Of a DNA stretch of 64,000 nt, positions 1 through 64,000 are shown piece after piece. How positions within the stretch are numbered: the first letter of the stretch is position 1; every line of letters starts with the position of its first letter. The DNA comes from Candidatus Sulfomarinibacteraceae bacterium. Its GTDB lineage: Bacteria > Acidobacteriota > Thermoanaerobaculia > Thermoanaerobaculales > Sulfomarinibacteraceae. The notes beneath the pieces were generated by a model. That model searched no databases and had not been told where the DNA came from. It worked only from the letters and a program-made list of their open reading frames with translations. Both the position numbers and the translations under genes were made by a program. The stretch spans positions 134,833 to 198,832 of the forward strand of contig CAVUHO010000003.1 in assembly GCA_963741385.1 (NCBI GenBank). The letters are read 5' to 3'.

Positions 1-40
1 GTCGAGGATGTCGATCCATTTCTCCAGATGCAGTGGAGGG

Positions 41-559
41 CTAGCTCCTCGACGGATAGACCCCATACAGACAGATGATGTAGTTGACCGCCAGCGAGGG
101 CTGGATGTTGTTGAACGACTGGTTGCCGCCGGTGTTTCCAATCGTCACGCCGCTCATGCCTGTTGATGGGCCCGAACTGGAATAGATGTCCTCGTTGGTT
201 CGTGCCAGGTATTTCCCAGTGGGGTCGGAAGCGTCCGCGGCCGCGGTGGAACCGCTCAACGCTATTCCGTGCGTGTGTGATGGGAGTTGCGTGATATTCA
301 GAGTTTCACGTTCGGCGCCGCCTTTTTCGCCAAGTCTTCGATCTGAAAGCCCCGGGCCGTTACCGGCATGGATGGCGACTCGGCCGCGAAGGTCGGGGAG
401 GGCAAAGGTGGTTTGGCCGTCGCCGCCATAGGTCGTCCCAAGGACGGAGAACAGGGCTTCATTCGAAAAGATAGACAGCAACTGTCCATCACAAAACGCC
501 CAGCTTCTGGGTGCGAAGTTGCCTCCAAACATCATGATCTGTCCGATGAATCCTTCCAT
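41..559 (-). CDS. Phage-tail-collar domain protein (MdpB/COG4675-like), tandem paralog 1
   Basis: ORF 41..607. Alignment with the two neighbouring paralogs puts the start at MEGFIGQ (ATG at 559). Shared motifs: FAPRSWAFCDGQLL, ALFSVLGTTYGGDG, TFALPDLRGR, QLPSHTH. Confidence 0.8.
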   Translation of the reverse strand: MEGFIGQIMMFGGNFAPRSWAFCDGQLLSIFSNEALFSVLGTTYGGDGQTTFALPDLRGRVAIHAGNGPGLSDRRLGEKGGAERETLNITQLPSHTHGIALSGSTAAADASDPTGKYLARTNEDIYSSSGPSTGMSGVTIGNTGGNQSFNNIQPSLAVNYIICLYGVYPSRS

Positions 560-634
560 CAAGATCTCCTTCTGTCCTGTGTCGCCAAGTACCCTATCCC
601 TGACCACGTCGTGTGGGGTAGATCTGTCAACAGG

Positions 635-1156
635 TCAGTCCCTCGAGGGGTAGATCCCCTGTAAACAGATGATGAAGTAAATTGCCAGGTAGGGCTGCAT
701 GTTGTTCACCGCCACGTTGTTGCCGGTGTTGCCGATCGACAATCCGCTCATACCGCTGGCGGGGCTCGACCCGGCGTAGATGTCCTCGGTGGGTTGTGCC
801 AGATATCTGCCGGTGGGGTCGGAGGCGTCCGCGGCCGCGGTGGAGCCGCTCAACTGAATGGGATGCGTGTGTGAAGGTATTTGCGTGACGTTCAAGATGT
901 TTTCGACTGTGCCCGTTCTCTCACCCTCCCGATAGTCCGAAAGTCCCGGGCCTTGGCGGGGGCCGACGAGAAACCGCCCGCGGAGATCGGGGAGGGCAAA
1001 TGTGGTGCGGCCGTCCCCTCCGTAGATGGTGCCCAGAATGGAAAACAAGGCGGTATTCGAAGAGATCGACAGCAACTGCCCGTCACAAAAGGCCCAATAC
1101 CTGGGCGCGAAGTTGCCAGCGAACAAGATGATCTGGCCGATGAATCCTTCCATCAA
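635..1156 (-). CDS. Phage-tail-collar domain protein, tandem paralog 2
   Basis: 173-aa ORF starting MMEGFIGQIILFAGNFAPRYWAFCDGQLL. It has the same motif set (TFALPDLRGR, QIPSHTH) and ends IICLQGIYPSRD, like paralog 1. Confidence 0.8.
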   Translation of the reverse strand: MMEGFIGQIILFAGNFAPRYWAFCDGQLLSISSNTALFSILGTIYGGDGRTTFALPDLRGRFLVGPRQGPGLSDYREGERTGTVENILNVTQIPSHTHPIQLSGSTAAADASDPTGRYLAQPTEDIYAGSSPASGMSGLSIGNTGNNVAVNNMQPYLAIYFIICLQGIYPSRD

Positions 1157-1226
1157 AAACTCCCTTTTCCTGTGACGGCCGCGTGTCCTGCTCCTGCCCC
1201 GTCATACGGACGGGTCGTTGGGGTTG

Positions 1227-1745
1227 CTAGCTTCGCACGGGAAAGATCCCCTGGATCGCGATGATGTAGTTGACCGCCAGCCAGGGCTGCATGTTGTTGA
1301 CCGACTGGTTGCCGCCAGTGCTGCCGAGCACCGGGCCGTTCATATTTGTGGGAGGTCCCGAACTGGAATAGGCGCGCACGTCAGTCTGTGCCGGGACTCT
1401 CCCGGAGGGGTCGGAGGCGTCGGCGGCGGCGGTGGTACCGCTCAACTGACCGGTGTGGGTGTGTGACGGCAGCTGGGAGGTACTCAAGGTATTGGTTTGC
1501 CAGCCGGCTCGCCCACCCACATAGTGGTTCGGGAGACCGGGGCCCTGTCCCGGTCCGATGGGACCTCTCCCGCGGAGATCCGGGAGAGCAAAGGTGATTC
1601 GACCGTCGCCGCCGTACATGGTTCCCAGAAGCGAAAAAAGAGCCTGGTTCTGGGAAATTGGGAGAAGCTGACCGTCACAAAGGGCCCAGCCCCTGGGTGC
1701 GAAATTTCCACCGAACATGACGATTTGGGCGAGGGTTGGTTCCAT
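1227..1745 (-). CDS. Phage-tail-collar domain protein, tandem paralog 3
   Basis: 172-aa ORF with FAPRGWALCDGQLL, ALFSLLGTMYGGDG, TFALPDLRGR and QLPSHTH. Co-directional with paralogs 1 and 2. Confidence 0.8.
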   Translation of the reverse strand: MEPTLAQIVMFGGNFAPRGWALCDGQLLPISQNQALFSLLGTMYGGDGRITFALPDLRGRGPIGPGQGPGLPNHYVGGRAGWQTNTLSTSQLPSHTHTGQLSGTTAAADASDPSGRVPAQTDVRAYSSSGPPTNMNGPVLGSTGGNQSVNNMQPWLAVNYIIAIQGIFPVRS

Positions 1746-1861
1746 CGAGATCTCCCTTGGTCAGCGCTGGGTTGTTGCCGGCCGCGCGCGCCGGTTCGGC
1801 GAGATACCGGTCATTCCAACCGGACTGCCGCGAAAGGGCAGGGACCCCATGATTTTCACGA

Positions 1862-2158
1862 TCAGTTGAAGATGCATTCGAAATAGCTCCCATCGGGATC
1901 CGGTTGGCGGGGGATGAGGAAAAGCTCCATCGTACCGAGCAGCGGGTGGCTGATCGCGTAAATGTTCTGCGGGAGGAAAAGACCACCCGGGCCGCGAAAC
2001 ATGAGTGCAAAGGGGTCCTGCCGCGGAGCGCCGGGATGTGCCGAGAGCGGTTTGACCTCGATGAGTTCGAGCACCACAGGTTCGCCCTCTCCGATTGTCA
2101 CGGTGAAGGTGGTGCCGACGTGGGGGCTGAATCGATCGAGAACGTATGTGTCTTCCAT
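1862..2158 (-). CDS. Small hypothetical protein, paralog of the C-terminal part of the next upstream gene
   Basis: ORF 1862..2188. The ATG at 2158 (MEDTYVLDRF) follows a GGGAAG RBS and lies 8 nt after the upstream stop. By-eye alignment to ORF 2167..2622 shows VG.TF ... L.F.GP ... H..LG ... E.IFN at the C-terminus. Confidence 0.55.
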   Translation of the reverse strand: MEDTYVLDRFSPHVGTTFTVTIGEGEPVVLELIEVKPLSAHPGAPRQDPFALMFRGPGGLFLPQNIYAISHPLLGTMELFLIPRQPDPDGSYFECIFN

Positions 2159-2166
2159 CGTCTTCC

Positions 2167-2622
2167 CTAGTTGAACCCGATCTCGCACAGGTTGGCCGTG
2201 GGCCGTCGCGGATCGGGGCGTGGATTGATGAAGGCCGGGAATCGCCCGAGCCTGGTGTGTTCAACGATGTGGGTGGCACTGGTGACGGGCTCGGGACCGG
2301 CCACCTCGAAGATCAACGAGCACCACTGGTCGGGCACGCCCGGGGGAAGCTCGGTGGAGTTGTTGTGGCGCCGGCGTTCGACATCTCTCAGGACCAACAC
2401 GGCGGGTTGCGCCTCTTCATCGAGGGGCGAACCGCATGCATAGAAGGTGTCGCCGACCAGCTCCTCCCAGGGTTTCTGGGCGATGTGGCTGATGCGGGTC
2501 GTGCCCCCCGCACCTTCCGATGTCGTGGCTGAGAGAGCAATGCCGCCACCGATGCCTGCGGCGCAGGCGTGGACCAGAAACTGGCGTCTGTTGGGTTGGT
2601 ACTGATCGTTTCGATCTTGCAT
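2167..2622 (-). CDS. Tat-signal hypothetical protein, paralogous domain to 1862..2158
   Basis: 151-aa ORF. Twin-arginine motif NRRQFLVHACAAGIGGGIALSA at the N-terminus. The C-terminal 100 aa align to the 98-aa neighbour and end EIGFN. Confidence 0.6.
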   Translation of the reverse strand: MQDRNDQYQPNRRQFLVHACAAGIGGGIALSATTSEGAGGTTRISHIAQKPWEELVGDTFYACGSPLDEEAQPAVLVLRDVERRRHNNSTELPPGVPDQWCSLIFEVAGPEPVTSATHIVEHTRLGRFPAFINPRPDPRRPTANLCEIGFN

Positions 2623-2644
2623 GGTATTGCGTCCTTTTCCCCGG

Positions 2645-3427
2645 TTACTGGCGCCGCAAGAGAATATATCCGGCGACCGCCAGGAGGCTCACCAGAACCG
2701 CGAATCCGAGGTGGGTGGCCGCGGGCACGCTGGTAACGGCGCTGCCGAAGCCGCGGATCATCCAGTTGCCGGCGACAAAACCATCGATCGTGGAGAAAAG
2801 GTTGTTGGCCGGAAGCAATGGTGGGTTCGGCGGGTCGCCGGTCCACACCGCAAGCCACGAACGGCCCTGGCTGGCCCCGGTGTCGATGGCAGCGGGTTGG
2901 GTCGCCGAGGTCACGCCTGATGTGACGAATCTGTCCACCACCCCGATGAGAACATCCCCCGGTTGGGAGATCAGGACTCCTGGATCGAGCGGATAGACCG
3001 AAAAGGTGTTGCCGTCGACCACTTGGATAGTCTCGTTGAAGGTCGCCACGAGGTCAGCGCCGTTGGACGGGTTGCCGTCTGGATCGTGGTACACGACGAG
3101 CTGGACGGCGGCGCCGGTCGTCACGTTGGGACCGGGTGGAAAAAGGACCCAGATCTCTTCCAAAGTGAATGGCAGCGAACCCGGCGTGAATCGGTTGAAC
3201 CACAGGAATTGCTGGGCGGTCGGTTGACCGACGCCAAACGCCCCTTCGCTCGAATCATCGTCCAGCACCAACTGGACGGCTGCGGGAGGGATCGGCGGCA
3301 GGGCCTTGAGCGAGGATTTGTTCGGCTGGAACGTTGTTTGAAGCTCCAACTCCGAGGCCGCGCCGGTGCCGCACACCATCAGCGCGACCGCGATGGCCCC
3401 GAAGATGACTTTTGATGACGTGTTCAT
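2645..3427 (-). CDS. Secreted hypothetical protein with exosortase-type (PEP-CTERM-like) C-terminal tail
   Basis: 260-aa ORF with signal peptide MNTSSKVIFGAIAVALMVCGTGAAS. The C-terminus VPAATHLGFAVLVSLLAVAGYILLRRQ is a short motif plus a hydrophobic helix plus a basic end. Confidence 0.65.
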   Translation of the reverse strand: MNTSSKVIFGAIAVALMVCGTGAASELELQTTFQPNKSSLKALPPIPPAAVQLVLDDDSSEGAFGVGQPTAQQFLWFNRFTPGSLPFTLEEIWVLFPPGPNVTTGAAVQLVVYHDPDGNPSNGADLVATFNETIQVVDGNTFSVYPLDPGVLISQPGDVLIGVVDRFVTSGVTSATQPAAIDTGASQGRSWLAVWTGDPPNPPLLPANNLFSTIDGFVAGNWMIRGFGSAVTSVPAATHLGFAVLVSLLAVAGYILLRRQ

Positions 3428-3448
3428 GGCTTCTCCAACCGGTCCTTT

Positions 3449-6400
3449 CTAAGGAGTGGTCAATGACCACATTGTTGTGCCGCCGCTTTCAAATCCATCG
3501 GAGAAGATCAGGTCTCCCTTTCCGAAGAACAGATCGTCGAGCCCAGCCGTGAAGTTCTGGCCGCCCGGCGTCGTGAACCTGAATGCGCAGCGTGCGGAAG
3601 AGGCACCTGCTGTCGTCGTCATCGTATCGGAGACCTCGATCCATGTACCACCCGTGCCACCCATGAGGTCGCTGTTGATCGAATTTCCGAGACCGGTCCC
3701 GGGCGCGCCGCAAAGGGTGGTGGAAAAGAACTCGCAGCTTCTGGAATAGGAGATGAAGCTGGTCGTGGTCAACCGCATCCGACCGACGATGTCGTAGTTC
3801 GTGGAAGGCGTCACTTTGACACACTGGCTGATCTCGAAGAGCGTATTCGCCGCCAGCTGCATGATCTGGGTGGAGCCCGAGATGGTCGAGCCGTCGGCGT
3901 CGTCGGAATCGCGGATGATCTCCACCGGATCTGAAACGCTCCAGCCGTCGAGACCGGTGGACGGGCAGTCGAAGTGGCCGTTTGTGAAATTGTTGAAGGG
4001 ATCGGAGCGGAATGTCCGCAAGAAGTCGTCCCCGGCCGCTCCGTCGCCGGTGCCGTCGAGCGGGTTGCCGGCGATATCGCGGATGGAGGTCGATCCGCAG
4101 ACGAGCAATCGCACCTGCGAGCTCGGGAGGCTGCCGGTAGCGAGTGTGGCGGTGCGGGTGGGTTCGTCATACGACACGGCCGTCAAGTTGACCACCTCAT
4201 CGTCGCCGAGCGGTCCTCCGCACACTGCGGTCGAGAAGTCGCCGTCGGGGCCGGATCCGATCACCAGATAGTTGGCCGGGTTGGTGACATCGTCGCTGTC
4301 GGTGTCACCGGGTGGATCGCGCACGGGTTCGGAGAAGATGACCCGCAGCGAGGTGATTGGCGACAGCACGGTGCGGCACGCCTCGAGTTCGCCGGCGCCC
4401 GGCTCCGCCAGGAGAGAAGTTACGGTCGGCGGCGTGGTGTCGGTGGTGGTTTCCTCGTCGTCGGTGTTGTCCTCGGCATCGAGCTCCGTTTCGGTGGCTG
4501 TCACGCTCGCGGTGTTGGTGATGATCGGCGGTGGATCGGGATTGACCGTCACCGAGATCGTGTACTGCTTCGAACCGCCAGCCGCGAGGGTACCGAGGGT
4601 GCAGGTCGGCACACCGCTCTGGTCCTCGGCGCAACCGGAGGTGGAAACCAGTGTCACCGACGCGGGCAGGGTGTCCGTCACCTCGACGCCGGTGGCGTCG
4701 GAGGGCCCCTGGTTGGTGATCGTCAACGTGTAGACAAGGGTCGCCCCCGGGGACCACGGGTTGGGCGAGCCGGTCTTGTCGAGCACCAGATCGATCTCTC
4801 GGGTCACCGAGGTCAACTCCGAGGCACTGTCGTTTGCCGGCACCGTGTCGGTTTCGTTGACCGCGGTGACGGTGGCGGTGGAGTCGACGACATCGGTGCC
4901 GGAGGCCGTCGAGGCCGAGACCGTGAGGACGACCGTCAGCGTTTCACTGTCGCCTCTGGCGAGGCCACCGAGGGTCCACGTGGGATCTGCAAACGAACCG
5001 CCGCTCGGTGTCACCGAGTCGATGGTGACCCCCGTCGGCAGCGTGAGGGCGGTTGTGATCGTCACGCCCGAGGCATCGGAAGGCCCGTTGTTGGTGGCGG
5101 TCACGACGTAGGTGAGGTTACCCGCTCCGGAGCCCGCCACCACTGGGTCGAAGGACTCCGCGACGGTCACCTCGACATCCACCTCACGCGTCACCGAGGT
5201 GTTCTCCGAAGAGGAGTCGTTTGCGGAGGAGGTGTCGGTTTCGTTGACCGCGGTGATGGTGGCGGTGGAGTCGATGACATTGGTGCCGAAGGCCGCGGAG
5301 TTGTCCACGGTCAGCGTCACCGTCAAGGTTTCGCTTGCGCCCGCCGCGACATAACCGAGGGTCCAGGTGGGGTCCGCAAACGAACCAGCGCTCGGTGTCA
5401 CCGAGTCGACAGTGACCCCCTCGGGCAGGGTCAGGATCTCGGAGAGAGTCACCCCTGAAGCGTCGGATGGGCCGTTGTTGGTCGCGGTCACTGTGTAGAC
5501 CAGGTTGCCGGCGCCGGATCCCGCCACCACCGGGTCAATGGACTCGGTAGTCGAAACCTCGAGATCAACCTCTCGCGAAACCGAGGTGGTTTCGGTCGAG
5601 GTGTCGTTCGCGGTGGAGGTGTCGGTTTCGTTCAACGCCGTCACCGTCGCGGTCGAACCGATCACGTCGCTGCCGGCGACCGTCGAGGAGGCCACGGTGA
5701 GCGTCACCGTCAATGTCTCGCTCGCGCCGCTGGCGAGATCACCGATGGTCCAGGTGGGTCCGGCCCACGAACCGGCCCCGCTGGGCACCACGGAATCAGC
5801 CGAGGCCCCTGCCGGCAGCGTCAGGACCTCTGACACCGTGAGACCGGTCGCGTTGGCCGGTCCGTTGTTGGTGGCGGTCACGGTGTAGACCAGATTGCCG
5901 GCGCCGGATCCCGCCACCACCGGGTCGATCGACCCAGAGGTGGTCAGCTCGATGTCGACCCGGCGTGTCACCGATGTGGCCTCGGTGGCCGAGTTGTTGT
6001 CGGTGTCGGTCTCCGGTTCGTTGACTGCGGTGAGGGTAGCGGTGGTCGAGATGACGTCGGTGCCGGCCGCAGCCGAGCTCTGGACCGAGAGGACCAGCGT
6101 CAGGGTCTCGCTGGCGCCGTTGACCAGATCACCGATGGTCCATGTGGGGTCCGTCCACGTAGTGGCCCCGCTGGGCGTGATCGAGTCGATCGCCACTCCG
6201 GCGGGCAGGGTCAGGATATTGCTCGCCGTGACGCCGGATGCATCGCCGGGACCAATGTTGGTGGCGGTCACCACGTAGGTCAGATTGCCCGCACCGGAAC
6301 CGGCGATGACGGGATCGATGCTTTCGGCGGCGGCAATCTCGATATCCACGTTCCGCGTTACCGATGTGGCGACGGAGGAGGTGTCGTTCGCTGCGTTGGT

Positions 6401-9166
6401 GTCGGTTTCGTTCACAGCTGTTACGGTTGCGGTGGAGCCGATGACGTCGGTGCCGGCGGTCGTCGAGGCAGCCACAGTGAGAGTCACCGTCAATGTCGCG
6501 CTGGCGCCGGCGGCGAGGCTACCGAGGGTCCACGTGGGATCTGCAAACGAACCGCCGCTCGGTGTCACCGAGTCGATGGTGACCCCCGTCGGCAGCGTGA
6601 GGGTCTCTGAGATCGTCAGACCTGAGGCATCGCCCGGTCCCTTGTTGGCGGCGGTCACGGTGTAGACCAGGTTACCGGCACCGGAGCCGGCCATCACCGG
6701 GTCGATCGACTCGGTGGTGGTGAGTTCGATGTCGACCTGGCGTGTCACCGATGTGGCCTCGGTGGCCTCGTTGTTGTCGGTGACGGTCTCCGGCTGGGTG
6801 GTGGCGGTGATTGTGGCCGTGTTGGAGATGACATCGGTGCCGGCTGCCGTGGAGCTCTGCACCGTGAGGACCACGGTGAGGGTTGCGCTGGCGCCGTTGG
6901 CCAGATCACCGACGGTCCAGGTGGACGGAGCTGTCCAAACGGTGCCTGCACTGGGAGTGACCGAGTCCCTTGCCACTCCGGCTGGCAAGGTCAGGACGTT
7001 GCTCACCACGACGCCGGAGGCATCAACGGGACCGTTGTTGGTGGTGGTCACGGTGTAGGTGAGATTGCCTGCTGCGGAGCCGGCGACCACCGGGTCGACG
7101 GAGTCGACGACGGTCACGGCGATGTCGACGATTCTGATGTTGCCGAAAACGAGACCTGTCACGTCGACCCCACTCACAGTCGTGATGTCATGGACCGCGG
7201 GAAGCGTCGTTTGAACGGTGCCCGCCGGTGTGAGTTGGCGAACGAAATACCGTCCACCGCCCACGTTCGAGAAACCGAAAAGGCCTGCGAGGTCGGAGCC
7301 TGTCGAGTCAATTGAAACGTCGTCACCGATCCCGAAGTCCGGTGTGCCGTCGCCACCGTCCCGCCACAACTCGATCGTCACCATCGGAAACGCCGGGTCA
7401 CCGGTTGGGCTGCCGTCTCCGTTGAGGTCTTCGAAGACCAGTCCCGAAATGCTGACGGGTGTGAAGGGCCTGAGACCGGCGTCGATGGAGAGATCTTCGA
7501 TAGTGAAGGTCACATCGGCCTGACCGTCCGCCGGATCGAAGTTGCTGTCGAGTTCGAAGTCGCCGCCCTGTTCCTTGGGCGAAAGCTCGGATTCGGGCGG
7601 AAAACTGACCGTGAGCGTGTAGGAGCCAGGCAGCAGAGCGGGGAAGAGATACCTGCCGTTGACGTCGCTGGTGGTCGAAACACTCACCGACCCGGCGATC
7701 GCGACGGAAACGGCGTGGACACCCGGTTCGCCACCGTCCTGGATGCCGTCACTGTTGGTGTCGCTCCATACGAAGTCCCCAAGGTTGGCGGGAAGGTCTT
7801 CGGCGGCGATGACGCCCGCGGCCACCGTGACGGTTCCGGTGACCACGATTGGCGTACCGGCATTGGTGTTGTCCGCGATCACCGTCGCCGGAACGAACGA
7901 AGCCGAGTTCCCCTGATCCAACTGGACCGTGCTGACGGCCTGATCAATCTGATATGCGGAGGCGCCAGGGGTCTGGACGGTGTTGCCGGAGATGTCGAGG
8001 TCCAACGTGTAGACGCCGTTGTTTGCGTCGGCGTCGATCAGAATGCCCTCGCCAGTCGGGCTGGTGATGGTGTTTCCGGTGAGGACCACCTTCCAGAGAC
8101 CGCCGGAGCCGGTCGACGCGTCCTGTGGTCGCATCCGGATTCCGGCTCCGGAACCGGTGCCTGTGACGGTGTTGGCGTCGATCAGAACGTTGGCGATGAT
8201 GTCTGCGGAGGCCGAACCCCCATCGATGAAGATGCCGTTGTTTCCGGGGGCGGTGATCTGGTTGTTGCGGACGATGACGGACGTGGTCGTGGCGGCGCCC
8301 TCGAGGTCGACGAGGATGGCCTGTGACAGAGGGCTGGTGATCTGGTTGTCTTCAATGGCGATCGATGCGGAGGTGCCGACACTTCCGGTGTCTCCCAGGT
8401 CGACATCGATGGGGCTCCCCGATCCGGCGGCTGCATTGAACGTGTTGTTGATGATCCGACCGAGGATCACCGGCCCTGCCGGGCCGCTCGGCGACTGGAC
8501 GTCGATCTTGATGCCGTCGTCCTGCAGCATCGTAAAGGTGTTGTCCTCTGCGATGAGGTTGATGGACGGTGCGCCGGTGATCTCGATCTCGACCGCGTCC
8601 TGATTATCGGCGGGGGTTTCGAAACTGTTTCCCCGGACCTCGAGGGTGGTGACGGTGGACCCCGATACCGCCATCAGCACGCCAACGCCTCCGTATCCCG
8701 GGCCGAAGGTGTTGTCGAGCACGGTGACGACGCCGTCAATATTGATGAGTGAGAGGACACCGGTGGGAACGCCGGCGTCGGCATCGAGCACAAAACCGCT
8801 GACCGTTATGTTGCCCGCAAAGCCTGTAGCGCGGAACGCCGCACCCATTCCGCCGTCGACGGTGGCGCCCAGCGGGTTGGCTGCACGAATCGTCAGGTCG
8901 CCGACCGTGGGCGTTCCCAACGCGCTGCCCATCAGGCCGAGATCGACGCTCTCGTCGTACGAGCCGTCGTCAACCACGATTTCATCGCCTGGAGAGGCGT
9001 TGTTCACGGCCTCCTGGATCGTTGTGTAATCGTCAGAAACCGAGATCGTTGCGGCCTCTGAAAATGCTGGCAGCACCAGACATACGGCCATGATCGTCAG
9101 CGTCATCGACACACTCCAAATCGGGGGCTGAGGTGTCTTCGCGCATTCGTCGGAGTCGGTCGTCAT
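3449..9166 (-). CDS. Giant secreted surface protein with parallel beta-helix repeats, two SdrD-B/Cna-B-like units, seven DUF11-type repeats and Ig-like plus CBM-like C-terminal modules
   Basis: 1905-aa ORF with signal peptide MTLTIMAVCLVLPAFSEA (alternative start at 9106). It has NNxF/NNQIT beta-helix repeats and GDFVWSDTNSDGIQDGGEPG...NGRYLF...GSYTL. It contains seven units of about 130 aa each, with the core DPV.AGS.AGNL.YTVT..N.GP.DA.GV. The C-terminus is LIFSDGFESGGTTMWSLTTP. Confidence 0.85.
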   Translation of the reverse strand: MTTDSDECAKTPQPPIWSVSMTLTIMAVCLVLPAFSEAATISVSDDYTTIQEAVNNASPGDEIVVDDGSYDESVDLGLMGSALGTPTVGDLTIRAANPLGATVDGGMGAAFRATGFAGNITVSGFVLDADAGVPTGVLSLINIDGVVTVLDNTFGPGYGGVGVLMAVSGSTVTTLEVRGNSFETPADNQDAVEIEITGAPSINLIAEDNTFTMLQDDGIKIDVQSPSGPAGPVILGRIINNTFNAAAGSGSPIDVDLGDTGSVGTSASIAIEDNQITSPLSQAILVDLEGAATTTSVIVRNNQITAPGNNGIFIDGGSASADIIANVLIDANTVTGTGSGAGIRMRPQDASTGSGGLWKVVLTGNTITSPTGEGILIDADANNGVYTLDLDISGNTVQTPGASAYQIDQAVSTVQLDQGNSASFVPATVIADNTNAGTPIVVTGTVTVAAGVIAAEDLPANLGDFVWSDTNSDGIQDGGEPGVHAVSVAIAGSVSVSTTSDVNGRYLFPALLPGSYTLTVSFPPESELSPKEQGGDFELDSNFDPADGQADVTFTIEDLSIDAGLRPFTPVSISGLVFEDLNGDGSPTGDPAFPMVTIELWRDGGDGTPDFGIGDDVSIDSTGSDLAGLFGFSNVGGGRYFVRQLTPAGTVQTTLPAVHDITTVSGVDVTGLVFGNIRIVDIAVTVVDSVDPVVAGSAAGNLTYTVTTTNNGPVDASGVVVSNVLTLPAGVARDSVTPSAGTVWTAPSTWTVGDLANGASATLTVVLTVQSSTAAGTDVISNTATITATTQPETVTDNNEATEATSVTRQVDIELTTTESIDPVMAGSGAGNLVYTVTAANKGPGDASGLTISETLTLPTGVTIDSVTPSGGSFADPTWTLGSLAAGASATLTVTLTVAASTTAGTDVIGSTATVTAVNETDTNAANDTSSVATSVTRNVDIEIAAAESIDPVIAGSGAGNLTYVVTATNIGPGDASGVTASNILTLPAGVAIDSITPSGATTWTDPTWTIGDLVNGASETLTLVLSVQSSAAAGTDVISTTATLTAVNEPETDTDNNSATEATSVTRRVDIELTTSGSIDPVVAGSGAGNLVYTVTATNNGPANATGLTVSEVLTLPAGASADSVVPSGAGSWAGPTWTIGDLASGASETLTVTLTVASSTVAGSDVIGSTATVTALNETDTSTANDTSTETTSVSREVDLEVSTTESIDPVVAGSGAGNLVYTVTATNNGPSDASGVTLSEILTLPEGVTVDSVTPSAGSFADPTWTLGYVAAGASETLTVTLTVDNSAAFGTNVIDSTATITAVNETDTSSANDSSSENTSVTREVDVEVTVAESFDPVVAGSGAGNLTYVVTATNNGPSDASGVTITTALTLPTGVTIDSVTPSGGSFADPTWTLGGLARGDSETLTVVLTVSASTASGTDVVDSTATVTAVNETDTVPANDSASELTSVTREIDLVLDKTGSPNPWSPGATLVYTLTITNQGPSDATGVEVTDTLPASVTLVSTSGCAEDQSGVPTCTLGTLAAGGSKQYTISVTVNPDPPPIITNTASVTATETELDAEDNTDDEETTTDTTPPTVTSLLAEPGAGELEACRTVLSPITSLRVIFSEPVRDPPGDTDSDDVTNPANYLVIGSGPDGDFSTAVCGGPLGDDEVVNLTAVSYDEPTRTATLATGSLPSSQVRLLVCGSTSIRDIAGNPLDGTGDGAAGDDFLRTFRSDPFNNFTNGHFDCPSTGLDGWSVSDPVEIIRDSDDADGSTISGSTQIMQLAANTLFEISQCVKVTPSTNYDIVGRMRLTTTSFISYSRSCEFFSTTLCGAPGTGLGNSINSDLMGGTGGTWIEVSDTMTTTAGASSARCAFRFTTPGGQNFTAGLDDLFFGKGDLIFSDGFESGGTTMWSLTTP
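4400..7125. repeat. Intragenic tandem repeat of about 390 bp x7 (DUF11 units of the giant protein)
   Basis: The plus-strand shadow ORFs recur every 390 bp (5505, 5895, 6285). The protein repeat is 130 aa. Six units are highly similar and the seventh (about 4400-4790) is more diverged. Boundaries are approximate. Confidence 0.75.
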
Positions 9167-9471
9167 AGCCGCGTCTCCAGTGATCGGGGTTGGTAGGCTC
9201 TCGCGTCGTGTTCAAACACAACTCGATTTGCCTCTGTTGTGAGCAAGAAACGAAGGAAGAGGGTCATTTGCGCTGCGTCTTGTGCTCTTTGGCATGTTCG
9301 GTTTCGAGAATGCACGCCGAACTCTTCACGCGTTTTGGCCACTGCCTTTCGAGTTTATCACTGGGCAGCGATCGCCCTCGCGCACTGGCGATTTCTCTGT
9401 GGAAAGGTGAGCTAGTGCCCCAGACGCAGCCGCCGCACTCGGAGGCGGCCCCACCGCAGGTGCCGTCCGAC

Positions 9472-10509
9472 TCAGTGGGAGTCGGCCATGGACGCAAGCC
9501 ACGCCAGCGGGCGTTGAGCCCCGACGCACAGCAGCCGCATTCCCACGGCGCCTTTTTCCGTCATGAGATCGGCCCGGTCGGCGCCCCGGTCGGCGGCGGG
9601 GATCTTCGACGCCGCCTGTTCGATCAGGGCTTCGGTGGCCGCGTCGAGGGTCGACGCCAGGATCCGGCCGTCGAGACCGACGATGGCGGCGGGTCGCGGG
9701 AGGGCGCCGAGGAGCCCCACCAGCAGATCCCGGTAGAGCGCCGTTCGTCCCACCATGGTGTTTTCGACCTCCTGCTGGCGGTCGAGCACCGCGTTGAGCT
9801 GGCGGGCGACCGCGCCGAGTTCGTCCGTGTACTGCATCGCGGCCCGGCGGTCGAAGCTGCCGCCGGCGATCGCCTCCGCGACCTCGGCCAACTCGTCGAG
9901 CCGTTCGAGGAGGGTCCGGTTCAACGCGCGCGACAGAAAGGCCAGGGAAAACAGCGCCAGCAGAACCAGGAGGGCGAGGACGGTTGCTCGTTGCGATGCG
10001 GTTGCCTGCGCTTGCCGGTCGGCCTCGACCATCGCCTGGTGGTTGATCTCCAGAAGATCGATGACGCCTGCCTTGACGGCTTCGAACTTCGGAAAGGTCT
10101 CCTCGTCGTAGGCGCGCAGGGGATATTCGGGCCTCGCTCCCAGCAGCTGGTCGCGGGCTGCGGCGAAGGCCGCGAACCGTTGTTCGATGTCCTCGATAAC
10201 CGGCTCTTCCTCCGGGAGGGTGATGTTGGCTCGAGCGCGAGCTAACGCCTGATGGAAGGACTCTTCCGACGCCTCGAGCGCGTGGCGCGCGTCGTTCTTG
10301 CCGAGGAGCAGTGCGAGGACCGCGCTGTCCTGGCGTTCCAGCGACTCCATCATGGCCGTGGAAGCGCGCACGCTGTCGAAGTTCTCCTTGAGCACCCGGC
10401 CGATGTTGCTGCCGAGGGTGTGGAAGCCGAGGGCCGCGCCGGCCGCGATGATGACGAGGAGGATCACCAGGTACCAGTAGCCGAGCAGGATTCGTGTGGC
10501 GAGCCGCAT
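9472..10509 (-). CDS. Membrane sensor protein with a periplasmic helical sensor, HAMP and a PAS-like remnant, and no kinase or other output domain
   Basis: 345-aa ORF. N-terminal TM, then LKENFDSVRASTAMMESLERQDSAVLALLLG...LARARANIT, homologous by eye to the sensor of the kinase at 22182. A second TM is followed by a HAMP-like segment (LNRTLLERLDELAEVAEAIAGGSFDRR...DELGAVARQLNAVL). No H-box or ATPase motifs. Confidence 0.7.
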   Translation of the reverse strand: MRLATRILLGYWYLVILLVIIAAGAALGFHTLGSNIGRVLKENFDSVRASTAMMESLERQDSAVLALLLGKNDARHALEASEESFHQALARARANITLPEEEPVIEDIEQRFAAFAAARDQLLGARPEYPLRAYDEETFPKFEAVKAGVIDLLEINHQAMVEADRQAQATASQRATVLALLVLLALFSLAFLSRALNRTLLERLDELAEVAEAIAGGSFDRRAAMQYTDELGAVARQLNAVLDRQQEVENTMVGRTALYRDLLVGLLGALPRPAAIVGLDGRILASTLDAATEALIEQAASKIPAADRGADRADLMTEKGAVGMRLLCVGAQRPLAWLASMADSH

Positions 10510-10511
10510 GG

Positions 10512-11168
10512 TCAGACCTTGGCCGCGAATCTGGCGACGGCGCTGGAGGATCCGATGACCATGAGAGTCTCGCCGGCCTGCAGCGCCTCGTCACGGCTCG
10601 GGTTGGCGACGATCTTGTCGCCTCGGTGGATGGCGACGACGGTGATGTCGAAGCGGCGGCGGACGTCGAGCTCGACCAGGGTCTTGCCCACGTACTGCGC
10701 GGGAACCTCGAGCTCGGCGAGCTCGATGTTATCGCCGAGGTCCACACGGTCGAGGACGTTGGGGTGCGAGAGTCGATAGGCAAGCCGCTGGCCCATCTCC
10801 ACCTCGGGGCTCACAACCTCATGTGCGCCCACCGCCCGCAGCACGCGGGCGTGGAGGTCGCTGAGCGAACGGGCGACGATGCGAGGCACACCGATCTGGC
10901 GCAGCAGCGCGGTCGCCAGGATCGAAGCCTCCATCGACTCGGCGCCGATGGCGACCACGGCGCACGACACCCGATCGAGCCGCAGGTTGCGCAGCGCCTC
11001 CTCGTCGGTCGCGTCGGCGCGAACCACGGCGTCGAGCTCGGTGGCCATCCGGTTGACCTCGTCCTCGTTGGTGTCGATGGCGAGCACGGTCTGACCCTCG
11101 CGCGCGAGGCTCGTGGCGACCATCCTCCCGAACATGCCGAGCCCAATGACGACAAACTCTCCGACCAT
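10512..11168 (-). CDS. trkA: Trk/Ktr K+ uptake regulatory subunit (RCK N+C domains)
   Basis: Within ORF 10512..11765. The conserved protein starts at MVGEFVVIGLGMFGRMVA (Rossmann GxGxxG; ATG at 11168). The 218-aa length fits a TrkA-N plus TrkA-C protein. It lies 14 nt downstream of the trkH stop. Confidence 0.88.
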   Translation of the reverse strand: MVGEFVVIGLGMFGRMVATSLAREGQTVLAIDTNEDEVNRMATELDAVVRADATDEEALRNLRLDRVSCAVVAIGAESMEASILATALLRQIGVPRIVARSLSDLHARVLRAVGAHEVVSPEVEMGQRLAYRLSHPNVLDRVDLGDNIELAELEVPAQYVGKTLVELDVRRRFDITVVAIHRGDKIVANPSRDEALQAGETLMVIGSSSAVARFAAKV

Positions 11169-11182
11169 GCGAAAGCCTCCCT

Positions 11183-13291
11183 TCACCCGACCATGATTCT
11201 GGCCTCGGGGTAGCCGACGGCGGCCTGCCGCTTCCTGCCGAACAGGAGCGCGAGGCTCAACGGGCCGATGCGGCCGATGAGCATGACAATGACAACCACC
11301 AGCTTGCCTGAAATCTTGAGTCCGGCCGTCGCGCCGAGTGAAAGGCCGACGGTGCCGAACGCACTCACGGTTTCGAACACCAGCGGCAGAAAGCCCTGGT
11401 TCTCCAGCGCCATCAGCGCCGTCGCCCCGCCCACGACCACCAGCATCGCGACGACAGCGATCGCCGCGCAGCGGAACACAGTCTCGAGGCTGATCGTGCG
11501 TTTGAGCAGCACCACCCGCTGGCGGCCGCTGGCGATCGCCGGGATCGCACTGAGCAGCACCACCAGCGTCGTCGTCTTGATGCCGCCGCCGGTGCCTCCG
11601 GGCGAGGCGCCGACAAACATCAGCGCCATGACGAGCATCAACGTCGCCGGCTGCAGAGCGTCGAAGCCCACCGAGTTGAAGCCGGCGGTGCGGCAGGTCA
11701 CGCTCTGGAACAGGGCGTTGACCAGCTTGTCGAGGGTGCCGAGGCCGGCCAGTCCGTGGTTCCACTCAGCGAGCGCGATCCCCACAAAACCGAACGCGGT
11801 CAGCGCGGCGGAGGCCAGGAGCACGATTCTCACCTGGGTCGCGAGCCCGACGTGGGCGCTGCTCTTGAGCCGCAACCAGGCAAAGGCGAGCACCGCGAAT
11901 CCGAGTCCGCCGAGGGTGATCAACGTCGCCATCACCAGGAGAACCAACGGCTGATCCTGAAATCCCACCAACGAGTCCGAGTAGAGGGCGAAGCCGGCGT
12001 TGCAGAAGGCGGAAACGGAGTGGAAGATCCCCAGCCAGGCGGCGGTCAACGGCGGTGCCCCGCGCTCGAATTCGACCGCACCGAGGATCGACGCGCCGAT
12101 GCCCTCCACCAGCAGCGTGCTGACGACGATGAAGCCGATCAGCCGGTAGGCGGCCGCCACCGACGGCAGGTCGAGCATGGCCCCCAGCGCCTGCTCGCCG
12201 CGCAGGCCGAGCCCGCGCCCGAGCAGGAGGGCGGCGAAGGTGGACAGCACCATGATATTGAGGCCGCCGATCTGGATCAGGAGCAGGACCACAAACTGGC
12301 CGAAGAACGACAGGTCGTGCGGCGTGTCGAGAACGATCAGGCCGGTGACGCAGGCCGCGCTGGTTGCCGTGAAGAGGGCGTCGACCGGCTGCAGAGGCGT
12401 GGCGTGGGCTGAGGCCGCGGGAAAGGTCAACAACAGGGTTCCGAAGCCGATCAACACCACGAAGCTGACCAGGATGAGCAGCGCCGGTCGTCCGTAGAAA
12501 AACTGGAGCACCTCGGCAATCAGGCTGCTGCGGGTCGCGAGAAGCACCAGAACGACGGCGTCGAAGGCGGCCAGGAGGGCGAGAGAGACCTCGGGCCGGG
12601 CGGCGGCCGCAATGGCGGCGGCCACGAGCACGAAAGGCGCGAAGACGTCCCAGCGCCCGCGTTTCGACAACTTGCGAAGGAAGCCTCCGGCGACCGCGAC
12701 CGCGAGCACCTGCAACGCGACGCAGACCGAATGTGCGGGCGCTCTCCAGCCGATTCCGTAGCCGACCACCGCGACGGTTGCGACCAGGGCGATCGTCAGG
12801 AGATGGCGGGCTGCGGGGCCGTTGAGCGCGAGCCAGGCGGCAACGTCGTCATCCGGATCGGATGGCTCCCGGCCGAGGAGCGTGAAGCGCGTCCTGACTG
12901 AGAGCACAATGCGGCTCAGAAGATAGAAGTTCCACAGAACGACGAGGCCTGCGATCACCGGGTTGGCGACCAACGGCGGGACGAACAGGCCGATGTTGAT
13001 GGCGAAGATCGCCATGGCACCGTAGGGCCCCCAACGGCTGCGGCGCGTCTGCGCCAGGATCGTCATCGTCAGGAGGACGAGGATTCCCGCCGAGTAAATG
13101 ACGCCGAACGGTGTGACTTCGTCGGATGGTCCGAAGTAGCTCTCCGGCATCGAGACCGCGAACTGCGCCAGCAGCGCAGCCGCCACCGCTCCCACCTGCC
13201 GCGCCATCTGCAGCCGGGCGCGCACGCCTGCGTGGTGCGCGTCGTCGGCGGCCGGGGGAAACATCTGGGGTCGCGGCATGGCATCGATCAT
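11183..13291 (-). CDS. trkH: TrkH/KtrB-family K+ transporter membrane subunit with a long N-terminal multi-TM extension
   Basis: 702-aa ORF. The core from about residue 270 (LLILVSFVVLIGFGTLLLTFP...TATSAACVTGL...CNAGF...RTAGFN...GGIKTTT) matches the TrkH/KtrB selectivity-loop pattern. The first 270 aa or so are extra hydrophobic segments. Confidence 0.85.
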   Translation of the reverse strand: MIDAMPRPQMFPPAADDAHHAGVRARLQMARQVGAVAAALLAQFAVSMPESYFGPSDEVTPFGVIYSAGILVLLTMTILAQTRRSRWGPYGAMAIFAINIGLFVPPLVANPVIAGLVVLWNFYLLSRIVLSVRTRFTLLGREPSDPDDDVAAWLALNGPAARHLLTIALVATVAVVGYGIGWRAPAHSVCVALQVLAVAVAGGFLRKLSKRGRWDVFAPFVLVAAAIAAAARPEVSLALLAAFDAVVLVLLATRSSLIAEVLQFFYGRPALLILVSFVVLIGFGTLLLTFPAASAHATPLQPVDALFTATSAACVTGLIVLDTPHDLSFFGQFVVLLLIQIGGLNIMVLSTFAALLLGRGLGLRGEQALGAMLDLPSVAAAYRLIGFIVVSTLLVEGIGASILGAVEFERGAPPLTAAWLGIFHSVSAFCNAGFALYSDSLVGFQDQPLVLLVMATLITLGGLGFAVLAFAWLRLKSSAHVGLATQVRIVLLASAALTAFGFVGIALAEWNHGLAGLGTLDKLVNALFQSVTCRTAGFNSVGFDALQPATLMLVMALMFVGASPGGTGGGIKTTTLVVLLSAIPAIASGRQRVVLLKRTISLETVFRCAAIAVVAMLVVVGGATALMALENQGFLPLVFETVSAFGTVGLSLGATAGLKISGKLVVVIVMLIGRIGPLSLALLFGRKRQAAVGYPEARIMVG

Positions 13292-13488
13292 ACGCCGGCG
13301 GGACCTCCAGTCGCGGGGTTGATGCTCCCGAAGCCGGTTGCGGCATGAACTCTCGTTGTGAATCGATCGGCTGCGAGGTCTTGTTCCGGGGACGTGGCCC
13401 CGAAACCGCTGTAGGATGGTCGCCGCTCAGCCCCGCCGCGCACCGGAGACGACTCCGGACGGGACGGCCGGGGCACAAAGGGGGATCC

Positions 13489-13983
13489 ATGAAAAAGTCT
13501 TATCTGATGTTCGTGATGGTGTGCTGTGTTTTGGTCGCAGTGATCGGCTGCAGCAAGCCGGGGCCGGTGGTCGAGGCCGAGGCCGACGCGACGATGGACG
13601 CGGTCACGGACGAGATCGTCGCCGAGGATGCGGGAACTGCGGTCCGGAACGACGTCATCTTTGTCTGCAACTGTGGGCCTGACTGCACGTGCAAATCGGT
13701 GAGCACCGAGGCCGGCACCTGCATCTGCGGCAAGGAGCTGGCGGCTGCCCATGTCGTCAAGATCGAGGGCAACGAAGCGCTGCTGTGCACCTGCGGCGGC
13801 GACTGCACCTGCGCGATCAACGCCGACGACGAGACCAAGTGCGCGTGCGGCACCGACGTCCGGCGGGTGAGCCTGGAGGGCAGCGGCCTCTACTACTGCA
13901 ACTGCGGTGGTTCGTGCACCTGCAACTTCATCTCCGACGAGCCGGGTACCTGCAGCTGCGGCATGGAGCTGGTCACCAGCTGA
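13489..13983 (+). CDS. Cysteine-rich triple-repeat lipoprotein (metallothionein-like CxCGxxCxC...CxCG motif x3)
   Basis: In-frame ATG at 13489 within ORF 13126..13983. Lipobox LVAVIGC. Three repeats: CNCGPDCTCKSVSTEAGTCICGKEL, CTCGGDCTCAINADDETKCACGTDV, CNCGGSCTCNFISDEPGTCSCGMEL. Confidence 0.7.
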   Translation: MKKSYLMFVMVCCVLVAVIGCSKPGPVVEAEADATMDAVTDEIVAEDAGTAVRNDVIFVCNCGPDCTCKSVSTEAGTCICGKELAAAHVVKIEGNEALLCTCGGDCTCAINADDETKCACGTDVRRVSLEGSGLYYCNCGGSCTCNFISDEPGTCSCGMELVTS

Positions 13984-14176
13984 CCTTGTCAGCCCGGGCC
14001 GAAAGGACCAAACGCCCCACCCTCCGCAGCGGTAGGGTCACTCCTCCAAGCGTCCCTCGCGGGTCGGGACGTCGCGGATGTGAAGTCGGGATAAAGAAGT
14101 GGAATTCGGGCGGCGCGGTGTGAAATAATCCGCGCTTCGCCGACATTTCCAAGGCAGAGTCGAAAGGAAGAGAGTC

Positions 14177-14989
14177 ATGCGTCACCCATCTTCGGTCCGT
14201 ACGGCGGTTCTGGCAGTTGTGGTTTCGATGGCGTTCGTCACCCCTTCCACTTTTGCCGAAGACGACAACGCCGATGTGGCTGAAGAGGCGAAGCTGTTGG
14301 CCAACGCCAACAACCCGCTGGCAAACATCGTGGCGTTCAACATCCAGAACTACTATTACTCCTCTCTCTACGGCACCGACGACAGCGCCAACACTGCCTG
14401 GCTTCGCTATGTGCGGCCCTTCGGTCGCTGGTTGCTGCGGGCCTCGTTGCCGATCGCAACGGTGCCGACGCCCGCCTCGCCGGACCCGACATCGGGTCTC
14501 GGCGACTTCAACGCCTTCCTCGCCTACCTGGTCTCCGACCCGTCATCCCCCACGCAGTTCGGCGTCGGGCCGTTGATCGCGGCCCCCACTGCCACCGACG
14601 ATGCCCTAGGTTCGGACACCTGGCAGGCGGGAGCGGCGGCGGTGTACTTCAACGCCAAGTCGCGCCGGGTGCAGTACGGCGGGTTGGTCACCTATCAGAC
14701 CTCGTTTGCTGGCGATGGGACCGACGTCAGCCAGGCGGCCGTTCAGCCCTTCTACATGTTCCAGCTCGGCAAGGGCACGTATCTCCGCGGTGCGCCCGTC
14801 TGGGTGTACGACTTCGAGAACGACTCGTACAGCGTGCCGTTCGGTTTAGGGATCGGTCAGGTCATCAAAAACGACAAGACCGTCTATAACATATTTATCG
14901 AACCCCAGTGGACGATCCTCCACGACGGCGTCGGCCAGCCCGAGTTCACGGTCTTTGTCGGGCTCAACATCCAGTTCTTGCCGAAGTAA
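14177..14989 (+). CDS. Outer-membrane beta-barrel protein (MetA-pathway/transporter-like family, by motif recollection)
   Basis: 270-aa ORF with signal peptide ending TFAEDD and an N-terminal NNPLANIVAFNIQNYYY motif. Alternating beta-strand pattern. The C-terminus is FVGLNIQFLPK, with the aromatic F four residues from the end. Confidence 0.6.
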   Translation: MRHPSSVRTAVLAVVVSMAFVTPSTFAEDDNADVAEEAKLLANANNPLANIVAFNIQNYYYSSLYGTDDSANTAWLRYVRPFGRWLLRASLPIATVPTPASPDPTSGLGDFNAFLAYLVSDPSSPTQFGVGPLIAAPTATDDALGSDTWQAGAAAVYFNAKSRRVQYGGLVTYQTSFAGDGTDVSQAAVQPFYMFQLGKGTYLRGAPVWVYDFENDSYSVPFGLGIGQVIKNDKTVYNIFIEPQWTILHDGVGQPEFTVFVGLNIQFLPK

Positions 14990-15095
14990 CGCGGGGTGGA
15001 GATTCAAGGGTGGTGTCACGCCGCTGAGATCAGCCTGCGGAAGGGTTGCAGCGGTCTTCTTAGGTTCGAAAGTTTTAATGTCAAGGGAGAATGTC

Positions 15096-15785
15096 ATGAA
15101 GAATCAAAGAGTCCTGCGCATGGTGCTGGCGTCTGTGGTGGTGCTGACGATGGTGGGTTTCGCGGGCGTGGTGTCCGCTCAGGACGAATCGGCGGCACAG
15201 GCCGGTGAAAAGACCGGCGTCGAAGGCACGTTCGTCCGCGTTGCCGAGAACAACGAGGGTTTTGTCGTGCTTGGCTATACCACGGCCAACGGCTCGGTCA
15301 AGGAGAAGTGGATGCTTCTCAACGTCGGCATCACCCTTCAGGACGGCGTCAAACCTCAGAAGATCACCCGCGATCAGATCAAGCTCGTGACTCCGGACGA
15401 CCAGGTGATCTCCCTCGCAACCCAGGAAGAGTTCATGAAAGGCTCCGGGGTGCTCGACCCGATGAACGCACGCGCCAACATGGAGTCGGAGTCGATCAAT
15501 TACTTCCCGAACGGCCGCACCCGTCCCTGCCGCATCGGTTTCTTCGGCGACATGGACCGGGCCGTCGGCAACCTCGCCTTCAACCAGGTGGATGTGGACG
15601 ACAGGTCGGCGTGCATGGGCAGGGTTTACTTCCAGGTGCCAGAAGGTGTCCAGTACGGCAACTACAACCTCGACGTCCAGTTCGCCGACAGCATCGTCAG
15701 GGTTCCGTTCAAGATCATGACGAAGGAAGAGGCCAAGGCGTTCGACAAACAGTGGAAGGCAGCGGAGAAGGAAGAAAAGCACTAG
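15096..15785 (+). CDS. Secreted hypothetical protein
   Basis: ATG at 15096 preceded by AGGGAGA. Signal peptide MKNQRVLRMVLASVVVLTMVGFAGVVSAQ. Lys/Glu-rich C-terminus. No recognised domain. Confidence 0.55.
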   Translation: MKNQRVLRMVLASVVVLTMVGFAGVVSAQDESAAQAGEKTGVEGTFVRVAENNEGFVVLGYTTANGSVKEKWMLLNVGITLQDGVKPQKITRDQIKLVTPDDQVISLATQEEFMKGSGVLDPMNARANMESESINYFPNGRTRPCRIGFFGDMDRAVGNLAFNQVDVDDRSACMGRVYFQVPEGVQYGNYNLDVQFADSIVRVPFKIMTKEEAKAFDKQWKAAEKEEKH

Positions 15786-15807
15786 GACTGGCCGACCATT
15801 CTCACCG

Positions 15808-16185
15808 GTGTTCCCCTCGCGGGGGAACACCGGTGATCTGATGACCCGCGCCCTCAACGTCTACAACAACAGCTTCCGCGGCGCCTCGGCGATGGCCTTC
15901 TGGTCCTTTACCGTGTACGACAATCAGTCGCGCTCGATGCTGCAGACGCCGCAGAAATATCCACGCGCGGGCAGCCAGAGCTACCCGTCGCCCGCCGCCG
16001 AGGCCAGTGCCGATGGCTCGACAACGGTGTACTTCGGTCCGAAGCAGCCGCAGGGCGTCGCCCGCGGCAACTGGATTCAGACCATGCCAGGCAAGGGCTG
16101 GTTCACGATCATCCGGCTCTACAGCCCGCTGCCGTCGTTCTTCGACAAGACCTGGCGGCCGGGCGAGATCGAGCTGGTGAAATAG
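15808..16185 (+). pseudogene. C-terminal fragment of a DUF1214-family protein (gene remnant)
   Basis: The 125-aa ORF covers only the family's C-terminal signature (FWSFTVYD...GNWIQTMPGKGWFTIIRLYSPL...FFDKTWRPGEIELV). Full-length family members are several-fold longer. There is no upstream DUF1254 part. Confidence 0.6.
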
Positions 16186-16213
16186 GCGAACCGCGCCAGA
16201 CCGATGATTCTTG

Positions 16214-16243
16214 ATGACGGCGCCTCGGCGCCGTCATTCGTTT
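16214..16243 (+). terminator. Rho-independent terminator-like hairpin
   Basis: ATGACGGCGCC-tc-GGCGCCGTCAT followed by TCGTTTC, 29 nt after the stop at 16185. Confidence 0.5.
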
Positions 16244-16359
16244 CTGGAACTGGAGCTGCCGTTGTGTTTTTCGAACAAGATCAGCCGGCATCAGCTCACC
16301 TCGGTGTGAGGATCTTGCACGGAGAGAGGTTATAGTGGCCGCACTCTCTGCAATACACG

Positions 16360-17100
16360 ATGAGAGGCGGCGTTCCGATGGACCGGGGAGGTGCTGTGGT
16401 TAAGGACATTTCGGCGGTGCTCCTGGCGGGGATCGGCCGCGGCCCATTCAAGGCGGTCGCCCCGGTTCTCGACCGCCGCCACCTCAAGATCGAGCACATC
16501 ACCGAGCCGGAAGATGCAGTTGCGCTCGCCTGCACCAAACCCTTCGACCTGGTGATTTTCGATGCCGAGCCCCAGCGGCTCGGGCTCGCCGAGCTGGTCG
16601 GCAGGCTTCGCACTCCGGGTTCCGCGAGCCGCTTCAGCTCCCTGATGGTGGTTGCTAGACCGGGCGCCGCGCAGGAGGCGGCCGAACTGATCGGCCTCGG
16701 CGTCAACCGCGTGGTGACTCTCGACATGAGCGAGGAGATCATCGACCGGTACGTCGCGGACCTCCTCGATGTCGCACCGCGCGCCGCCGTCCGTTTCAAG
16801 GCGCGTCTGACCACCGTTCTCAACAGCGGCGCGATCGAGATCATCGGCCGCACGGCCAACGTGTCGGTGACCGGGATGTTGCTGCAGACCGCGACCAGGC
16901 TGGAGATCGGGCAACCGGTGGCGTTCGAGTTTCTCGCGAGCGACGGCGACGACATGGTCTCGGGAGAGGCCTGGGTCGTGCGCCACGCGGTTGCCGAGCG
17001 CGGCGGCGTCGACGGGATCGGACTGCGCTTTCTCCGATTTCACGGCGACGGCCGCGAACGCATCGAGGAAATCCTCACCAGAGCCTGCGTGGGTCCCTGA
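16360..17100 (+). CDS. Degenerate receiver-like domain plus PilZ domain protein (putative c-di-GMP effector)
   Basis: 246-aa ORF. The C-terminal half has the PilZ signatures RAAVR (RxxxR) and NVSVTG (D/NxSxxG). The N-terminal half has a CheY-like pattern (DLVIFD) but lacks the N-terminal acidic pair. Confidence 0.7.
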   Translation: MRGGVPMDRGGAVVKDISAVLLAGIGRGPFKAVAPVLDRRHLKIEHITEPEDAVALACTKPFDLVIFDAEPQRLGLAELVGRLRTPGSASRFSSLMVVARPGAAQEAAELIGLGVNRVVTLDMSEEIIDRYVADLLDVAPRAAVRFKARLTTVLNSGAIEIIGRTANVSVTGMLLQTATRLEIGQPVAFEFLASDGDDMVSGEAWVVRHAVAERGGVDGIGLRFLRFHGDGRERIEEILTRACVGP

Positions 17101-17245
17101 CCGCTTGGTGCGGACCGCCCCGGCCGCCGTTTCGCAGCCTCCCGCCGAATGCAGGTTGGGGTCGAATCGTGATAGTGTTTCCGCTTGCGAAATCCGTCCG
17201 AGAGATCGGAATTTATTGAAAGCTCTACAGTCTGGAGGAGACAAG

Positions 17246-17665
17246 ATGAAAAGAAACGTGCTGGTGGTGATCGTGGCGGTGTTGTTGCTGAGCGTGTCCG
17301 GGGCCTGGGCGCAACAGGAGATCGTCGACAATATGATGACCGCCTGTGCGACCGAGATCGAGACCTACTGCAGCCAGGTGACCCCGGGTGAGGGCCGGCT
17401 GCTGGCCTGTGCCTATGCGCACGAGGACAAGCTCTCCGGAGAGTGCAGCTGGGCGATCTACAAAGGCGTCGCGGAGCTCGAGGCTTTCGTCGACGCGTTG
17501 GTCGAGGTCGTGACGGCCTGCGAGGACGATCTGATGAAGTTCTGCGCCGAAGTCGAACTCGGTGAGGGCCAGGTCGCGACCTGCCTGCTCGAGCACAAGG
17601 CCGAGGTCACCGAAGACTGCCGCGCGGCGGTCGAGGACACCGGTCTCGAGGTCGTCGAAAACTGA
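17246..17665 (+). CDS. Secreted cysteine-rich-repeat protein
   Basis: ATG at 17246 after GGAGGAG. Signal peptide ...LLSVSGAWAQQ. Two repeats of C-x(7)-C-x(11)-L(L)AC-x(13-15)-C (TACATEIETYCSQVTPGEGRLLACAYAHEDKLSGEC and TACEDDLMKFCAEVELGEGQVATCLLEHKAEVTEDC). Confidence 0.7.
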   Translation: MKRNVLVVIVAVLLLSVSGAWAQQEIVDNMMTACATEIETYCSQVTPGEGRLLACAYAHEDKLSGECSWAIYKGVAELEAFVDALVEVVTACEDDLMKFCAEVELGEGQVATCLLEHKAEVTEDCRAAVEDTGLEVVEN

Positions 17666-17687
17666 CGATCGCACGAAAACGAGAAAA

Positions 17688-17709
17688 GGGCGGGGATCCA
17701 CTCCGCCCC
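17688..17709. terminator. Hairpin between convergent genes, with a T-tract on the minus strand
   Basis: GGGCGG-ggatccact-CCGCCC. On the minus strand it is followed by CTTTTCTCGTTTT. It lies between the stops at 17665 (+) and 17762 (-). Confidence 0.5.
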
Positions 17710-17761
17710 GGCAATTCATCGTGAGCGGGAGGGGTTGATCCCCTCCCTTTCATTTCGAGTC

Positions 17762-18652
17762 TTACGGCGTGCAGTTCACGGCGTGGACCTGGTCGGTTCC
17801 GACGATTACCTGTCCGCTCAGCAACGTGCCTTTGAGCATCAGCTGCCTGGTCGTGCACGCCAGCGCGATGTCTGCAATCGTGAACCGTGCGAGAAGATCG
17901 ACGTTTCCGTCCGAATTGACATCCTTGAATACCTTGTTGGCGAGGGCCGCTTCCTGCCCGGTTGCGCCCAGATGCAGGCTGGCGAGGTCGATTTGATGCG
18001 GATCAAACGTAGGAGATCCGAAAACTGCAACCGCGAGCTTCCCGGCGCTCTGGGGGTCGACGTGATTGTTCGCATTGTTCGGATTGATGTCGATGGACAG
18101 CTTCTGCTGGCCCGGGAGGTAGGCGAAATTGTCCAGGACCATGTAGGTGTTGTCGTACGAGAACTCGACCCAGGAGATGTCCACCGGACTTTCGACGCCG
18201 AAGAAGTCCGGCGTCCACGGCACGAATGCAGGACTGAGCGAGAAGACCTCGCCGGTGGAGAGGCGGATGGTGTAGGAGCCGGCCACGTTGTAAAAAGGCG
18301 ACAGATCGGTCCCGAAGGCGTAGGTTCCGGCGGGGAGGACCACCCGCAGACCCTGGGACGGGAACACGTAGAGCGACTGATTCCAGTAGCTGCGGGCACC
18401 GACGAAATCCGCGCCCCTCAGCGTGATCGGCGAAAACGCGACGTCGTTTACTGGAAACGTGATGACGCACCCGTCGTCGCGCGTCGTGAAGTCGATGACC
18501 GTCGACGGGGTCCCGACTGCCGCCTCCCAGGTCGAACGATCCGTATACGTGACGCTTTGCGCTGAGCCAGTCAGGGCCGGCAGGAGCAGCGCGGCAAAGC
18601 AGACGCTCTTGAGGAATCGGGCCGACAGAGGTTGTTGATATGGAGTCTTCAT
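17762..18652 (-). CDS. Secreted hypothetical protein
   Basis: 296-aa ORF with signal peptide ...FAALLLPALTGSAQS. No recognised catalytic motifs. Confidence 0.6.
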   Translation of the reverse strand: MKTPYQQPLSARFLKSVCFAALLLPALTGSAQSVTYTDRSTWEAAVGTPSTVIDFTTRDDGCVITFPVNDVAFSPITLRGADFVGARSYWNQSLYVFPSQGLRVVLPAGTYAFGTDLSPFYNVAGSYTIRLSTGEVFSLSPAFVPWTPDFFGVESPVDISWVEFSYDNTYMVLDNFAYLPGQQKLSIDINPNNANNHVDPQSAGKLAVAVFGSPTFDPHQIDLASLHLGATGQEAALANKVFKDVNSDGNVDLLARFTIADIALACTTRQLMLKGTLLSGQVIVGTDQVHAVNCTP

Positions 18653-18944
18653 ATCGTGAGCGTTGCACCCTTTTTGAACAAAAGCAATACCCTCCTCAAC
18701 GTTCTGACCAGAAAATGTGAAAAACGGCAGAGGGGACTCCGGCCCGAGTTCAAGCGAAGTCCGGCACCTATGGGAATATTCTGACGCTGCACCGCGTCTT
18801 CCAGTGCTCGAACAGGGGATCTCGTGTCGCGGGAGGTCGCACCAGGCGGTGACATGGTAGTTTGTGAGCGCAATCAGACAGGTTCATGCATCCGGACGGA
18901 CGTCCCTGATGTCCCGCATTCAGAACTCTCGAGGAGGCTGTTCA

Positions 18945-20477
18945 ATGAAAACGTCAATCGCGCTGGTGCTTTCGTTCTCGTTGGTCGTGTTCGCCGGGTC
19001 GTCTGCGACCATCGCTCGAAGCGAGGACACCGCCGGCGGGGAAAAGACCGCAAAGGCTGAGATTCCGGCTGCCAAGGTCTTTCAATCCGACCACCAACTC
19101 GCGGTCGGCGGCCGAACCGTCAACTACACGGCGACCGCCGGGACCATGTTGATGAAGGACGACGCCGGCAAGCCGGTGGCCCTCTTCGGCTATACGGCTT
19201 ACATCGAGAAGGGGGCCGACCCGGCCAAACGCCCGATCCTCTTCGCCTACAACGGGGGCCCGGGCTCGGCGTCCGTCTGGCTGCACATGGGCATTCTCGG
19301 TCCGCAGCGGGTCGTCGTGACCGATGCCGGTTTCACGCCCCCCGGCCCCTTCAAACGCGTGGCGAACGAGTTCAGCATTCTCGATGTGGCCGACCTCGTG
19401 ATGATCGATCCGGTCGGAACGGGCTACTCGAAGCCGGTGGGCGAGGCCGAGGGCAAGGACTTCTGGGGCGTCGACCAGGACATCAAATCGGTCTCCGCCT
19501 TCATCGCCCAGTACGTCACGCAGAACGGCCGCTGGGCCTCGCCCAAGTACCTGCTCGGCGAGAGCTACGGCGGGATGCGCTCCGGAGGCGTCGCCTACCG
19601 CCTCCTCACCACCCACAACCTGGCGCTCAACGGCGTCATCCTGGTGTCCCCCTATCTGGATTTCGTGGCCGGCACCGCCGGTCTCCAGGTCGACCTGCCG
19701 TACGTGCTCTTCTTCAGCGCGTACGCGGCGACCGCCTGGTACCACGACGTTGTCCCGGACAAGCCTGACGACCTCCTGGCCTTTCTCGCGGCGGCAGAGG
19801 ATTTCGCCGAGACGGTGTACGCCCCGGCCCTCTTCAAGGGCAACAGTCTTCCCCAGGCGGAACGCGCGAAGGTGCTCGCCGGGATGACGCGCTTCACCGG
19901 GATAGAAGAGGAGTACTGGGACCGGGCCAATCTCCGCATCGACGAGATGCACTTCTCGAAGGAGCTGCTGCGCCGGCGCAAGGAAACGGCCGGGCGCGCC
20001 GACTCCCGATTCAAGGGAGAGAGCATCAACCTGCTCGCCGAGCGCTTCACCTACGACCCCTTCAACTCATCGGTGGGCCCGGCATTCGCAGCCGCCTTCA
20101 ACGACTACTATCGGGCCGATCTGGGCGTCGACTTCGAGCAGGACTACGTCGTCTCCGGTGAGCTCTGGAAGAAATGGGATGAAACGCACGACCAACCCGA
20201 CGGCGGCGCGTGGGGCAAAGTCCCATTCGCCAACACGGCCATCGACCTGACCTACGCCATGGTGCAGAACCCCAACATGAGGGTGCTCGTCAACCAGGGC
20301 TACTTCGATCTCGCGACGCCGTTCGGGGTCACCAACTACGTCATCGACCACATGAAATTGAGCCCCGAGCTGCAGAAGAACCTCGTGATCGAGTACTACC
20401 GAGCGGGACACATGATGTACATCCACCCCCCCTCGATGGCGAAGTTCAGGGAAACCCTGGCGAACTTCATCGAGTGA
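18945..20477 (+). CDS. Peptidase S10 family serine carboxypeptidase
   Basis: ATG at 18945 after GAGGAGG. Signal peptide [22 protein letters not shown]10 signatures [18 protein letters not shown] and the nucleophile motif GESYGG. Confidence 0.85.
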
Positions 20478-20649
20478 AGACCGAATGGGTGCCAGCGCCA
20501 TTCCGGTGGCGGGATTGTCGCGCGGCGGCGGGTCGCCAGCACGTGAAAGATCGGGACCTGTGATCCACCACTGGCGGCCCGACCTTCCATCGTGGACGAC
20601 GCAAAGTCCCGTGGTTTAGGTCTATGATGGGGCCGAAAACCGACCCATT

Positions 20650-22011
20650 ATGACTCATTCCGGCGAACACTCCCATCCTGACCTCAACATCCTTGTCGTG
20701 GATGACGAGCCGAACATCCGCAAGACTCTCTCCTACTGCCTCGCCGCCGAGGGGCACACCGTGATTGCGGTGAGCAACGGCGAGGATGCCGCCGAGGAAG
20801 CGCGGGGCCGGTCCTTCGATGTCGTCTTCCTGGATCTCAGGCTCAAGGAGAGTGACGGCATGGAGCTGATCCCGGTGATGTTGTCCGGCTCACCGTGGAC
20901 GAAGATCGTCGTGATCACCGCGCACGCATCGATCGAAAGTGCGGTCGACGCGATGCGGCGCGGCGCCGCGGACTACATCGCCAAACCGTTCACGCCTGAC
21001 CAGGTCACGCATGTCGTGCGGCGCCTTGCAGAGCTTCGTCGACTCGAATCTGAAGTCGTCACCCTCAGGGAGGGCCTGCAGATGCTCGAACCCGGGGATC
21101 GGCTGCAGAGCGGCAACCCGGGGATGCAAAGGGTGATCGAGACCGCCCGACGCTCCGCCTCCTCGGAGGCGATCATCCTGCTCGAGGGCGAAAGTGGCAC
21201 CGGAAAATCCGTGCTGGCACGAGCTATCCATCGCTGGAGCCCGAGAAGCTCGAAACCGATGGCGTTGGTCGCCTGTCCGGCGGTACCGACGGATCTCCTG
21301 GAGAGCGAGCTCTTCGGTCATGTCAAGGGCGCGTTCACCGGCGCAGTCGCGGATCAACCTGGACGGGTCGCCTCGTGCGAAGGCGGTTCGCTCTTCCTCG
21401 ACGAGGTTGCCGAGATGGCACCCTCGGTACAGGCCAAGCTGCTTCGTTTCATCCAGGACAAGGAGTACGAGCGTCTTGGAGAGTCGAAGCCGCGCAGGGC
21501 GGACGTGCGCATCATCGCCGCCACCAACGCAGATCTCGAACAGCGTGTGGCGGAGGGGCGGTTTCGAGAGGACCTGTTCTACCGGCTCAACGTCATACGG
21601 TTGACGATCCCGCCCCTTCGAGAGCGGCGCGAGGACGTGATGCCGCTGGCGACGGATTTTCTCGCGCACTTCGGTCGTGCCAACCACCGGAGGATCCTCG
21701 GGTTTGGTGATGAGGCGAAACGGAGCTTGACCGAACACAGCTGGCCCGGAAACGTCCGAGAGCTTCAAAATGCCATCGAACGCGCCGTGATCCTGGGGAG
21801 CGGAGAGTGGATCGAGATTGCAGACCTCCCTGAGAGTATCGTTGCCGCGGAGAGCACGGTTTCCATCGGCGACCTCGTACCGCTGACGGCGATCGAGGAG
21901 CGACACATCAGGAAGGTTCTGGCCCGGACCTCGTCGCTTCAGGAGGCGGCGGACATCCTGGGTATCGACCAGGCGACGCTGTGGCGTCGAAGAAAATCCT
22001 ACGGCATCTGA
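20650..22011 (+). CDS. Sigma-54-dependent response regulator (NtrC family: REC, AAA+ and Fis-type HTH)
   Basis: 453-aa ORF. REC (ILVVDDE...DVVFLDLRL). Walker A GESGTGKS. The sigma-54 contact motif ESELFGHVKGAFTGA. C-terminal HTH (LQEAADILGIDQATLWRRRKSYGI). Confidence 0.9.
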   Translation: MTHSGEHSHPDLNILVVDDEPNIRKTLSYCLAAEGHTVIAVSNGEDAAEEARGRSFDVVFLDLRLKESDGMELIPVMLSGSPWTKIVVITAHASIESAVDAMRRGAADYIAKPFTPDQVTHVVRRLAELRRLESEVVTLREGLQMLEPGDRLQSGNPGMQRVIETARRSASSEAIILLEGESGTGKSVLARAIHRWSPRSSKPMALVACPAVPTDLLESELFGHVKGAFTGAVADQPGRVASCEGGSLFLDEVAEMAPSVQAKLLRFIQDKEYERLGESKPRRADVRIIAATNADLEQRVAEGRFREDLFYRLNVIRLTIPPLRERREDVMPLATDFLAHFGRANHRRILGFGDEAKRSLTEHSWPGNVRELQNAIERAVILGSGEWIEIADLPESIVAAESTVSIGDLVPLTAIEERHIRKVLARTSSLQEAADILGIDQATLWRRRKSYGI

Positions 22012-22134
22012 TTCCGCGCCCGGGCTGCTGTCGCATTGAAGCATGCAAGGTCGGGGTGGCGGCTCTCTTTCAACTTTCAATGCATGCAGCGTCGGTTGTC
22101 GTTGGAACTGGTGTGATTCCAATATCTTGAAAGT

Positions 22135-22150
22135 TGGCACCACTGTTGCT
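22135..22150 (+). promoter_or_regulatory. Sigma-54 (-24/-12) promoter
   Basis: TGGCAC-cactg-TTGCT matches TGGCAC-N5-TTGCW exactly. It lies 32 nt upstream of the kinase start (22182) and 124 nt downstream of the NtrC-type activator gene. Confidence 0.7.
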
Positions 22151-22181
22151 CTACGGCCTGATGCCAGGGAGGTCCCGTCGA

Positions 22182-24015
22182 ATGAGCTTGAAACGGAAAA
22201 TTCTGACCGGATACGGCGTGGTGTTCGTACTCATGGCGCTGGTCATCGCCTGGGCGGTCGCCAACCTGGTGTCCCTTGGAAGAGCCACATCCGCCATTCT
22301 CAGTGAAAACTACCGGAGCATTCTCGCGGCGGAAAACATGGTGGATGCCCTGGAGCGTCAAGACAGCGGCGTTCTGCTCGTCTACCTCGGCGAAACGGAA
22401 TCGGGGATTGCACAGGCTCGCGAGAACGAGGCTTTGTTTCTCGAATGGCTGGCGCGGGCGAAGGACAACATCACCATTCACGGCGAACGGGAGCTCGTGC
22501 AAACCATCGAGGCCGATTACGAGACCTATCTCCGTCTCCTTTCCTCTGTGAGAGGCACCGACGCTTCGGCCGGCCCTCCGGGGCTGCCCTCGTCCTACCG
22601 CGAATCGGTTTTCCCCGTGTTCGCAAAGGTGCGCGAGGCCTGCATCACCCTGCGGAGACTCAACGAGGAAACGATGTACGGCGCCAGCGTTCGGGCGGCT
22701 GACGTCGCCGGACGGGCCATCTGGTCGACGACCCTGGTGGCGGGCGTGGCACTGACCATCGCCCTGGTTTTCAGCCTCGTCCTGTCCGAACGCATCGTCG
22801 GGCCGATCCGTCGCTACATGACTGCATCACGGACGATCTCGTCGGGCGACTACGGAGTCCACGTGCCGGTCGAGACCCAAGACGAATTCGGCCAGCTGGC
22901 CGAAGAGTTCAACCGGATGGCCGCACAGCTCGGCCGGTACCACGAGATGAACATCGAGCAGATCATCGAGGAAAAGAACAAGGGTGAGGCCGTTCTCTCC
23001 AGCATCGAGGACGGTTTGGTGGTTTTCGACACCGATCTCAGAGTGACCGCGGTCAACCCGGCGGCGAGACGTCTGCTCTCACTGGACGCCTCCGACATCT
23101 CGGCGCTGCAGTGCGAGGACGTGCTGCCGGACGCTCAGATCTGCAAGCAGATCCGCGCAACAGTCCGAACCGGAGATCAACCGGACCTTCCCGACGAGGA
23201 GCGGGTCCTCACCCTGTCAAGCGACCGGCAGGTCCGCCATTTTCTCTATTCCGTCACACCGATCCGCCGCAAGGACAGGGTCCTTTCCGGTATCGTGCTG
23301 CTGCTGAGAGATATCACCCGCATCAAGGAGGTCGAGCGGCTCAAGAGCGAGTTCATCATGGCGGCGTCCCACGAGCTGCGGACACCGTTGACCAGTCTCG
23401 GGATGAGTGTCGACCTGCTCCTGGAGCACGCCGCGCGGGACCTCTCCGAACAGGACCGCGAGCTCCTGCAGGCGGCCCACGAGGAGGTCCATCGAACCAA
23501 AGCGCTGGTCGCGGACCTGCTCGACCTCTCAAAGATCGAAGCCGGAAAGATCGACATGGACTTCGAAATGGTTTCGATTCCCGACCTTTTCAGGCGTGTG
23601 CACGGAGTCTTCAAGACTCAGGCGGACATGAAGTCGATCACTCTGACGACGGACGCGAGCCCGGGCCTGCCCGCGGTCTGGGCAGACTGCCAACAAGATC
23701 ACCTGGGTGATGTCGAACCTGATCTCCAACGCCCTACGGTACGTCAAGCCGGGCGGCCGGATCGACCTCGAGGCCAGGGAGGCCGGCCCCCGCGTCCACC
23801 TCTCGGTGCGCGATAACGGTCCGGGAATTCCGGCGGAGTACCACAGCAGGATTTTTCAGAAGTTCGCGCAGGTGCATGGACGGGAGACGGACGGGTCGGG
23901 TCTCGGGCTCGCCATCTGCAAGGAGATCGTGCGTGCTCACGGTGGGACGATCTGGGTGGAGTCGCCGCCGGACCAGGGGTGCACCTTCACGTTCACCCTT
24001 CCTGTGGATCGGTAG
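22182..24015 (+). pseudogene. Sensor histidine kinase (helical periplasmic sensor, HAMP, PAS, HisKA, HATPase_c) interrupted by an apparent 1-nt frameshift near 23688
   Basis: ORF 22134..23816 carries the sensor, HAMP, PAS and H-box (AASHELRTPLTSL) and then runs into Arg/Pro junk after ...LPAVWAD. The ATPase domain (ANKITWVMSNLISNALRYV...DNGPGIP...GSGLGLAICKEIV) continues in the +1 frame as ORF 23707..24015. Removing t23688 restores one reading frame. Confidence 0.75.
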
Positions 24016-24023
24016 GAGGAGCC

Positions 24024-24749
24024 ATGAAGAGGCAAGCGGTTCTCGTGGTCGACGACGAGAAGAACATCCGTCTGACAGCGGCCCGGTCGTTGCGGCCGCT
24101 CGAGGTGCAGATCGAGGCGGCGGTCAACGGAGAGGAGGCCCTTGCGAAGCTCGGCCAGCAGCCGTTCGACCTGGTTTTCCTGGATCTGAAGATGCCCGGT
24201 ATGGGTGGAATGGAGGTTCTGCGCCGGATCAGGAGCAACTGGCCGCAGGTGCGGGTCGTCATCATCACCGCCCACGGAACGATCGACACAGCGGTCGAGG
24301 CGATCAAGCTGGGAGCGAGCGATTTCCTGCAGAAACCCTTCAGCGCCAACGAGATCCGAGACGTCGCCAGGGCGTCGCTCGAACACGTTCAGTCGCCTCG
24401 TGAGGGCGCGGTCGACAGTCGCTCCCTGCTCGAGCTTGTCAGACGCCACATCGCAAACCGGGATCTCGCGGCCGCTCGAGAAACCGTGTGCCGAGTGATC
24501 GCGGCGGACCCGACGGAGGTGGAGGCGTACAACCTGCTCGGTGCGCTGCTGGAGACGAATGGTGACTGGTTGGGCGCCCAGAAGTTCTACCGGGCCGCGC
24601 TCGACATGGACCCGACCTTCAAACCGGCGCAGGCGAACCTCGAGCGCACGACCTCCTGGAGTAAATCGGGCGAAATCCAGCTCGGCGCCGATCAGGGAGA
24701 CGCCGGCACTCCGCAGGCGACGCCTCGGGGGGGCCGAGATGAAGACTGA
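24024..24749 (+). CDS. Response regulator with REC and a TPR-like C-terminal domain
   Basis: ATG at 24024 after AGGAGGA. REC motifs VLVVDDE, DLVFLDLKMPGMGG and ITAHG...KLGASDFLQKP. The C-terminus carries TPR-like helices (EAYNLLGALLETNGDWLGAQKFYRAALDMDP). Confidence 0.85.
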   Translation: MKRQAVLVVDDEKNIRLTAARSLRPLEVQIEAAVNGEEALAKLGQQPFDLVFLDLKMPGMGGMEVLRRIRSNWPQVRVVIITAHGTIDTAVEAIKLGASDFLQKPFSANEIRDVARASLEHVQSPREGAVDSRSLLELVRRHIANRDLAAARETVCRVIAADPTEVEAYNLLGALLETNGDWLGAQKFYRAALDMDPTFKPAQANLERTTSWSKSGEIQLGADQGDAGTPQATPRGGRDED

Positions 24750-25179
24750 CCGTTACATCGTCGTTGTCGGATGCGGGCGATTGGGCTCGCTCCTCGCGAA
24801 TCGCCTGAGCCGCGACGGGAACGCGCTCGTCGTCATCGACCGCGACAGGGCGACGTTCGACGACCTGTCCCTCGAGTACAGCGGCTTTCGCGTCGAAGGC
24901 GACGCGACCCGGCTCGCCGTGCTCAACCAGGCAAAGGTCGGGAACGCCGATGTCCTGATCGCGACCACCCACCAGGACAACGTCAACCTGATGGTCGCCC
25001 AGGTTGCTCGTCGGATCTTCGGCGTCGCCACTGTTCTTGCCAGGGTTTTCGACCCCAAGAGAGAGGAGGTCTACTCCCGGTTGGGCATCGACACCGTGTC
25101 GCCGATCTCGTTGGCTGCGGAGAGGTTCTTGACGTCGATTGACTCAGGGGGGATCGCGACCAATGGAGCCTCACTATGA
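24739..25179 (+). CDS. TrkA-N (RCK NAD-binding) domain protein
   Basis: ATG at 24739 overlaps the end of the upstream gene. YIVVVGCGRLGSLLA Rossmann motif. 146 aa, N-domain only. Confidence 0.8.
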   Translation: MKTDRYIVVVGCGRLGSLLANRLSRDGNALVVIDRDRATFDDLSLEYSGFRVEGDATRLAVLNQAKVGNADVLIATTHQDNVNLMVAQVARRIFGVATVLARVFDPKREEVYSRLGIDTVSPISLAAERFLTSIDSGGIATNGASL

Positions 25180-25838
25180 GGGTGCTCATTGTCGGCGGCG
25201 GGAAAACGCTCTACTTCCTCTGCCGGAGCTTCACTGCCAAGGGGTACGAGGTCGTCGTGGTCAACCGCGACCGCGAGGAGTGCGCCCAGATGGCCCGTGA
25301 ATTGAGGGCGGTCGTGGTCGAAGGTGACGCGAGCGACGCCGGCATCCTCGAGGAGGCCGGCGCGAGAGTGGCAGACGTCGTCCTCGCCATCACCCCCAAC
25401 GACCAGGACAACCTGGTCATCTGTCAGCTCGCCTCACTCCAGTTCGAGGTGCCACGGGTCCTGGCCCTGGCGAATGACCCGGAGAACGCCCGGATTTTCG
25501 AAGAGCTTGGGGTTTCAGCGTTTTCGACCACGAAGATCGTGAGCAATCTGATCGAACAGCGGGCGGCGGTGGAACAGATCACGAACCTGTTGCCGGTCGG
25601 CGAGGGGCTGGTCAACGTCACGGAGATCGTGCTGGAGGCCGATTCCCCGGTCGCCGGGAAAGCGCTCAAGGACATCATGCTGCCCGAGAACGCTCTGATT
25701 GCAATCGTCATCCGCGGAGGCAAGCCGATCGTTCCACGGGGCACCAGCGTATTGGCAGCGCGCGATCGTCTGGTCCTTGTGACCTTACCCGAAAACCACG
25801 GCCCGGTTGTGAAGGCCCTCACCGGCGAGCGGATCTGA
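25176..25838 (+). CDS. trkA: Trk/Ktr K+ uptake regulatory subunit (RCK N+C)
   Basis: 220-aa ORF with RVLIVGGGKTLYFL Rossmann motif and a C-terminal TrkA-C pattern (VTEIVLEADSPVAGKALKDIMLPENALIAIVIRGGKPIVPRG). ATGA overlap with the upstream gene. Confidence 0.85.
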   Translation: MRVLIVGGGKTLYFLCRSFTAKGYEVVVVNRDREECAQMARELRAVVVEGDASDAGILEEAGARVADVVLAITPNDQDNLVICQLASLQFEVPRVLALANDPENARIFEELGVSAFSTTKIVSNLIEQRAAVEQITNLLPVGEGLVNVTEIVLEADSPVAGKALKDIMLPENALIAIVIRGGKPIVPRGTSVLAARDRLVLVTLPENHGPVVKALTGERI

Positions 25839-25850
25839 AGGGGAATCGTC

Positions 25851-27341
25851 GTGCGCGAAAGGGAGCACCTCCGTTTGCGTTATCGCGCGATCGCGTCCTT
25901 CGTCGGGCCCATTCTGGTGGCGGCCGGCGTGGTGATGATGTTGCCGCTCCTGATCCTCCCGAGCCACCCGGAGGAGGTACTTCGGGCACCGGCGTTCGTC
26001 GTTCCGGCCGCCGGTCTGATCGTCGTCGGCGGCCTGTGCCACAGAGGCATTCGCCGTCCCGCCGGTATCGTGCTGTCGATCCAGGAGGGGGGCATCATCG
26101 TGGTGATCACCTGGATCGTGGTCATTCTCGTGTCAGCCTTGCCGTTCGTGTGGCTGTCAGGTCTCACATTTTCGCGGGCGGTGTTCGAAGCGGTGAGCGG
26201 GTGGACCACGACCGGGCTTTCGGTCGTCGACGTCAACACTGCGGGCCCCCTGATCCTCCTCTGGCGAAGCGTCATGCAGCTGGCCGGCGGAGCGGGGTTC
26301 GCCATCATCATGATGTCGTCGATTCTCGGACCCACCGGGGTCGGTTTCGCCACGGCCGAGGGCAGGAGCGACCAGCTCGTTCCCCACGTCCGCGCGTCGG
26401 CACGTCTCGTCCTCGCCATCTACTCCGTGTATGCGGTGGCCGGCGTCCTGGCCTATCGGCTGGCCGGCATGTCGTCCTTCGACGCGGTCAACCATGCGTT
26501 CGCGGCGATCTCCACCGGCGGTTTCTCCACGCGCGCGCAGAGCATCGGCTACTGGGATTCCGTGGCTGTCGAGGCAGTGACGTTGCCGCTGATGATTCTC
26601 GGCAACCTCAGCTTTGTTACGGCGTGGTTCCTTGTGCGCGCAAAGCTCCGTTCGGTTGCGAGAAACGGCGAGGTCCGGCTGCTGGCGATCGTGGTTCCCC
26701 TCGCCGCGGCCATGATGTTCTTCCTGACCTGTCGGACGATATACCCTCAGCTTGGGAAATCGATTCGGGTGGCGGTGTTCGAGACGGTCACTGCACTCAC
26801 AACGACAGGTTTCTCGACTGTCAGCTACGCCGACTGGAACGCTTCCGGCATCCTCCTGATGATCGCCTTGATGCTGATCGGCGGCGGCACCTGTTCGACT
26901 GCGGGTGGCATCAAACAGTTTCGGGTGCACCTCCTGGCCAGCACTCTGGTGTGGGACCTCAAACGAGCGCTCATGCCGCGCACGGCGGTCGTGGCGCGTC
27001 CCGTTTGGGAGGGCGACCAGCGGGTCTTCGTGGACGATGCGAGGGTGCGACAGGTATCGACCTTCGTCTCCCTGTACCTGATGTCGTTCGTCGTTGGCAC
27101 GATGGTCCTGTGCGCCTGTGGCTACAGCCTGGGCGAATCACTGTTCGAGTTCGCATCCGCCCTCGGAACGGTCGGGTTGTCGGTCGGGGTGACGTCTCCC
27201 AACATGCCGGACGTCGCGCTCTGGGTAGAGGCTGTCGGGATGTTTCTCGGTCGGTTGGAGTTCATGGTCGTGATCGTGAGTGCGCTCAAGCTCGCCAAAG
27301 ACATGCGTCGCGCAATGGCGAGAGAATCCCACGGCAGCTGA
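25851..27341 (+). CDS. trkH: TrkH/KtrB-family K+ transporter membrane subunit
   Basis: 496-aa multi-TM ORF (GTG start) with loop motifs SGWTTTGLSV, STGGFST, LTTTGFST and GGIKQFR. Confidence 0.85.
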   Translation: MREREHLRLRYRAIASFVGPILVAAGVVMMLPLLILPSHPEEVLRAPAFVVPAAGLIVVGGLCHRGIRRPAGIVLSIQEGGIIVVITWIVVILVSALPFVWLSGLTFSRAVFEAVSGWTTTGLSVVDVNTAGPLILLWRSVMQLAGGAGFAIIMMSSILGPTGVGFATAEGRSDQLVPHVRASARLVLAIYSVYAVAGVLAYRLAGMSSFDAVNHAFAAISTGGFSTRAQSIGYWDSVAVEAVTLPLMILGNLSFVTAWFLVRAKLRSVARNGEVRLLAIVVPLAAAMMFFLTCRTIYPQLGKSIRVAVFETVTALTTTGFSTVSYADWNASGILLMIALMLIGGGTCSTAGGIKQFRVHLLASTLVWDLKRALMPRTAVVARPVWEGDQRVFVDDARVRQVSTFVSLYLMSFVVGTMVLCACGYSLGESLFEFASALGTVGLSVGVTSPNMPDVALWVEAVGMFLGRLEFMVVIVSALKLAKDMRRAMARESHGS

Positions 27342-27345
27342 TGCC

Positions 27346-27969
27346 ATGTGCCTCGATACCCGCGTGACCCGCGAACCCAGGGTGCGAGCCCTTTGGGTCC
27401 TGGTGTGCGACCCGGGCGGCGCCAGCGACGGCAGGCCGTCACCGGGCAAAGACGAATGGGTTCACAGCGCGGTCCACTGTCTGCACCGGGCGGTGGACGG
27501 CGCGCATGACGTGGTCGTTGTCTGCTTCGGCGATGCATCGATCGGGAATCGAGCTGCATTGGTGGAACTGTGCGCCGCACTGAAGCAGAACTCTCATACC
27601 AGGGAGCGCCCCGTGCTCGCGTTGATCAGAGCGCGACATCGAGGACTGATCGAGGATCTGGAACGGGCGCAGGTCGATTTCGTTTGCGTCGTGGGAGAGG
27701 CCGATCTGGACCCGGCCGCCGTGCGGGCGATCCTCCAGGAGGTGGGGCCGGACGACGAGCTGCCACGTTTCCTCGACACACTCTGTCCGTTGATTCACTA
27801 CTGCGCCGATGACGCCGAGCACGAGCTTGCGGTGTGCGGGGGGTACCTGGACCGGCTCGTGCTGGGGGGTAATCGTTTGCGTCGTATCTGCGAGACCCGT
27901 GAACATCTCCGCTGCGAGTACTTTCTGAGTCCCAAGCCCAAACGAACGCGCCGGGCCGGTCACAGTTGA
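27346..27969 (+). CDS. Hypothetical protein with a receiver-like N-terminal pattern and a Cys-rich C-terminus
   Basis: ATG at 27346 within ORF 27280..27969. It has the codon bias of its neighbours. C-terminal cysteines: CPLIHYC...CGG...C...C. No recognised family. Confidence 0.45.
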   Translation: MCLDTRVTREPRVRALWVLVCDPGGASDGRPSPGKDEWVHSAVHCLHRAVDGAHDVVVVCFGDASIGNRAALVELCAALKQNSHTRERPVLALIRARHRGLIEDLERAQVDFVCVVGEADLDPAAVRAILQEVGPDDELPRFLDTLCPLIHYCADDAEHELAVCGGYLDRLVLGGNRLRRICETREHLRCEYFLSPKPKRTRRAGHS

Positions 27970-28023
27970 TCGGCGCCACGAACCCTGTTGCTGCATGAGC
28001 TGTCTGAAATCGGGGCAGATCGA

Positions 28024-28135
28024 TGCCAGGAGAAACGTCGTCAACTTTCTTGATCGTTGAGAGGAACATTGTCGGGAGAGCTGCGCGAGTCTCGGGGTGG
28101 CGAAGCAAACAAAGTTAAGAAAGTTTCTCCTGGCA
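28024..28135 (+). mobile_element. 112-bp MITE-like element, copy A
   Basis: Perfect 13-bp terminal inverted repeats TGCCAGGAGAAAC...GTTTCTCCTGGCA. Near-identical copies lie at 30350..30461 (same orientation) and 39454..39565 (inverted). All are followed by CCGATA. Confidence 0.8.
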
Positions 28136-28339
28136 CCGATACTGCGCGGCGTCGTGGTCGGCCGCAAGAACCACTATGGCTCGAAGTCGAAACGAGGCAC
28201 CGAGGTCGTGGCGCTCTTCTACACCCTCTTCGAAACCGCGAAGCTGAGCCAGATCGACCCGCGTGCCTACGTCACCCTGGCGGCGCACCGCGCCATCGCC
28301 GAGCACGGCGCAATCACCCTGCCCTCAGACCTCTCCTGA
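28136..28339 (+). pseudogene. IS66-family transposase C-terminal remnant
   Basis: The translation LRGVVVGRKNHYGSKSKRGTEVVALFYTLFETAKLSQIDPRAYV matches the conserved C-terminal GRKN...AKL..(I/V)(D/N)P..YL block of IS66 transposases. The N-terminal 400 aa or more are absent, and the fragment abuts MITE copy A. Confidence 0.65.
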
Positions 28340-28610
28340 TCTGCCTCGACTCAGATTCCAAGCACTCCCATCTGCGCCTGGCAAGACGGGGTAGGGCGAG
28401 GGCGTACGTTTGAATGAGGCAACCGCTGTTACCCCAAATCGAAGAACGGCACGGATAAAATAGCCTCCCTCGAATAGTGTGTCATTTTGCAACATCATTT
28501 CACTAGATCGCTGCCTCTCTAGCCTTAATCAATAACTGTTCTCAAATCTGTCAAACCATTTGACGCTATAGAGTAGAATTGCCCAACAAATAATCTGTAG
28601 GAGTTGGCTT

Positions 28611-29228
28611 ATGAGGTTTTTCCTGTTGGCCATCATCGCGGCGATCACCTTGGTCGGCCCAAATCATATTGCAGTCGCACAAGACGCTGAAATGCCGGTT
28701 CCTGGACTGGTGGTAAAGGACGCTGACGGAAAGGTGATGGGGCAGGTGGACGGGTTCTTGCCAGGGACTTCGGGTACGCTCTATCCAGTCGTTGTTTTCA
28801 ATATTGAAGGGAGTCTCGCCTTCTTAGTCTATCGGCCCTATGGTCTGATCGACGGAGTAGCGCACGCAGCTGGAAACTTGGGCGGTCCCACCGTTTATTT
28901 TTCAGGCTCCGACTGCACAGGGAATTCATACGTCAATATTGTTCACCCGGATGGAGTCGAAGCACAGTCCGGATATGCCTATGGCGTAGGTGGGCCAGAT
29001 CCGACTTCAGGGGAATACAAACTGTACCGCTCCAACACGCTGGCAGCCGGCATGTCCTTCGTGACCTCGAAATGGGAAGGTGGTACCTGCAGGAACTATG
29101 GCCCAACAGACCCGGACGTACTTTCCGCAGAGGAAGTTGTTCCCAACCCCCTCGCCGGTTTCCACGGCCCGACAACCGCCAACCCCGAACGCGTGCTGAC
29201 CATTGAGGGTGGCACGAGGCTTCCGTAA
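28611..29228 (+). CDS. Secreted hypothetical protein (paralog pair, member 1)
   Basis: 205-aa ORF after GGAG with signal peptide MRFFLLAIIAAITLVGPNHIAVAQ. The C-terminal 33 aa (SAEEVVPNPLAGFHGPTTANPERVLTIEGGTRLP) are nearly identical to the next gene. Lower G+C than the flanks. Confidence 0.7.
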   Translation: MRFFLLAIIAAITLVGPNHIAVAQDAEMPVPGLVVKDADGKVMGQVDGFLPGTSGTLYPVVVFNIEGSLAFLVYRPYGLIDGVAHAAGNLGGPTVYFSGSDCTGNSYVNIVHPDGVEAQSGYAYGVGGPDPTSGEYKLYRSNTLAAGMSFVTSKWEGGTCRNYGPTDPDVLSAEEVVPNPLAGFHGPTTANPERVLTIEGGTRLP

Positions 29229-29243
29229 AGAAAGGAGAATGCT

Positions 29244-29828
29244 ATGAGGTCATTTCTTTTCACCTTGGCAGCCATCTCTTTCCTGTTAACCCCAAGCCAA
29301 AGCGCGGATGCCCAAAGCGCAGAAATGCCGTTGCCGATTGCTGTCGTGAAGGACGCGGACGGGAAGTTGATTGCTCAAATCGTCGATATTGGGCCTAATG
29401 AGGGATCCGATCCCAAAGTACTACTCAACATAGGTGGCACCCCTGTCCCTTTTAGAGTTTCACCTCTCAAGGGGGTGTTTGAATCTCAAAGATTTGCCTA
29501 TTTCCCCTTTGAAAATTGCAGTGGTAGCCCAGCCATAACCCCTCCCCTAGCCATTGGTTGGGACTCCTTTTCTCAAACGAGTTTTGCGGTGGTTGGTCCG
29601 GACCCTGACTCTGGGACGTACAAGGTCTATCGATCGACTTCGCCAACTCCCGTGGCGTTTTCCCCTCTTTCCTATTGGATTGACGGATCCTGCGATGGCA
29701 TAACTGGGCAGACTTTGCTGTCTCCTGCAGAGGAAGTTGTTCCCAACCCCCTCGCAGGCTTCCACGGTCCGACAACCGCCAACCCCGAACGTGTATGGAC
29801 GATCGAGGGCGGCACGAGGCTCCCATGA
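29244..29828 (+). CDS. Secreted hypothetical protein (paralog pair, member 2)
   Basis: 194-aa ORF after AGGAGAA with signal peptide MRSFLFTLAAISFLLTPSQSADAQ. The N-terminal motif AEMP.P..VVKDADGK and the C-terminal block are shared with 28611..29228. Confidence 0.7.
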   Translation: MRSFLFTLAAISFLLTPSQSADAQSAEMPLPIAVVKDADGKLIAQIVDIGPNEGSDPKVLLNIGGTPVPFRVSPLKGVFESQRFAYFPFENCSGSPAITPPLAIGWDSFSQTSFAVVGPDPDSGTYKVYRSTSPTPVAFSPLSYWIDGSCDGITGQTLLSPAEEVVPNPLAGFHGPTTANPERVWTIEGGTRLP

Positions 29829-30295
29829 TGGACGCCAAACACCCAACCCACATCATCTGGAAACTGATTCCCCTGGTCGGCTTCATCCTTATTGCCGGAG
29901 TCATCCCCGCCGAAAGTGAAACCTGCAACGTCCCCTCCTCCAGCTATCCCTCAATCCAATCCGCCGTCAACGTCATCAACTGCACCGAGATCGTACTGAC
30001 GTCCGGCAACTTCTTCGGTGATGTCACCATCGGTCGTACGCTGACGGTTCAAGGGGTATCCAGTGCCTCAACCACCGTGTTTGGGAAAGTGACGGTCTCG
30101 GGTTCAGATACCCAGGCCACGCTCAAGGGACTGAAGATCGCAGTCGGTCCTGAAGATCTTCCCCACAATGGATTGGTGGTTGTGGGTGATGCTGAGGTGA
30201 TTCCTGATGACCTTGTGATTGGATCGACTGATTTGATCTTCGAGGATGGTTTTGAGCGCGGGAATACGACGGCTTGGTCGAACACGGTGTCCTAA
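29825..30295 (+). CDS. Small secreted or membrane-anchored protein sharing N- and C-terminal modules with the giant surface protein
   Basis: ATGA overlap with the upstream stop. A hydrophobic N-terminus is followed by SYPSIQSAVNVINCTEIVLTSGNFFGDV (compare DYTTIQEAVNNASPGDEIVVDDGSYDESV in 3449..9166). The C-terminus is DLIFEDGFERGNTTAWSNTVS (compare DLIFSDGFESGGTTMWSLTTP). Confidence 0.65.
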   Translation: MMDAKHPTHIIWKLIPLVGFILIAGVIPAESETCNVPSSSYPSIQSAVNVINCTEIVLTSGNFFGDVTIGRTLTVQGVSSASTTVFGKVTVSGSDTQATLKGLKIAVGPEDLPHNGLVVVGDAEVIPDDLVIGSTDLIFEDGFERGNTTAWSNTVS

Positions 30296-30349
30296 GGTTT
30301 TGGATTGGAGAACGTGCCAATGAGGCATTCCCATAGTGGTGCCTAGTGG

Positions 30350-30461
30350 TGCCAGGAGAAACGTTGTTAACTTTCTTGATCGTTGAGAGGAACATTGTCG
30401 GGAAAGCTGCGCGAGTCTCGGGGTGGCGAAGCAAACAAAGTTAAAAAAGTTTCTCCTGGCA
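30350..30461 (+). mobile_element. 112-bp MITE-like element, copy B
   Basis: Same 13-bp TIRs and internal sequence as copy A, with a few substitutions. Same orientation. Confidence 0.8.
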
Positions 30462-30496
30462 CCGATATAGAGTACTACTAAGCCGCATCGGCATCA

Positions 30497-30555
30497 GTGC
30501 CAGGTACATAGTTACGGAGTTGTGAAATGTAACTGCGGAACTCCGTACCTGGCAC
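30497..30555. repeat. 59-bp REP-like imperfect palindrome R1
   Basis: GTGCCAGGTAC...GTACCTGGCAC ends. Aligns along its full length to the reverse complement of R2 (32597..32655). It lies 3 nt beyond the stop of the 30559..32454 gene. Confidence 0.75.
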
Positions 30556-30558
30556 CGA

Positions 30559-32454
30559 TTAGGGAGTCCCGCCGGTTGCGGCGACGCGACGGCCGACCCG
30601 GCGCGGCGCCGGGTTGAGCCCGAGTGCCCTCTTGATCCGGTTGCCGTCCGCCAACGAGATCCCCGCCGAAGGGATGACGATGGTCTGGTCGTCACCGCCC
30701 ATCGGCGGCAGGCCCTGCGGCTGGTTGTTGACAATGATCGCCGCCACGGCGCCCGCATCTTGTGCGTTCTTCACCTTTTCGACGAACAGGCACGTACCGC
30801 GGTCGATGACGGCGATCTTACCCGTGATCTCGCTGGCGTTGACCAGCGGTTCGCAACCCAGGATCGGCGCATTCGAGCCGTCGCGGACCACGGCCAGATC
30901 TCCGGAGACCCCCACAACGCTCACCGGCGGCCCGAACTGGGCCGTCTGTACCGCGTAACCCCCAGCCAGGCTCGGAGGTGAGTTGATGAGAAGCCGCGGG
31001 GCGTTGCCGAGAATCTGAGGCGCTGCATCGACAGAGGCCGGCCCATCCCAGACCAACCGCCCGGTGTTGACGGCGGAGGTCCGACGTTCGTCGTTGGTCA
31101 TGACGTTCCAGTGCAGACCGATCTCCGAGTCGAAGGTGTAGACGCTGTAGATGCCGGGTTGCCGCGGGAGGCCGGCAAAAAACGGCAGCGACCCGGTGCT
31201 GGGATCAACGAAGCTCTGAAACCCCAGCCCGTGCGCGATCTCGTGGAGGGCCACCATGGCGAAGGAGGCCTGGCCGCTCGGCGTGTTGCCGTCCAAACCA
31301 TAGTAGAAGCGGTAGGACGGCGCCAGGCAGCCCTCGTCAATTCGGCTGTTGAAGTTGGCCACAACGTCGCCGGTGTTCGAGGGCCGGTTATTTTCGGTCG
31401 TGCTGAGGTTTTCGCCCGCCAGGGCTTCGGCGAGAGCGCCGGAATACCAGGTTCCCTGGCGAGGGGCGTTCGCGAAATCGGAAAACAGGTAGCGCGTACC
31501 GGCCGCCGCCAGAACCGCCCCTTCATCGGGATCGCAGTCGAACTCGTCGAAGGCTGCGTCAATGTTGATCTCGATCTCGCTGCCGAGGAGAGTCCCCCAG
31601 ACGTCCGCAGCCCACTGCAAAGCGGCAAGCCGCTGTCCACCAACAGTGGTCCCTCCCGGGTTGGCGGGAGACTCGGGGACAACGGTGGCATCGTTGAAGC
31701 CTTCGCCACTGGAGTCTTGAACCCTGATGGTCACGGTAGAGGAGCCGGCGGGCCAGCCAATGTCCTGGAAAAGCGGGAGCGTGAGGTCGACCTCGCCGAA
31801 GCCGACGCCCGGCGACGCGGTCGGCTCCATCAGAAGGTCAGGGGTGGCCGAAAGGTCCCAGTGGGAAATCGAGGAGCCCAGCTCGAGCGGATCCGGGTTG
31901 TAGAGCAACGGCCGCCCCAGCGTGTCGGCGCCGGCCAGACGAGTCGGGTCGATGGCGAGGCTCGCGGAGACCTCGGCCGCCTTGAAGGACAGCTGCGACG
32001 GTGGCGCGACCGCCAACAGCCCGAGGGAGAGCGGGACATCGATTCCGGCCTTTGCCGAACCGAGGCCCATCAGCTTTTCCACCGCTTGCACATGGTCAAC
32101 ACACGACGTCGCGAACGAGCCGTCCGCTCGCACCTGGACCATGAAGACGTGCCGAAAGCGACCGTCGAGGTCAACCCCTCTCCCGCCGTTGTCGAGATCG
32201 AAGACCTGCAGGCCATCAGTTGAACGGCTGAGGGCGTTCATGATGGCGCCCGACAGCGGGCCAGATTCCTCGCGAGGTTCCGCTGGAACAACCTGATTGG
32301 GCCCGTCATCAGTCGCGGCTCTCACGACCGAAGGAGCGCCGTCGGGACCCGGCGATGCGGCCGCCACTCCCGCGAGCGGCACCACACAGATGGCGATGCA
32401 GCACAGTATGGTCACTCGGAAACGGAGATTGACTCCAGCGTGCACTCGTTTCAT
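30559..32454 (-). CDS. Secreted zinc metalloprotease-like protein with HExxHxxG motif and a C-terminal PA (protease-associated) domain
   Basis: 631-aa ORF with signal peptide ...CVVPLAGVAAASP. VALHEIAHGLGF motif. PA-domain pattern GKIAVIDRGTCLFVEKVKNAQDAGAVAAIIVNN. Confidence 0.75.
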   Translation of the reverse strand: MKRVHAGVNLRFRVTILCCIAICVVPLAGVAAASPGPDGAPSVVRAATDDGPNQVVPAEPREESGPLSGAIMNALSRSTDGLQVFDLDNGGRGVDLDGRFRHVFMVQVRADGSFATSCVDHVQAVEKLMGLGSAKAGIDVPLSLGLLAVAPPSQLSFKAAEVSASLAIDPTRLAGADTLGRPLLYNPDPLELGSSISHWDLSATPDLLMEPTASPGVGFGEVDLTLPLFQDIGWPAGSSTVTIRVQDSSGEGFNDATVVPESPANPGGTTVGGQRLAALQWAADVWGTLLGSEIEINIDAAFDEFDCDPDEGAVLAAAGTRYLFSDFANAPRQGTWYSGALAEALAGENLSTTENNRPSNTGDVVANFNSRIDEGCLAPSYRFYYGLDGNTPSGQASFAMVALHEIAHGLGFQSFVDPSTGSLPFFAGLPRQPGIYSVYTFDSEIGLHWNVMTNDERRTSAVNTGRLVWDGPASVDAAPQILGNAPRLLINSPPSLAGGYAVQTAQFGPPVSVVGVSGDLAVVRDGSNAPILGCEPLVNASEITGKIAVIDRGTCLFVEKVKNAQDAGAVAAIIVNNQPQGLPPMGGDDQTIVIPSAGISLADGNRIKRALGLNPAPRRVGRRVAATGGTP

Positions 32455-32596
32455 TTCAAACTCCTCGACGACCCCATGTCAGCATACTCAAACACGGCTC
32501 ACTCTGGGAACCACACGAACGGCATCTCGAATTTCATCCCCTCACAACGTTGTCACGCATTCGAAGCCCCGCAAGGGCGTCGAATGAATGCAATGG

Positions 32597-32655
32597 GTGC
32601 CAGGTCCGGAGTTACGCAGTTACAGATCACAACTCCGTAACTCCGTACCTGGCAC
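32597..32655. repeat. 59-bp REP-like imperfect palindrome R2 (inverted relative to R1)
   Basis: Its reverse complement aligns to R1 with a handful of substitutions. It lies 143 nt upstream of the start of the 30559..32454 gene and is followed by CGAT, like R1 and the MITEs. Confidence 0.75.
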
Positions 32656-32903
32656 CGATGTTCTGCCACCATGCTTTCGTGTGTGGCGACTTTGCCGGAA
32701 CTGGCGCCTTCGAGACCCCACGCGATTGCGTTGGCGAACCGGACGCGTTCGGTCAGCGAATCAAACACGGCGGGGGAAAGGAGCACGCAGGCCGCGCGGC
32801 CGGCACCGAAACCGATCCCACCCAAGCCAACCGCCGCGTGGCGATCCTCATCAAGGACAAGGCCAAGTGACCTCGACCCGGAGGGCCGGCTGGGCAACGC
32901 CTC

Positions 32904-35900
32904 TCAGCCCGGCGGTCTGCCCCGCCCCAGGCTGACGAAGAACCGTCCGCCGGTCATCGCGGGATCGTCCGGATAGCCGAGAGCCTCGAAGTCGAGGCGC
33001 CGCTCGACGCCGGGGTAGACCTTTCGGGCATGCTCGGGACGGTCCATCCCCTTGGCGGCACGGTGGCAGCGCACGCAGTTGGCGGCCTCGACGCTGTGGC
33101 AGTCGGTGCACCCCAGGGCCGTCACGGCAGGACCGACCCCGTGGTGAAGCCCTGTGTAAAGGGTTGTCTCCACCCACTCGAAGCGGCCCGAGTACTCGAG
33201 CCCCATGGCCTTCATGCCGTCTCTGATCGACCGCTCCCAGCTGAAGTCCGCCCAGTAGTCCGCCGACAGCTTCGGTATGGCGAGCACACGCGATTCGGCG
33301 TCGACCGGTTGGATTGCGGTATGGGCCTTGAACGGGAAGATGCGCGCCGCCGGGTTTCGCTTGTCCCCGGACGGTGGGTTGAGGAGAACGCCGCGCGAAG
33401 AGTTGACCTTCTCTCCGACCAGGGTCGCGCGGCGGCTGCCGTCGAACCACAGGTACACCGGCACCTGGTCCATGCCCCAGCGAAGGGTCCCGAAGCGGCG
33501 GTCGTAGGTCGGCATGCCGTAGCGGTCCAGCTCCTCCACCCTGTCCTCGCCCGCCACCGAGTAGTCCCGGTGCAGCAGGGTGGGTGTGGCGCGCGCGAAC
33601 GCGGGAATGTGGCAGGTCTCGCAGGCGATGCTGCGGACGTGGTCGTCCAGGTGCTGCCCCAGCATGCCGACGACACCGTGCGGCGTGGAACCGTGGCACT
33701 GCTCGCAGGACACTCGCCCCTCCATTGCCGGGGCGGTCATGGACATACCGGCGATGCGGTGGTGAGTCGTCGTGTGGCAGTCCTGGCAGCGCATGTTGCG
33801 CCTGCCCATATGCTGATCGAGGTCTGCGGACGGATCGGCAAGCTGCGGCTCGAGGTCCCCGTGCTTGGCGTTGGGCGCGCCGCCACTCTGGAAGTGGCAG
33901 GACCCGCAGGTCGCGCGTGACGGACGACCGACCTTGCGGGCGACCGCCACCAGGTCGACCTCCGGCAACGGCATGCCGGCCTGCAGAGGGTCCTTGCGGT
34001 AGGTGCCCGTGGTGTCGTGGCAGACCAGGCAGTCGATGTTGGATGGATCGGTGAAGTCGAAGCCCTCGTCGACCCAGCCGTAGCCGATGTGGCAGGTCGC
34101 ACAGGCCTGGGGGTTGGAGCCGATGGCGATGCAGTAGTTGTTGACCATGAGCTGCAGGCTGATGTCGGTGCGGTGCTGGTAGCCGACGAGGGTCGGCGAC
34201 TGGCCCTTCCAGTTCCAGTGCGCGGTCACCAAGAGGTCGTCGCCGACGCGGGAGTGGCACGCCAGGCAGGCACGGGTAGTCTCCTGCGGGGAGGGCCGCT
34301 CCGGCAGCTCGACGAGGAGGCTGTGGTCGGGCGTCCACGGATGGTGGCACGAGCTGCACTCGGTGGGCGCCGGGGCGGGCTGCATGCGGCGCTCATGGCA
34401 GCCGATGCACTGGCGGTGGTACGCGCCCTTGAGCCCGAGACGCGCAGGGGCGTCCTCCTCGTTGGGCATGCCGTGGCAACGAGCGCAGGACTGCGGCGGG
34501 TTGTCCGCCATGTCCTCGTGGCAGCCGGAACAGGCGCCGCCGATGGGCACGTCGATGGACTCGTGGAGCTCGACAATGTCCTCGCCGACCCGGTCGTCGT
34601 CGTCCCATGAGTAACGGTGGTGGCAGACGCCGCAGTCCCCCCCGTTCAGCTCGTCGTGAATGCGGTGGGAGAAGGCCACCGGCTCATAGTCGTCCGAGGC
34701 GGCGTTCAGCATCGGGTTGGAGAGGACGTAAACTCTCCTGTACCTATCGGGTCGCAGCGGGTACGCATCTCTCGTCGCCTCCACGTGGACGGGTTCGGCG
34801 GCCGTGACCCGCTGAACTTCGGCCACGGTCTCTCGGGAGGCCGCAATCGCAGATCGGTGCACCAGAGAGTACGTGAGGACGAAACCGAGAAGCACCGCGA
34901 CGGCCGAGGCCCGGATCACCCAGGTCCACCGCGACGGCACGGTGCGCGCTCGTTCCTCGCGAAGACTCGCAAGCTGCGCGCTGGTAGCCGGGACGTAGCC
35001 CGGGAGGATGGGGAAGAAGGTCACCAGCAGCCGGTAGCAGAACAGGATGCTGGAGACGATGGCGATGGTCATGGCGATCTCGCCGATGGACGGGAAGTAT
35101 GTCGTGGTGGAGTACGGAGGGTTGTAGCCCACGAGGAACACGTTGATCCGGTTGAGGATCACACCGAAGATGATGAGGGCGATCGCAAAGAACAGCCAGC
35201 CCATGGACCGCCGCACCGCCTTGTTGAGCAGGAGAAGGAAGGGGGCGACCACGCCGATCAGGATTTCGACGACCAGGGCAATCGTCGCACCCGGGTTGTC
35301 GAGGAAATCGATCTGGTTGTGGCGGACGACGAGGTCTCCGATCTTCACCACACCGTAGGCCGCCAGGAACCAGGGAATGATGCGCGCCAGAGGTGTCAGC
35401 AGCTCCATTTCCGCCTTGCGACCGAAGCTGATGTTGGCGTAAATGGACTCCAGAATGACCATCGGGAAACCGACCATGAGTGCCGACAGCAGGAAGAGCA
35501 GAGGCAGGATCGAGGTGTCCCACAGCGCGCTCATTTTGGTGGTGGAGATCAACATCAAGGTGCCGAGAGAGGACTGGTGCATGCAGGACAGCACCACGCC
35601 TGCTACGACGAAAATCGGCAGAACGATGTTCACCCACGAGTGCAGGGCGTCCACGGGCTTCTCGAGGCGGTGCAGAAACCGTGCTCCCGTGGAGTCCTCG
35701 GCAATCCGGTCCTTGAGCCCCTCCAGAATCGAGGGACTCATCTCGACGCTCAGAATCACCAGATAAAAGGTGACGCACATGGCCACCTCGAAAAGCACCG
35801 AGTTGCCCTGCCAGTTGAACAGAGGCCGCCACGAATTCCAATAGCGGCCGAGATCGAAGAGCAGAGCAATGGCAACCCACAGGTAGCCCAGGAATGCTGT

Positions 35901-36185
35901 CAGAAGCGCTGGGCGCAGCAGCGCCCGGTATTTCCTGCGGCCGAAGATCTCCACCAGGGCGGCGGTGAGGAACCCGCCGGCGGCGAGGGCGACGCCGCAG
36001 GCCACGTCGAAAGCGATCCAAATACCCCAGGGATTGTGATTGTCGAGATTGGTCACCGACCCCAACCCGAGGAACAGACGGGTGATGCCGAAGGAAAAGC
36101 CGATTCCCATGAGGATCAGCAGGGTGAGCGTGCCGAAGGTGAAAAACGGCTTGGTGACGCGATGGGGACGGTCGTTGGCACTCAT
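32904..36185 (-). CDS. NrfD/PsrC-like polytopic quinol-interacting membrane protein fused to a 14-haem c-type cytochrome domain
   Basis: 1093-aa ORF. The N-terminal 430 aa or so are NrfD-like TM helices (NPWGIWIAFDVACGVALAAGGF...). The C-terminal 620 aa or so contain 14 CxxCH motifs, counted in the translation. The last 8-9 haems resemble the octahaem tetrathionate-reductase-type family by recollection (IDCLVCHDTTGTYRK, CGSCHFQSGG). ATGA overlap with the upstream FeS gene. Confidence 0.8.
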   Translation of the reverse strand: MSANDRPHRVTKPFFTFGTLTLLILMGIGFSFGITRLFLGLGSVTNLDNHNPWGIWIAFDVACGVALAAGGFLTAALVEIFGRRKYRALLRPALLTAFLGYLWVAIALLFDLGRYWNSWRPLFNWQGNSVLFEVAMCVTFYLVILSVEMSPSILEGLKDRIAEDSTGARFLHRLEKPVDALHSWVNIVLPIFVVAGVVLSCMHQSSLGTLMLISTTKMSALWDTSILPLLFLLSALMVGFPMVILESIYANISFGRKAEMELLTPLARIIPWFLAAYGVVKIGDLVVRHNQIDFLDNPGATIALVVEILIGVVAPFLLLLNKAVRRSMGWLFFAIALIIFGVILNRINVFLVGYNPPYSTTTYFPSIGEIAMTIAIVSSILFCYRLLVTFFPILPGYVPATSAQLASLREERARTVPSRWTWVIRASAVAVLLGFVLTYSLVHRSAIAASRETVAEVQRVTAAEPVHVEATRDAYPLRPDRYRRVYVLSNPMLNAASDDYEPVAFSHRIHDELNGGDCGVCHHRYSWDDDDRVGEDIVELHESIDVPIGGACSGCHEDMADNPPQSCARCHGMPNEEDAPARLGLKGAYHRQCIGCHERRMQPAPAPTECSSCHHPWTPDHSLLVELPERPSPQETTRACLACHSRVGDDLLVTAHWNWKGQSPTLVGYQHRTDISLQLMVNNYCIAIGSNPQACATCHIGYGWVDEGFDFTDPSNIDCLVCHDTTGTYRKDPLQAGMPLPEVDLVAVARKVGRPSRATCGSCHFQSGGAPNAKHGDLEPQLADPSADLDQHMGRRNMRCQDCHTTTHHRIAGMSMTAPAMEGRVSCEQCHGSTPHGVVGMLGQHLDDHVRSIACETCHIPAFARATPTLLHRDYSVAGEDRVEELDRYGMPTYDRRFGTLRWGMDQVPVYLWFDGSRRATLVGEKVNSSRGVLLNPPSGDKRNPAARIFPFKAHTAIQPVDAESRVLAIPKLSADYWADFSWERSIRDGMKAMGLEYSGRFEWVETTLYTGLHHGVGPAVTALGCTDCHSVEAANCVRCHRAAKGMDRPEHARKVYPGVERRLDFEALGYPDDPAMTGGRFFVSLGRGRPPG

Positions 36186-37138
36186 CGCTCGTTCCCCTCT
36201 GCTGCCCGCTCACCGGCCTCAGCGGCCTCCTCACCGTCGTCGGCTTCCGCGTGGCGATGGTTGAACCACATGATCCCGGCAAGAGCGCCATACAACGCGA
36301 CCGGGAGAATGCCATACTTGAAGATGCCGTGCTGGATGGCCTCCGTGCGCAATGCCGGTGCTCTCTCGGGCAGCGGCAGCAGGCCGATCTCTTCCACCGG
36401 CCGGCCAGTCAGGTAGAGCCAACCCGTTCCGCCCACCTCCTGCTCCCCATAGACCTTCTGCACATAGCGGTCCGGCCGCCCCTCCAGGCGCTGGTGGGCG
36501 ATCGCCAGGAGATCGGCGCGTTTGCCGGCAACGAGGGTCTCGGTCGGACAGGCTGCTGCGCACGCCGGATCAGCGCCGCCGCCGGCTGTCGTGCCCGTGC
36601 ACAGCTCGCACTTTCGCACTCTGGGCGCCAGGGCCGTGTCGTACTCGTAGGCCAGCACCTCGAACGGGCAGGCCACCATACAGTAGCGGCAGCCGATGCA
36701 CACGGTGGGGTCGTAGACCACGGCACCGTCAGGCGCCTTGGTCAACGCGCCGACGATGCAGGCCGACACGCACGACGGGATGAGACAGTGCATGCACTGA
36801 ACCTTGGCGAAGGTCACCGGCAGCTCGGTCTGGTCCGGCGACGGGCTCCCTCGGAACTGGTTGACGACAGTGAAGGCGTTCTCGGAAGGCCGACGGAAGG
36901 TGTGCAACACCTCGCGATCCGAGAAGGAGCCGGAGGTGCGCGGCAGGAGGTTGCGCCGATTGCACGCCTCCTCACACTTCCGACACCCGATGCACAGCGT
37001 TGTGTCGACGAGGACACCGGCGTAGTCCGGGGAAACGGTGTGTCTCTCTGCGGCGCCCTCGGCGGGTGCCGGCGCCGTGCCGCTGACTACTGCCGCTGCG
37101 CCGAGGCCCACGAAAGCGCGGCGATCGAGTCGCTTCAT
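36182..37138 (-). CDS. Tat-exported 4x[4Fe-4S] ferredoxin-type subunit (NrfC/PsrB/HybA-like) with a C-terminal membrane anchor
   Basis: 318-aa ORF. Twin-arginine signal MKRLDRRAFVGLGAAA. Cluster motifs CIGCRKCEEAC, CMHCLIPSCVSAC, CIGCRYCMVACP and CELC...CAAACP. C-terminal hydrophobic helix ILPVALYGALAGIMWF. Confidence 0.85.
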   Translation of the reverse strand: MKRLDRRAFVGLGAAAVVSGTAPAPAEGAAERHTVSPDYAGVLVDTTLCIGCRKCEEACNRRNLLPRTSGSFSDREVLHTFRRPSENAFTVVNQFRGSPSPDQTELPVTFAKVQCMHCLIPSCVSACIVGALTKAPDGAVVYDPTVCIGCRYCMVACPFEVLAYEYDTALAPRVRKCELCTGTTAGGGADPACAAACPTETLVAGKRADLLAIAHQRLEGRPDRYVQKVYGEQEVGGTGWLYLTGRPVEEIGLLPLPERAPALRTEAIQHGIFKYGILPVALYGALAGIMWFNHRHAEADDGEEAAEAGERAAEGNER

Positions 37139-37157
37139 GGCATTTCCCTCCGAATCA

Positions 37158-37195
37158 ATTGTAATATCTTTTGCTCACTTGTGAATCTGCTCACA
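37158..37195 (-). promoter_or_regulatory. Candidate sigma-70 promoter overlapped by a perfect CRP-type palindrome
   Basis: Read on the minus strand: TGTGA-gcagat-TCACA (37180..37195), which equals TGTGA-N6-TCACA. -35 TTCACA, a 16-bp spacer, -10 TACAAT (37158..37163), then GGAGGG and the ATG at 37138. Confidence 0.5.
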
Positions 37196-37198
37196 AAA

Positions 37199-38342
37199 TA
37201 AAAGTGCCATAAAAGTGCCATAAAAGTGCCAGTAAAAGTGCCAGGTACGGTGGTTATGATGTTATAATGTCCTTACCTCAATTGGTGGAGATGGGGGATG
37301 GGGCGTCGACCGCGGATACTTTTGCCTGGTGGTATTTACCACGTGTACAACCGGACGTCCCGTGGCGAGGACGTTTTCCGTGAGGACGAAGAGGCCGATC
37401 GGCTCGAGGGCCTCATCTCTGCGACGAAGGCGCGAGACGACTTCCAGATCCTCGCCTGGTGCATCATGTCGAATCACTACCACCTCGCGGTGCGGATGGG
37501 AGAGGTCCCATTGTCACGATCGATGCGAACGATCCACCATAGGTTCGCACAGAGCTTCAACGGTCGGCACCGCGTCTTCGGTCCGTTCTGGCAGGGCCGT
37601 TTCCGGTCGAAGTTCGTGGGCGACGACGAGTATGTGAGACGGCTCATCGCATACATCCATCTCAATCCGGTGACCGCCGGAATCGTGAGAGATGCGGCGC
37701 AGTATCGGTGGTGTGGGCACCGCGAGGTGGTCGGTAGGGCGGCGGGACGTCGTCTGGTCGATGTCAACGAGACGCTGATGTCGTATCACCCGAAGCGAAG
37801 GGATGCGCTGGCGGGGTACCGCGAGGCGATGTCATCGACGCTGGCTGAGGAATGGCGGTCGGAAGGCCCGGGGCACCTTCCCTGGTGGAAGGTCGGTCGC
37901 CCGAAGGGTGGCGATGACGAGCGGGAGATCGAGGTCGACGAGGCGAAGCCTCGGATCCAGATGAACGGGCGGAGCAACGTCGAGATGAGGCCGAGAATGG
38001 AGATCGCCAGGTTCATCGAATTGGGTGCGGACGCCTGTGGCGTTATGGCAGCCGACTTGAGGAGCAACAGGCGGGGATCGCCGGTGGTGGAGGCGCGAGA
38101 GATCCTGGCCTGGCTTGGGACAATACTGTACGGGTTCAAGGTCAAAGAGATCGCGGCAGGATTCGACAAGTACGGAGAGACGGCGAGTCGATTGGTGAGC
38201 AGAGCGGCGCGGCGTAGGATGGACGATGTGGGCTTCGCGGACCGGATCCAAAGCGTCGATTCCGCGATCACGAAGGGGGCGACTGGGGTCGAGAAAAAAT
38301 AACATCATAACCACCGTACCTGGTACCTTTTTGGTACCTTTT
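37199..38342 (+). mobile_element. RAYT-type (IS200/IS605-like Y1) transposase unit with perfect 23-bp inverted repeats and 11-bp subterminal tandem repeats
   Basis: Left IR CCAGGTACGGTGGTTATGATGTT (37241..37263) is the exact reverse complement of 38301..38323. Outside the IRs there are four copies of TAAAAGTGCCA on the left (37199..37243) and two of TGGTACCTTTT on the right (38321..38342). Confidence 0.8.
37298..38302 (+). CDS. REP-associated tyrosine transposase-like protein (Y1/HUH) with a C-terminal DnaA-C-like HTH domain
   Basis: 334-aa ORF with GGIYHVYNRTSRGEDVF, the HUH motif SNHYHLAV, FWQGRF and the catalytic Tyr region AYIHLNP. The C-terminal segment REILAWLGTILYGFKVKEIAAGFDKYGETASRLVSRA resembles the DnaA domain IV HTH. 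Confidence 0.8.
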   Translation: MGRRPRILLPGGIYHVYNRTSRGEDVFREDEEADRLEGLISATKARDDFQILAWCIMSNHYHLAVRMGEVPLSRSMRTIHHRFAQSFNGRHRVFGPFWQGRFRSKFVGDDEYVRRLIAYIHLNPVTAGIVRDAAQYRWCGHREVVGRAAGRRLVDVNETLMSYHPKRRDALAGYREAMSSTLAEEWRSEGPGHLPWWKVGRPKGGDDEREIEVDEAKPRIQMNGRSNVEMRPRMEIARFIELGADACGVMAADLRSNRRGSPVVEAREILAWLGTILYGFKVKEIAAGFDKYGETASRLVSRAARRRMDDVGFADRIQSVDSAITKGATGVEKK

Positions 38343-39569
38343 CGCGAGCCCTTCGTGGCCCATGAACGTGTGCCACTGTCGTTCACCATCGGAGTTCAGC
38401 TTGACGGCAAAACCGTTATCCCCTCCACCGTGTGAATGAACGGGCGTTCTCCACGAGGCATCGCTGGCACCACTACTACCGGCATCCTCGATGAAATTCA
38501 GGATGTTGCGGCCGAGAACACCATCGACGACCTCCTGCGGGTACCCACGCTCGGTGAGACGCCGGCCGATCCTCGAGAAAGCATCCTCGCGGTTGAGGCT
38601 GGCCGGCACGTACCTCCCTCCAGCCTGAAGATCGGAGCCGATGCCAACGTGATCGGGACCGAGATGCCCGATCAACTCGGCGATCTGGTCGACCATCAAC
38701 TCCAGTGCATCCGCTTCCGGATCACCTGCCAGCAGATCTGAGGCGTTGAACGACACCCAGACTGATCCGCCGGTCTCCCCGAGCTTCGCCACGACGTCGT
38801 CAGGCAGGTTGAATGCCGTAGGGCTCACCTCAGCGGTGAGGCTGTGGGTCGCGACCACCGGCGCTCTCGATTGTTTGATGATTACCAGTTTCTGCGGATG
38901 ACTCAGGTGGGTGATGTCGATCGAGACGCCGGTTTCATTCATGGCCTCCACGATCCGTTTCCCGAATGGCGTCAATTCGTTCGATCGATCGCCGACACCG
39001 AAGAGCCCGTCGGGGTCCTTCTCCACGAGACCGATGATTCGCACCCCGAGATTTCGAAACCGCTCCACCCTCCCTGGATCTCCATCGAAAATCCTGTCAA
39101 ACCACTCGATGGAGAACAGGAGGCGAAGGTCGTTCTCTGGAGCGCTGCCCGGCTTCTCGTGCGGACCGACGATCGAAAAACCCGCGTCCGTCGCCGCAGC
39201 CCGCCGAAGCTCCGTCATTTCGCTGACAATGCGGGACTCCACATCCGATGTTTTCGATCGGTCGAGGGGCAGTGGAACCACCACCGTATCGATGCCGCGA
39301 GATCGCACTGCCGCGAGCCGTGAGAGGTCCAGCCGGCCGCCCCTAATACCAATGACGTCGTGGTTGTGGCCGTCGACCACCGGGCTCGGCTCGCCCGCGA
39401 TCGCAGGCGGGCACAACGAAAAGACGATCAACGCGGCTGCGTATCGGTATCGGTGCCAGGAGAAACTTTCTGAACTTTGTTTGCGTCGCCACCCCGAGAC
39501 CCGCGCAACTCTCTCGACAATTTTCTTCCTGGCGATCAAGAAAGTTAACAACGTTTCTCCTGGCATCAC
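38268..39569 (-). CDS. Peptidase M19 (membrane dipeptidase) family protein with both ends remodelled by mobile elements
   Basis: M19 motifs DGHNHD, ITHLSH, VVATHS and GIGSDL. The first 38 codons or so lie in MITE copy C and the last 25 codons or so lie in the right end of the RAYT unit. The native start and stop are therefore uncertain. Confidence 0.6.
   Translation of the reverse strand: MMPGETLLTFLIARKKIVERVARVSGWRRKQSSESFSWHRYRYAAALIVFSLCPPAIAGEPSPVVDGHNHDVIGIRGGRLDLSRLAAVRSRGIDTVVVPLPLDRSKTSDVESRIVSEMTELRRAAATDAGFSIVGPHEKPGSAPENDLRLLFSIEWFDRIFDGDPGRVERFRNLGVRIIGLVEKDPDGLFGVGDRSNELTPFGKRIVEAMNETGVSIDITHLSHPQKLVIIKQSRAPVVATHSLTAEVSPTAFNLPDDVVAKLGETGGSVWVSFNASDLLAGDPEADALELMVDQIAELIGHLGPDHVGIGSDLQAGGRYVPASLNREDAFSRIGRRLTERGYPQEVVDGVLGRNILNFIEDAGSSGASDASWRTPVHSHGGGDNGFAVKLNSDGERQWHTFMGHEGLAKRYQKGTRYGGYDVIFSRPQSPPS
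39454..39565 (-). mobile_element. 112-bp MITE-like element, copy C (inverted)
   Basis: Reverse complement of copies A and B, with the same 13-bp TIRs. The CCGATA flank is duplicated (TATCGGTATCGG at 39442..39453). Confidence 0.8.
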
Positions 39570-39575
39570 TAAGTC

Positions 39576-39863
39576 TTAAGTTTTGAATCGCCACACTTCA
39601 GCGGGAGGAATCTGCCCCTCTGTGTTGCACTTGGGACAGAGGACTCGCACCCCGCTGCCGGTCATCACTCCGAACACGCCCGGCGGGTCGAGTGAATCTT
39701 CCCTTGGAGATGACCACTCGGCGTGACATTTGGTGCACCGAAAACTGATCTGCTTGGGTGCGCCTTGCATCGGCTTTGACGGGTTTCGGTTTCTTCGGAG
39801 CGTCGGGTCTTTAATCTCGCTCCATTCTTCGACAGCGAGTATCAGAATAGGTGATTCGCTCAT
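39576..39863 (-). CDS. Small zinc-ribbon-like hypothetical protein
   Basis: 95-aa ORF from the ATG at 39863 (inside the longer ORF 39576..40235, which would run through the tRNA). Two CxxC pairs (CTKCH...CPKCN). Lower-G+C region. No RBS checked. Confidence 0.35.
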   Translation of the reverse strand: MSESPILILAVEEWSEIKDPTLRRNRNPSKPMQGAPKQISFRCTKCHAEWSSPREDSLDPPGVFGVMTGSGVRVLCPKCNTEGQIPPAEVWRFKT

Positions 39864-39976
39864 GTATCGAACATACCTCAGATAGCGGCTTGAGGAAAAC
39901 GTTTCGATCGAGCAGATTTGGCAACGAAGGGCGACCCGAGTGTATCCAGCCGACAGCGATTTTTTTCGTAAGATGT

Positions 39977-39998
39977 TGGTGCGAAAGGGGGGGCTCGA
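39977..39998. repeat. Direct repeat of the tRNA-Leu 3' end (att-like scar)
   Basis: TGGTGCGAAAGGGGGGgCTCGA versus 40155..40176 TGGTGCGAAAGGGGGGaCTCGA, 21 of 22 identical. It lies 157 bp beyond the tRNA 3' end. Confidence 0.65.
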
Positions 39999-40153
39999 TC
40001 GTGCCGAGAGGCAGCGGTTTGTGGTCGTTGCCGAGGTGGAAGGTTGGGGTGGTGGTCGGCCTACGACCATCCGGCGGCTCCGGCGTGAGGCCGTGCCCCG
40101 GGGCATGGCCAACCCCCCGGGGGAGTTGGTGAGCACTCGAGCGGTGAGGAGAA

Positions 40154-40241
<88 letters not shown>

Positions 40242-40392
40242 ACACAGGCGGGAGATGCATGGTAGATCAGGGGAGGAAGACCGTCAAGGCGGTTAGCGGT
40301 GCAATTCGACCGGAAATCGGTTCGGACCGCGTCGGCTCGGCTAAGATCCTCGCAGGTGGAGAATCACGGCGACATCTGAAAGGGGGCACGAA

Positions 40393-40644
40393 ATGCGGTT
40401 GAACACGAGGGCGTTTGCTCTGACCTGCGGGATCCTGTGGGGGGTGTCGGTTCTGCTGGCCACGGTGTGGATCATCGTATTTGGTTTCGACGGAACCGTG
40501 ATGGTCAACCTCGATCACTTCTACTTCGGCTACAACATCAGCTATCTGGGGGCCGTCATCGGCGGCATCTGGGGTTTCGTGGACGGCGCGATCGGCGGCG
40601 CGATTTTCGCGTGGCTCTACAACAAGCTGGCCGGCGCCAAGTAG
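40393..40644 (+). CDS. Small Gly-rich membrane protein (2-3 TM)
   Basis: 83-aa ORF after GAAAGGGGG. Hydrophobic segments FALTCGILWGVSVLLATVWIIVF and YLGAVIGGIWGFVDGAIGGAIFAWL. Confidence 0.6.
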   Translation: MRLNTRAFALTCGILWGVSVLLATVWIIVFGFDGTVMVNLDHFYFGYNISYLGAVIGGIWGFVDGAIGGAIFAWLYNKLAGAK

Positions 40645-40650
40645 CGCCGG

Positions 40651-40820
40651 CGATTTCGGATTTCGGATTTCGGATTTCGGATTTGCGCCCGCCCACCCGG
40701 CAGCCGGGACGGCTGCCCCACAATTCCCCCGGCAGAACAAATTGGTTTGTGGGGCACGCGTCTCGCGTGCCGGGCGGGCGGTCGGGAATTCAAAATTCAG
40801 AATTCAAAATTGAGAATTGA
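40651..40820. repeat. Composite structured intergenic repeat, copy I (GGATTTC heptamer arm, GC-rich double-hairpin core, GAATTCAAAATT-type arm)
   Basis: (GATTTCG)x4.7 at 40651..40685. Core with GGCAGCC-GGGAC-GGCTGCC + CCCACAA ... TTTGTGGGG + CACGCG-TCT-CGCGTG. AT-rich 7-nt-period arm at 40786..40820. Confidence 0.8.
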
Positions 40821-40844
40821 CTCTGGTGTGCTTCAATAGCGGCC

Positions 40845-43085
40845 ATGACAGTGAAAAGCAAAGACAATGAAATCGATGCGGCCGCGGTTCTGGCCGCGAT
40901 CCACGAACGCGGGCAGAAGGGCCTGACCATCCAGCAACTGGTCAACCAGGTGGCCGCCGAACAGGATGCGGACCGATCCGAGACGCGGCACCTGCTGCGT
41001 CCGGTCCTCAAGAAACTGCAGCGCGACGGGCTGGTGGTCCTGGGCCGCGGCAAGCGCTACTTCGTGCCGGAGGCGTCGGACCTGGTGAGCGGCAAGCTGC
41101 GGCGGGTGCCGGGCGGCCACGTGGAACTGGTGGCGCCTGGCCTCGAGGGTCCGCCGGTGCGGGTCCCGCCGCGTGGACTCCGCGGGGCGCTCGATGGCGA
41201 CACGGTCCTGGTGCGGTTGGAGAAACCGCGCAAGAAGGCGCGTGTCGACGGCGTCCGCGAGGGCGTCGTAGTGAAGGTGATCGAACGCAGCCGCAGCGAG
41301 GTGGTCGGCCGCTGGATGGTGGGCGGCGGACGTCCGCACGTGCGGCCGCTCGACCGACGGTTGCGGTTCAAGGTGGAGCCTACCGGTTCGCGGGTCGAGG
41401 GGCAGCCGGACGAGGGCGAGATGGTGGTGATCTCGCTCGACACGGTCGATTCGCATGGCGAAACCGCCCGCGGCGAGCTGCTGGAGAGGCTCGGTCAGGT
41501 TGAGGACCCCGGCGTGGTGGAGCGGGTGGTGCTGCGGCTGCACGGCATCGAGACGGAGTTCCCGGCCGCCGCGCTGCAGGAGGCGGAGCTGCTACCCGGA
41601 GAGATTTCGGCGGAAGACGTCGCCGGTCGCGAGGACCGCCGCGGCGAGAAGGTGATCACGATCGACGGCAGCACCGCGCGGGACTTCGACGACGCGGTCA
41701 GCGCCCGGCGCGGCCAGAACGGTGCAATCGAGGTCGAGGTCCACATCGCCGACGTCAGTCACTTCGTCCTCCCCGGCACGGCGCTCGACGACTCGGCCCG
41801 TGAGAGGGGCACCTCGGTCTACCTGCCCGGGGTGTGCGTGCCGATGCTGCCGGAACGGCTGTCCAACGACCTGTGCTCGCTGCGCGAGGACGTGGACCGC
41901 CTGACCTTCAGCGTGCGCTACACCATCGACCGTAAGGGCAAGATCACATCGACAAAGACCTATGACTCGGTGATCAGGTCGCGCCGACGGTGCACCTATG
42001 ACGAGGTGGCCGAGTGGTTGGATCTGCCGCGGGCCCGGTGGCCGCGCGAGACCGCCGGTTTTGCGGACTCGCTGGAGCTCCTGGCCGAGGCCGCAAAGCG
42101 GTTGGGCACGGCGCGTCGCGAGCGCGGCAGCCTCGACTTCGACCTCGCCGAGCCGGAGCTGATCCTCGACCCCGAGGGCCGGGTGGTGGCCATCCAGCCG
42201 GCGGCCCGCAACCGCGCCCACCGGCTGATCGAGGAATTGATGGTGGCCGCCAACAGCTGCGTGGCGGGAATCCTGATGAAGGCCGACCAGCCCGGGCTCT
42301 ACCGGGTGCACGACCAGCCGGAGGCGTCGCGCGTCGAGGAGCTCAAACAGGTGATGTCGGATCTCGGTCTGCAGCTCAAGGGCGAGTCGCGGTCGCTGAA
42401 GCCGGCGGCCCTGCAAGAACTGCTCGAGGCCGCCGACGGCCGTCCCGAGGAGCGGCTGGTGGACATGCTGGTGCTGCGGACGCTGGCCCGGGCTATCTAC
42501 AGCCCGGAGCCGCGGGGCCACTACGCGTTGACCACCGACGAGTACCTCCACTTCACCTCGCCGATCCGGCGCTACCCCGACCTGGTGGTGCACCGGATGC
42601 TCCGACAGCTCAACGACGAAGGACCGCTGCGGGAGGGTGAGAAGCGGGCCGCCGTGGAGGCCGAGCTGAAGGAGCTGGGCGAGTCGTGCTCGGCGGCCGA
42701 ACGGCGGGCCGAGGCGGCAGAGCGGTCGGCGGTGGAGTGGAAGACGGTGCTCTTCCTGCGCGAGCGGGAGGGCGAGGAGTTTGCGGGCCACATCTCGGGG
42801 GTGACCGACTTCGGGCTCTTTGTCCGTCTCGACGAGATCTCGGTGGATGGGATGGTGCACATTTCCGAGCTCGGCGACGACTACTACGTGTATGACGACC
42901 GCCGCCACCGGTTGGTGGGGGAGCGCACAGGGCGGGTGTGGCGGTTGGGCGATGCCATCGAGGTCAAGCTCGTCCGGGTGGACCTCGACGCCATGCAGTT
43001 GCAGTTTCTGCCGGTGGGTGTCGAACCCGATGCCCGCGCCGCGCGCAAAACGGGCCGCCCGCGGAAGAAGACTTCGAAACGTTAG
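40845..43085 (+). CDS. rnr: Ribonuclease R
   Basis: 746-aa ORF. RNB catalytic motifs (ITIDGSTARDFDDAVS, HYALTTDEYLHFTSPIRRYPDLVVHR). C-terminal S1 domain (GHISGVTDFGLFVRL...GMVHISEL). Basic tail. Confidence 0.92.
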   Translation: MTVKSKDNEIDAAAVLAAIHERGQKGLTIQQLVNQVAAEQDADRSETRHLLRPVLKKLQRDGLVVLGRGKRYFVPEASDLVSGKLRRVPGGHVELVAPGLEGPPVRVPPRGLRGALDGDTVLVRLEKPRKKARVDGVREGVVVKVIERSRSEVVGRWMVGGGRPHVRPLDRRLRFKVEPTGSRVEGQPDEGEMVVISLDTVDSHGETARGELLERLGQVEDPGVVERVVLRLHGIETEFPAAALQEAELLPGEISAEDVAGREDRRGEKVITIDGSTARDFDDAVSARRGQNGAIEVEVHIADVSHFVLPGTALDDSARERGTSVYLPGVCVPMLPERLSNDLCSLREDVDRLTFSVRYTIDRKGKITSTKTYDSVIRSRRRCTYDEVAEWLDLPRARWPRETAGFADSLELLAEAAKRLGTARRERGSLDFDLAEPELILDPEGRVVAIQPAARNRAHRLIEELMVAANSCVAGILMKADQPGLYRVHDQPEASRVEELKQVMSDLGLQLKGESRSLKPAALQELLEAADGRPEERLVDMLVLRTLARAIYSPEPRGHYALTTDEYLHFTSPIRRYPDLVVHRMLRQLNDEGPLREGEKRAAVEAELKELGESCSAAERRAEAAERSAVEWKTVLFLREREGEEFAGHISGVTDFGLFVRLDEISVDGMVHISELGDDYYVYDDRRHRLVGERTGRVWRLGDAIEVKLVRVDLDAMQLQFLPVGVEPDARAARKTGRPRKKTSKR

Positions 43086-43107
43086 CAATTCGCGGCAGCG
43101 AATTGCC

Positions 43108-43152
43108 TTGACAAACGTTCCGGTGCGACATAGTTTACAAAACGAACGTTCG
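43108..43152 (+). promoter_or_regulatory. Candidate sigma-70 promoter plus palindromic operator upstream of the TetR gene
   Basis: TTGACA (43108..43113), 17 bp, TAGTTT (43131..43136). Perfect 10-bp palindrome CGAACGTTCG at 43143..43152, with a related AAACGTTCC half-site at 43113..43121. The TetR ATG is at 43163. Confidence 0.5.
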
Positions 43153-43162
43153 GTTTTTATAA

Positions 43163-43846
43163 ATGCCACGAGGAACCAACGGACGCCAGGCTACGAGGTC
43201 GGAGGTCGCGACCGCCGGGGTGCTGCAGGCGGCGCTCGAGCTGTTTTCGACCCAGGGCTACGGCGCCACGTCCATGCGCCAGATCGCCGAGGCGTGCGAC
43301 CAGTCGGTGGGCAACCTCTACCACCACTTCGGCTCCAAAGAAAAGATCTACCAGGCCCTCATCGACGATTACTGGGCCCGGCTGCTCAATCCCGAGAACC
43401 CACTCCAGAAGGTCTTCACGCGGGCCAACTTCCCCGATGACCTCGAAGATCTGGCGGCGGCGATCGAGGCCACGGTGGAGGAGAACAGGGCCTCGATCCT
43501 GCTCGTGTTCGTTGACGTCATCGAGCACCAGGGCCGGCACATCCGGTCCTTTTACGAGACCATGGCCGGCCGCTTCAAGGAAAAGTACGGCCCGCACTTC
43601 GCGGATCTCGCAAGGGAAGGCCGCCTCGCCGACGCCGACCCCCTGGTGGCGGTCATGGTAGCGACCCGGTGGCTCTTCTATTTCTACACGGTGGAGAAGT
43701 GTTTCGGTGTGCCCATGCACTTCGGCATGGACGCCCAGCAAGCAGTGGGCGGTTTTATCCGCATTTTGCGTAACGGGGTGCTGCGGCAGCCGGTGGAGGC
43801 TGGCGCGGTGCCCACAACGGAAGTCAAGGAGGGGAGAGCATCATGA
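43163..43846 (+). CDS. TetR/AcrR-family transcriptional regulator
   Basis: 227-aa ORF. N-terminal HTH signature LELFSTQGYGATSMRQIAEACDQSVGNLYHHFGSKE. Confidence 0.88.
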   Translation: MPRGTNGRQATRSEVATAGVLQAALELFSTQGYGATSMRQIAEACDQSVGNLYHHFGSKEKIYQALIDDYWARLLNPENPLQKVFTRANFPDDLEDLAAAIEATVEENRASILLVFVDVIEHQGRHIRSFYETMAGRFKEKYGPHFADLAREGRLADADPLVAVMVATRWLFYFYTVEKCFGVPMHFGMDAQQAVGGFIRILRNGVLRQPVEAGAVPTTEVKEGRAS

Positions 43847-46134
43847 GTGATCGATTGAGGAACTGGTTGTTGCTATTGGCCGCCCTTGTCATAGTCTGCG
43901 GACTGGCGGGCCCGGTGCTGGCGCAGGAGGCCACCGAGGACCCGGGCGAGTCTCCAAAGACCGAAGAAGAAAAGGCTATCGATGAAGCGCTGAAGCGGGA
44001 GCCTTTCGCGGGCGAGATCATCGTCACGTCGCGACGGCGAGAGGAGGTCTTGCAGGAGGTTCCGATCGCGGTTTCGGTGGTGGCCGGAGATCAGCTCGAA
44101 GACGTCGCGGCATCCACTATTTCCGAGCTCCAGGCCTATGTCCCCAACCTGTCCATCTATCAGGGCCGTAACCAGTCGACCACGCTGACGGCGTTCATTC
44201 GTGGTGTCGGGCAGGCGGACCCACTGTGGGGCGTGGATCCCGGAGTCGGGCTGTATATTGATGACGTCTATATCGCCCGTGCACAGGGCGCGCTGCTCGA
44301 CGTCTACGACATCTCGAGGGTCGAGGTGCTGCGCGGTCCACAGGGGACCCTGTACGGCAAGAACACGATTGGCGGCGCGATCAAGTACGTCACCAAACCG
44401 CTTTCAAACACTTTAGAAGGCCGCATCACCTGGAACCCCGGGACCTTCAACACCGAGGAGTTCCGGGCCAATGTCAGCGGGCCGATCGTCAAGGACAAAC
44501 TGCTTGGCAAGGCGTCCTTCGCCAAGCTCACCCGCGACGGCTACGGTACGAACCTCTACCAGGAAAGAGAAGTTTCGAACAAGGACACCACCGCCTACCG
44601 CCTCGCCCTGGAGTGGCTGGCGTCGGACAAGGTGTCGCTTCGTGCGGACTACGACTACACCAAAGACGACGCCGAGCCGATCGGTTTGACCCGGCTCGCG
44701 TCCAACCCGTTTTGTTGGGTCTACGGCGGATATGCCTGCGATCCGTTGCCGAATCTCTTCGACACCGAGAGCGGTATCGATCCGGTCAACAACACCAAAT
44801 CCACCGGTTATTCGCTGACTCTCCAATGGGATATCAACCCCGGCCTGAAGTTCAAGTCGATCACCGCCTACCGGGAAACCGACACCCAGAACTGGATTGA
44901 CTTTGACACCTCTCCGTTGGCGATTGCTGATTCTCAGGCGACCTATTACGACGATCAGACCACGCAGGAGTTCCAGCTCATCTTTACCGGTTCCAAGAAG
45001 TGGAGTGGTGTCGTCGGGTTCTTCTACTTCGATGGCCTGGCGGGAGGCGAGGTCGAGGCCATCTTCTACACCAACTTCCCCAACACGACGACCGGAGACA
45101 TGGGAACCAAATCCTATGCCGTGTACGGCGACGCCAGTGTCAGACTCACCGATCGGTTGACCCTCAATTTGGGTCTGCGGCCGACCCGGGAGACGAAGCA
45201 CGGCAGGGCCTTCAACGTCTACAATATTCCCCCGGATGACTTCGACAACTACTATTTCGTTGCGGCGGATTTCGATAAAGAGGTGACCTTCACGTCCTGG
45301 GCTCCCAAGATCGGACTCGATTACCAGTTCAGCCCTGACGTCATGGGCTATGTCAAGGTCAACCAGGGATTCAAGAGCGGCGGTTACAACGTCCGTGCGC
45401 AGTCGACCCTTTTTCCTGATACCGCCCTGCCCTTCGATGACGAGACCATGACCATGGGCGAGATCGGACTCAAGACGGTTCTGGCGAATCGGTCACTCGT
45501 CCTCAACACCGCCGTCTTCTACGGTTCCTACGACGACATCCAGGTCAGCACCTTCACCTCGTACGATTCGAACGGCGATGGTTCTGACGATGCGTTCTTC
45601 GGCAACTTCCTCAATGCCGGCAACGCCACGATCAAAGGTCTCGAGGTCGAGTACAACTGGGCCTCGAAGTCCTGGTTCGGGCTTTCGGGATTCGTCGCGT
45701 ACCTCGACGCAAAACCGGACGAGTTTCTCGATGAAAACGGGGACGGGTTCGTCGATACCCAGGTCATCACCAACGCACCGGAGTGGACCGGAACCATCCG
45801 CGGGAATGTCGACTTCCCACTCTTCGGAGGTCTGATCACCGGGAGCGTCGGATACGCCTATCGTGATGATTCGGTACTGACCAACGAGGGCGGAACCCAG
45901 CCGTTCAATCCGACGCAACCGTTGCTGCCCCTGGTGCAACCGTCGTACGGCTTGTTGGACGCCTGGATTGCGTGGCTGTCGGGCAATTCCAAATGGCGCT
46001 TCGGTGTCAGCGGCAAGAACCTCACTGACGAGGAGTACCTGACAAACGGCTACAACCTTCCGGTGCTGGGATCGGTCACCGGTTCGTACGGCATGCCGCG
46101 AACATTCGTAGCGACATTGGAGTTCAGATTCTGA
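43843..46134 (+). CDS. TonB-dependent outer-membrane receptor
   Basis: 763-aa ORF with a signal peptide and plug motifs (IIVTSRRREEVLQEVPIAVSVV, RVEVLRGPQGTLYGKNTIGGAIKY). The C-terminal strand ends TLEFRF. ATGA overlap with the TetR gene. Confidence 0.9.
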   Translation: MSDRLRNWLLLLAALVIVCGLAGPVLAQEATEDPGESPKTEEEKAIDEALKREPFAGEIIVTSRRREEVLQEVPIAVSVVAGDQLEDVAASTISELQAYVPNLSIYQGRNQSTTLTAFIRGVGQADPLWGVDPGVGLYIDDVYIARAQGALLDVYDISRVEVLRGPQGTLYGKNTIGGAIKYVTKPLSNTLEGRITWNPGTFNTEEFRANVSGPIVKDKLLGKASFAKLTRDGYGTNLYQEREVSNKDTTAYRLALEWLASDKVSLRADYDYTKDDAEPIGLTRLASNPFCWVYGGYACDPLPNLFDTESGIDPVNNTKSTGYSLTLQWDINPGLKFKSITAYRETDTQNWIDFDTSPLAIADSQATYYDDQTTQEFQLIFTGSKKWSGVVGFFYFDGLAGGEVEAIFYTNFPNTTTGDMGTKSYAVYGDASVRLTDRLTLNLGLRPTRETKHGRAFNVYNIPPDDFDNYYFVAADFDKEVTFTSWAPKIGLDYQFSPDVMGYVKVNQGFKSGGYNVRAQSTLFPDTALPFDDETMTMGEIGLKTVLANRSLVLNTAVFYGSYDDIQVSTFTSYDSNGDGSDDAFFGNFLNAGNATIKGLEVEYNWASKSWFGLSGFVAYLDAKPDEFLDENGDGFVDTQVITNAPEWTGTIRGNVDFPLFGGLITGSVGYAYRDDSVLTNEGGTQPFNPTQPLLPLVQPSYGLLDAWIAWLSGNSKWRFGVSGKNLTDEEYLTNGYNLPVLGSVTGSYGMPRTFVATLEFRF

Positions 46135-46145
46135 GTTTTTCCCAA

Positions 46146-46176
46146 GGGGGCGCCGGAGCCGGCGCCCCCTGTTTTC
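46146..46176 (+). terminator. Rho-independent terminator
   Basis: GGGGGCGCCGG-ag-CCGGCGCCCCC followed by TGTTTTC, 12 nt after the receptor stop. Confidence 0.75.
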
Positions 46177-46252
46177 TTGATTCAATTACCCGGGCAGGTT
46201 CGTGGGCGAAGCCATGTCCTGCCGGGATTGGTTCAGACTATTTGGAGGAGCC

Positions 46253-47038
46253 ATGATCGAAACTGGACTCAAGAACAAGGTTGTCATCGTCACCGGCGCG
46301 GCGGCCGGGATCGGGCGCGCAACCGCTGAGCGGTTTGCCGCCGAGGGGTGCAAGGTCGCGGCGTGGGATGTGAACGAGGCAGTGTCGCACGAGGTGGTGG
46401 CGGCACTCGAGGCCGCCGGTGGGAAGGGCATCTTCCAGAAGGTGAACGTCGCCAACGTGGGCGAGGTGGAAGCTGCGGTCGCGGATGTCGTGGATCGTTG
46501 GGGTTCGGTCTCGGTGCTGGTCAACAACGCCGGCATCGTGCGCGACAGCCAGTTGGTCAAGTACAAGGACGGCGCGGTTCAATCGACCATGACCGACGAG
46601 GCGTGGGATGCGGTGATCGGAGTCAACCTCAAGGGCGTGTTCAACTGCACGCGGGCGGTGGTGCCGCACTTGATCGCCGGCGGCCAGGGCGGCGTGGTCC
46701 TCAACGCCTCGTCGGTGGCCTGCCTCAACGGCAACTTCGGCCAGACCAACTACGTGGCCACCAAGGCCGGCGTCATCGGCATGACCAAGACCTGGGCGCG
46801 TGAACTGGGCAAGTTCGGGATCCGGGTCAACGCGGTGGCCCCGGGCTTCGTCAAGACCGAAATCATCAACGCCATGCCGCAGAAGGTCATCGAATCCATG
46901 GTGGCGCACACGCCGATGGGGCGCATCGGTGACACGAAAGACATCGCCGAGGCGTACGTGTGGTTGGCGTCCGATGCGGCGAACTGGGTGACGGGGACGG
47001 TCTTGTCGGTGGATGGTGGGTTGGTGATCGGGACGTGA
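46253..47038 (+). CDS. Short-chain dehydrogenase/reductase, 3-oxoacyl-ACP reductase (FabG)-like
   Basis: ATG at 46253 after GGAGGAG. TGAAAGIG cofactor motif, NNAG, and the S...YxxxK pattern (NYVATKAG). Confidence 0.85.
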   Translation: MIETGLKNKVVIVTGAAAGIGRATAERFAAEGCKVAAWDVNEAVSHEVVAALEAAGGKGIFQKVNVANVGEVEAAVADVVDRWGSVSVLVNNAGIVRDSQLVKYKDGAVQSTMTDEAWDAVIGVNLKGVFNCTRAVVPHLIAGGQGGVVLNASSVACLNGNFGQTNYVATKAGVIGMTKTWARELGKFGIRVNAVAPGFVKTEIINAMPQKVIESMVAHTPMGRIGDTKDIAEAYVWLASDAANWVTGTVLSVDGGLVIGT

Positions 47039-47175
47039 ATTTCGGATTTCGGATTTCGGATTTCGGATTTCGGATTGGCCACCCAACCACCCGGCACGCG
47101 GGACGCGTGACCCACAAGGCTTCTGATCCGGTTTGTGGGGCAGCCGTCCCGGCTGCCATTCCGCTGGGTGGATTG
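47038..47175. repeat. Composite structured intergenic repeat, copy II (heptamer arm plus core in inverted orientation, no AT arm)
   Basis: (ATTTCGG)x5 at 47038..47076. The core carries the CACGCG hairpin first and GGCAGCC-GTCCC-GGCTGCC second, i.e. the reverse complement of the copy I core. Confidence 0.8.
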
Positions 47176-47198
47176 AACGGTCAGTGAGGGAGGGGGAG

Positions 47199-48191
47199 AT
47201 GGCCAGATACGCGACGATTGTCTCGACCGGGCGCTACATCCCTGAAATCGAGGTGTCCAACGACGTGCTCCGGGAGCGCTTTGCGCACCTTCCGGACTTC
47301 GTCGACAAGATGGAGGAGTCGTCGAACATCAGGACCCGTTGGTGGGCCCCGGACGACTGGTGCACCTCCGACATCGCGTTGCCCGCGGCCCAACGGGCGC
47401 TCGAAAAGGCCGGTCGCAGGCCTGAGGACGTGGACCTGATCGTCCTCGGCACCGACTCGCCGGACTACATCACGCCGGCCACATCGGTGGTTCTCCAGCA
47501 CAAGCTCGGCGCCAAGAACGCCGGCACCTTTGATGTGGGGTGTGCGTGTGCGTCGTTCCCGACCGGAGCGGCCATTGCGGCAGGCCTCATCGCCGCGAAT
47601 CAGGCATTGAAGACCGTGCTGGTGGTCGGCGTCTACAACATGCACAAGCTGGCCTCGCCGGACGATCCGATGGTCTTTTTCTACGGTGACGGCGCCGGCG
47701 CTGCGGTTCTGGAGCCGGCAGATGAACCGGGCTTCATCTCGTCGGCGTACAGGGCCGACGGTTTCTACCACCGCCACTGGGGGATCTACGCGGGCGCCAC
47801 CTTCGAGCCGGCAACCGAGGCAGCGGTCCGCGACGGCCGGACCATGGTCAAGATGATCGATCGCTACCCGCCGGAGATCAACCACGAGGGTTGGCCGGCG
47901 GTGGTCCGCAAGCTCGCCGCCAACGGGGGGTTCGAGCTGTCGGATATCGACTTCACGATCTTCACCCAGGTTCGCAAGCCGTCCATCGAGCTGGTGATGG
48001 CCGATCTCGGGCTGCCGATGGAGCGCACCCACACGGTGATGGAGAAGTGGGGCTACACGGGGTCGGCGTGCGTGCCGATCGCGCTCGACGACGCGCTCGA
48101 ACAGGGAAAGATCAAATCAGGCGATCTGCTCGTGATGGTAGGGTCCGGGGTAGGGTATAACCAAGCAGGAGTCGCGTTCAGGATGCCCTGA
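47199..48191 (+). CDS. KAS III (FabH)-like protein with Cys retained but His/Asn positions substituted
   Basis: ATG at 47199 after GAGGGAGGGGGAG. FabH-like fold motifs (FDVGCACASF, FFYGDGAGAAVL). By-eye alignment to E. coli FabH puts FTQVR opposite PHQAN and WGYTGSAC opposite HGNTSAAS. Confidence 0.8.
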   Translation: MARYATIVSTGRYIPEIEVSNDVLRERFAHLPDFVDKMEESSNIRTRWWAPDDWCTSDIALPAAQRALEKAGRRPEDVDLIVLGTDSPDYITPATSVVLQHKLGAKNAGTFDVGCACASFPTGAAIAAGLIAANQALKTVLVVGVYNMHKLASPDDPMVFFYGDGAGAAVLEPADEPGFISSAYRADGFYHRHWGIYAGATFEPATEAAVRDGRTMVKMIDRYPPEINHEGWPAVVRKLAANGGFELSDIDFTIFTQVRKPSIELVMADLGLPMERTHTVMEKWGYTGSACVPIALDDALEQGKIKSGDLLVMVGSGVGYNQAGVAFRMP

Positions 48192-48199
48192 ACGTGGGA

Positions 48200-48300
48200 A
48201 AAATTCTGAATTTTGAATTTTTAATTTTGAATTGCGGACACGCAACCGTTCTCTGGCCGGGTGGCCGTGAATTCAAAATTCATAATTCAAAATTTAAAAC
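48200..48300. repeat. Composite structured intergenic repeat, copy III (inverted AT-rich arms around a short GC core)
   Basis: AAAATTCTGAATTTTGAATTTTTAATTTTGAATTG ... GAATTCAAAATTCATAATTCAAAATTTAAAAC. The arms are mutually inverted. Confidence 0.75.
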
Positions 48301-48327
48301 TCGCGATGATCGGTTCGGGGGCTGAAG

Positions 48328-49293
48328 ATGGGCAGGAAGTTGCTGAAGATTCTCATGGTTATCGGAGTTTTGGTCGTCGTTGCGATCATCGCGTGCGTGT
48401 GGATGGTGTGGAAACGGCCGCTCACCGTGGATGCGATGTTCAGCCGCATGGCGCTCGGCAGGATCGGGTTCGAGAAGACGACCGTCGCCATCCCGGAAGG
48501 CAGGATGACGGTGTGGGTCGGCGGTGAGGGGCCCTGCATGGTGCTGTTGCACGGCGCGGGCGACCAGGCTGGCGCCTGGGCGCGGATGGCGGCGCCCCTG
48601 CTGGACGACCACCGGGTCGTCATTCCGGATCTCCCGGGCCACTGGAAGAGCGATCCGCGGAGCGGGCCGCTCGGTATCGGCCAGGTTCTCGGGGGGCTCG
48701 AGGCGGTGATGGAGACCACCTGCGCGGGAGAGAACGCGATTCTGGTGGGCAACTCGATGGGGGCATGGATCTCGATGCTCTACGCCGTCGAACACCCGGA
48801 CCGCGTCGAGCGTTTGGTGGCGATCAACGGCGGCGCGATCCGCGAGGACAACCCGCAAGTGAACCTCTTCCCGACGAGCCGCGAGGAGGCGCGCGCGACC
48901 TTGAAGGCGCTGATGGGCCCGGCGACGCCGCCGGTGCCCGACTTCGTGCTCGACGACGTCATCCGCCACGCGCGGGTCGGTCCGGCGGGCCGGCTGGCGC
49001 TGACCGCCGGTGACATGGGCCGCTATCTCCTCGACGGCAGGCTCGACGAGGTGACGGTGCCGGTGGAGCTGGTGTGGGGTGACGCCGACGGGTTGTTGAC
49101 CCTCGATTACGCACAACGGCTGCTGGACGGATTGCCGCGGGCGCGGCTGTACCCGGTGCACGGCTGCGGCCACGTCCCCGAGCGCGAATGCCCCGACAAG
49201 ACCCTCGAGGTCATGGAGACGGCCCTGGCGATGGCGCCGGTCGAAACCGCCGTCGTCGAGGAGCCGCCGACCGAGGAGGAGGCAACACCGTGA
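48328..49293 (+). CDS. Alpha/beta hydrolase with N-terminal membrane anchor
   Basis: 321-aa ORF. TM LKILMVIGVLVVVAIIACVWMV. HG oxyanion motif VLLHGAGD. Nucleophile elbow GNSMG. GCGHVP near the C-terminus. Confidence 0.85.
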   Translation: MGRKLLKILMVIGVLVVVAIIACVWMVWKRPLTVDAMFSRMALGRIGFEKTTVAIPEGRMTVWVGGEGPCMVLLHGAGDQAGAWARMAAPLLDDHRVVIPDLPGHWKSDPRSGPLGIGQVLGGLEAVMETTCAGENAILVGNSMGAWISMLYAVEHPDRVERLVAINGGAIREDNPQVNLFPTSREEARATLKALMGPATPPVPDFVLDDVIRHARVGPAGRLALTAGDMGRYLLDGRLDEVTVPVELVWGDADGLLTLDYAQRLLDGLPRARLYPVHGCGHVPERECPDKTLEVMETALAMAPVETAVVEEPPTEEEATP

Positions 49294-50828
49294 TCTGCGG
49301 CGACATCATCGGCGAACGCAGCCGCCTGTCTCCCGACCGCACGGCGGTGGTTGACGTGGCCAGCGGCCGCCGCCTGACCTACCGCGAGATGAACTCGCGG
49401 GCGGCTCACTGCGCCCGGACCTGGCTCTACGGTCTCGGGCTCAAACGGGGCGACCGCATCGGCATCCTGGCCGGCAACCGCCTCGAGTTTCTCGACGCCT
49501 TTTTCGCCGCCGGCAAGTCGGGCGTGATTCTGGTGCCGTTGGGGACGCGGCTGACGGCGGCGGAGCTGGCGGTGATCGCCGCCGATTGTGGTCTTTCGGC
49601 ACTGGTCTTCGGCGACGATCACGCGGACACCGTGCGGGAGCTGGCCGGTCGCGGCGACGTCGGCCGTCTGGTGGCGTTGGATGAAGGTGCCGGGATCGGT
49701 GCTGCATCGTGGAAAGAGTTGAAAGACAGGGTGGGGGAGGGCGATCACGTGCCCTCGGTGTGCTCGCCGGACGACCCCTACTGCCTGCTCTACACTTCGG
49801 GGACCACCGGCCGGCCCAAGGGCGTGATCACACCGCACCGCATGGTGGCATGGAATGCCTACAACACGGTTGTGTGTTGGCAGCTGACCGAGAACGACGT
49901 CAGCCCGATCTTCACACCGCTCTACCACGCAGGAGGACTGGGCGCCTTTTTGACGCCGATCCTGCTGGCCGGAGGGACCATCCTGCTCCACCGGCAGTTC
50001 GACCCGACCGAGGTGTGGCGGGTCATCGAGTCGGAAGGTTGCACGGTGGTGCTGGGCGTGCCCACGATCTGGAAGATGCTGGCCGAGGCCCCCGAGTTTG
50101 AAAACGCCGACCTCAGCCGGGTTCGCTGGTTCATCTCCGGCGGCGCACCGTTACCGCGCCATCTGGTCCAGACCTTTCGCGATCGCGGTGTTGTGCTGAG
50201 GCAGGGCTACGGTCTGACCGAAGTCGGGGTGAACTGTTTCTCGATGACCGACGAGGAGGCCTGGCTCAAGGCGGGCTCGATCGGCAAGCCGCTGATGTTC
50301 ACCGAAGCGCGGGTGATGGACCCCGACGGCAGGGAAAAGCCGCCCGACGAGGTCGGTGAGCTGTGCTTCCGCGGGCCGCACGTCAGCGCCGGCTACTGGA
50401 ACAACCCACAGGCGACCGCCGAAGCCCGCGACAAGGACGGCTGGTTCCACACCGGCGACATGGCGTGCCGTGATGCCGACGGGTTCTACTCCATCGCCGG
50501 CCGCGCCAAGGACATGTTCATCTCGGGCGGGGTCAACGTCTATCCGGCCGAGATCGAAAATGCGCTGCTCCAACATCCCGCGGTGTCCGACGTGGCGGTT
50601 GCCGGGGTGCCGCACGATGTGTGGGGAGAGATCGGCGTTGCCTTCGTGGTGCCGGTGGCCGGCGGCGACGCCGTAACGCCGGAAGCGATGGCCGAATACC
50701 TTGGCGCCCGGCTCGCGCGCTACAAGATCCCACGCCAGTTCCACCTGCTCGAGGAGTTACCCCGCACGGCCTACGGCAAAGTGGTGAAGGGAGAGCTTGT
50801 GGAGTGGTGGAAGAAACGGAACCAATGA
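49290..50828 (+). CDS. AMP-dependent acyl-CoA synthetase/ligase
   Basis: GTG at 49290 (GTGA overlap with the upstream stop, GAGGAGGAGG RBS). AMP-binding motif LLYTSGTTGRPKGV, plus GYGLTE, TGDMA and the C-terminal YGKVVK. Confidence 0.88.
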   Translation: MICGDIIGERSRLSPDRTAVVDVASGRRLTYREMNSRAAHCARTWLYGLGLKRGDRIGILAGNRLEFLDAFFAAGKSGVILVPLGTRLTAAELAVIAADCGLSALVFGDDHADTVRELAGRGDVGRLVALDEGAGIGAASWKELKDRVGEGDHVPSVCSPDDPYCLLYTSGTTGRPKGVITPHRMVAWNAYNTVVCWQLTENDVSPIFTPLYHAGGLGAFLTPILLAGGTILLHRQFDPTEVWRVIESEGCTVVLGVPTIWKMLAEAPEFENADLSRVRWFISGGAPLPRHLVQTFRDRGVVLRQGYGLTEVGVNCFSMTDEEAWLKAGSIGKPLMFTEARVMDPDGREKPPDEVGELCFRGPHVSAGYWNNPQATAEARDKDGWFHTGDMACRDADGFYSIAGRAKDMFISGGVNVYPAEIENALLQHPAVSDVAVAGVPHDVWGEIGVAFVVPVAGGDAVTPEAMAEYLGARLARYKIPRQFHLLEELPRTAYGKVVKGELVEWWKKRNQ

Positions 50829-50921
50829 AAATTTCGGATTTCGGATTTCGGATTTCGGATGTGACCCCCACCCACCCGGTGACCCGGATTGTTCGTGAGG
50901 GCGGGCGGGAAATCCGAAATC
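50828..50921. repeat. Composite structured intergenic repeat, copy IV (inverted GGATTTC-type arms)
   Basis: (ATTTCGG)x4 at 50828..50860, a GC-rich core (CCCACCCACCCGG ... GAGGGCGGGCGGG), and GAAATCCGAAATC at 50909..50921. Confidence 0.75.
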
Positions 50922-50952
50922 TAAAGAGCCTATTACTTCAAAAGGAGTCTCG

Positions 50953-52158
50953 ATGATGAAGAAGATTTATATTGCCGCTTATCATCAATCCAAGTTCGGC
51001 AAGCTGTTCGACATGACGGTGCCGGACATCATCGCCAACGCGGTCACCGAAACCTGCGCCGAGATCGGCGCCGAGCCGTCCGCCATCGATGTGGCTTCGG
51101 TCGGCGCCACCTGCAATTTCTCCCTCAACGAACAGGGCCTGTTGGCCGGTCTGGTGGCGATGGTGCCGGGACTTGGCGCCAAGCCCATCGAGGCAGTCGA
51201 GAACGCCTGCGCCAGCGGCGGTCAGGCTGTGTTGAGCGTGATCGGCAAGCTCCAGATGGGTCTCGGCGATGTCGGGCTTGCGGTGGGCTACGAGAAGATG
51301 CGCGACTCCGAGGGCAAGATGGACGGCGCGTTGATCGGCAAGGTGCTCGGCTATTTCTCACACCCCGTCGAGCGCGAGGGCAAGGTCTACATCTTCCCCC
51401 ACCTCTTCGCGGAGGTGATGCGCGACTACATGGCGGCCCACGGAACCACCGAACGCGAGTTCGCCGAGATCTCCTCCCGTGAGTACGCCAACGGCAACCA
51501 CAACCCCTACGCCCAGATGCAGAAGGTCCAGGTATCGCTCGACGAGGCGGCGACGGCCGAGGGCCGCAACCGCTACATCGTCGATGGCCTGCCGCTCAAG
51601 ACCTACGACTGCTCGCAGATCACCGACGGCTACGCGGGCATGATTCTCGCCACCGCCGAGGGTCTTTCAAAATTGGGAATCGCCAAAGCCGACTGCGTCG
51701 AGATCGCCGGGTGGGGCCAGGCCACCGACCCGTTGCTCAAGGCCGGCCGCGACATCCTCAAACCAGAGGGCGCCTACGCCGCGATGAACGCCGCTTATCA
51801 ACTGGCGGGTGCAAACCCGGCCGATGTCAACGTGGCCGAGATCCACGACTGCTTTACGGTCATGGCCGCCATCGGGACCGAAGTCATCGGCAAGGCGGGC
51901 CACGGCAAGGGCGCGCGGTTCTGGGCCGACGGCAAGGCCGACGCCAAGGGCGAGTGCGGCATCAACACCTCGGGCGGGCTGATCGCCAAGGGGCACCCGG
52001 TGGGCGCTACCGGCATCGCCATGATCGGGTGGAGCGCGTGGCAGCTGCAGGGCAAGGCGCCCGCCGAGCTCCAGGTGCCCAACCCCAAGCTCGCGGCGAC
52101 CTTCAATATCGGCGGACCGATCTGCGCATCAGTCTGCACAGTTCTCAGGCGAGCCTGA
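50953..52158 (+). CDS. Thiolase-fold protein (SCP-x/non-specific lipid-transfer-type thiolase-like)
   Basis: 401-aa ORF. Active-site Cys context VENACASGG. C-terminal thiolase motifs NTSGGLIAKGHPVGATG and NIGG. Confidence 0.85.
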   Translation: MMKKIYIAAYHQSKFGKLFDMTVPDIIANAVTETCAEIGAEPSAIDVASVGATCNFSLNEQGLLAGLVAMVPGLGAKPIEAVENACASGGQAVLSVIGKLQMGLGDVGLAVGYEKMRDSEGKMDGALIGKVLGYFSHPVEREGKVYIFPHLFAEVMRDYMAAHGTTEREFAEISSREYANGNHNPYAQMQKVQVSLDEAATAEGRNRYIVDGLPLKTYDCSQITDGYAGMILATAEGLSKLGIAKADCVEIAGWGQATDPLLKAGRDILKPEGAYAAMNAAYQLAGANPADVNVAEIHDCFTVMAAIGTEVIGKAGHGKGARFWADGKADAKGECGINTSGGLIAKGHPVGATGIAMIGWSAWQLQGKAPAELQVPNPKLAATFNIGGPICASVCTVLRRA

Positions 52159-52170
52159 GAACGGCGCAGA

Positions 52171-52283
52171 CTCAATTTTGAATTATGAATTATGAATTTT
52201 GAATTCCCATCACACTACCAATCCGCATCGAAGATTGGGGCTGCGTCCGAAATTCAAAATTGAGAATTCAAAATTAAGAATTA
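52171..52283. repeat. Composite structured intergenic repeat, copy V (inverted AT-rich arms)
   Basis: CTCAATTTTGAATTATGAATTATGAATTTTGAATTC ... AAATTCAAAATTGAGAATTCAAAATTAAGAATTA. The arms are mutually inverted around a core of about 43 bp. Confidence 0.75.
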
Positions 52284-52296
52284 TTCAGGAGGAACG

Positions 52297-53187
52297 ATGA
52301 ATCAGGAACTGGCGCCTGATCGCAGCGGTCATCTGCAGGTCGGCGACAATAAAATCTGGTGGGAGTACTTTGGCACGGGCGACCGCGAGGCGGTGTGCCT
52401 GCTCAACGGCCTCGCCATGCACACCAAGGCCTGGTACGGCTTTCTGCCGATGCTGATCGACGAGTACGACGTGATCCTCTACGACTTTCTCGGCCAGGGG
52501 GAGTCGTCGAAGGAAGACGTCCCGTACTCCATGGACGAACTCGCTCGCCACCTCGCGCTGATCATGGATGAGGTCGGGGTCGAAAAAGTCCACCCCATGG
52601 GGATCTCCTACGGCGGCTTCATCGCGCTCGAGTTCGCGCGCCTCTACCCCGAGCGGCTCCACACGTTGATCCTGTCGGGGATCCTCGCCAGCCGGGAGAA
52701 GCTCTTCTCCATGTACCAGGACATTTCCTTGCGCTTCTACCGCGGCACAGAGGGCGAGTTCGAGCTCTACACCTACTACATGTACGAAAAGATCTTTTCC
52801 GAACGATTCGTCAAGAACATCCCGGACGAGCAGCTCGCGGCCATGCGGCAGCGCTTTTACGATCGCTACATCGACTACCGCTACTGCCTGATCCGTTTGA
52901 CCGAGGCCCAGAACCCGTACTTCGCCAACATCGAGGAACGGGTGGAAGGCTATCGGAAGGTGACCGCGCCGACCCTGATCCTGGCCGGCGCCCACGACCG
53001 GGCGATCCCGCTGTGGCAGCAGGAGAAGCTGGCCGAGATCTTCCCCAACAGCCGCTACGAGCTGGTGCCGGAGAGCGGCCACGTGGTCTATATCGAACGG
53101 CCGGACATCTTCTTTCCGGCCCTCAAGGCCTTCATGGCGGCGAAGTCGGTCGATTTCGAGATGCCGTCGGGCGAGAGCGCCGCGTGA
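52297..53187 (+). CDS. Alpha/beta hydrolase
   Basis: 296-aa ORF after AGGAGGA. LLNGLAM..., nucleophile elbow GISYGG, and C-terminal SGHVVYIE. Confidence 0.85.
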   Translation: MNQELAPDRSGHLQVGDNKIWWEYFGTGDREAVCLLNGLAMHTKAWYGFLPMLIDEYDVILYDFLGQGESSKEDVPYSMDELARHLALIMDEVGVEKVHPMGISYGGFIALEFARLYPERLHTLILSGILASREKLFSMYQDISLRFYRGTEGEFELYTYYMYEKIFSERFVKNIPDEQLAAMRQRFYDRYIDYRYCLIRLTEAQNPYFANIEERVEGYRKVTAPTLILAGAHDRAIPLWQQEKLAEIFPNSRYELVPESGHVVYIERPDIFFPALKAFMAAKSVDFEMPSGESAA

Positions 53188-53981
53188 ACGAGTCCGCGAC
53201 GGTCCTCTTTCACCAGTGCGACGGTGACGGCGAACCGCTGCTGCTGCTCAACGGGATCGCCATGACGACGGCCTCGTGGCAGGCGGTGGCGCGGCCGCTG
53301 GCCAAACGATTCCAGGTCGTCCGCTGCGATTTCCGCGGCCAGTTGATGACCCCTGGCGCCCCGCCGGACGACGTTGCCCAGCACGCCGACGACGTGGCCG
53401 CCCTCCTCGACCACCTCGAGATCGACTCCGTTCACGTGGTGGGCACCTCTTTCGGCGGTGTCGTCGGGACCCTCTTCGCCGCCCGGTATGCCGACCGGAC
53501 CCGTTCGCTGATCACCATCGCGTCGGCCGATGGGTTTGACGACGTCATGGCGGACGAAGTGGTGCGATGGCGGCGGGGGTGTGCCGACTCACTTCGGGGC
53601 GGCGACCGCGGAGTGCTGTCCGACGTTCTCGAACCGGTGGTCTACTCCCCGGGGTGGGTGGCCGCGCACCGTGCAGAGCGTGCGCAGCGGCGTGCCCAGA
53701 TTGCGGCGCTCCCGGATGTGTGGTTCGAGGGATTGATCGGGCTCCTCGACTCGGCCCACTCGCTGCGACTTCGTGAGGAATTGGTTGCAGTTACGTGCCC
53801 GACCATGGTGGTGGCGGCGGCGCTCGACGGCTTCGTGCCGCTCGATCGCGCACGCGGCCTCGCCGCCGCCATCGCCGGCGCACGCTTCGAGATCATTCCC
53901 GAAGCCGGTCACGCCGTGGTGGTGGAGCAACCGCAGCGGATCGTCGAAATCTGCACCGGTTTTCTGGCCGGGTTGACCTGA
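53184..53981 (+). CDS. Alpha/beta hydrolase
   Basis: GTG at 53184 (GTGA overlap). LLLNGIAM, nucleophile elbow GTSFGG, and C-terminal AGHAVVVEQP. Confidence 0.8.
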   Translation: MNESATVLFHQCDGDGEPLLLLNGIAMTTASWQAVARPLAKRFQVVRCDFRGQLMTPGAPPDDVAQHADDVAALLDHLEIDSVHVVGTSFGGVVGTLFAARYADRTRSLITIASADGFDDVMADEVVRWRRGCADSLRGGDRGVLSDVLEPVVYSPGWVAAHRAERAQRRAQIAALPDVWFEGLIGLLDSAHSLRLREELVAVTCPTMVVAAALDGFVPLDRARGLAAAIAGARFEIIPEAGHAVVVEQPQRIVEICTGFLAGLT

Positions 53982-53993
53982 AGCCACGCTCCA

Positions 53994-54551
53994 GATCCCT
54001 CCGCTCGGTCGCTGCGCTCCCTCGGTCGGGATGACAGTGAGAGAGGACGTTCGCCCTTCGGTCCGGAAGTCGCTCTCAAAATGTCATTCCGACCGAGGGA
54101 GCGCCAACGACCCTCCCCAATGTCATTCCGACCGAGGAAGCGCCAACGACCGCTCCTCGTGTCATTCCGACCGAGGGAGCGCCAACGACCGCCCCTATGT
54201 CATTCCGACCGAGGGAGCGCCAACGACCGCCTCTCTTGTCATTCCGACCGAGGGAGCGCCAACGACCCTCCCCTATGTCATTCCGACCGCGGGAGAGCCC
54301 ACGACCCCTTCCCTGTGTCATTCCGACCGACGGAGCGCCAACGACAGCCCCTCTTGTCATTCCGACCGACGGAGCGCCAACGACCGCCTCTCTTGTCATT
54401 CCGACCGACGGAGAGCCAACGACCGCCTCTCTTGTCATTCCGACCGACGGAGAGCCAACGACACCCCTCTTGTCATTCCGACCGACGGAGAGCCAACGAC
54501 ACCCCCCTTGTCATTCCGACCGAGGGAGCGCAGCGACCGAGTGGAGGAATC
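53994..54551. repeat. Tandem array (12 copies, 38-40-bp period) bracketed by inverted 42-bp elements
   Basis: Units GTCATTCCGACCGAGGGAGCGCCAACGACC + 8-10 variable nt start at 54083, 54122, 54161, 54199, 54238, 54277, 54317, 54356, 54395, 54434, 54472 and 54510. 53994..54035 matches the reverse complement of 54510..54551 at 39 of 42 positions. Confidence 0.85.
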
Positions 54552-54687
54552 TCGGCGGATGAGCGAGCATGCTCCCGGGCCCCCTCATGGCAGCCGGGAC
54601 GGCTGCCTCACAAGGCGCCGGCGGCTTTGGAACACGCGTCCCCTGTGGCGCGGCTCCTTTGCCCCCGGAGGGCCGTTCTCTGCAATA

Positions 54688-55785
54688 ATGGCCGGCATGG
54701 TGTGGATCTGGTCCGAGGCGGGAGTGATCGGCGTGGCTGTGACGGCCGGCGCCGCGCTGTGGCACCTCGGACGATTGATGCCGCAACACCTCGATCCCGG
54801 CGTGTGCCTCGGTTGGTTGTTGATTGCCGCCGGGCAGGTGATCGGGACCCCAGCCATTGCGGGGGGACCACACGGGGTTGGTGGCGCGCTGGTCGTGGCC
54901 GGTCTGGTGTTGATCGGCATGTCACTGTCTTCCGCGCCGCACGGCGGGAGTTGGAGACGGGTCGGCGTGGTTCTGGCGGTGGCCTTGCCGCTCGTGATCG
55001 CGGCGGTCGTCCTGCCGACGGTGGCGTGGCGCGGCCTCTGGGGTGCGGCACTGTTGGTTGTCGCGGTGTGGCTCGGGCAACAGTGGGGTGAGCACCGCTC
55101 GCGGACGCTCTTCAGTCTGGGGATCGCGTTGCTGACGCTCGCAGCGACGGGTCTGATGGTCACATCCATCCGCCCGTCTCTCGGGTTGTTGTCGGAGGGA
55201 GTGGTTGGGGCGTTGATCTTCGTCGGGATGGTCGGTGTCGCGGCGGCGACGATTCTCGACCAGGCGACTGCAGAGGTGAGCTCGCTGCGCAGCAAGCTCG
55301 CAGATCTCGAGGAGGACCACGAACACCTGCTCCGACTTTCGGAGGCCGATCCACTCACCGGCTGCCCGACGCGACAGGCGCTGAGGGCGTGGTTCGAGCG
55401 GTGGGACGGCGGCGAGCCGGTGTCGGTGGTGTTGATCGATGTGGACAACCTCAAACGCATCAACGAGCGGCACGGCAGCGGAGCCGGCGACGAGGCCTTG
55501 CGCCTGGTGGCGGGCGTGTTGATGGGATCGATCCGGCCGGGTGATCTGGTCGTGCGCTGGGGTGGCGACGAGTTCGTGGTGGTGCTTCGTGGTGCCGACC
55601 ACGAAGCCGCAAAACGAAGGTTCACGGGGCTCATCGATACCCTTCAGGAATCGACCGGCGCCTTTCCCTACGAAGAGACGTTGCGGGTCGACTGGGGTGT
55701 CTCGTCGTGCTCGTTACCGTCGGACATCTCGCGTGCCCTGGCCGAGGCGGACGAGCGCATGTTCGCCATGAAGCGGCGGCGCTGA
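54688..55785 (+). CDS. Membrane-anchored diguanylate cyclase (GGDEF with RxxD I-site)
   Basis: ATG at 54688 (or 54697) in frame within ORF 54031..55785. About six hydrophobic segments, a coiled-coil linker and a GGDEF domain (DPLTGCPTRQAL...VVLIDVDNLKRIN...RPGDLVVRWGGDEFVVV). Confidence 0.8.
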   Translation: MAGMVWIWSEAGVIGVAVTAGAALWHLGRLMPQHLDPGVCLGWLLIAAGQVIGTPAIAGGPHGVGGALVVAGLVLIGMSLSSAPHGGSWRRVGVVLAVALPLVIAAVVLPTVAWRGLWGAALLVVAVWLGQQWGEHRSRTLFSLGIALLTLAATGLMVTSIRPSLGLLSEGVVGALIFVGMVGVAAATILDQATAEVSSLRSKLADLEEDHEHLLRLSEADPLTGCPTRQALRAWFERWDGGEPVSVVLIDVDNLKRINERHGSGAGDEALRLVAGVLMGSIRPGDLVVRWGGDEFVVVLRGADHEAAKRRFTGLIDTLQESTGAFPYEETLRVDWGVSSCSLPSDISRALAEADERMFAMKRRR

Positions 55786-55814
55786 GACCGCAGGCCGAAT
55801 CGCCGCGATTGCCT

Positions 55815-56009
55815 TTAACTTTTTGCCGGCGTCCGACGGGTCGAGAATCCGAACGGCAGATAGGCCGGGCACCACGAGATGAACGCCGTCGCCAGCGGGA
55901 TCAGACCGATGAGCCCGAACCAATTTTTGTAGTAGTAACCGGCGGCCAGGATGGCGACGCCGAGGACGCCCCGGATCACGCGGTCGGCGCTTCCCATGTT
56001 CTTTTTCAT
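55815..56009 (-). CDS. DUF2892 (YgaP-like) small membrane protein
   Basis: 64-aa ORF MKKNMGSADRVIRGVLGVAILAAGYY...GLIPLATAFISWCPAY. It shows the characteristic R..R...G and CP.Y pattern. Confidence 0.7.
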   Translation of the reverse strand: MKKNMGSADRVIRGVLGVAILAAGYYYKNWFGLIGLIPLATAFISWCPAYLPFGFSTRRTPAKS

Positions 56010-56251
56010 TTTCTTTCTCCTTTGGTAGCAGGTTTACCGGAAGAACCTGGTATGTGCAACACCCGCCGCTCACGGTCTATTCGCTGTCGCGGGCCCGGTG
56101 CGCCTGGGGTGAACTCTCCCTCGACGTGTCGCCTGGACGCGACGGGTCGAGATGAACCGAGGGGGGTCTGCCGGTGGCCCTCCTCACGTTGGGATCGTTC
56201 TTCAATCACGCCGGCGAATGAGAATCATCAGTTGCTTGTTACGATCATTCG

Positions 56252-56842
56252 GTGACTGGATCAAAGTCGGGAGCTGCCGCGGTGGTCACGGCCGACCGCA
56301 CGCTGGTCAATCGCTGCCTCAAGGGTGATGAGGAGGCGTGGGTGGAGCTGTGGACCCGCTACGGTCCGGTCGTCAAGGCGGTGGCGCGGCGGGTGGGCTG
56401 CGACACGGAGGAGGCGAGAGATGTCCTGCAGCGTGTGGCTCTGGTAGCGCTTCAGGGTCTGGACGGTCTGCGCGATCCGGAGAAACTCGGAGGGTGGCTT
56501 GCCGGAACGGCCCGCTACCAGGCGTATGAGGTCATCCGTCGCCGTCGCCCCACCGAACAGTTGTTTCCGGGATCCGCAGTGCACGATCCATCCCCGGAGG
56601 AATCCATACAGCGAGACCGCGATGTGGTGATTCTGCGGCGCGCGCTGTTGGATCTCGACGAACGCTGCCGCAGGCTGATTCAAAGCCTCGATCTCGAGGA
56701 CCCACCGGTCAGTTATCGCGACGTGGCAGAGGCCGAGGGTCTGACGCCGTCGTCCGTCGGGCCGATCCGGCGGCGGTGTTTGAACCGCTTGAGAAAAATC
56801 GTCGAAAAGCTGTCTTATCGCCGGCCCGGGGGACACACATAG
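56252..56842 (+). CDS. ECF-type (sigma-70 family group 4) sigma factor
   Basis: 196-aa ORF (GTG start). Region 2 (EEAWVELWTRYGPVVKAVARRV...ARDVLQRVALVAL...GWLAGTARYQAYEVIRRRR). Region 4 HTH (VSYRDVAEAEGLTPSSVGPIRRRCLNRLRKIV). Confidence 0.85.
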   Translation: MTGSKSGAAAVVTADRTLVNRCLKGDEEAWVELWTRYGPVVKAVARRVGCDTEEARDVLQRVALVALQGLDGLRDPEKLGGWLAGTARYQAYEVIRRRRPTEQLFPGSAVHDPSPEESIQRDRDVVILRRALLDLDERCRRLIQSLDLEDPPVSYRDVAEAEGLTPSSVGPIRRRCLNRLRKIVEKLSYRRPGGHT

Positions 56843-57457
56843 ATGAGGGATGAGATGAGTCACCTGGAATTCGATCGCCTTTTCGACCTGATGGGAGGAT
56901 CCGGCACCGCCGAAGAAGCCTCCCACCTGGCGGATTGCGATGTCTGCCGTCGTCAACTCGAGCTGTGGCGCACCCGGGTGGACGATCTCCGGGAGATCGA
57001 ATCCAGCGCGGTGGATATGGCCGAAATCCACAACCTGCGCGTGCTCTTTCGGGAGTTCGGGCCATCGCCCGCGGACCGGAGTTGGGTCGCGCGGCTCATC
57101 CGCAGTTCGCAACCGGTTGCCGCTGAGGCTGTTCGCGGCGGTCTGGCAGCCACCCTCGAAGCTTACGATGCCGGTCCCTATCAGATTGTCCTGCAGGTGA
57201 GTCCGTCGGAAGCGGAGGGTCGGTTCGACCTCCAGGGACAGGTGGCGGGCGACGGAAGCCGCGTCCCGGTAAGCACCCAAGTGGTCCTCACATCTGAACG
57301 TGGATTCGCCGACCGGGCGACGGTTGATGCCTTCGGAGAGTTCCGCATCGCCGGGGTGCCCGAGGGACCGTGTCGGTTGGTGTGGTACGGCGGCGGTGAG
57401 CGGATCGATCTCGATAGCCTGCGAATCGGGGAGTGCGATGACGACGACGGGAAATGA
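56843..57457 (+). CDS. Soluble anti-sigma-like protein (zf-HC2 motif) with a C-terminal beta-sandwich (carboxypeptidase-regulatory-like) segment
   Basis: The ATG immediately follows the sigma stop codon. It has an H-x3-C-x2-C motif (HLADCDVC) and no hydrophobic TM segment. C-terminal pattern DAFGEFRIAGVPEGPCRLV. Confidence 0.65.
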   Translation: MRDEMSHLEFDRLFDLMGGSGTAEEASHLADCDVCRRQLELWRTRVDDLREIESSAVDMAEIHNLRVLFREFGPSPADRSWVARLIRSSQPVAAEAVRGGLAATLEAYDAGPYQIVLQVSPSEAEGRFDLQGQVAGDGSRVPVSTQVVLTSERGFADRATVDAFGEFRIAGVPEGPCRLVWYGGGERIDLDSLRIGECDDDDGK

Positions 57458-60164
57458 GCCGTTGCCGCCGGAAATTCTTCGCACTCTGGCCGACGAGGGC
57501 GCGATCCGCGCGGGCGAGCACCTCGTGAGGTATGCCGAAAACATGGCGCGTTCGCGCCCCGGCGAGGCCCGGCGCTGGGGAGCGAGAATGGCCGGTTCGC
57601 ACTATGACGACACGATCGTCACCGGTTGCGCTCACTGGGCGGCAGGAGTCGCGATGTACCTTGCGGGAGATGTGGCTGCCGCAGAACCGGCTCTCCTCGA
57701 TGCCGCCCGGATGCTCAACGGGACCGACGACGGGAGTCTCGCCGACCGCGCAAGACTGTTGCTGATTGATCTCCACGGTGAGAAGTTCGAACTGGGTCGT
57801 GCGCGGCGGCTGGCTGAAAAACTGCATCGTAACTTCAGCGCGCGGGGCGACAGCGCTCGAGCGGCTGCGGTTCTCGCCAATCTCGCCGGCGCTGAGGACG
57901 CCGCCGACCGGGTGTCGCGCGCCCGTGCCCTGTGGCGCCGGGCGCGCCGCGGCCTCGAGGCGGGCTCTCTGCGGAGGTTGCTGACCGACGCCAATCTCGC
58001 CAATGTTGCGGCCCTCGAAGGCCACCTCCGCGATGCTGCCGACGGACTGGCAGCGGTGGCCGGCGAAGCGCGGCGGATGGACATGGACGGTCTTGCGGTC
58101 AAGGCCGAACTCAACCTCGCCGAGGTGGAGTTCTCTGCCGGAGATGTGGACTCGGCCTTCGCCCGTTGGGCACGGGTGCTGACCGAGGCCCACGATTCAG
58201 GCAACCGTGTCGCTGAAGTTGCCGCTGTGATCGATCTTGCAGCCGCCGAGGCCGGCGTCGGCGACATCAGTGGGGCGCGGAGGCGGCTCGAGGGTGCCCT
58301 CACCGGAGCGCGGGAACTCGGTCTCGATGTTGAGGCCGCCCGCGCTGCCCGTCTGCTCGCGACGCTCGAGGCGGCGGACGGCGTTGCGGGCTCGCTCGAG
58401 CGTGCGCAAGGCGATCTTCGCGGACCTGCATGGTCCGTGCAAAGGGATCTCCTGACGGTGGAGGTGGCGCAGCTCGACCCGAGCTGCGACCCCGGCCGGT
58501 TGTCCCGCGCGGCGCGCCGTCTGATCCGTGGCGGCCACCTGCAACGCGGCCGCCTCGGCCTTGCATGGGCCGCATCGCGGTGGCTCGATCGCGGCCAGAC
58601 GTCGCGGGCCCGCGGTTTGGCTCGCGAGGTTCTCGCAGCCCGCGGCCTTTCGCCGTGGATCCGGATGATTGCGAATCACGTGCTCGGCCGCCTCGGCGGG
58701 CCGCAGCAGATTCGTTACCTGCTGGCGGCGGCGTGGAACGCCGATAAGGTCCACGGCCGGCTCGCGGCCGCGGCTGATCGCCAGGCATTTCTGTCGAGAC
58801 GTGGAGAGGTCTACCTGGATCTCATGGGTGCGCTCATCGAACGCAACCGTCCGTCCGATCGGCGCCGGGCTCTAGGTATTGCGGACCGGGTTCGCACAGG
58901 GTGGCTTCTCGATGAATTGGCTCGCCGATCAGACCGCGGCGATGACGACGAAGTGCGGCGGTGGCAGGATCTCCGCTGTCGGCTGTCGGCTCTGCTGCAC
59001 GATGTCGAAGGCGCGGGCGAACCGCGTGTCCGCCGGTCGGGGCTCAAGCTCCACGGCGAGATCAGATCCCTGGAGCGGGATGTGCGGAGGGCCGAAACTG
59101 AACTCGCCCGCCGCTGGCCGGTGGCGTGGAATGGTGTCGAATTCTCGGCGGCCGATGAGCTCTTGAAGGTGCTCCCGGAGCGCGATTGCTTTGTCGAATA
59201 TCTGCTCGACCGGGAGAACCTCGTCGTGTTCCGGGTTCTGGGTGGTTCTCTGACGGTCGTGGTGGTGCCTGGCGGATCACTCGAACTTGCCGGCCTCCTG
59301 GCATCGGTGCAGTTTCATCTCGATGCCGCTACCTGGCTGGGCGACCGGTGGGGCGATGCCCAGAATGCCGCGCTTGACGACAGGCTGCGCCGGCTGGGAG
59401 AGATTCTGCTTGAACATGTGCCCCTGGATGGCGTTGACCGGTTGTGGATCGCACCGCACGCACGTCTTTTTCACGTGCCGTGGCCGGCTCTTCGCCACCC
59501 CCGGGGCGAGCGCCTGCTGGATGTGGTGCCGTTCACCCTGGTACCCGGTGCACGGGCCGCTGCCATGTTGCTCGGTGGAGCCGTTCGCCGTCCCAGATCG
59601 GCGGCCGTCGGTGGGGCGGTGGCGGCGAATTTGCCGCTGGTGGAAAAGGAGATGCGTGAGCTCTCCGAGATTGCCGGCGGCGAGAGCGTTGCAATTTCGA
59701 CGACGCGGGAGGGGTTTCTCGGTTTGATGCGGGAACACGAACTCGTCCACCTCGCCGGTCACGCGCTGTTTCTTGACGGCCTTCCATTCGCGTCGGGTCT
59801 GCGGATGAGCGACGGTTATGTGACGGTCCACGATCTCGCGGCCACCAGAATGGCGGCGCGCTTCGTGTCGTTCGGTGTGTGTTCGGGGCTGCGGCTAGGG
59901 CGTGATTCCGGCGACCGCTACGCGGGGTTCGTATTGGCGTTGATGAGCGGCGGCGTGCGGACCGTGGTCGGACCGGTCGGCCCGGTTCGCGATGACGTCG
60001 CGTATACGTTTGATATGGCTCTCCACCGCCGGCTGGCTGAGACCGGAGACCCGCAGTCAGCGTTCTTCGGCGCTGTCGCCGCGGTCCGTGAGCTCGATCC
60101 GCGGCCCGCCACCTGGGGGAGCTTCCACATGTGGGGCGATCCGCGCGCGTGGGGGATTGCATGA
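57438..60164 (+). CDS. TPR-like repeat plus CHAT (caspase-like) protease domain protein
   Basis: ATG at 57438 overlaps the anti-sigma 3' end. About 600 aa of Ala/Leu/Arg-rich helical repeats. C-terminal CHAT with LVHLAGHA (His) and FVSFGVCSG (Cys) dyad contexts. Confidence 0.8.
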   Translation: MTTTGNEPLPPEILRTLADEGAIRAGEHLVRYAENMARSRPGEARRWGARMAGSHYDDTIVTGCAHWAAGVAMYLAGDVAAAEPALLDAARMLNGTDDGSLADRARLLLIDLHGEKFELGRARRLAEKLHRNFSARGDSARAAAVLANLAGAEDAADRVSRARALWRRARRGLEAGSLRRLLTDANLANVAALEGHLRDAADGLAAVAGEARRMDMDGLAVKAELNLAEVEFSAGDVDSAFARWARVLTEAHDSGNRVAEVAAVIDLAAAEAGVGDISGARRRLEGALTGARELGLDVEAARAARLLATLEAADGVAGSLERAQGDLRGPAWSVQRDLLTVEVAQLDPSCDPGRLSRAARRLIRGGHLQRGRLGLAWAASRWLDRGQTSRARGLAREVLAARGLSPWIRMIANHVLGRLGGPQQIRYLLAAAWNADKVHGRLAAAADRQAFLSRRGEVYLDLMGALIERNRPSDRRRALGIADRVRTGWLLDELARRSDRGDDDEVRRWQDLRCRLSALLHDVEGAGEPRVRRSGLKLHGEIRSLERDVRRAETELARRWPVAWNGVEFSAADELLKVLPERDCFVEYLLDRENLVVFRVLGGSLTVVVVPGGSLELAGLLASVQFHLDAATWLGDRWGDAQNAALDDRLRRLGEILLEHVPLDGVDRLWIAPHARLFHVPWPALRHPRGERLLDVVPFTLVPGARAAAMLLGGAVRRPRSAAVGGAVAANLPLVEKEMRELSEIAGGESVAISTTREGFLGLMREHELVHLAGHALFLDGLPFASGLRMSDGYVTVHDLAATRMAARFVSFGVCSGLRLGRDSGDRYAGFVLALMSGGVRTVVGPVGPVRDDVAYTFDMALHRRLAETGDPQSAFFGAVAAVRELDPRPATWGSFHMWGDPRAWGIA

Positions 60165-62242
60165 GTCGGCGCCAAAGACTCGGGGCGGTGTTCGCGGCGA
60201 TAGCCGTACTGTTGGTCGTGGTCGGTGATCGGGCGGCCGCGGCAGAGCCCTCACTCGCTGACCGGGGCCGGACATCCACCATCCGCGGAATCGTGAAATC
60301 CGTCGATCCGCCGTTCGGTTTCGTGCTGGAAGACGGCACGGTCGTCGAGCTTGAGGCGGGCGCGCAGTGGGACGGCCTTCGCGGCGTCGCGGACCTGGTA
60401 CCGGGCGACAGCATCACGGTCATCGGGACATTGTTCGAAATCGGTGGACGTCCCGCGGTCAAGGCCGGTGGGGTGAGGGTCGCATCGCCGTCCGGTCGTG
60501 TTGTTCCCATCGGTTCGCCGGTGTGCATGCCGCCGCGTTTGACCCATTCCGGTGGCAGGAAGTCGTCCCGCGCCGCGCCCGCCAACCTGACGACGGCCAA
60601 GGGCGAGTTCGAGCTCCAGAAGGACGGTGATGGCGGAGGCGGCGAAAGTGACGACGACGGTGTGGATTTCGAGTCGACCGGTATCGTGACCGAGATCGTG
60701 CCGCCCGACAGTTTTGCCTTCAGCGATCAGCGCATCTATCGGGTGGACGGTCTGACTGAATTCGACGAGCCCATCGTCTCGTACTCGGGTCTTGCAGTGG
60801 GGCAGTACCTCGAGGTCAAGGCAGTGTACGAGGGTGGCAGTGTCTACCGCGCGGTCAAGATCGAGTTCGAAGGGGACGACGACGGGGGCCAGGGCTACCG
60901 GACTGTTGAAGGGACCGTCGCAGCCGTTTCGGCCGTGGAGATGACCCTGACGGATGACACCGTGCTGCTCTTCACAGCCACGACGCAGTTCAACGGCGAC
61001 ACCGACCGGCGCGAGGACCTTCAGGCGGGGTGGGAGGTCGAGGCCACGGCTCTCTTCAACGCATCCGCCCAGTTGTTGGCGCTCACGGTGCGAGCGGAGA
61101 ACCCGGCGCCGTCGACGACCGCGGACCAGGAGTACGAGCCGCACGAGGCCGTTCTCGTGCTGGTGGAAGGAGCCGACCCCCAGACCGTGGCATCGAGACA
61201 CGGCGGCGAAGTTTCGGGCCAGGTCTCGACCCTCGGTGCGCTCTTCAGATGGCAACGGGAAATTGACGATGATCTGCTGGCGCAGCTGGCTGCGGATCCG
61301 GACGTTTTGGCGGTGGAACCGAACTTCCTGTTCCGGGACCCCGAGTCGACCCGCCGGAGATTCGTGATCGTCGACCGGTCGCCTACCAGCGCCGAGTACA
61401 CCGGTCAGCAGGCTGCAATCAAGCACGGGGTCGCGAATGCCCACACCATCAGCCAGGGCGGCGGAACCGTGGTCGCCATCATGGACAACGGAGTGGACTA
61501 CTGCCACCCGCTGCTCCAGGGACACCTCCTGGCGGGCGGGATGGACCTCATCGATGGCGATCTGTTGCCGTGGGAAACAGCCGACGGAATCGACCAGGAC
61601 GGTGATGGCGAGACCGACGAGGCCGCCGGACACGGCACTTTTGTCGCCTCCGTGGTGGCGTTGGCGGCACCCGGGGCGCGGATCCTGCCGTACCGGGTCC
61701 TCGACGACGACGGCGGTGGTACCGCCTTCAACCTGGCGTTGGCCCTCGCCGATGCCATCGAGCGCGGTGTCGACGTCATCAACCTTTCGCTCGCCTACCG
61801 CGAACGGTCGGTAGTGGTGGACCTCCTGCTCGAGGAGGCCGCGAGACGGAAAATCGTGGTGGTGGCCGCTGCTGGCAACGACGCGTCCGCGACGCTGCCG
61901 TTCCCGGCCATCGACAGCCACGTGTTGGCGGTAACTGCTCTTCGGGCGGACGGTGGCGGGCTCGCGGACTTCGCCAACCGCGGCACCACGGTGGTCCTTG
62001 CGGCGATCGGAGAGGACGTCTATGGCGCGCTTTTCGGAGGCGAGTACGGCACTTCCTCGGGCACCTCGATGGCGGCGCCGTTCGCCGCAGCCGGAGCGGC
62101 CCTGGTCAAGAGCCTCGATCCCGGGGTCCCGCCGGACATCGTCCGCCAGCTGCTCCTCCAGTCCGGCGTGGTGATCGCTGACGGCGAGTGGAGCGGTTCT
62201 TCGCTCGATCTCGGTCGTGCCGCAGTCGCCGCTCAGCCCTGA
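60161..62242 (+). CDS. Secreted or anchored subtilisin-like S8 peptidase with three N-terminal OB-like (DUF5666-like) repeats and an I9-like propeptide
   Basis: ATGA overlap with the CHAT gene. Signal/anchor LGAVFAAIAVLLVVVG. Three repeats of about 70 aa (GIVKSVDPP.GFVLEDGTVV..., GIVTEIVPPDSFAFSDQRIY..., EGTVAAVSAVEMTLTDDTVL...). S8 triad contexts VAIMDNGVD, GHGTFVAS and GTSMAAP. Confidence 0.85.
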   Translation: MSRRQRLGAVFAAIAVLLVVVGDRAAAAEPSLADRGRTSTIRGIVKSVDPPFGFVLEDGTVVELEAGAQWDGLRGVADLVPGDSITVIGTLFEIGGRPAVKAGGVRVASPSGRVVPIGSPVCMPPRLTHSGGRKSSRAAPANLTTAKGEFELQKDGDGGGGESDDDGVDFESTGIVTEIVPPDSFAFSDQRIYRVDGLTEFDEPIVSYSGLAVGQYLEVKAVYEGGSVYRAVKIEFEGDDDGGQGYRTVEGTVAAVSAVEMTLTDDTVLLFTATTQFNGDTDRREDLQAGWEVEATALFNASAQLLALTVRAENPAPSTTADQEYEPHEAVLVLVEGADPQTVASRHGGEVSGQVSTLGALFRWQREIDDDLLAQLAADPDVLAVEPNFLFRDPESTRRRFVIVDRSPTSAEYTGQQAAIKHGVANAHTISQGGGTVVAIMDNGVDYCHPLLQGHLLAGGMDLIDGDLLPWETADGIDQDGDGETDEAAGHGTFVASVVALAAPGARILPYRVLDDDGGGTAFNLALALADAIERGVDVINLSLAYRERSVVVDLLLEEAARRKIVVVAAAGNDASATLPFPAIDSHVLAVTALRADGGGLADFANRGTTVVLAAIGEDVYGALFGGEYGTSSGTSMAAPFAAAGAALVKSLDPGVPPDIVRQLLLQSGVVIADGEWSGSSLDLGRAAVAAQP

Positions 62243-62256
62243 ACCCGTTTTGTCGA

Positions 62257-62823
62257 TCAGATCACGACAACGTCCTGGGAGACGATCCAACAGCCGATGA
62301 CGATCAGGAGGATTCCTCCGACGACCGCCATCCGCGAACCGAATCGGTTGCCCAGGGCCTTTCCCCCGAGGGTGCCGACCAGGGTCATGGCGCCCGCCGT
62401 CAGACCGATGATCGCGGCCGGCAGCCAGATCTCGACCCCGAGGGCGGCAAAACTGAGGCCGATCGCCAGCGCGTCGATGCTGGTGGCGATGGACAGCACC
62501 ACCAACGACCACCCGCGGGTGGGATCGGAGCGCCGGGTGTCGCGGCCGTCGCCCCGCAGCGCCTCGAGGATCATGCGACTGCCGACGATGGTCAGCAGGG
62601 CGAATGCCAGCCAGTGGTCCCAACTCTCGATCAACGGCCGGACCGATCTGCCGGCGATCCAGCCGATGATCGGCATCAGAGCCTGAAACAGCCCGAAGTG
62701 CCACGCCAGGCGAAAGGTCTGGCGCCGTGAGGTCCCTCCCAGAGCCACGCTGACTGCGATGGACACAGCAAATGCGTCCATCGCCAGTCCGATGGCGATT
62801 CCGAACAGTACGATCAGATCCAC
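62257..62823 (-). CDS. mntP: Manganese efflux pump MntP
   Basis: DUF204 repeats (GLAMDAFAVSIA and SIDALAIGLSF). The GTG at 62823 gives 188 aa, matching E. coli MntP in length and N-terminal alignment. The longest ORF extends to the ATG at 62898. Confidence 0.8.
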   Translation of the reverse strand: MDLIVLFGIAIGLAMDAFAVSIAVSVALGGTSRRQTFRLAWHFGLFQALMPIIGWIAGRSVRPLIESWDHWLAFALLTIVGSRMILEALRGDGRDTRRSDPTRGWSLVVLSIATSIDALAIGLSFAALGVEIWLPAAIIGLTAGAMTLVGTLGGKALGNRFGSRMAVVGGILLIVIGCWIVSQDVVVI

Positions 62824-62945
62824 GTCGACCTCATGGGCATCGAAGAATAGCGGTGCTTTCGGGCGGTGTCGAGCCGGTAGGCTATGATCCGGTATCACGG
62901 AGGCACATCCTGAAACACGAGCACCACTTCGACCAGCATCTGCCG

Positions 62946-63845
62946 ATGAGCGGTGAGGCGCGCACGCGGTGGGTGGTGGCCATGACGGCGGCGACCATGG
63001 TGGTGGAGATCGCCGCCGGCGTGGTGTACGGGTCGATGGCGCTGCTCGCGGATGGCCTTCATATGGCGTCGCATGCTGCGGCGCTCGGGTTGGCGGCCTT
63101 TGCCTACGCGTACGCCCGCCGGCACGCGCACGACCGGAGCTTCAGCTTCGGTACCGGCAAGGTGAACTCTCTGGCGGGGTTCGCGAGCGCCGTGGTGCTG
63201 GTGTTGTTCGCGGTCATGATGGGCATCGAAAGCCTGAGGAGGTTTTTCGAGCCGGTGCCGATCGCCTACAACCAGGCGATCGCGGTGGCCATCCTCGGGC
63301 TTATCGTCAACGGCATCAGCGTTTTCATCCTCCGCGAAGGCCACGATCACGGCCACGGCCACGGTCACCACGAAGGGGACCACCACCACGATCACAACCT
63401 GCGCGCCGCTCACCTCCACGTTTTGGCGGATGCCCTGACGTCGGTCCTCGCCATCGCCGCCCTCCTCGCAGCCAAGATCTTCGGGGTCAATTGGATGGAC
63501 CCGGCGATGGGGATCGTTGGCGGGATCCTGGTGGCACGGTGGTCGTGGGGCTTGATGCGGACGACGAGCCGGGTCCTCCTCGATCAACAAGCGTCGTCGG
63601 ACATTCTTGATGAGATCAGGACGGCTCTCGGCAAGAGTTCGGTGGAGCTTGTCGACCTGCACGTGTGGGAGATCGGTCCGGGTTACCGGGCTGCGATCGT
63701 CGCGGTCGAGACATCGGAGCCCATCAATCCGGAAGACGTGAAAAAGCTCTTCCCGGAACACCTCGGCATCGCACACCTCACAGTGGAGATTTACCAGTCG
63801 GGGGAGGGGCCATCCCCACCAGATGCCGCCGGAGGGACTGCGTGA
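62946..63845 (+). CDS. Cation diffusion facilitator (CzcD/ZitB-like) metal efflux transporter with His-rich loop
   Basis: ATG at 62946 in ORF 62772..63845. CDF signature LLADGLHMASHAAAL...SFGTGKV. His-rich loop GHDHGHGHGHHEGDHHHDHN. HVLADALTS. C-terminal cytoplasmic domain. Confidence 0.88.
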   Translation: MSGEARTRWVVAMTAATMVVEIAAGVVYGSMALLADGLHMASHAAALGLAAFAYAYARRHAHDRSFSFGTGKVNSLAGFASAVVLVLFAVMMGIESLRRFFEPVPIAYNQAIAVAILGLIVNGISVFILREGHDHGHGHGHHEGDHHHDHNLRAAHLHVLADALTSVLAIAALLAAKIFGVNWMDPAMGIVGGILVARWSWGLMRTTSRVLLDQQASSDILDEIRTALGKSSVELVDLHVWEIGPGYRAAIVAVETSEPINPEDVKKLFPEHLGIAHLTVEIYQSGEGPSPPDAAGGTA

Positions 63846-64000
63846 GCCAACTCCACCTGCTCGGAGAACGCCGTTTCTGGCCGTTGTTCTGGACCCAGTT
63901 TCTGGGCGCGTTCAACGACAATCTGTTCAAAAACGCGCTGGTGATCCTGGTGGCCTACCGCTCCATGACGTTGCTCGGACTCAGTTCGAAGACGATCGTG
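63842..64000 (+). CDS. Partial MFS-type transporter or lysophospholipid transporter/Aas-like N-terminus (truncated by the window end)
   Basis: GTG at 63842 (GTGA overlap with the CDF stop). Translation VSQLHLLGERRFWPLFWTQFLGAFNDNLFKNALVILVAY resembles the N-terminus of LplT/Aas-type MFS proteins. Confidence 0.55.
   Translation, partial: MSQLHLLGERRFWPLFWTQFLGAFNDNLFKNALVILVAYRSMTLLGLSSKTIV

Follow-up and report, generated by a model that had tools for sequence, protein, structure and literature searches.

A two-gene locus pairing an iron-sulfur subunit with an NrfD-c3-OTR fusion protein in a Candidatus Sulfomarinibacteraceae bacterium

In MccACD/SirACD and NrfABCD, electrons pass from an NrfD-like quinol site to an NrfC-like iron-sulfur (FeS) protein and on to a catalytic multihaem cytochrome of the NrfA/MccA/OTR superfamily, and the route may include a pentahaem wire. 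Desulfovibrio Hmc and Nhc (HmcABC.., NhcABCD) combine a multihaem c3-type cytochrome with an HmcB-type FeS protein and an HmcC-type NrfD-like protein. Alternative Complex III (ActABC) sends electrons from quinol through FeS clusters to a haem wire, and its TM-anchored pentahaem ActA adjoins the FeS subunit. CbcL of Geobacter carries a quinone-reactive membrane domain and a periplasmic multihaem c-type domain in a single chain. Shewanella oneidensis has a soluble octahaem tetrathionate reductase (OTR) of about 440 aa, and the physiological substrate of canonical OTR is unresolved (PMC12949373). Here we describe a two-gene locus within a 64,000-nucleotide stretch of DNA (the window) and compare it with these systems.

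Domain composition and topology of the gene pair

The two genes lie on the minus strand, and an ATGA overlap joins the end of gene 1 to the start of gene 2 (Table 1). An earlier sequence-only reading had reported these open reading frames, 14 CxxCH motifs in gene 2 and several quoted motifs, all of which we recovered. Exactly 14 CxxCH are present in gene 2, a number far beyond chance because every other ORF in the window has at most one. As that reading had noted, we found no catalytic partner gene in the neighbourhood; the flanking genes encode a PA-domain secreted protein, an IS200-like transposase and an M19 dipeptidase, and no hydrogenase genes are nearby. The sigma-70-like promoter match upstream of gene 1 is weak evidence, as one was found against 0.5 expected in the region. 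Terminator-like hairpins were no more frequent than chance predicts (2 against 2.7 expected), and the one past gene 2 is suggestive by position alone.

Table 1 Features of the locus (positions in the window).
Feature	Residues	Position	Strand	Basis or remark
Sigma-70-like promoter match, TTCACA-16-TACAAT		37158..37185	-	10/12; 20 nt upstream of gene 1
Gene 1, periplasmic FeS subunit, HybA/HmcB type	318 aa	36182..37138	-	NCBIfam, Pfam, Cys motifs
Tat signal, RR motif	1-31	37046-37138	-	
C-terminal membrane anchor helix	270-296	36251-36331	-	
Gene 2, fusion protein	1093 aa	32904-36185	-	
10-helix NrfD-superfamily domain, HybB/HmcC type	8-395	35001..36164	-	Pfam, NCBIfam
Arg-rich cytoplasmic linker and 11th TM helix (TM11)	396-445	34851..35000	-	Hydropathy, AF2
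Five-haem c3-like module	494-625	34311..34706	-	CxxCH at 518, 552, 567, 593, 610
OTR-family domain, eight haems	631-1033	33087..34295	-	TIGR04315, 1SP3; CxxCH at 640, 695, 719, 760, 800, 827, 855, 1026
Active-site segment		34089..34157	-	Leu677, Cys685, haem-2 motif
Leu677, in place of OTR Lys56	677	34155-34157	-	
Cys685, equivalent to OTR Cys64	685	34131-34133	-	
Haem-2 motif C695ATCH699	695-699	34089-34103	-	
Second changed group, putatively lining haem-2 pocket		33492..33578	-	Clade-specific, highly conserved
C-terminal extension, 14th haem C1037VRCH1041	1034-1093	32907..33086	-	CxxCH at 1037
Terminator-like hairpin		32863..32881	-	23 nt past gene 2 stop codon

The product of gene 1 is predicted to be a Tat-exported protein of the HybA/HmcB type with four [4Fe-4S] clusters. 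The RR motif, 16 Cys in four cluster motifs (Cys 49-59, 115-127, 147-157 and 177-197) and the C-terminal helix agree with its first description as a Tat FeS subunit. Its NCBIfam scores were 318 bits for HmcB and 261 bits for HybA (cutoff 263), both under the equivalog cutoffs. The Pfam match was Fer4_11, and the nearest solved structures were FdnH and NrfC/PsrB-type subunits.

The membrane domain of gene 2 matched Pfam NrfD at 63 bits (cutoff 25.8), NCBIfam HybB at 324 bits (equivalog cutoff 450) and HmcC at 270 bits, and is collinear with E. coli HybB at 34% identity. The pair had been assigned to the NrfCD/PsrBC type; this holds for the NrfD superfamily, but the membrane and FeS subunits belong with HybB/HybA and HmcC/HmcB and not with NrfD/NrfC or PsrC/PsrB proper. 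Counterparts of HybB R89, Y99, E148 and H184 were invariant in 35/35 fusions, as were those of quinone-site D58, D109, S129 and E133. R89, Y99, E148 and H184 have been functionally tested in HybB, and the mutagenesis is cited in PMC8076601. The domain presumably provides a quinone/quinol site and a proton pathway.

According to PMC8076601, both termini of the 10-helix ActC lie on the cytoplasmic side. The structural model of gene 2 was of moderate quality (pLDDT 61, built without haems); its membrane domain resembled ActC with a TM-score of 0.67-0.71, and the TM11 region formed a helix at 418-457. The 11-helix topology, with a positive-inside count of 20 versus 4 Lys/Arg, predicts that TM11 brings the chain back across the membrane and that the haem domain is periplasmic. 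In unfused operons the cytochrome is a separate protein with an N-terminal signal-anchor, and comparison with the C-terminus of Desulfatibacillum NrfD and the N-terminus of its cytochrome showed that TM11 corresponds to this anchor. All fusions align through the linker and TM11, and both are conserved.

The five-haem module matched the C-terminal domain of HmcA (1H29, 2E84 and 1GWS; E about 1e-20) and nine-haem cytochromes, which bears out the c3-like assignment of the first five haems. Its seven non-motif His are invariant. This module is presumed to act as an electron wire and as a dock for the FeS subunit. The OTR-like domain scored 450.5 bits against TIGR04315 (cutoff 375) and matched 1SP3 with an E of 1.9e-105 over residues 634-1031; Foldseek aligned 1SP3 with the gene 2 model at a TM-score of 0.73. 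About 95 positions show at least 80% conservation among 50 diverse OTRs, and the domain departs from the OTR consensus at only 7 of them; the bis-His ligand candidates across the 14 haems are all invariant. The description of everything after the fifth haem as OTR-like thus applies to eight haems, which match the whole length of OTR, but not to the 14th. The latter lies in an extension that has no counterpart in Shewanella OTR, occurs in every fused clade and also in unfused c3+OTR proteins, and has the conserved tail LGYxDDPA..GGRF..GRG; domain and extension together have nine haems. This domain map fully supports the proposed single chain joining a quinone domain, a haem wire and an OTR-family domain, with an FeS partner. 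The earlier reading had named three findings that would overturn it, and the data contradict each: the ORF is continuous, the haem domain is placed in the periplasm and the resemblance to OTR is very strong.

Distribution of the fusion and its unfused counterpart

Clustering at 90% identity gave more than 100 clusters of NrfD-c3-OTR fusion proteins, and the fusion occurs in at least 80 species-level genomes, all of them MAGs, from Acidobacteriota, NC10, Binatia, Myxococcota and Desulfobacterota. Full-length fusions have 1085-1101 aa and come from many studies and platforms. The fusion is common in soil and sediment bacteria without cultured members, and we found no published description of it in the literature. 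The FeS gene, the sole conserved neighbour, is directly upstream in 74 of 80 related loci.

An unfused operon, encoding FeS, NrfD and a TM-anchored c3+OTR cytochrome, is present in cultured Desulfatibacillum (CP001322.1) and on one metagenomic contig. The Desulfatibacillum proteins share 49% (FeS), 48% (NrfD) and 41% (cytochrome) identity with those of the window. Because the same parts are encoded there by three adjoining genes, gene 2 corresponds to a fusion of operon genes 2 and 3. The arrangement is not rare; the family is widespread and also occurs as this three-gene operon.

In unfused versions from other lineages only 4 nt separate the two genes, so that a single sequencing error affecting a stop codon or the reading frame could merge them and mimic a fusion. 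The window ORF is continuous, the TM11 linker is conserved and the fusion is kept throughout the clusters and genomes counted above. These results effectively refute such an artefact, whose probability we consider negligible.

Altered active site and proposed function

Among 50 diverse OTR representatives, 48 have K at position 56, the ligand of the OTR catalytic haem. In the clade of the window fusion this position is L in 77 of 83 members, whereas Cys64 is retained in 81 of 83 and haem 2 is also retained. The loss of the Lys ligand is a new finding for this fusion. Four further changes, Leu870 (OTR K247), Arg873 (W250), Tyr875 (W252) and Phe898 (K275), are at positions that co-vary with Lys56 and haem 2 (65 genome loci, 188 proteins) and putatively line the haem-2 pocket. 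The clade strongly conserves the OTR scaffold, Cys64 and haem 2, and its replacement residues L, L, R and F are themselves 93-95% conserved; this pattern speaks for a modified site under selection and against decay. NrfA variants with His in place of Lys as proximal ligand are functional (PMC12285233). Fusions with the canonical site also exist and are tree neighbours of the supergroup of the window fusion.

In sister clades with this fused architecture, haem 2 and Cys64 are gone but the rest is kept, so the fusion can be maintained without the haem-2 site. The end that was earlier read as putatively catalytic is very similar to OTR, but it is not a canonical OTR. Given these sister clades, the replaced Lys ligand and the changed co-varying positions, catalysis at haem 2 is plausible but not secure. 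Since the site has been rebuilt in this clade, the substrate or chemistry is probably unlike that of canonical OTRs.

We propose, with a probability of roughly 0.55, that the gene pair encodes a two-subunit membrane complex that works as a quinol-linked reductase in the periplasm and whose active site has been remodelled. Subunit 1 would be exported by Tat in the folded state with its four clusters and held at the membrane by its C-terminal helix. The HybB/HmcC-type domain of subunit 2, keeping the HybB proton-pathway residues, would take quinol at the periplasmic side, and TM11, once the signal-anchor of a separate cytochrome, would lead the chain to the periplasm. Electrons would then pass from menaquinol through the FeS clusters, the c3-like haems and the OTR-like haem chain to haem 2 and there reduce a small periplasmic substrate. 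At this rebuilt site, Leu677 would stand for the Lys ligand and Leu and Phe for two co-varying lysines, with Arg and Tyr new. The path would be analogous to NrfD-NrfC-NrfB-NrfA and MccD-MccC-MccA, with membrane subunit, wire and enzyme here in a single chain. We infer which way the electrons run, that the FeS subunit touches the c3-like module, that proton transfer is coupled, that haem 2 is still catalytic and that the co-varying positions line its pocket, whereas the domain composition, the topology, the conserved fusion and gene pair, the unfused counterpart and the residue changes are shown by the data.

The loss of the Lys ligand, and the sister clade that lacks haem 2 while keeping the fusion and the remaining 13-haem chain, would also suit a quinol dehydrogenase that works like CymA, CbcL or ImcH, in which the OTR scaffold is only a haem wire. 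Electrons would leave, perhaps via the extra C-terminal haem, for soluble periplasmic or outer-membrane partners, as an entry to extracellular or inter-protein transfer. The ninth haem and conserved tail added in all fused clades point the same way, as do neighbouring genes: at 9 of 80 loci the fusion adjoins CbcL-like multihaem/cytochrome b genes, and some loci have large multihaem cytochromes. However, a plain wire would need neither haem 2 and Cys64 nor the uniformly conserved L, L, R, Y and F. The CbcL-like gene is absent from the window and most of the 80 loci, and no outer-membrane porin-cytochrome genes are linked to the fusion in the window or related loci. We regard this non-catalytic conduit as the main, though less likely, alternative.

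Less likely still is reverse operation, in which the OTR-like domain would oxidise a periplasmic donor such as thiosulfate, sulfite or hydroxylamine, or would take electrons from other periplasmic cytochromes, and the FeS subunit would pass them on for quinone reduction. The FeS and membrane parts score highest against HybA/HybB and HmcB/HmcC, and the five-haem module resembles the HmcA/NhcA C-terminal domain. Hydrogenase-2 (Hyd-2) HybAB, HmcBC and NhcBC, the nearest characterised relatives of the FeS and membrane subunits, are generally regarded as sending electrons towards the quinone pool, opposite to the direction proposed here. The remodelled site, with Cys and Arg, may loosely resemble the thiosulfate-oxidising TsdA/SoxA sites. 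Nevertheless, no sequence feature distinguishes one direction from the other, and characterised OTR-family enzymes act as reductases in vitro (PMC6449678, PMC12949373). The tetrathionate/thiosulfate couple (+198 mV, as quoted in PMC8528874) is too positive for menaquinone reduction without energy input. Of the first interpretation, the architecture was sustained; the subunit type, the catalytic end and the unusual character of the arrangement call for qualification.

Comparison with known systems

Residues 631-1033 are homologous to Shewanella oneidensis OTR (1SP3, TIGR04315) over its full length, with eight CxxCH in the same order, six universally conserved distal His, Cys64 and Lys153. The window domain differs as the end of a 1093-aa membrane protein, in Lys56 to Leu and K247, W250, W252 and K275 to L, R, Y and F, and in the added ninth haem and 60-residue tail. 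The Desulfatibacillum aliphaticivorans/alkenivorans operon (CP001322.1) has the identical component order and c3+OTR+extra-haem layout, with a TM-anchored 13-haem cytochrome. There, 4 nt separate genes 2 and 3 and the site is canonical (K56, C64, K247, W250, K275); we found no experimental characterisation of this operon in the literature.

HybA/HybB of E. coli Hyd-2 are among the best-scoring models for the FeS and membrane parts, although the window pair is under their equivalog cutoffs (261 vs 263; 324 vs 450) and its electron partner is the fused cytochrome. The window pair resembles Hmc/Nhc in its component types and in the five-haem module, but the Hmc/Nhc cytochrome is separate, soluble and without an enzyme-like domain, HmcDEF are missing from the window locus, and all equivalog cutoffs were missed. 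CbcL is likewise a single chain, but in place of an NrfD-like domain it has a HydC/FdnI-type dihaem cytochrome b in the membrane, and it has neither an FeS partner nor an OTR-like domain. The 10-helix ActC is the best structural match to the membrane domain. The ActABC haem parts, however, show no detectable sequence kinship to those of gene 2; the complex is not fused and has no enzyme-like terminal domain, and ActB is far larger than the window FeS subunit (about 950-1040 residues in solved complexes). MccACD/SirACD and NrfABCD follow the same logic as the window pair, but with separate subunits, MccA and NrfA as catalytic families and 8-helix membrane subunits.

Domain composition and conservation of the fusion

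ORF and motif scans agreed in every detail with the sequence-only reading, which had claimed two genes, the longer one a continuous ORF with 14 CxxCH motifs. The start and stop codons of these two minus-strand ORFs overlap as ATGA, and no other ORF of the 64-kb window contained more than one CxxCH motif. Promoter-like and terminator-like sites at the gene pair are weak evidence. The genomes nearest to the window were metagenome-assembled genomes (MAGs) of Holophagae and Thermoanaerobaculia (81–83% identity), and the genes flanking the pair in the window are unrelated to it.

An HMM domain map recovered NrfD-superfamily, c3-like, and octahaem tetrathionate reductase (OTR) parts in the long protein. 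PF03916 matched residues 44–354 with 63.1 bits (gathering threshold 25.8), which places the membrane domain in the NrfD/PsrC superfamily, and TIGR04315 matched over model positions 14–430 of 440 with 450.5 bits (cutoff 375), which places the haem domain in the OTR family by HMM. The top solved-structure match was Shewanella OTR (PDB 1SP3; E = 1.9e-105, residues 634–1031), followed by HmcA structures, which matched the c3-like part. The haems are divided into five in the c3-like module, eight in the OTR domain, and one in a C-terminal extension. The domain search and the HmcA matches thus supported the earlier view that the first five haems are cytochrome-c3-like. Its claim that the remainder is OTR-like held for the eight haems matched by TIGR04315 and 1SP3, but not for the fourteenth in the extension.

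The top NCBIfam matches of the membrane domain were HybB (324 bits) and HmcC (270 bits). All equivalog cutoffs were missed, namely those of HybB (NF008133, 323.8 versus 450), HybA (NF008134, 261.1 versus 263), HmcB (317.8 versus 420), HmcC (269.6 versus 550), and HmcA (71 versus 400). The FeS protein is of the HybA/HmcB type. It carries 16 Cys in four motifs, a twin-arginine signal (RRAFVG), and a C-terminal helix, and with its periplasmic location it has the features of the four-cluster ferredoxin-like NrfC/PsrB/HybA-type subunits. An association with hydrogenase, as the HybA/HybB matches might imply, was rejected because the scores were under the cutoffs and neither the window nor the related loci contained hydrogenase genes.

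Coordinates and descriptions of the features in the window, in its two proteins, and in related loci
Feature	Coordinates	Description
FeS subunit gene	window 36182-37138(-)	318 aa
Fusion gene	window 32904-36185(-)	1093 aa
NrfD-superfamily membrane domain	fusion residues 8-395	Pfam NrfD and NCBIfam HybB/HmcC matches
c3-like module	fusion residues ~494-620	like the C-terminal c3-like domain of 16-haem HmcA and nine-haem cytochromes
OTR domain	fusion residues 631-1033	TIGR04315
His699 codon (His78 of 1SP3)	window 34089-34091	
Cys motifs of FeS protein	FeS residues 49-59, 115-127, 147-157, 177-197	
C-terminal helix of FeS protein	FeS residues 270-296	
Palindromic elements	window 28019-28142, 30344-30467, 39447-39571	~120 nt, 85-97% identical; internal 30-33-nt inverted arms, 56 nt apart
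IS200-like transposase gene	window 37298-38302(+)	Pfam Y1_Tnp
47-nt inverted repeats	window 37234-37280, 38284-38330	flank the transposase gene
PA-domain protein gene	window 30559-32454(-)	631 aa, secreted, HExxH motif
69-nt inverted repeats	window 30492-30560, 32592-32660	88% complementary
Tandem paralogous small secreted proteins	window 28611-29228(+), 29244-29828(+)	205 and 194 aa; last 98 nt 89% identical
1905-aa protein	window 3449-9166(-)	seven DUF11 repeats, SdrD B-like domain, beta-helix region
CHAT-domain protein, then subtilase	window 57300-62242(+)	954 aa; 703 aa with DUF5666 domain; ORFs overlap
TrkH-family genes	window 11183-13291(-), 25851-27341(+)	two separate genes
Haem-c sensor kinase gene	locus L016 1984-3492	periplasmic CxxCH motifs; recurs in L010, L011, L014, L018, L021, L023, L035, L046, L061, L063, L073
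CbcL-like genes	loci L002 3959-5941, L005 10325-12262	multihaem c plus Ni_hydr_CYTB cytochrome b
Molybdoenzyme and unfused operon	locus L088 761-8713	metagenomic contig ERZ27262647 k141_464719

We surveyed databases for NrfD-multihaem fusions. A search of 5.8 billion proteins gave more than 100 clusters of full-length fusions (1085–1101 aa, 54–100% identity), and an exhaustive search of representatives added full-length fusions at 45–49% identity. A one-genome-per-species scan yielded 80 loci, all from MAGs and nearly all with a full-length fusion. They belonged to Holophagae, Thermoanaerobaculia, Terriglobia, Aminicenantes, and Ca. Polarisedimenticola within Acidobacteriota, and to NC10, Binatia, Myxococcota, Desulfobacterota, and Planctomycetota beyond it. 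This conservation ruled out a frameshift or missed stop between the NrfD and cytochrome parts, the artefact that would have split the protein into two genes.

The FeS gene was located directly upstream of the fusion in 74 of the 80 loci, and no other conserved neighbour (catalytic partner, maturation factor, or outer-membrane component) was found across them. Three kinds of neighbour were restricted to particular clades: 11–12 loci had a CxxCH sensor kinase with a response regulator, 9 had a CbcL-like multihaem/cytochrome b protein, and 8 had a sigma-54 regulator. The histidine kinase in locus L016 lies beside the fusion operon together with a response-regulator gene and recurs in one subclade; its candidate role is redox or substrate sensing for the fusion system. 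Among the loci in which CbcL-like genes adjoin the operon, L002 additionally contains multihaem cytochromes of 412 and 920 aa, and L005 contains ResB/CcsA haem-maturation genes.

Several other features of the window are included in the table. The three palindromic elements are intergenic, look like MITE or REP-type repeats by sequence, and matched no Rfam family. Directly upstream of the operon, and transcribed divergently from it, is the transposase gene, whose product may belong to the REP-associated tyrosine transposases and be related to the nearby palindromes. The 69-nt inverted repeats bracket the PA-domain protein gene, which is just downstream of the cytochrome gene. The 205-aa and 194-aa secreted proteins had no Pfam match, and the 1905-aa protein is probably a large surface or adhesin-type protein.

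Topology and proposed electron path

The periplasm is the sole compartment in which c-type haems are attached, and the haem domain was predicted to lie there, as the earlier reading had supposed. Hydropathy and an AlphaFold2 model, which is moderate over its full length (pLDDT 61; below 50 in the c3 module), assigned 10 helices to the NrfD-like part and placed an 11th at approximately residues 418–457. Predicted cytoplasmic loops contain 20 Lys/Arg versus 4 in periplasmic loops. Besides 1SP3, the best structural matches of the model were the 10-helix ActC/ActF subunits of Alternative Complex III (ACIII) (TM-score 0.55–0.71); this link came from the fold search only, as phmmer with the membrane domain gave zero matches to PDB sequences. 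Both ends of ActC/ActF are cytoplasmic (PMC8076601). As helix 11 follows such a domain, the haem domain would be periplasmic, in one compartment with the Tat-exported FeS partner.

The membrane domain is collinear with E. coli HybB (34% identity). HybB residues R89, Y99, E148, and H184, whose replacement impaired Hyd-2 activity as cited in PMC8076601, and the proposed quinone-site residues (HybB D58, D109, S129, and E133) were invariant in 35 of 35 aligned fusions. Residues D60, D111, S129, E133, R91, Y101, E148, H203, K217, E307, and R346 were invariant among the same number of fusions, in keeping with membership of the NrfD/PsrC superfamily. Five of the 25 quinone-site or ion-pathway positions in the HybB listing of PMC8076601 bear another kind of residue. 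From its sequence, the membrane domain looks functional.

The best-supported reading is that the gene pair encodes a quinone-pool-linked periplasmic oxidoreductase. Electrons would leave a quinol site within the HybB-like domain, cross four FeS clusters, and reach the five c3-like haems, from where they would continue along the OTR-like haem chain to haem 2, the active-site haem of the OTR family. This path resembles those of NrfDCBA and MccDCA, and the membrane part resembles ACIII. HybAB, HmcBC, and NhcBC are generally taken to carry electrons from a donor to quinone; this speaks for reverse operation of the complex, which we consider quite unlikely.

Probable remodelling of the haem-2 site

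The ligand lysine of OTR is reportedly Lys56 (Mowat 2004), which fits the chain numbering of 1SP3 (C74/C77/H78). A lysine outside the CxxCH motifs is the axial ligand of haem 2 in OTR (PMC12285233). Among 50 diverse OTR representatives, 48 had Lys at position 56, where the window protein has Leu (Leu677), as do 77 of the 83 aligned members of its clade; the lysine ligand of the OTR family is absent from the window protein. The eight CxxCH motifs are retained in order, together with the distal histidines H38, H171, H190, H218, H226, and H400 of 1SP3 numbering (82–83 of 83 clade members). Cys64 is also kept (C685; 81 of 83), as is Lys153.

The clade showed uniform changes at conserved OTR positions, namely K247L, W250R, W252Y, K275F, and F278L, the first, second, and fourth of which correspond to L870, R873, and F898 of the window protein. 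In 65 genome loci and 188 proteins, the changed positions vary together as one block, and it is this co-variation, not coordinates, that makes them putative pocket residues. A set of K-C-K-W-K was found in standalone OTRs and many fusions of Myxococcota and Desulfobacterota, and L-C-L-R-F in the clade of the window protein; intermediates without Cys64 exist. Canonical-site fusions adjoin the supergroup of the window protein in a neighbour-joining tree, which is consistent with stepwise remodelling of the catalytic site.

In one clade, both haem-2 cysteines and Cys64 were lost, leaving 13 haems, while His78 (His699 in the window protein) was invariant (18 of 18). Six other universally conserved His were counted for seven bis-His haems, which suggests that His78 ligates a neighbouring haem. 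Such a role would account for the recruitment of Lys56 in canonical OTR.

The sister clade without haem 2, the extra C-terminal haem, and the occasional CbcL-like neighbours fit the main rival to a catalytic role, in which the complex is a non-catalytic electron conduit. We regard this as somewhat unlikely. In the clade of the window protein, haem 2, Cys685, and the new residues are uniformly conserved, which argues that the site is still in use. For the oxidoreductase reading, the remodelling probably means an altered substrate or chemistry at haem 2, and His-for-Lys variants of NrfA are a precedent for an altered ligand (PMC12285233).

A bolder proposal, unlikely as it stands, is that the OTR-like domain of this clade, which spans Acidobacteriota, NC10, and Binatia, is a new catalytic haem centre and not a degenerate OTR. 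Haem 2 would be otherwise ligated, by the motif His, Cys685, or Tyr875, with Arg873 in the pocket. Parallels would be TsdA and SoxA with their His/Cys haems, or MccSep (2026), which reduces polysulfide and has a Cys-ligated haem. The protein would then be in effect a single-chain proton-coupled enzyme that powers a different redox reaction of sulfur or nitrogen directly from the quinone pool, and it would be abundant among uncultured phyla of soil and sediment.

Unfused counterparts and comparison with known systems

Other domain combinations included HybB-like plus c3-like proteins without OTR, HmcB-like–HybB-like fusions, tandem OTRs, and TM-anchored c3+OTR proteins of approximately 700 aa. 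Examples are HybB-like proteins fused to 5–13 c3-type haems without an OTR domain (P0131 and P0126), HmcB-like FeS proteins fused to HybB-like membrane proteins (704–771 aa; P0144 and P0150), and tandem or extended OTRs with 16–22 haems (P0130, P0143, and P0149).

The TM-anchored c3+OTR proteins were predicted to adjoin separate FeS and NrfD-like genes, and this was borne out. In the cultured Desulfatibacillum (CP001322.1), genes for an FeS protein (312 aa), an NrfD-like protein (387 aa), and a 13-haem cytochrome (712 aa) with the K-C-K-W-K set follow in this order, with 4 nt between the latter two; a metagenomic contig has the same arrangement. The three products share 49%, 48%, and 41% identity, respectively, with the window proteins, and the N-terminal signal-anchor of the cytochrome corresponds to helix 11. 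From this gene order, these identities, and this match, we infer that the fusion gene combines the second and third genes of a three-gene operon. In the tree, a quick neighbour-joining estimate, unfused forms stood between the fused ones, which fell into at least two groups.

In locus L088, a molybdopterin oxidoreductase gene and a second FeS gene precede unfused FeS, NrfD-like, and c3+OTR genes, which are followed by a NarJ-like chaperone gene. This gene order suggests that the molybdoenzyme and the OTR-like cytochrome may share one membrane module. The L088 cytochrome has Lys56 and lacks Cys64.

OTR-family cytochromes are widespread, and their electron supply is disputed, as is their physiological substrate, even for canonical OTR (PMC12949373, PMC6449678). 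In a 2026 genetic study, Shewanella OTR had no role in tetrathionate respiration (PMC12949373). The OTR-type domain appears in many lineages to be wired directly, sometimes covalently, to a HybAB/HmcBC-type quinone module, and the window locus and its unfused counterpart offer a concrete, testable electron pathway, the canonical form of which could be studied by genetics in Desulfatibacillum. The family forms a natural series of canonical Lys-ligated, Lys-less remodelled, and haem-lost forms. This series could reveal the purpose of lysine ligation and show how catalytic multihaem enzymes become electron wires, or how wires become enzymes. MAGs of Acidobacteriota, NC10, Binatia, and Myxococcota commonly carry the fusion, which automatic annotation and databases label 'Ni/Fe-hydrogenase cytochrome b subunit' or 'tetrathionate reductase family octaheme cytochrome', so that metabolic reconstructions of these uncultured groups may misread it.

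In the literature searched, no description of an NrfD/HybB-OTR fusion or of the unfused operon was found; the complex is absent from a review of NrfD-like subunits (PMC8076601), and OTR was left out of a study of multihaem cytochrome evolution as a structural outlier. Identity with the Ohc complex of Desulfovibrio was rejected because its membrane subunit, OhcC, which acts with OhcA and OhcB, is a haem-b protein (PMC4641369), whereas the membrane part of the fusion is NrfD-like without cofactor motifs. The Hmc complex comprises 16-haem HmcA and HmcDEF, whereas the gene pair has no such further subunits. Hyd-2 (HybAB) differs likewise, in that no hydrogenase structural genes are linked to the pair. 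The working principle of such a system is already known; its covalent form and an active site without Lys are new variations on it.

Follow-up and report, generated by a model that had tools for sequence, protein, structure and literature searches.

A very probable autonomous TIRtron with stacked terminus prefixes in a Candidatus Sulfomarinibacteraceae bacterium

RAYT-like genes flanked by inverted repeats have been named TIRYTs, and the unit formed by such a gene and its repeats is called a TIRtron (Di Nocera, De Gregorio, Rocco 2013, BMC Genomics 14:522, PMC3733652). That paper describes an especially well-defined acidobacterial group and reports multiple paralogs in a genome as well as repeat families of moderate abundance. 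It places the motif GGGGWSAS in 'some' or 'the majority' of the published TIRYT repeats, as a feature that is not obligatory. Quentin, Siguier, Chandler and Fichant (2018, BMC Genomics 19:475, PMC6006769) equated TIRYT with TnpA-REP subclass 2.1, the largest TnpA-REP subclass, found in 14.9% of strains. In their subgroup 2.1.2 the C-terminal domain resembles Bac_DnaA_C, HTH_23 or HTH_28, and the GGGGWSAS ends were described as unlike DnaA boxes. Our full-text literature search for the names TIRYT and TIRtron found no experimental study.

The window, which is the whole 64,000-nucleotide stretch of DNA analysed here, contains another member of this published architecture (TIRYT/TIRtron; TnpA-Y1 subclass 2.1.2). 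An initial annotation of the sequence had presented the locus as an unusual combination of enzyme and ends, a view that the two papers above supersede. We consider it very probable that the locus is an intact autonomous TIRtron of ~1.1 kb, with a single TIRYT gene that encodes a Y1 HUH nuclease joined to a DnaA-IV-type helix-turn-helix (HTH) domain. As in the TIRtrons described in PMC3733652, the Y1 gene lies between long terminal inverted repeats, not REPs, and its 3' end runs into the right repeat; also in common are solo, dimeric and clustered repeats of moderate abundance within one genome and paralogs with repeats of their own. The element shares with subclass 2.1.2 of PMC6006769 a long protein, a Bac_DnaA_C-like C-terminus and the lack of typical flanking REPs, an assignment made by domain architecture and not from a tree. 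The features of the locus are as follows.

37199..37243, plus strand: left tip stack, in which TAAAAGTGCCA, TAAAAGTGCCA and TAAAAGTGCCAG are prefixes of the terminus of 11, 11 and 12 nt; the true terminus runs from 37233
37233..37269, plus strand: left terminal inverted repeat, made of an outer TAAAA (5 nt), the tip GTGCCAGG, TACGGTGG and two tandem 8-bp repeats
37254-37261, plus strand: inner repeat 1 of the left end, TTATGATG
37262-37269, plus strand: inner repeat 2 of the left end, TTATAATG
37260..37268, plus strand: perfect extended -10, TGTTATAAT (TGnTATAAT), read by eye, 29 nt 5' of the ATG
37287-37290, plus strand: GGAG ribosome-binding site, read from the sequence
37298..38302, plus strand: TIRYT gene, an intact open reading frame of 334 aa
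37307..37732, plus strand: Y1 HUH nuclease domain, aa 4-145 (NF047646 at aa 4-139; 4ER8 by profile and fold)
37475-37483, plus strand: HUH residues H60 and H62
37652-37654, plus strand: catalytic Y119 (YIHLNP)
37733..37990, plus strand: middle region, aa 146-231, with a conserved PG-LPWW motif (alignments)
37991..38284, plus strand: DnaA domain IV-like helix-turn-helix domain, aa 232-329 (profile, fold, weak Pfam match)
38299..38331, minus strand: right terminal inverted repeat, perfect complement of 37241-37265
38321..38342, minus strand: right tip stack, one additional 11-nt prefix (TGGTACCTTTT twice on the plus strand)

The enzyme has the full HUH/Tyr catalytic set and both folds, in agreement with the RAYT-like Y1 enzyme and the DnaA-C-like tail that the initial annotation had recognised. 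Pfam Y1_Tnp matches aa 13-121 (E=1.2e-11), and the REP_Tyr_transpos model NF047646 of NCBIfam scores 88.9 bits against a cut-off of 80. Alignments of 20 and of 50 homologues show no variation at H60, H62 or Y119. A family profile run against the PDB retrieved E. coli TnpA-REP (RAYT, YafM, 4ER8) with E=2e-8 over aa 33-145, and the Y1 domain of the AlphaFold (AF2) model of the transposase (pLDDT 83) matched 4ER8 in Foldseek with a TM of 0.71. The likeness to the E. coli protein thus covers the profile and fold of the N-terminal domain and the HUH and Tyr residues; the E. coli enzyme differs in having 165 aa without an HTH, a GTAG-tagged REP hairpin as target and a single-copy gene. The middle region, in which the PG-LPWW residues are P191, L194, P195, W196 and W197 and disorder is predicted for aa 198-209, gave no match to any known family over aa 146-231.

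By model and profile, the C-terminus is a genuine DnaA domain IV fold. The Pfam match to Bac_DnaA_C is weak, with 19.5 bits under a gathering score of 31.5. The family profile matched DnaA domain IV of four organisms (2HCB, 1L8Q, 3PVP, 1J1V; E 1.2e-4 to 8e-4) over aa 220-324, and the last 95 residues of the model superpose on the domain IV structures (3PVP, 1J1V, 1L8Q) with an rmsd of 1.4-1.7 Å; for 3PVP (M. tuberculosis DnaA) Foldseek gave TM 0.90 and rmsd 1.4 Å, and for 1J1V (E. coli DnaA) TM 0.82 and rmsd 1.7 Å. R259 and R267 are invariant and fall, in an HMM alignment, on the basic-loop and helix arginines of Aquifex DnaA. The segment ETASR of the recognition helix occupies the position of DHTTV in DnaA (Aquifex alignment), and xxVSRW stands there in the paralogs. 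In the 1J1V complex of E. coli DnaA this segment makes the base-specific contacts, so its replacement by ETASR leads us to expect a DNA specificity different from that of DnaA. Neither a missing catalytic residue nor an absence of DnaA-C similarity, the two protein-level objections that had been raised in advance, was found.

The inverted repeat is perfect over 24 bp in a pattern search (37241-37264 and 38300-38323; 0 in 100 shuffles) and reaches 25 bp on extension (37241-37265 and 38299-38323), beyond which the arms remain imperfectly complementary (81% over 47 nt). The right arm includes the TAA stop codon (38300-38302). The exact repeat over the stop codon that the initial annotation had reported is therefore perfect and correctly placed, but 25 bp long instead of 23. 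On the left, AAAAGTGCCAGGTACGG... matches AAAAGGTACCAGGTACGG... on the complement of the right end. When the full-length ends were folded alone as single-stranded DNA they showed no folding (z +0.93 and -0.75), which bears out the earlier proposal of terminal inverted repeats in place of IS200-type hairpins.

These ends weigh against an ordinary IS200/IS605 insertion sequence moving by same-strand peel-and-paste between sub-terminal hairpins. In favour of such an element are the Y1_Tnp match in Pfam and the presence of the IS608 and ISDra2 transposases among the fold matches (TM 0.57-0.69); by analogy, the present enzyme would share with them Y1 HUH chemistry, the absence of target duplication and a likely dependence on single-stranded DNA. 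IS608 and ISDra2, however, have asymmetric ends with sub-terminal hairpins and make both cuts on one strand, whereas the ends here are long, symmetric inverted repeats with no sub-terminal hairpin on either side. The protein also passes the RAYT-specific cut-off with TnpA-REP as its closest relative and carries ~190 additional residues, including the HTH, and there is no tnpB. We regard the IS200/IS605 reading as hardly tenable.

To define the family, 59 full-length elements were oriented, 10 from this genome and 49 from relatives. Cognate terminal inverted repeats of 25-35 bp are present in almost all 59, and the tip-to-tip span is 1046-1150 bp. Either GTGCCAGG or GGTACCAGG forms the tip at 100 of 118 ends, and an alignment of 100 ends gave the consensus A(67%) W(75%) N G(74%) G-T-G/A-C-C-A-G-G-Y. 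Conservation in this alignment stops at -5 and the position weights are flat farther out. TCAC precedes several junctions as well as the left stack of this element; given the flat weights outside -5, we do not propose it as a target motif. At its right end the present element carries the tip variant GGTACC (AAAAGGTACCAGG when read on the minus strand), which is the usual tip in a sister family. The tip A-W-N-G-GTGCC-A-GG (GGTACC in the sister family) sets these elements apart from the GGGGWSAS ends of PMC3733652. GGGGWSAS is not found at the tips here, and a GGGG-type end occurs in just one other subfamily of relatives (L019-L021). No GTAG was found at the tips, and no DnaA box (TTATCCACA) in the element ends.

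Inside the tip, a tandem direct repeat with a unit of 8-9 bp and at least 87% identity is present at 42 of 99 ends (shuffles: mean 0.9, maximum 4). The sequence of these inner repeats depends on the subfamily, and the HTH's presumed recognition helix changes with it: each inverted-repeat class has one constant helix, different from that of the other classes. The helix KYGETASRLV pairs with ...GGTATTGATGTTA ends, KNPDVVSWWA with CTTTAGGAAGTTGGGAAGTTG ends and KHPDVVSRWA with TCAGACGATTCAGACGATT ends. This covariation fits cognate recognition and is confounded by shared descent. The paired 8-9-bp inner repeats (TTATGATGTTATAATG in this element) are likelier candidates for the HTH sites than the 11-mers discussed below. 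The inner tandem repeats, the prefix stacks and the extended -10 of the left end have no description in the accessible part of PMC3733652. New as description are the clade's A-W-N-G-GTGCC-A-GG tip, the tandem repeats that follow it and the clearly resolved prefix stacks; the REPIN-like doublets are a further particular of the locus.

The transposase gene is located between a divergent FeS/multihaem respiratory operon, which starts at 37138 on the minus strand, and a convergent dipeptidase gene. Its extended -10 overlaps inner repeat 2 of the left end, and motifs like TG-n-TA..AT follow the inner repeats at the equivalent position in most paralogs. A scan for sigma-70 consensus promoters returned nothing for the transposase gene, and no -35 was found. 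In annotation terms this is an ordinary insertion element, one that has changed the 3' end of the neighbouring dipeptidase reading frame and that supplies the sequence directly upstream of the respiratory operon.

The 11-mers outside the gene are present in the numbers first reported, TAAAAGTGCCA four times at 37199-37243 (a number that none of 100 shuffles reached) and TGGTACCTTTT twice at 38321-38342. They had been described as a motif of their own in a sub-terminal position. In fact the inverted repeat has the last left unit and the first right unit as its outer edges, so the arrays are terminal and not sub-terminal; each 11-mer is the outermost 11 nt of the repeat, placed in tandem outside the end. 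The exact 11-mers occur only at this locus in the genome. Across the family, the tip 9-mer (at most one mismatch) recurs within 58 nt outside the tip at 25 of 99 ends (control mean 4.2, maximum 10). Every extra copy is a prefix of the terminus: all share an outer start ~5 nt outside GTGCC, extend inward to a variable length and are followed directly by the next start. Stacks in the different copies have units of 5-27 nt in 1-3 copies, often at one end only, as in the following examples.

C6:562518: prefix stack of 6 and 27 nt
C6:192099: prefix stack of 26 and 9 nt
metagenomic copy with 91% identity, in unrelated surroundings: prefix stack of 11, 6 and 5 nt

No stack was found at a 92%-identical copy in the nearest genome. 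At a larger scale, a left end with the first 60 codons, 100% identical, lies directly upstream of a full copy (C6:190992-192362), and comparable structures are found on C4 and in several relatives.

We read the 11-mer arrays as processing scars, that is, as stacked terminus prefixes of variable length, and not as iterons. The initial annotation had suggested iteron-like sites for the HTH, and a related possibility is that the arrays act as outward promoters of the sigma-54 type. On the minus strand, the left array reads TGGCAC-N5-TGGCA with a GG-N10-GC spacing, ~60 nt upstream of the respiratory operon: the 11-bp period sets GG and GC at the sigma-54 spacing, the genome has rpoN, and the array separates the element from the divergent operon, which starts at 37138. 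The variation in unit length and number between copies nevertheless argues against conserved iteron-like binding sites, as do the frequent one-ended stacks, the lack of any stack at the closest genome's copy (92% identity) and the confinement of the exact 11-mers to this one locus. For the sigma-54 reading in particular, the GGTACC tip, present at the right end and a variant at the level of the order, disrupts the -24 box. We give array-borne sites or promoters of this kind very little weight and retain the interpretation as stacked prefixes.

The gene, described at first as single-copy, belongs to a multi-copy family. The genome (4.77 Mb in 17 contigs) contains 11 full-length paralogs of 35-90% identity and at least a dozen fragments, and the 24-mer recurs with at most four mismatches at two more elements and at a deletion derivative of 253 bp. 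A 780-bp insert with a 5-bp duplication interrupts the closest paralog (90%; C3:241693-243561); Rfam gave no match in this insert. A copy of 68% identity is located on C15, and a 253-bp derivative at C3:3721-3973, of the same subfamily, has lost internal sequence. Among 40 related genomes of the order, 34 have the family, mostly in several copies. A database search retrieved 739 proteins at E<=1e-10, many of them with PF01797 and PF08299; one is named Thermoanaerobaculales bacterium (Acidobacteriota). Full copies, internally deleted copies and tip-to-tip doublets of 59-120 bp occur together, and the window itself contains four miniature derivatives, in line with the REP- and MITE-like sequences that had been seen near the gene.

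30349..30462, no strand assigned: 114-bp miniature doublet of another subfamily with GTGCCAGG-AGAAAC... ends, forming a long hairpin (dG -29.1, z -6.5)
30497..30555, no strand assigned: 59-bp tip-to-tip doublet, GTGCCAGGTAC... / ...GTACCTGGCAC, a REP-sized near-perfect hairpin (z -6.8)
32597..32655, no strand assigned: second 59-bp doublet, of the class of 30497..30555, a near-perfect hairpin (z -7.8)
39448..39570, no strand assigned: related miniature of ~120 bp with a GTATCG GTATCG prefix stack, inside the 5' end of the dipeptidase gene

These doublets raise the question of a domesticated REPIN-RAYT system, in which the host keeps one RAYT gene, passed on vertically, that spreads REP or REPIN hairpins and is itself immobile. 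The NCBIfam name of the protein is REP-associated tyrosine transposase and its best solved relative is E. coli TnpA-REP. The 59-120-bp doublets of the genome fold like REPINs, and more short repeat families share a GTGCC(A/T)GG core. In PMC6006769, genes of subclass 2.1 had no REP-like sequences in their vicinity; the present genome differs in having REPIN-like tip-to-tip doublets built from the ends of these elements. Against domestication, the gene family is multi-copy, with 11 full and further decayed copies that are nested and interrupted; single ends are not palindromic and have no GTAG tag; and each class comprises 2-16 ends, compared with tens to hundreds for REPINs. Copies also lie at synteny breaks relative to the nearest genome, with related copies in other contexts. 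A domesticated REPIN-RAYT is very unlikely on this evidence, and we continue with a mobile TIRtron as the preferred reading.

Near-identical copies have unrelated flanks without target duplication, and one metagenome contig ends exactly at both tips. No exact-protein match to this copy was found in other assemblies. Comparison of the flanks with 24 genomes of the genus, and of the joined flanks of 20 elements with the five nearest genomes, gave no clean filled/empty pair; mostly one flank was conserved, and the single spanning case was a variable intergenic spacer. The exact termini and the missing target duplication therefore rest on the comparison of copies. At this locus, the nearest genome (G004) is without ~20 kb to the left of the element, and homology to the closest relative genome ends at the edge of the 39448..39570 miniature.

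Every mechanistic step proposed for the TIRYT is one that we infer from sequence. In a single-stranded stage the two inverted repeats would pair, giving REP-like hairpins from doublets and a panhandle from the full element. The duplex-binding HTH domains of a dimer could then read the two subfamily-specific 8-9-bp repeats, and the Y1 domain would nick at the base of the stem, ~5 nt outside GTGCC, to form a 5'-phosphotyrosine link. With the candidate HTH sites lying over the extended -10, the protein would probably repress its own gene. For the stacks, we favour rounds of nicking in which the 3'-OH primes a short stretch of copying into the element before the tyrosine-linked 5' end is ligated again; an element inserting into one of its own ends, with later recombination between the two copies, would yield an equal product.

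More tentatively, and with considerable doubt, the stacks, whose prefixes measure 5-27 nt or, at the largest, take in the left end and ~60 codons, may record nicking of the 5' boundary of each repeat on opposite strands, followed by 3'-OH-primed copying and re-ligation. If true, this would be a replicative two-strand mechanism, enabled by the near-palindromic GGYRCC tip, unlike the same-strand peel-and-paste of IS608 and unlike the cleavage of REPs by RAYTs. The eleven diverged paralogs, with their cognate ends, conserved tip, paired candidate HTH sites and hairpin miniatures, constitute a natural series that offers oligonucleotide substrates for examining how a single-strand HUH nuclease handles inverted-repeat ends.

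Heterologous fragments, in which gene pieces of one subfamily abut the left end of another, were also observed (C4:15622-15795, L018), and several of them break directly after the codon of the first HUH His. Fragments that abut the left end of another element fit neither of the two models of stack formation. Separately, a perfect 15-nt inverted repeat within the gene (37479-37493 and 37717-37731) joins the HUH codons to aa 140-145; truncated copies break in these two regions. It was considered as a feature of the family and set aside, as the longest run in 39 other members is 3-6 nt; on that comparison it is copy-specific or due to chance.

Within window 38268–39570, the 3′ side of the dipeptidase reading frame enters the right end of the TIRtron, the ~1.1-kb unit carrying the TIRYT transposase gene, and on its 5′ side the frame begins within a ~120-bp miniature element (39448–39570). 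Homology to the nearest genome, G004, ends at both places, at 38471 and 39444, and the G004 dipeptidase gene has a normal start (MKTVIF...). In G004, the homologue of window 16447–18693 follows the dipeptidase gene within about 200 bp; therefore ~20 kb (window about 18700–38470) is missing at that locus. This segment contains the multihaem operon, the TIRtron and three doublets, which are short tip-to-tip miniature derivatives of TIRtron ends.

Partial TIRYT copies and a related short repeat occur elsewhere in the source genome (G000; C, contig) and in relatives (L numbers).

TIRYT-derived fragments and the mini-palindrome.
C6:192105–192284, truncated TIRYT copy
C4:12696–12881, truncated TIRYT copy
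C4:15622–15795, truncated TIRYT copy
L018–L021, truncated TIRYT copies in relatives
C3:10003–10256, N-terminal TIRYT fragment
C11:432–685, N-terminal TIRYT fragment
C12:11534–11787, N-terminal TIRYT fragment
C10:197125–197146 and six more loci, mini-palindrome GTGCCAGGCTGAAGCCAGGCAC

The truncated copies consist of the left end plus 58–65 codons and break at or just past the codon for the HUH motif's first His, after AATCAC, AACCAT or ACTCAC. They adjoin the left end of another element, in some cases one from a different subfamily. The rest of the broken gene was not found beyond the right end at the C6 and C4 copies or at L018–L021. A second truncation class breaks at residues 130–146. The three N-terminal fragments cover residues 6–90, at ~85% to the copy at C3:23931, and belong to a longer repeat; numerous positions close by on C3, C11 and C12 recur in parallel, which points to duplication of several kb or to a repeat in the assembly.

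The 90%-identical sister copy in G000 is broken after codon 35, where a 780-bp insert (C3:241854–242632, outside the window) is accompanied by a 5-bp duplication, GTCGA. The initial ~240 bp of the insert is extremely A+T-rich in a genome of 64% G+C, and the insert had no match in Rfam.

The 22-bp tip-to-tip mini-palindrome occurs seven times in G000 versus 0.13 expected. The core GTGCCTGGC is common to larger tandem repeat families there (64- and 87-bp periods, 19–34 members).

The left tip stack (37199–37243), made of tandem prefixes of the element's own terminus, reads TGGCAC-N5-TGGCA three times on the minus strand, toward the respiratory operon start at 37138. Its GG-N10-GC spacing is that of sigma-54 promoters, and RpoN is encoded in G000 (C14:361568–362044). 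This pattern is an accidental promoter at most, because tip stacks at other copies differ in period. Between the element and the operon, the stretch 37158–37197 contains a CRP/FNR-type palindrome, TGTGA-N6-TCACA, and a minus-strand promoter-like TTCACA-16-TACAAT (10/12).

Follow-up and report, generated by a model that had tools for sequence, protein, structure and literature searches.

The repeats in the intergenic spacers of the window (the whole 64,000-nt stretch of DNA analysed) probably represent two superimposed kinds of repeat, a hairpin scaffold built of heptamer arrays and a REPIN seated at its tip, which together would form a hairpin in intercistronic mRNA. The identity of the parts, a REPIN core with heptamer-array arms, is very likely to be correct. 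REPINs and heptamer arrays are each known; what is new is a REPIN family in Thermoanaerobaculales embedded in heptamer-array hairpins, a combination for which we found no description in the literature. In the mechanism proposed here, a U-rich array, a (CCCR)n clamp, a GC-rich apex, a (YGGG)n clamp and an A-rich array would make up a long imperfect hairpin, the arms of which would remain complementary, or nearly so, as the unit sequence drifts. The REPIN, comprising two inverted REP units of two variants, occupies the apex in copies I and II, with a decayed singlet left at 54589; we propose that REPINs settle at the tip of the hairpin because insertions are tolerated there or because it is a target. 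The spacer, presumably transcribed as part of the operon mRNA, would give a stable, non-terminating stem-loop that may serve as a 3' exonuclease barrier for the upstream cistron, as a 5' hairpin for the downstream cistron and possibly as a substrate for RNase III/E.

Setting and anatomy of the intergenic repeats

The window has a G+C content of ~63%, and its host lineage, judged by sequence similarity, is Thermoanaerobaculales (Acidobacteriota): RNase R homologues share 75–95% identity, and one member of the cluster is named Thermoanaerobaculales bacterium. An earlier note had proposed a structured, strictly intergenic repeat family with five copies and a core fragment. All of these were found in place (Table 1), far above chance, and the elements are real, structured and intergenic, every repeat-bearing spacer being flanked by + strand ORFs with Pfam domains. 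According to Pfam, the gene order is an 83-aa ORF and RNase R, then SDR, KAS-III, hydrolase, AMP-ligase, thiolase-like and hydrolase genes, with co-directional flanking genes around elements II–V. In copies I–V, the heptamer arrays begin 0–13 nt past the upstream stop codon and the right arms end shortly before the next ribosome-binding site. In every relative examined, the arrays are concentrated in the RNase R/lipid gene cluster. A tRNA-Leu (CAG) gene is located at 40155–40241 on the - strand, ~400 nt upstream of copy I; a partial match to the REP-tail pattern at 40168 was rejected, as it is only the T-arm of this tRNA.

Table 1. Features of the repeat-bearing spacers, in positions of the window
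Feature	Coordinates	Strand	Remark
Five copies (I–V)	40651..40820, 47038..47175, 48200..48300, 50828..50921, 52171..52283		plus core fragment at ~54588..54650
Copy I left arm, (GGATTTC) array of ~5 units	40651..40685	+	6 nt past stop codon of 83-aa ORF
Copy I left GC clamp, CGCCCGCCCACCC	40686..40698	+	pairs with 40772–40785; from fold and flank consensus
Copy I REP unit, variant A, GGCAGCCGGGACGGCTGCCCCACAA	40699..40723	+	
REPIN I spacer, 23 nt	40724..40746	.	non-conserved
Copy I REP unit, variant B, GGCACGCGAGACGCGTGCCCCACAA read on - strand	40747..40771	-	
Copy I right GC clamp, GGGCGGGCGGTCGG	40772..40785	+	
Copy I right arm, GAATTCA/AAATTCA array	40786..40820	+	ends 24 nt before RNase R start codon
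Copy II arm, (GGATTTC) array of 5.4 units	47037..47076	+	overlaps TGA stop codon of SDR gene
Copy II left GC clamp, GGCCACCCAACCACCC	47077..47092	+	
Copy II REP unit, variant B	47093..47117	+	one mismatch to unit pattern
Copy II REP unit, variant A, inverted	47133..47157	-	
Copy II right clamp, ATTCCGCTGGGTGG	47158..47171	+	
Copy III left arm, (GAATTTT/TAATTTT) array	48202..48234	+	
Copy III GC-rich apex	48235..48268	.	without REP unit
Copy III right arm, (AAAATTC) array	48269..48301	+	complementary to copy III left arm
Copy IV left arm, (GGATTTC) array of ~4 units	50829..50863	+	2 nt past TGA of AMP-ligase gene
Copy IV apex, (CCCR)n ... (YGGG)n clamps	50864..50907	.	without REP unit
Copy IV right arm, GAAATCCGAAATCT	50908..50922	+	two inverted units
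Copy V left arm, (TGAATTT/TGAATTA) array	52172..52206	+	
Copy V apex	52207..52249	.	without REP unit
Copy V right arm, (AAATTCA/GAATTGA) array	52250..52283	+	abuts AGGAGG ribosome-binding site of next gene
REP singlet, variant A	54589..54613	+	one mismatch
Period-7 arrays (Tandem Repeats Finder)	40652-40684, 40786-40818, 47039-47076, 48202-48233, 48270-48299, 50831-50860, 52174-52205, 52258-52283		

In copy I, variant B is inverted relative to unit A, so that the tails face each other. In copy II, variant B comes forward and is followed by an inverted variant A; REPIN II is thus B+A, the reverse complement of REPIN I. The core flip described in the earlier note is therefore genuine, with a GTCCC loop instead of GGGAC and the hairpin order swapped, and it is a two-variant inverted doublet (A+B versus B+A) sitting either way round. 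No right-hand heptamer array is present at the 3' side of the right clamp of copy II. The REP singlet at 54589 is followed at ~54620–54650 by its decayed partner. Directly upstream of this singlet there is a 39-nt tandem array of 11.8 copies (54082–54538; TGTCATTCCGACCGAGGGAGCGCCAACGACC plus 7–8 variable bases), with an inverted partial copy at 53993–54036, and motifs related to GGAATGACA adjoin REP units in some metagenome contigs.

The REPIN core and its transposases

The GC-rich hairpin GGCAGCC-GGGAC-GGCTGCC (GGCAGCCGGGACGGCTGCC) occurs at 40699 (+), 47139 (-) and 54589 (+), with 0.11 matches expected, and hairpins of the form CACGCG-N3-CGCGTG are found at 40755 and 47095. Both are variants of one 25-nt unit, GGCA-NNN-GGGAC-NNN-TGCC-CCACAA, an imperfect palindrome with a 7-bp stem and a GGGAC loop, of which the window holds five, all intergenic. 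In copies I and II, two inverted REP units make up the core, which is a doublet of the REPIN/BIME type. The statement that no REP/BIME/MITE class fits was consequently wrong for the core, which is an inverted heterotypic REP doublet with cognate RayT genes that have the same units on their flanks.

Further copies, which the earlier note had proposed to look for, were plentiful: two scans of public collections, one of metagenomes with the degenerate REP unit and one of genomes with (GGATTTC)3 (L001–L120), each returned at least 120 loci. The fetched loci contain 244 REP units with at most two mismatches. Compensatory changes in the hairpins, another check that had been suggested, were also found, since the REP stem covaries: the variable triplets are Watson-Crick in 157 of the 164 exact units from the fetched loci, which fall into at least six variants (GCC/GGC 73, GGC/GCC 58, CGC/GCG 17, AGC/GCT 7 and others), and the arms at site III covary too. 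Doublets are mostly inverted, with 73 in the +/- arrangement with facing tails, 10 in the -/+ arrangement and 18 direct. The gaps of the inverted doublets are mostly 10–26 nt long and 63 of 66 doublet spacers are distinct, while 47 of the 66 doublets are heterotypic, most of them the same A+B pair as in the window. The neighbours of REP doublets, in metagenome contigs numbering in the hundreds, are unrelated genes. The order of array, clamp, REP, spacer, REP, clamp and array recurs in many metagenome contigs, and an array lies on at least one side of 21 out of 61 doublets, leaving 40 with none on either side. Some such composites have non-complementary arms; at L136, for example, the left arm is made of GGATTTC and the right arm of AACGTT. 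The outer clamps form 6.77 Watson-Crick pairs of 14, compared with 6.05 ± 0.21 for permuted partners, which amounts to only modest covariation beyond the consensus.

REPINs are non-autonomous elements moved by a RayT (Y1/HUH) transposase. We searched for RayT genes using an approximate sequence of E. coli YafM as bait and verified all matches with Pfam and NCBIfam models. At L243, a 207-aa ORF scored 83.7 bits against NF047646 (REP-associated tyrosine transposase; cutoff 80) and carries HVH and Y..NP motifs, with the same REP units on both flanks; its homologues are named 'REP element-mobilizing transposase RayT' by JGI. Homologues with 73–74% identity in two further genomic contexts (L247-249 and L251-253) are flanked by the REP units of the core, and the units on the flanks of a 62% homologue are of a co-varied REP variant. 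The REPINs flanking RayT have CCCRCCC/GGGYGGG clamps and no arrays. Considering that these REPINs are array-less and that copies III–V are REP-less, the two kinds of repeat are separable, though associated. The earlier claim of a single composite family did not hold, as copies I and II and the fragment share nearly the same REP units but not the same arrays and clamps, and copies III–V lack REP units altogether. The link to a cognate RayT was made on metagenome contigs outside the window; no cognate RayT was found within the window itself or on any contig established to be of the same genome. By this association only, the REPINs are presumably mobilized by RayT.

The window does encode one RAYT-like gene, at 37298–38302 (+), which matches Pfam Y1_Tnp (E = 1.2e-11) and the NCBIfam REP-associated tyrosine transposase model (88.9 bits, cutoff 80) and has a weak DnaA_C-like HTH tail. 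A perfect 22-nt inverted repeat (37244–37265 and 38299–38320) borders the gene, and outside it lie 11-mer tandem arrays, ATAAAAGTGCC x4 at 37198–37243 and TGGTACCTTTT x2 at 38321–38342, and the orthologue of the gene in L245 (2000–2971) has a flanking inverted repeat of 26 nt. This locus is a second, different RAYT system, the inverted repeats of which are likewise extended by tandem arrays. It was rejected as the mobilizer of the core, given that its flanking repeats are different and that it shares no more than 25% identity with the cognate RayT.

The properties of the core and its transposases set out above are those that define REPIN-RAYT systems (PMC3337134, PMC3116915). REP dimers sit in host palindromes and fold separately or as one large stem-loop, and heterodimers are known (PMC3733652). 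The core resembles REPINs and BIMEs in its short imperfect palindromes, in its inverted doublets with a variable spacer and in two-hairpin or one-hairpin folding, and E. coli BIMEs in forming heterodimers of two unit variants, as with Y/Z REPs. It also shares with REPINs an extragenic and probably multi-copy distribution, RayT genes flanked by the same units and presence or absence at orthologous positions. In contrast to described REPINs, the family belongs to a lineage that is new for such elements (Thermoanaerobaculales, Acidobacteriota), the unit ends in the tail CCCCACAA instead of the canonical GTAG tag, and the host palindrome is made of simple-sequence arrays. Neither a GTAG nor a CGTC tag (PMC3733652) is present in the REP unit, where the other strand of the tail reads TTGTGG, giving GTGG. 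With its defined unit and cognate transposase, this family extends the range of REPIN-RayT systems to an uncultured lineage of Acidobacteriota.

Heptamer arrays and their turnover among relatives

All eight of the period-7 arrays that Tandem Repeats Finder detected in the window fall between 40.6 and 52.3 kb. The (GGATTTC)2 pattern GGATTTCGGATTTC gave 14 matches with at most two mismatches (0.37 expected), and the AT-rich 14-mer GAATTCAAAATTCA gave 19 with at most three (1.65 expected). The arms are thus heptamer arrays, as had been noted earlier, with the amendment that for the AT-rich ones, in which GAATTCA and AAATTCA alternate, a period of 14 nt gives the better fit (94% versus 80% for 7 nt). 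Units are reused within the genome, GGATTTC at copies I, II and IV and RAATTCA at copies I, III and V. In the window and its syntenic loci taken together there are 48 arrays of period 7, 18 of period 6 and at most 4 for periods 8–12. A period-7 array lies within 75 nt of 47 out of 234 REP units, compared with 2.2% of background windows (~9-fold enrichment), in loci that were fetched through the REP pattern and so were not selected for arrays. The commonest unit among these arrays is GGATTTC.

Among the matches listed, arrays of (GGATTTC)3 or more come from many phyla, including Acidobacteriota, Verrucomicrobiota, Planctomycetota, Chloroflexota, Bacteroidota and Patescibacteria, and numerous further heptamer arrays are present in these loci. 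In one MAG, JAFDVJ01 ('Acidobacteria bacterium SZAS-13'), arrays occupy at least 13 loci among the matches listed, often as inverted pairs 55–75 nt apart around a recurring core of its own. Megablast of the window against the listed (GGATTTC)3 genome loci returned nothing beyond array-sized matches, and no report of GGATTTC arrays in bacteria was found in the literature.

In the aligned genes, six syntenic loci (L121–L124, L245 and L246) are 74–87% identical to the window at the nucleotide level. All seven genomes, the most distant of which has an RNase R identity of 75%, have arrays in the same five or six spacers, with other units at orthologous spacers (GGAATTC, AGGAATT/G, AACGTTR, GAGTTTT, GAAATTC and a single instance of a 10-mer). 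Sites I and II are occupied by REPINs in the window, L121, L123 and L124; L122 and L245 lack them and retain the clamps at these sites, and L246 has neither REPIN. After RNase R, where the window has nothing of the kind, L121 and L122 carry an array and one REP unit. The arrays found right after the RNase R stop codon in relatives are (AACGTTR)n, at 4823–4860 in L121, 5788–5861 in L122, where the REP unit comes after the array, and 12242–12265 in L123, and a similar array with a degraded REP-like stretch is found at 8378–8440 in L121.

Site III reads GAATTTT/AAAATTC in the window and GAGTTTT/AAAACTC in the relatives. In its consensus fold, 12 of 39 pairs show compensatory change, among them a switch from G-C to A-U that recurs at one position in successive units. 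L246, the most distant relative, has at its counterpart of the copy II site an inverted pair of arrays with a period of ~10 nt (19938–20036; CCCGCTCCCGTT... / ...GGGAGCGGGATCGGG) and a predicted fold of -61 kcal/mol (z ~ -6); here the hairpin is kept and the period has changed.

Simple sequence repeats grow and are homogenized by slippage, and the arms are heptanucleotide microsatellites that presumably arose in this way. They fall into a known class, that of intergenic heptamer arrays (STRR/LSSR; PMC2670836, PMC4679880). STRRs are 7-bp repeats forming intergenic hairpins that may stabilize transcripts or couple translation (PMC2670836), and intergenic heptanucleotide LSSRs were treated by Mrazek 2007, in the summary given in PMC4679880. 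The arrays described here resemble both in being intergenic 7-nt tandem arrays, often intra-operonic and hairpin-forming, with few preferred units per genome, and in lying beside start codons; for STRRs, a role in transcript stability or translational coupling has been proposed. They differ in occurring in Thermoanaerobaculales with units of their own (GGATTTC, RAATTCA and others), which are not those of the cyanobacterial STRR1-3 families, and in their inverted arms around GC clamps, their onset at stop codons and their significant association with REPINs. The TAACTGA heptamer repeats (PMC4679880) have Beggiatoaceae as hosts, whereas the present arrays are found in Acidobacteriota with other units. 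Heptamer arrays, a puzzle in cyanobacteria and Beggiatoaceae, are thus present in Acidobacteriota as well, and the same unit occurs in many phyla. Considering that GGATTTC arrays are stop-free in all frames and can extend ORF calls, such spacers should be annotated as repeats; repeats of this type may also break assemblies.

Folding, gene layout and competing explanations

Copy I is predicted to fold into a single long hairpin (-100.8 kcal/mol, z = -5.3), the minus strand being 15 kcal/mol less stable than the + strand. In the + strand RNA, its right arm would pair with the GGAUUUC array via G.U wobbles, and arm-arm hairpins are predicted for copies III–V. The mutually inverted arms reported earlier for copies III–V do therefore pair as hairpins, with the correction that those of copy I pair too. 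The cruciform or four-way junction suggested in the same note is a possible fold for copies I and II, but it is one of two that compete, and the minimum-free-energy structure of copy I is the long hairpin. Many orthologous spacers reach z ≤ -3. The preference for one strand in folding is weak, with the + strand giving the more stable structure in 20 of 29 spacers, which are non-independent and have more G than C on that strand.

Relative to genes, in counts restricted to GC3-validated ORFs and to arrays within 15 nt of the stop codon, arrays just past a stop codon tend to be T-rich on the sense strand, both in the REP-fetched loci (21 versus 5, p = 0.0025) and in the genome loci (34 versus 14, p = 0.0055). 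Arrays of the GGATTTC unit follow a stop codon in this orientation 49 times against 20 in the opposite one. Shortly before start codons, A-rich arrays are the more frequent (28 versus 13 in one set, 11 versus 8 in the other). In the window, the arrays are T-rich after the stop in 4/4 cases and A-rich before the start in 4/4. The resulting order of U-rich arm, GC hairpin and A-rich arm is the mirror image of an intrinsic terminator. Like Rho-independent terminators, the elements are GC-rich intergenic stem-loops flanked by A/T-rich tracts; unlike them, they have the U-rich tract on the 5' side, the A-rich tract on the 3' side and no T-run after the stem. In a paired element, this succession of T-rich and A-rich arms reads alike on either strand, and what it shows is the avoidance of a terminator configuration, not the usefulness of a hairpin.

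A reading of the elements as intrinsic terminators was rejected, since a consensus scan gave no stem-loop with a T-run at any of them, and a promoter reading was rejected likewise, the AT-rich arms giving no sigma-70-like matches. The only clean terminator between 40 and 55 kb is at 46145–46170, 3' of the TonB-receptor gene, where it closes the TetR/TonB-receptor unit. With neither terminator nor promoter motifs in the elements, II–V would lie inside one putative operon with no termination signal. Upstream of the TetR gene, a palindrome (CAATTCGCGGCAGCGAATTG) and a conserved TTGACA...TTACAAAACGAACGTTCGGTTTTTA stretch at 43086–43162 are common to all relatives and are likely to be an operator and promoter.

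What the hairpins do, if transcribed, can be suggested by analogy with REP/BIME and STRR hairpins, and on that ground we tentatively propose a role in intercistronic processing, stability or insulation. Neutral or selfish persistence is the main rival, and the readings of the repeats as a MITE, as protein-binding sites or as a structured RNA are each less well supported. According to the main rival, REPINs spread by RayT and arrays grown by slippage are tolerated in spacers and the hairpin is a product of DNA mechanics. This would account for the presence and absence of REPINs at orthologous sites, for the complete turnover of array units between genomes at 82–87% nucleotide identity, for spacer sequences that are not conserved and for the lack of a strong folding strand preference, and it agrees with the argument of Bertels and Rainey that REP functions are incidental (PMC3337134). 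We nevertheless think it rather unlikely, as each of the seven genomes has kept arrays in these five or six spacers, the arrays precisely fill the interval between the stop codon and the ribosome-binding site, the layout is biased away from the terminator configuration and both arms show compensatory change. It should be noted that, instead of selection, a process at the DNA level (palindrome-templated repair or conversion, for instance) could keep the arms complementary. A bolder extension of the favoured hairpin reading, to which we give little credence, is that the arrays are maintained 'zipper' hairpins in several phyla, with the U-rich arm by the stop codon and the A-rich arm by the ribosome-binding site, sometimes paired through G.U alone in the sense RNA, that set the relative expression of operon genes and serve as preferred landing pads for RayT-REPINs. 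The co-changing complementary arms, the onset at stop codons and the anti-terminator layout offer testable handles on why 7-nt arrays persist in operons.

That the arrays are protein-binding sites, bound as DNA by a nucleoid protein or regulator or as RNA by CsrA-like proteins at GGA, S1 or cold-shock proteins so as to regulate the operon, is improbable. The reuse of a unit at several loci of one genome, with GGA every 7 nt, and the spread of (GGATTTC)3 over genomes of many phyla among the matches listed are in line with such binding, and similar proposals have been made for the TAACTGA repeats (PMC4679880), but no candidate binding protein was identified and the unit at a given site varies among close relatives (GGATTTC, GGAATTC, AGGAATT, AACGTTG, GAGTTTT). 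Such changes of unit, with period and position unaltered, speak against a fixed recognition sequence. We consider it very unlikely that the whole transposes together as a single composite unit of the MITE type, with the arrays as terminal inverted repeats, despite the ~9-fold enrichment of arrays beside REP units and the identical part order recurring across many metagenome contigs: the REP units of copies I and II and of the fragment differ by only 0–1 nt but have different clamps and arrays around them, 40/61 doublets have no array, RayT-flanking REPINs are clamped but array-less, and the array hairpins of copies III–V are REP-less, with no target-site duplication visible. The elements are small, non-coding, palindromic and multi-copy as MITEs are, but they have no conserved terminal inverted repeats and no target-site duplications, and their arms vary independently of the core. 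Hardly credible, finally, is a core that acts as a structured cis-regulatory or non-coding RNA, folded into a four-way junction that has a ligand or a protein as its specific partner. The predicted folds are stable and heterotypic doublets could adopt such a junction; against this, the core is found in both orientations relative to genes, its spacer or loop is not conserved (63/66 distinct), the neighbouring genes are unrelated, the units flank transposases and there was no Rfam match at E up to 1.

The Rfam search, also suggested in the earlier note, returned only tRNA in the gathering scan and nothing relevant between 40300 and 55000 with E up to 1. A sub-threshold match to the GA-cis RNA at 49211–49293 (+) (31.5 bits versus a gathering cutoff of 34.7, E = 0.0025), in the overlap of the hydrolase and AMP-ligase ORFs, is probably due to chance. 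Elsewhere in the window, a 387-nt tandem repeat with 5.4 copies and 70% matches (4845–6924) lies in a 1905-aa ORF on the - strand (3449–9166), where it probably encodes a repeated protein domain.
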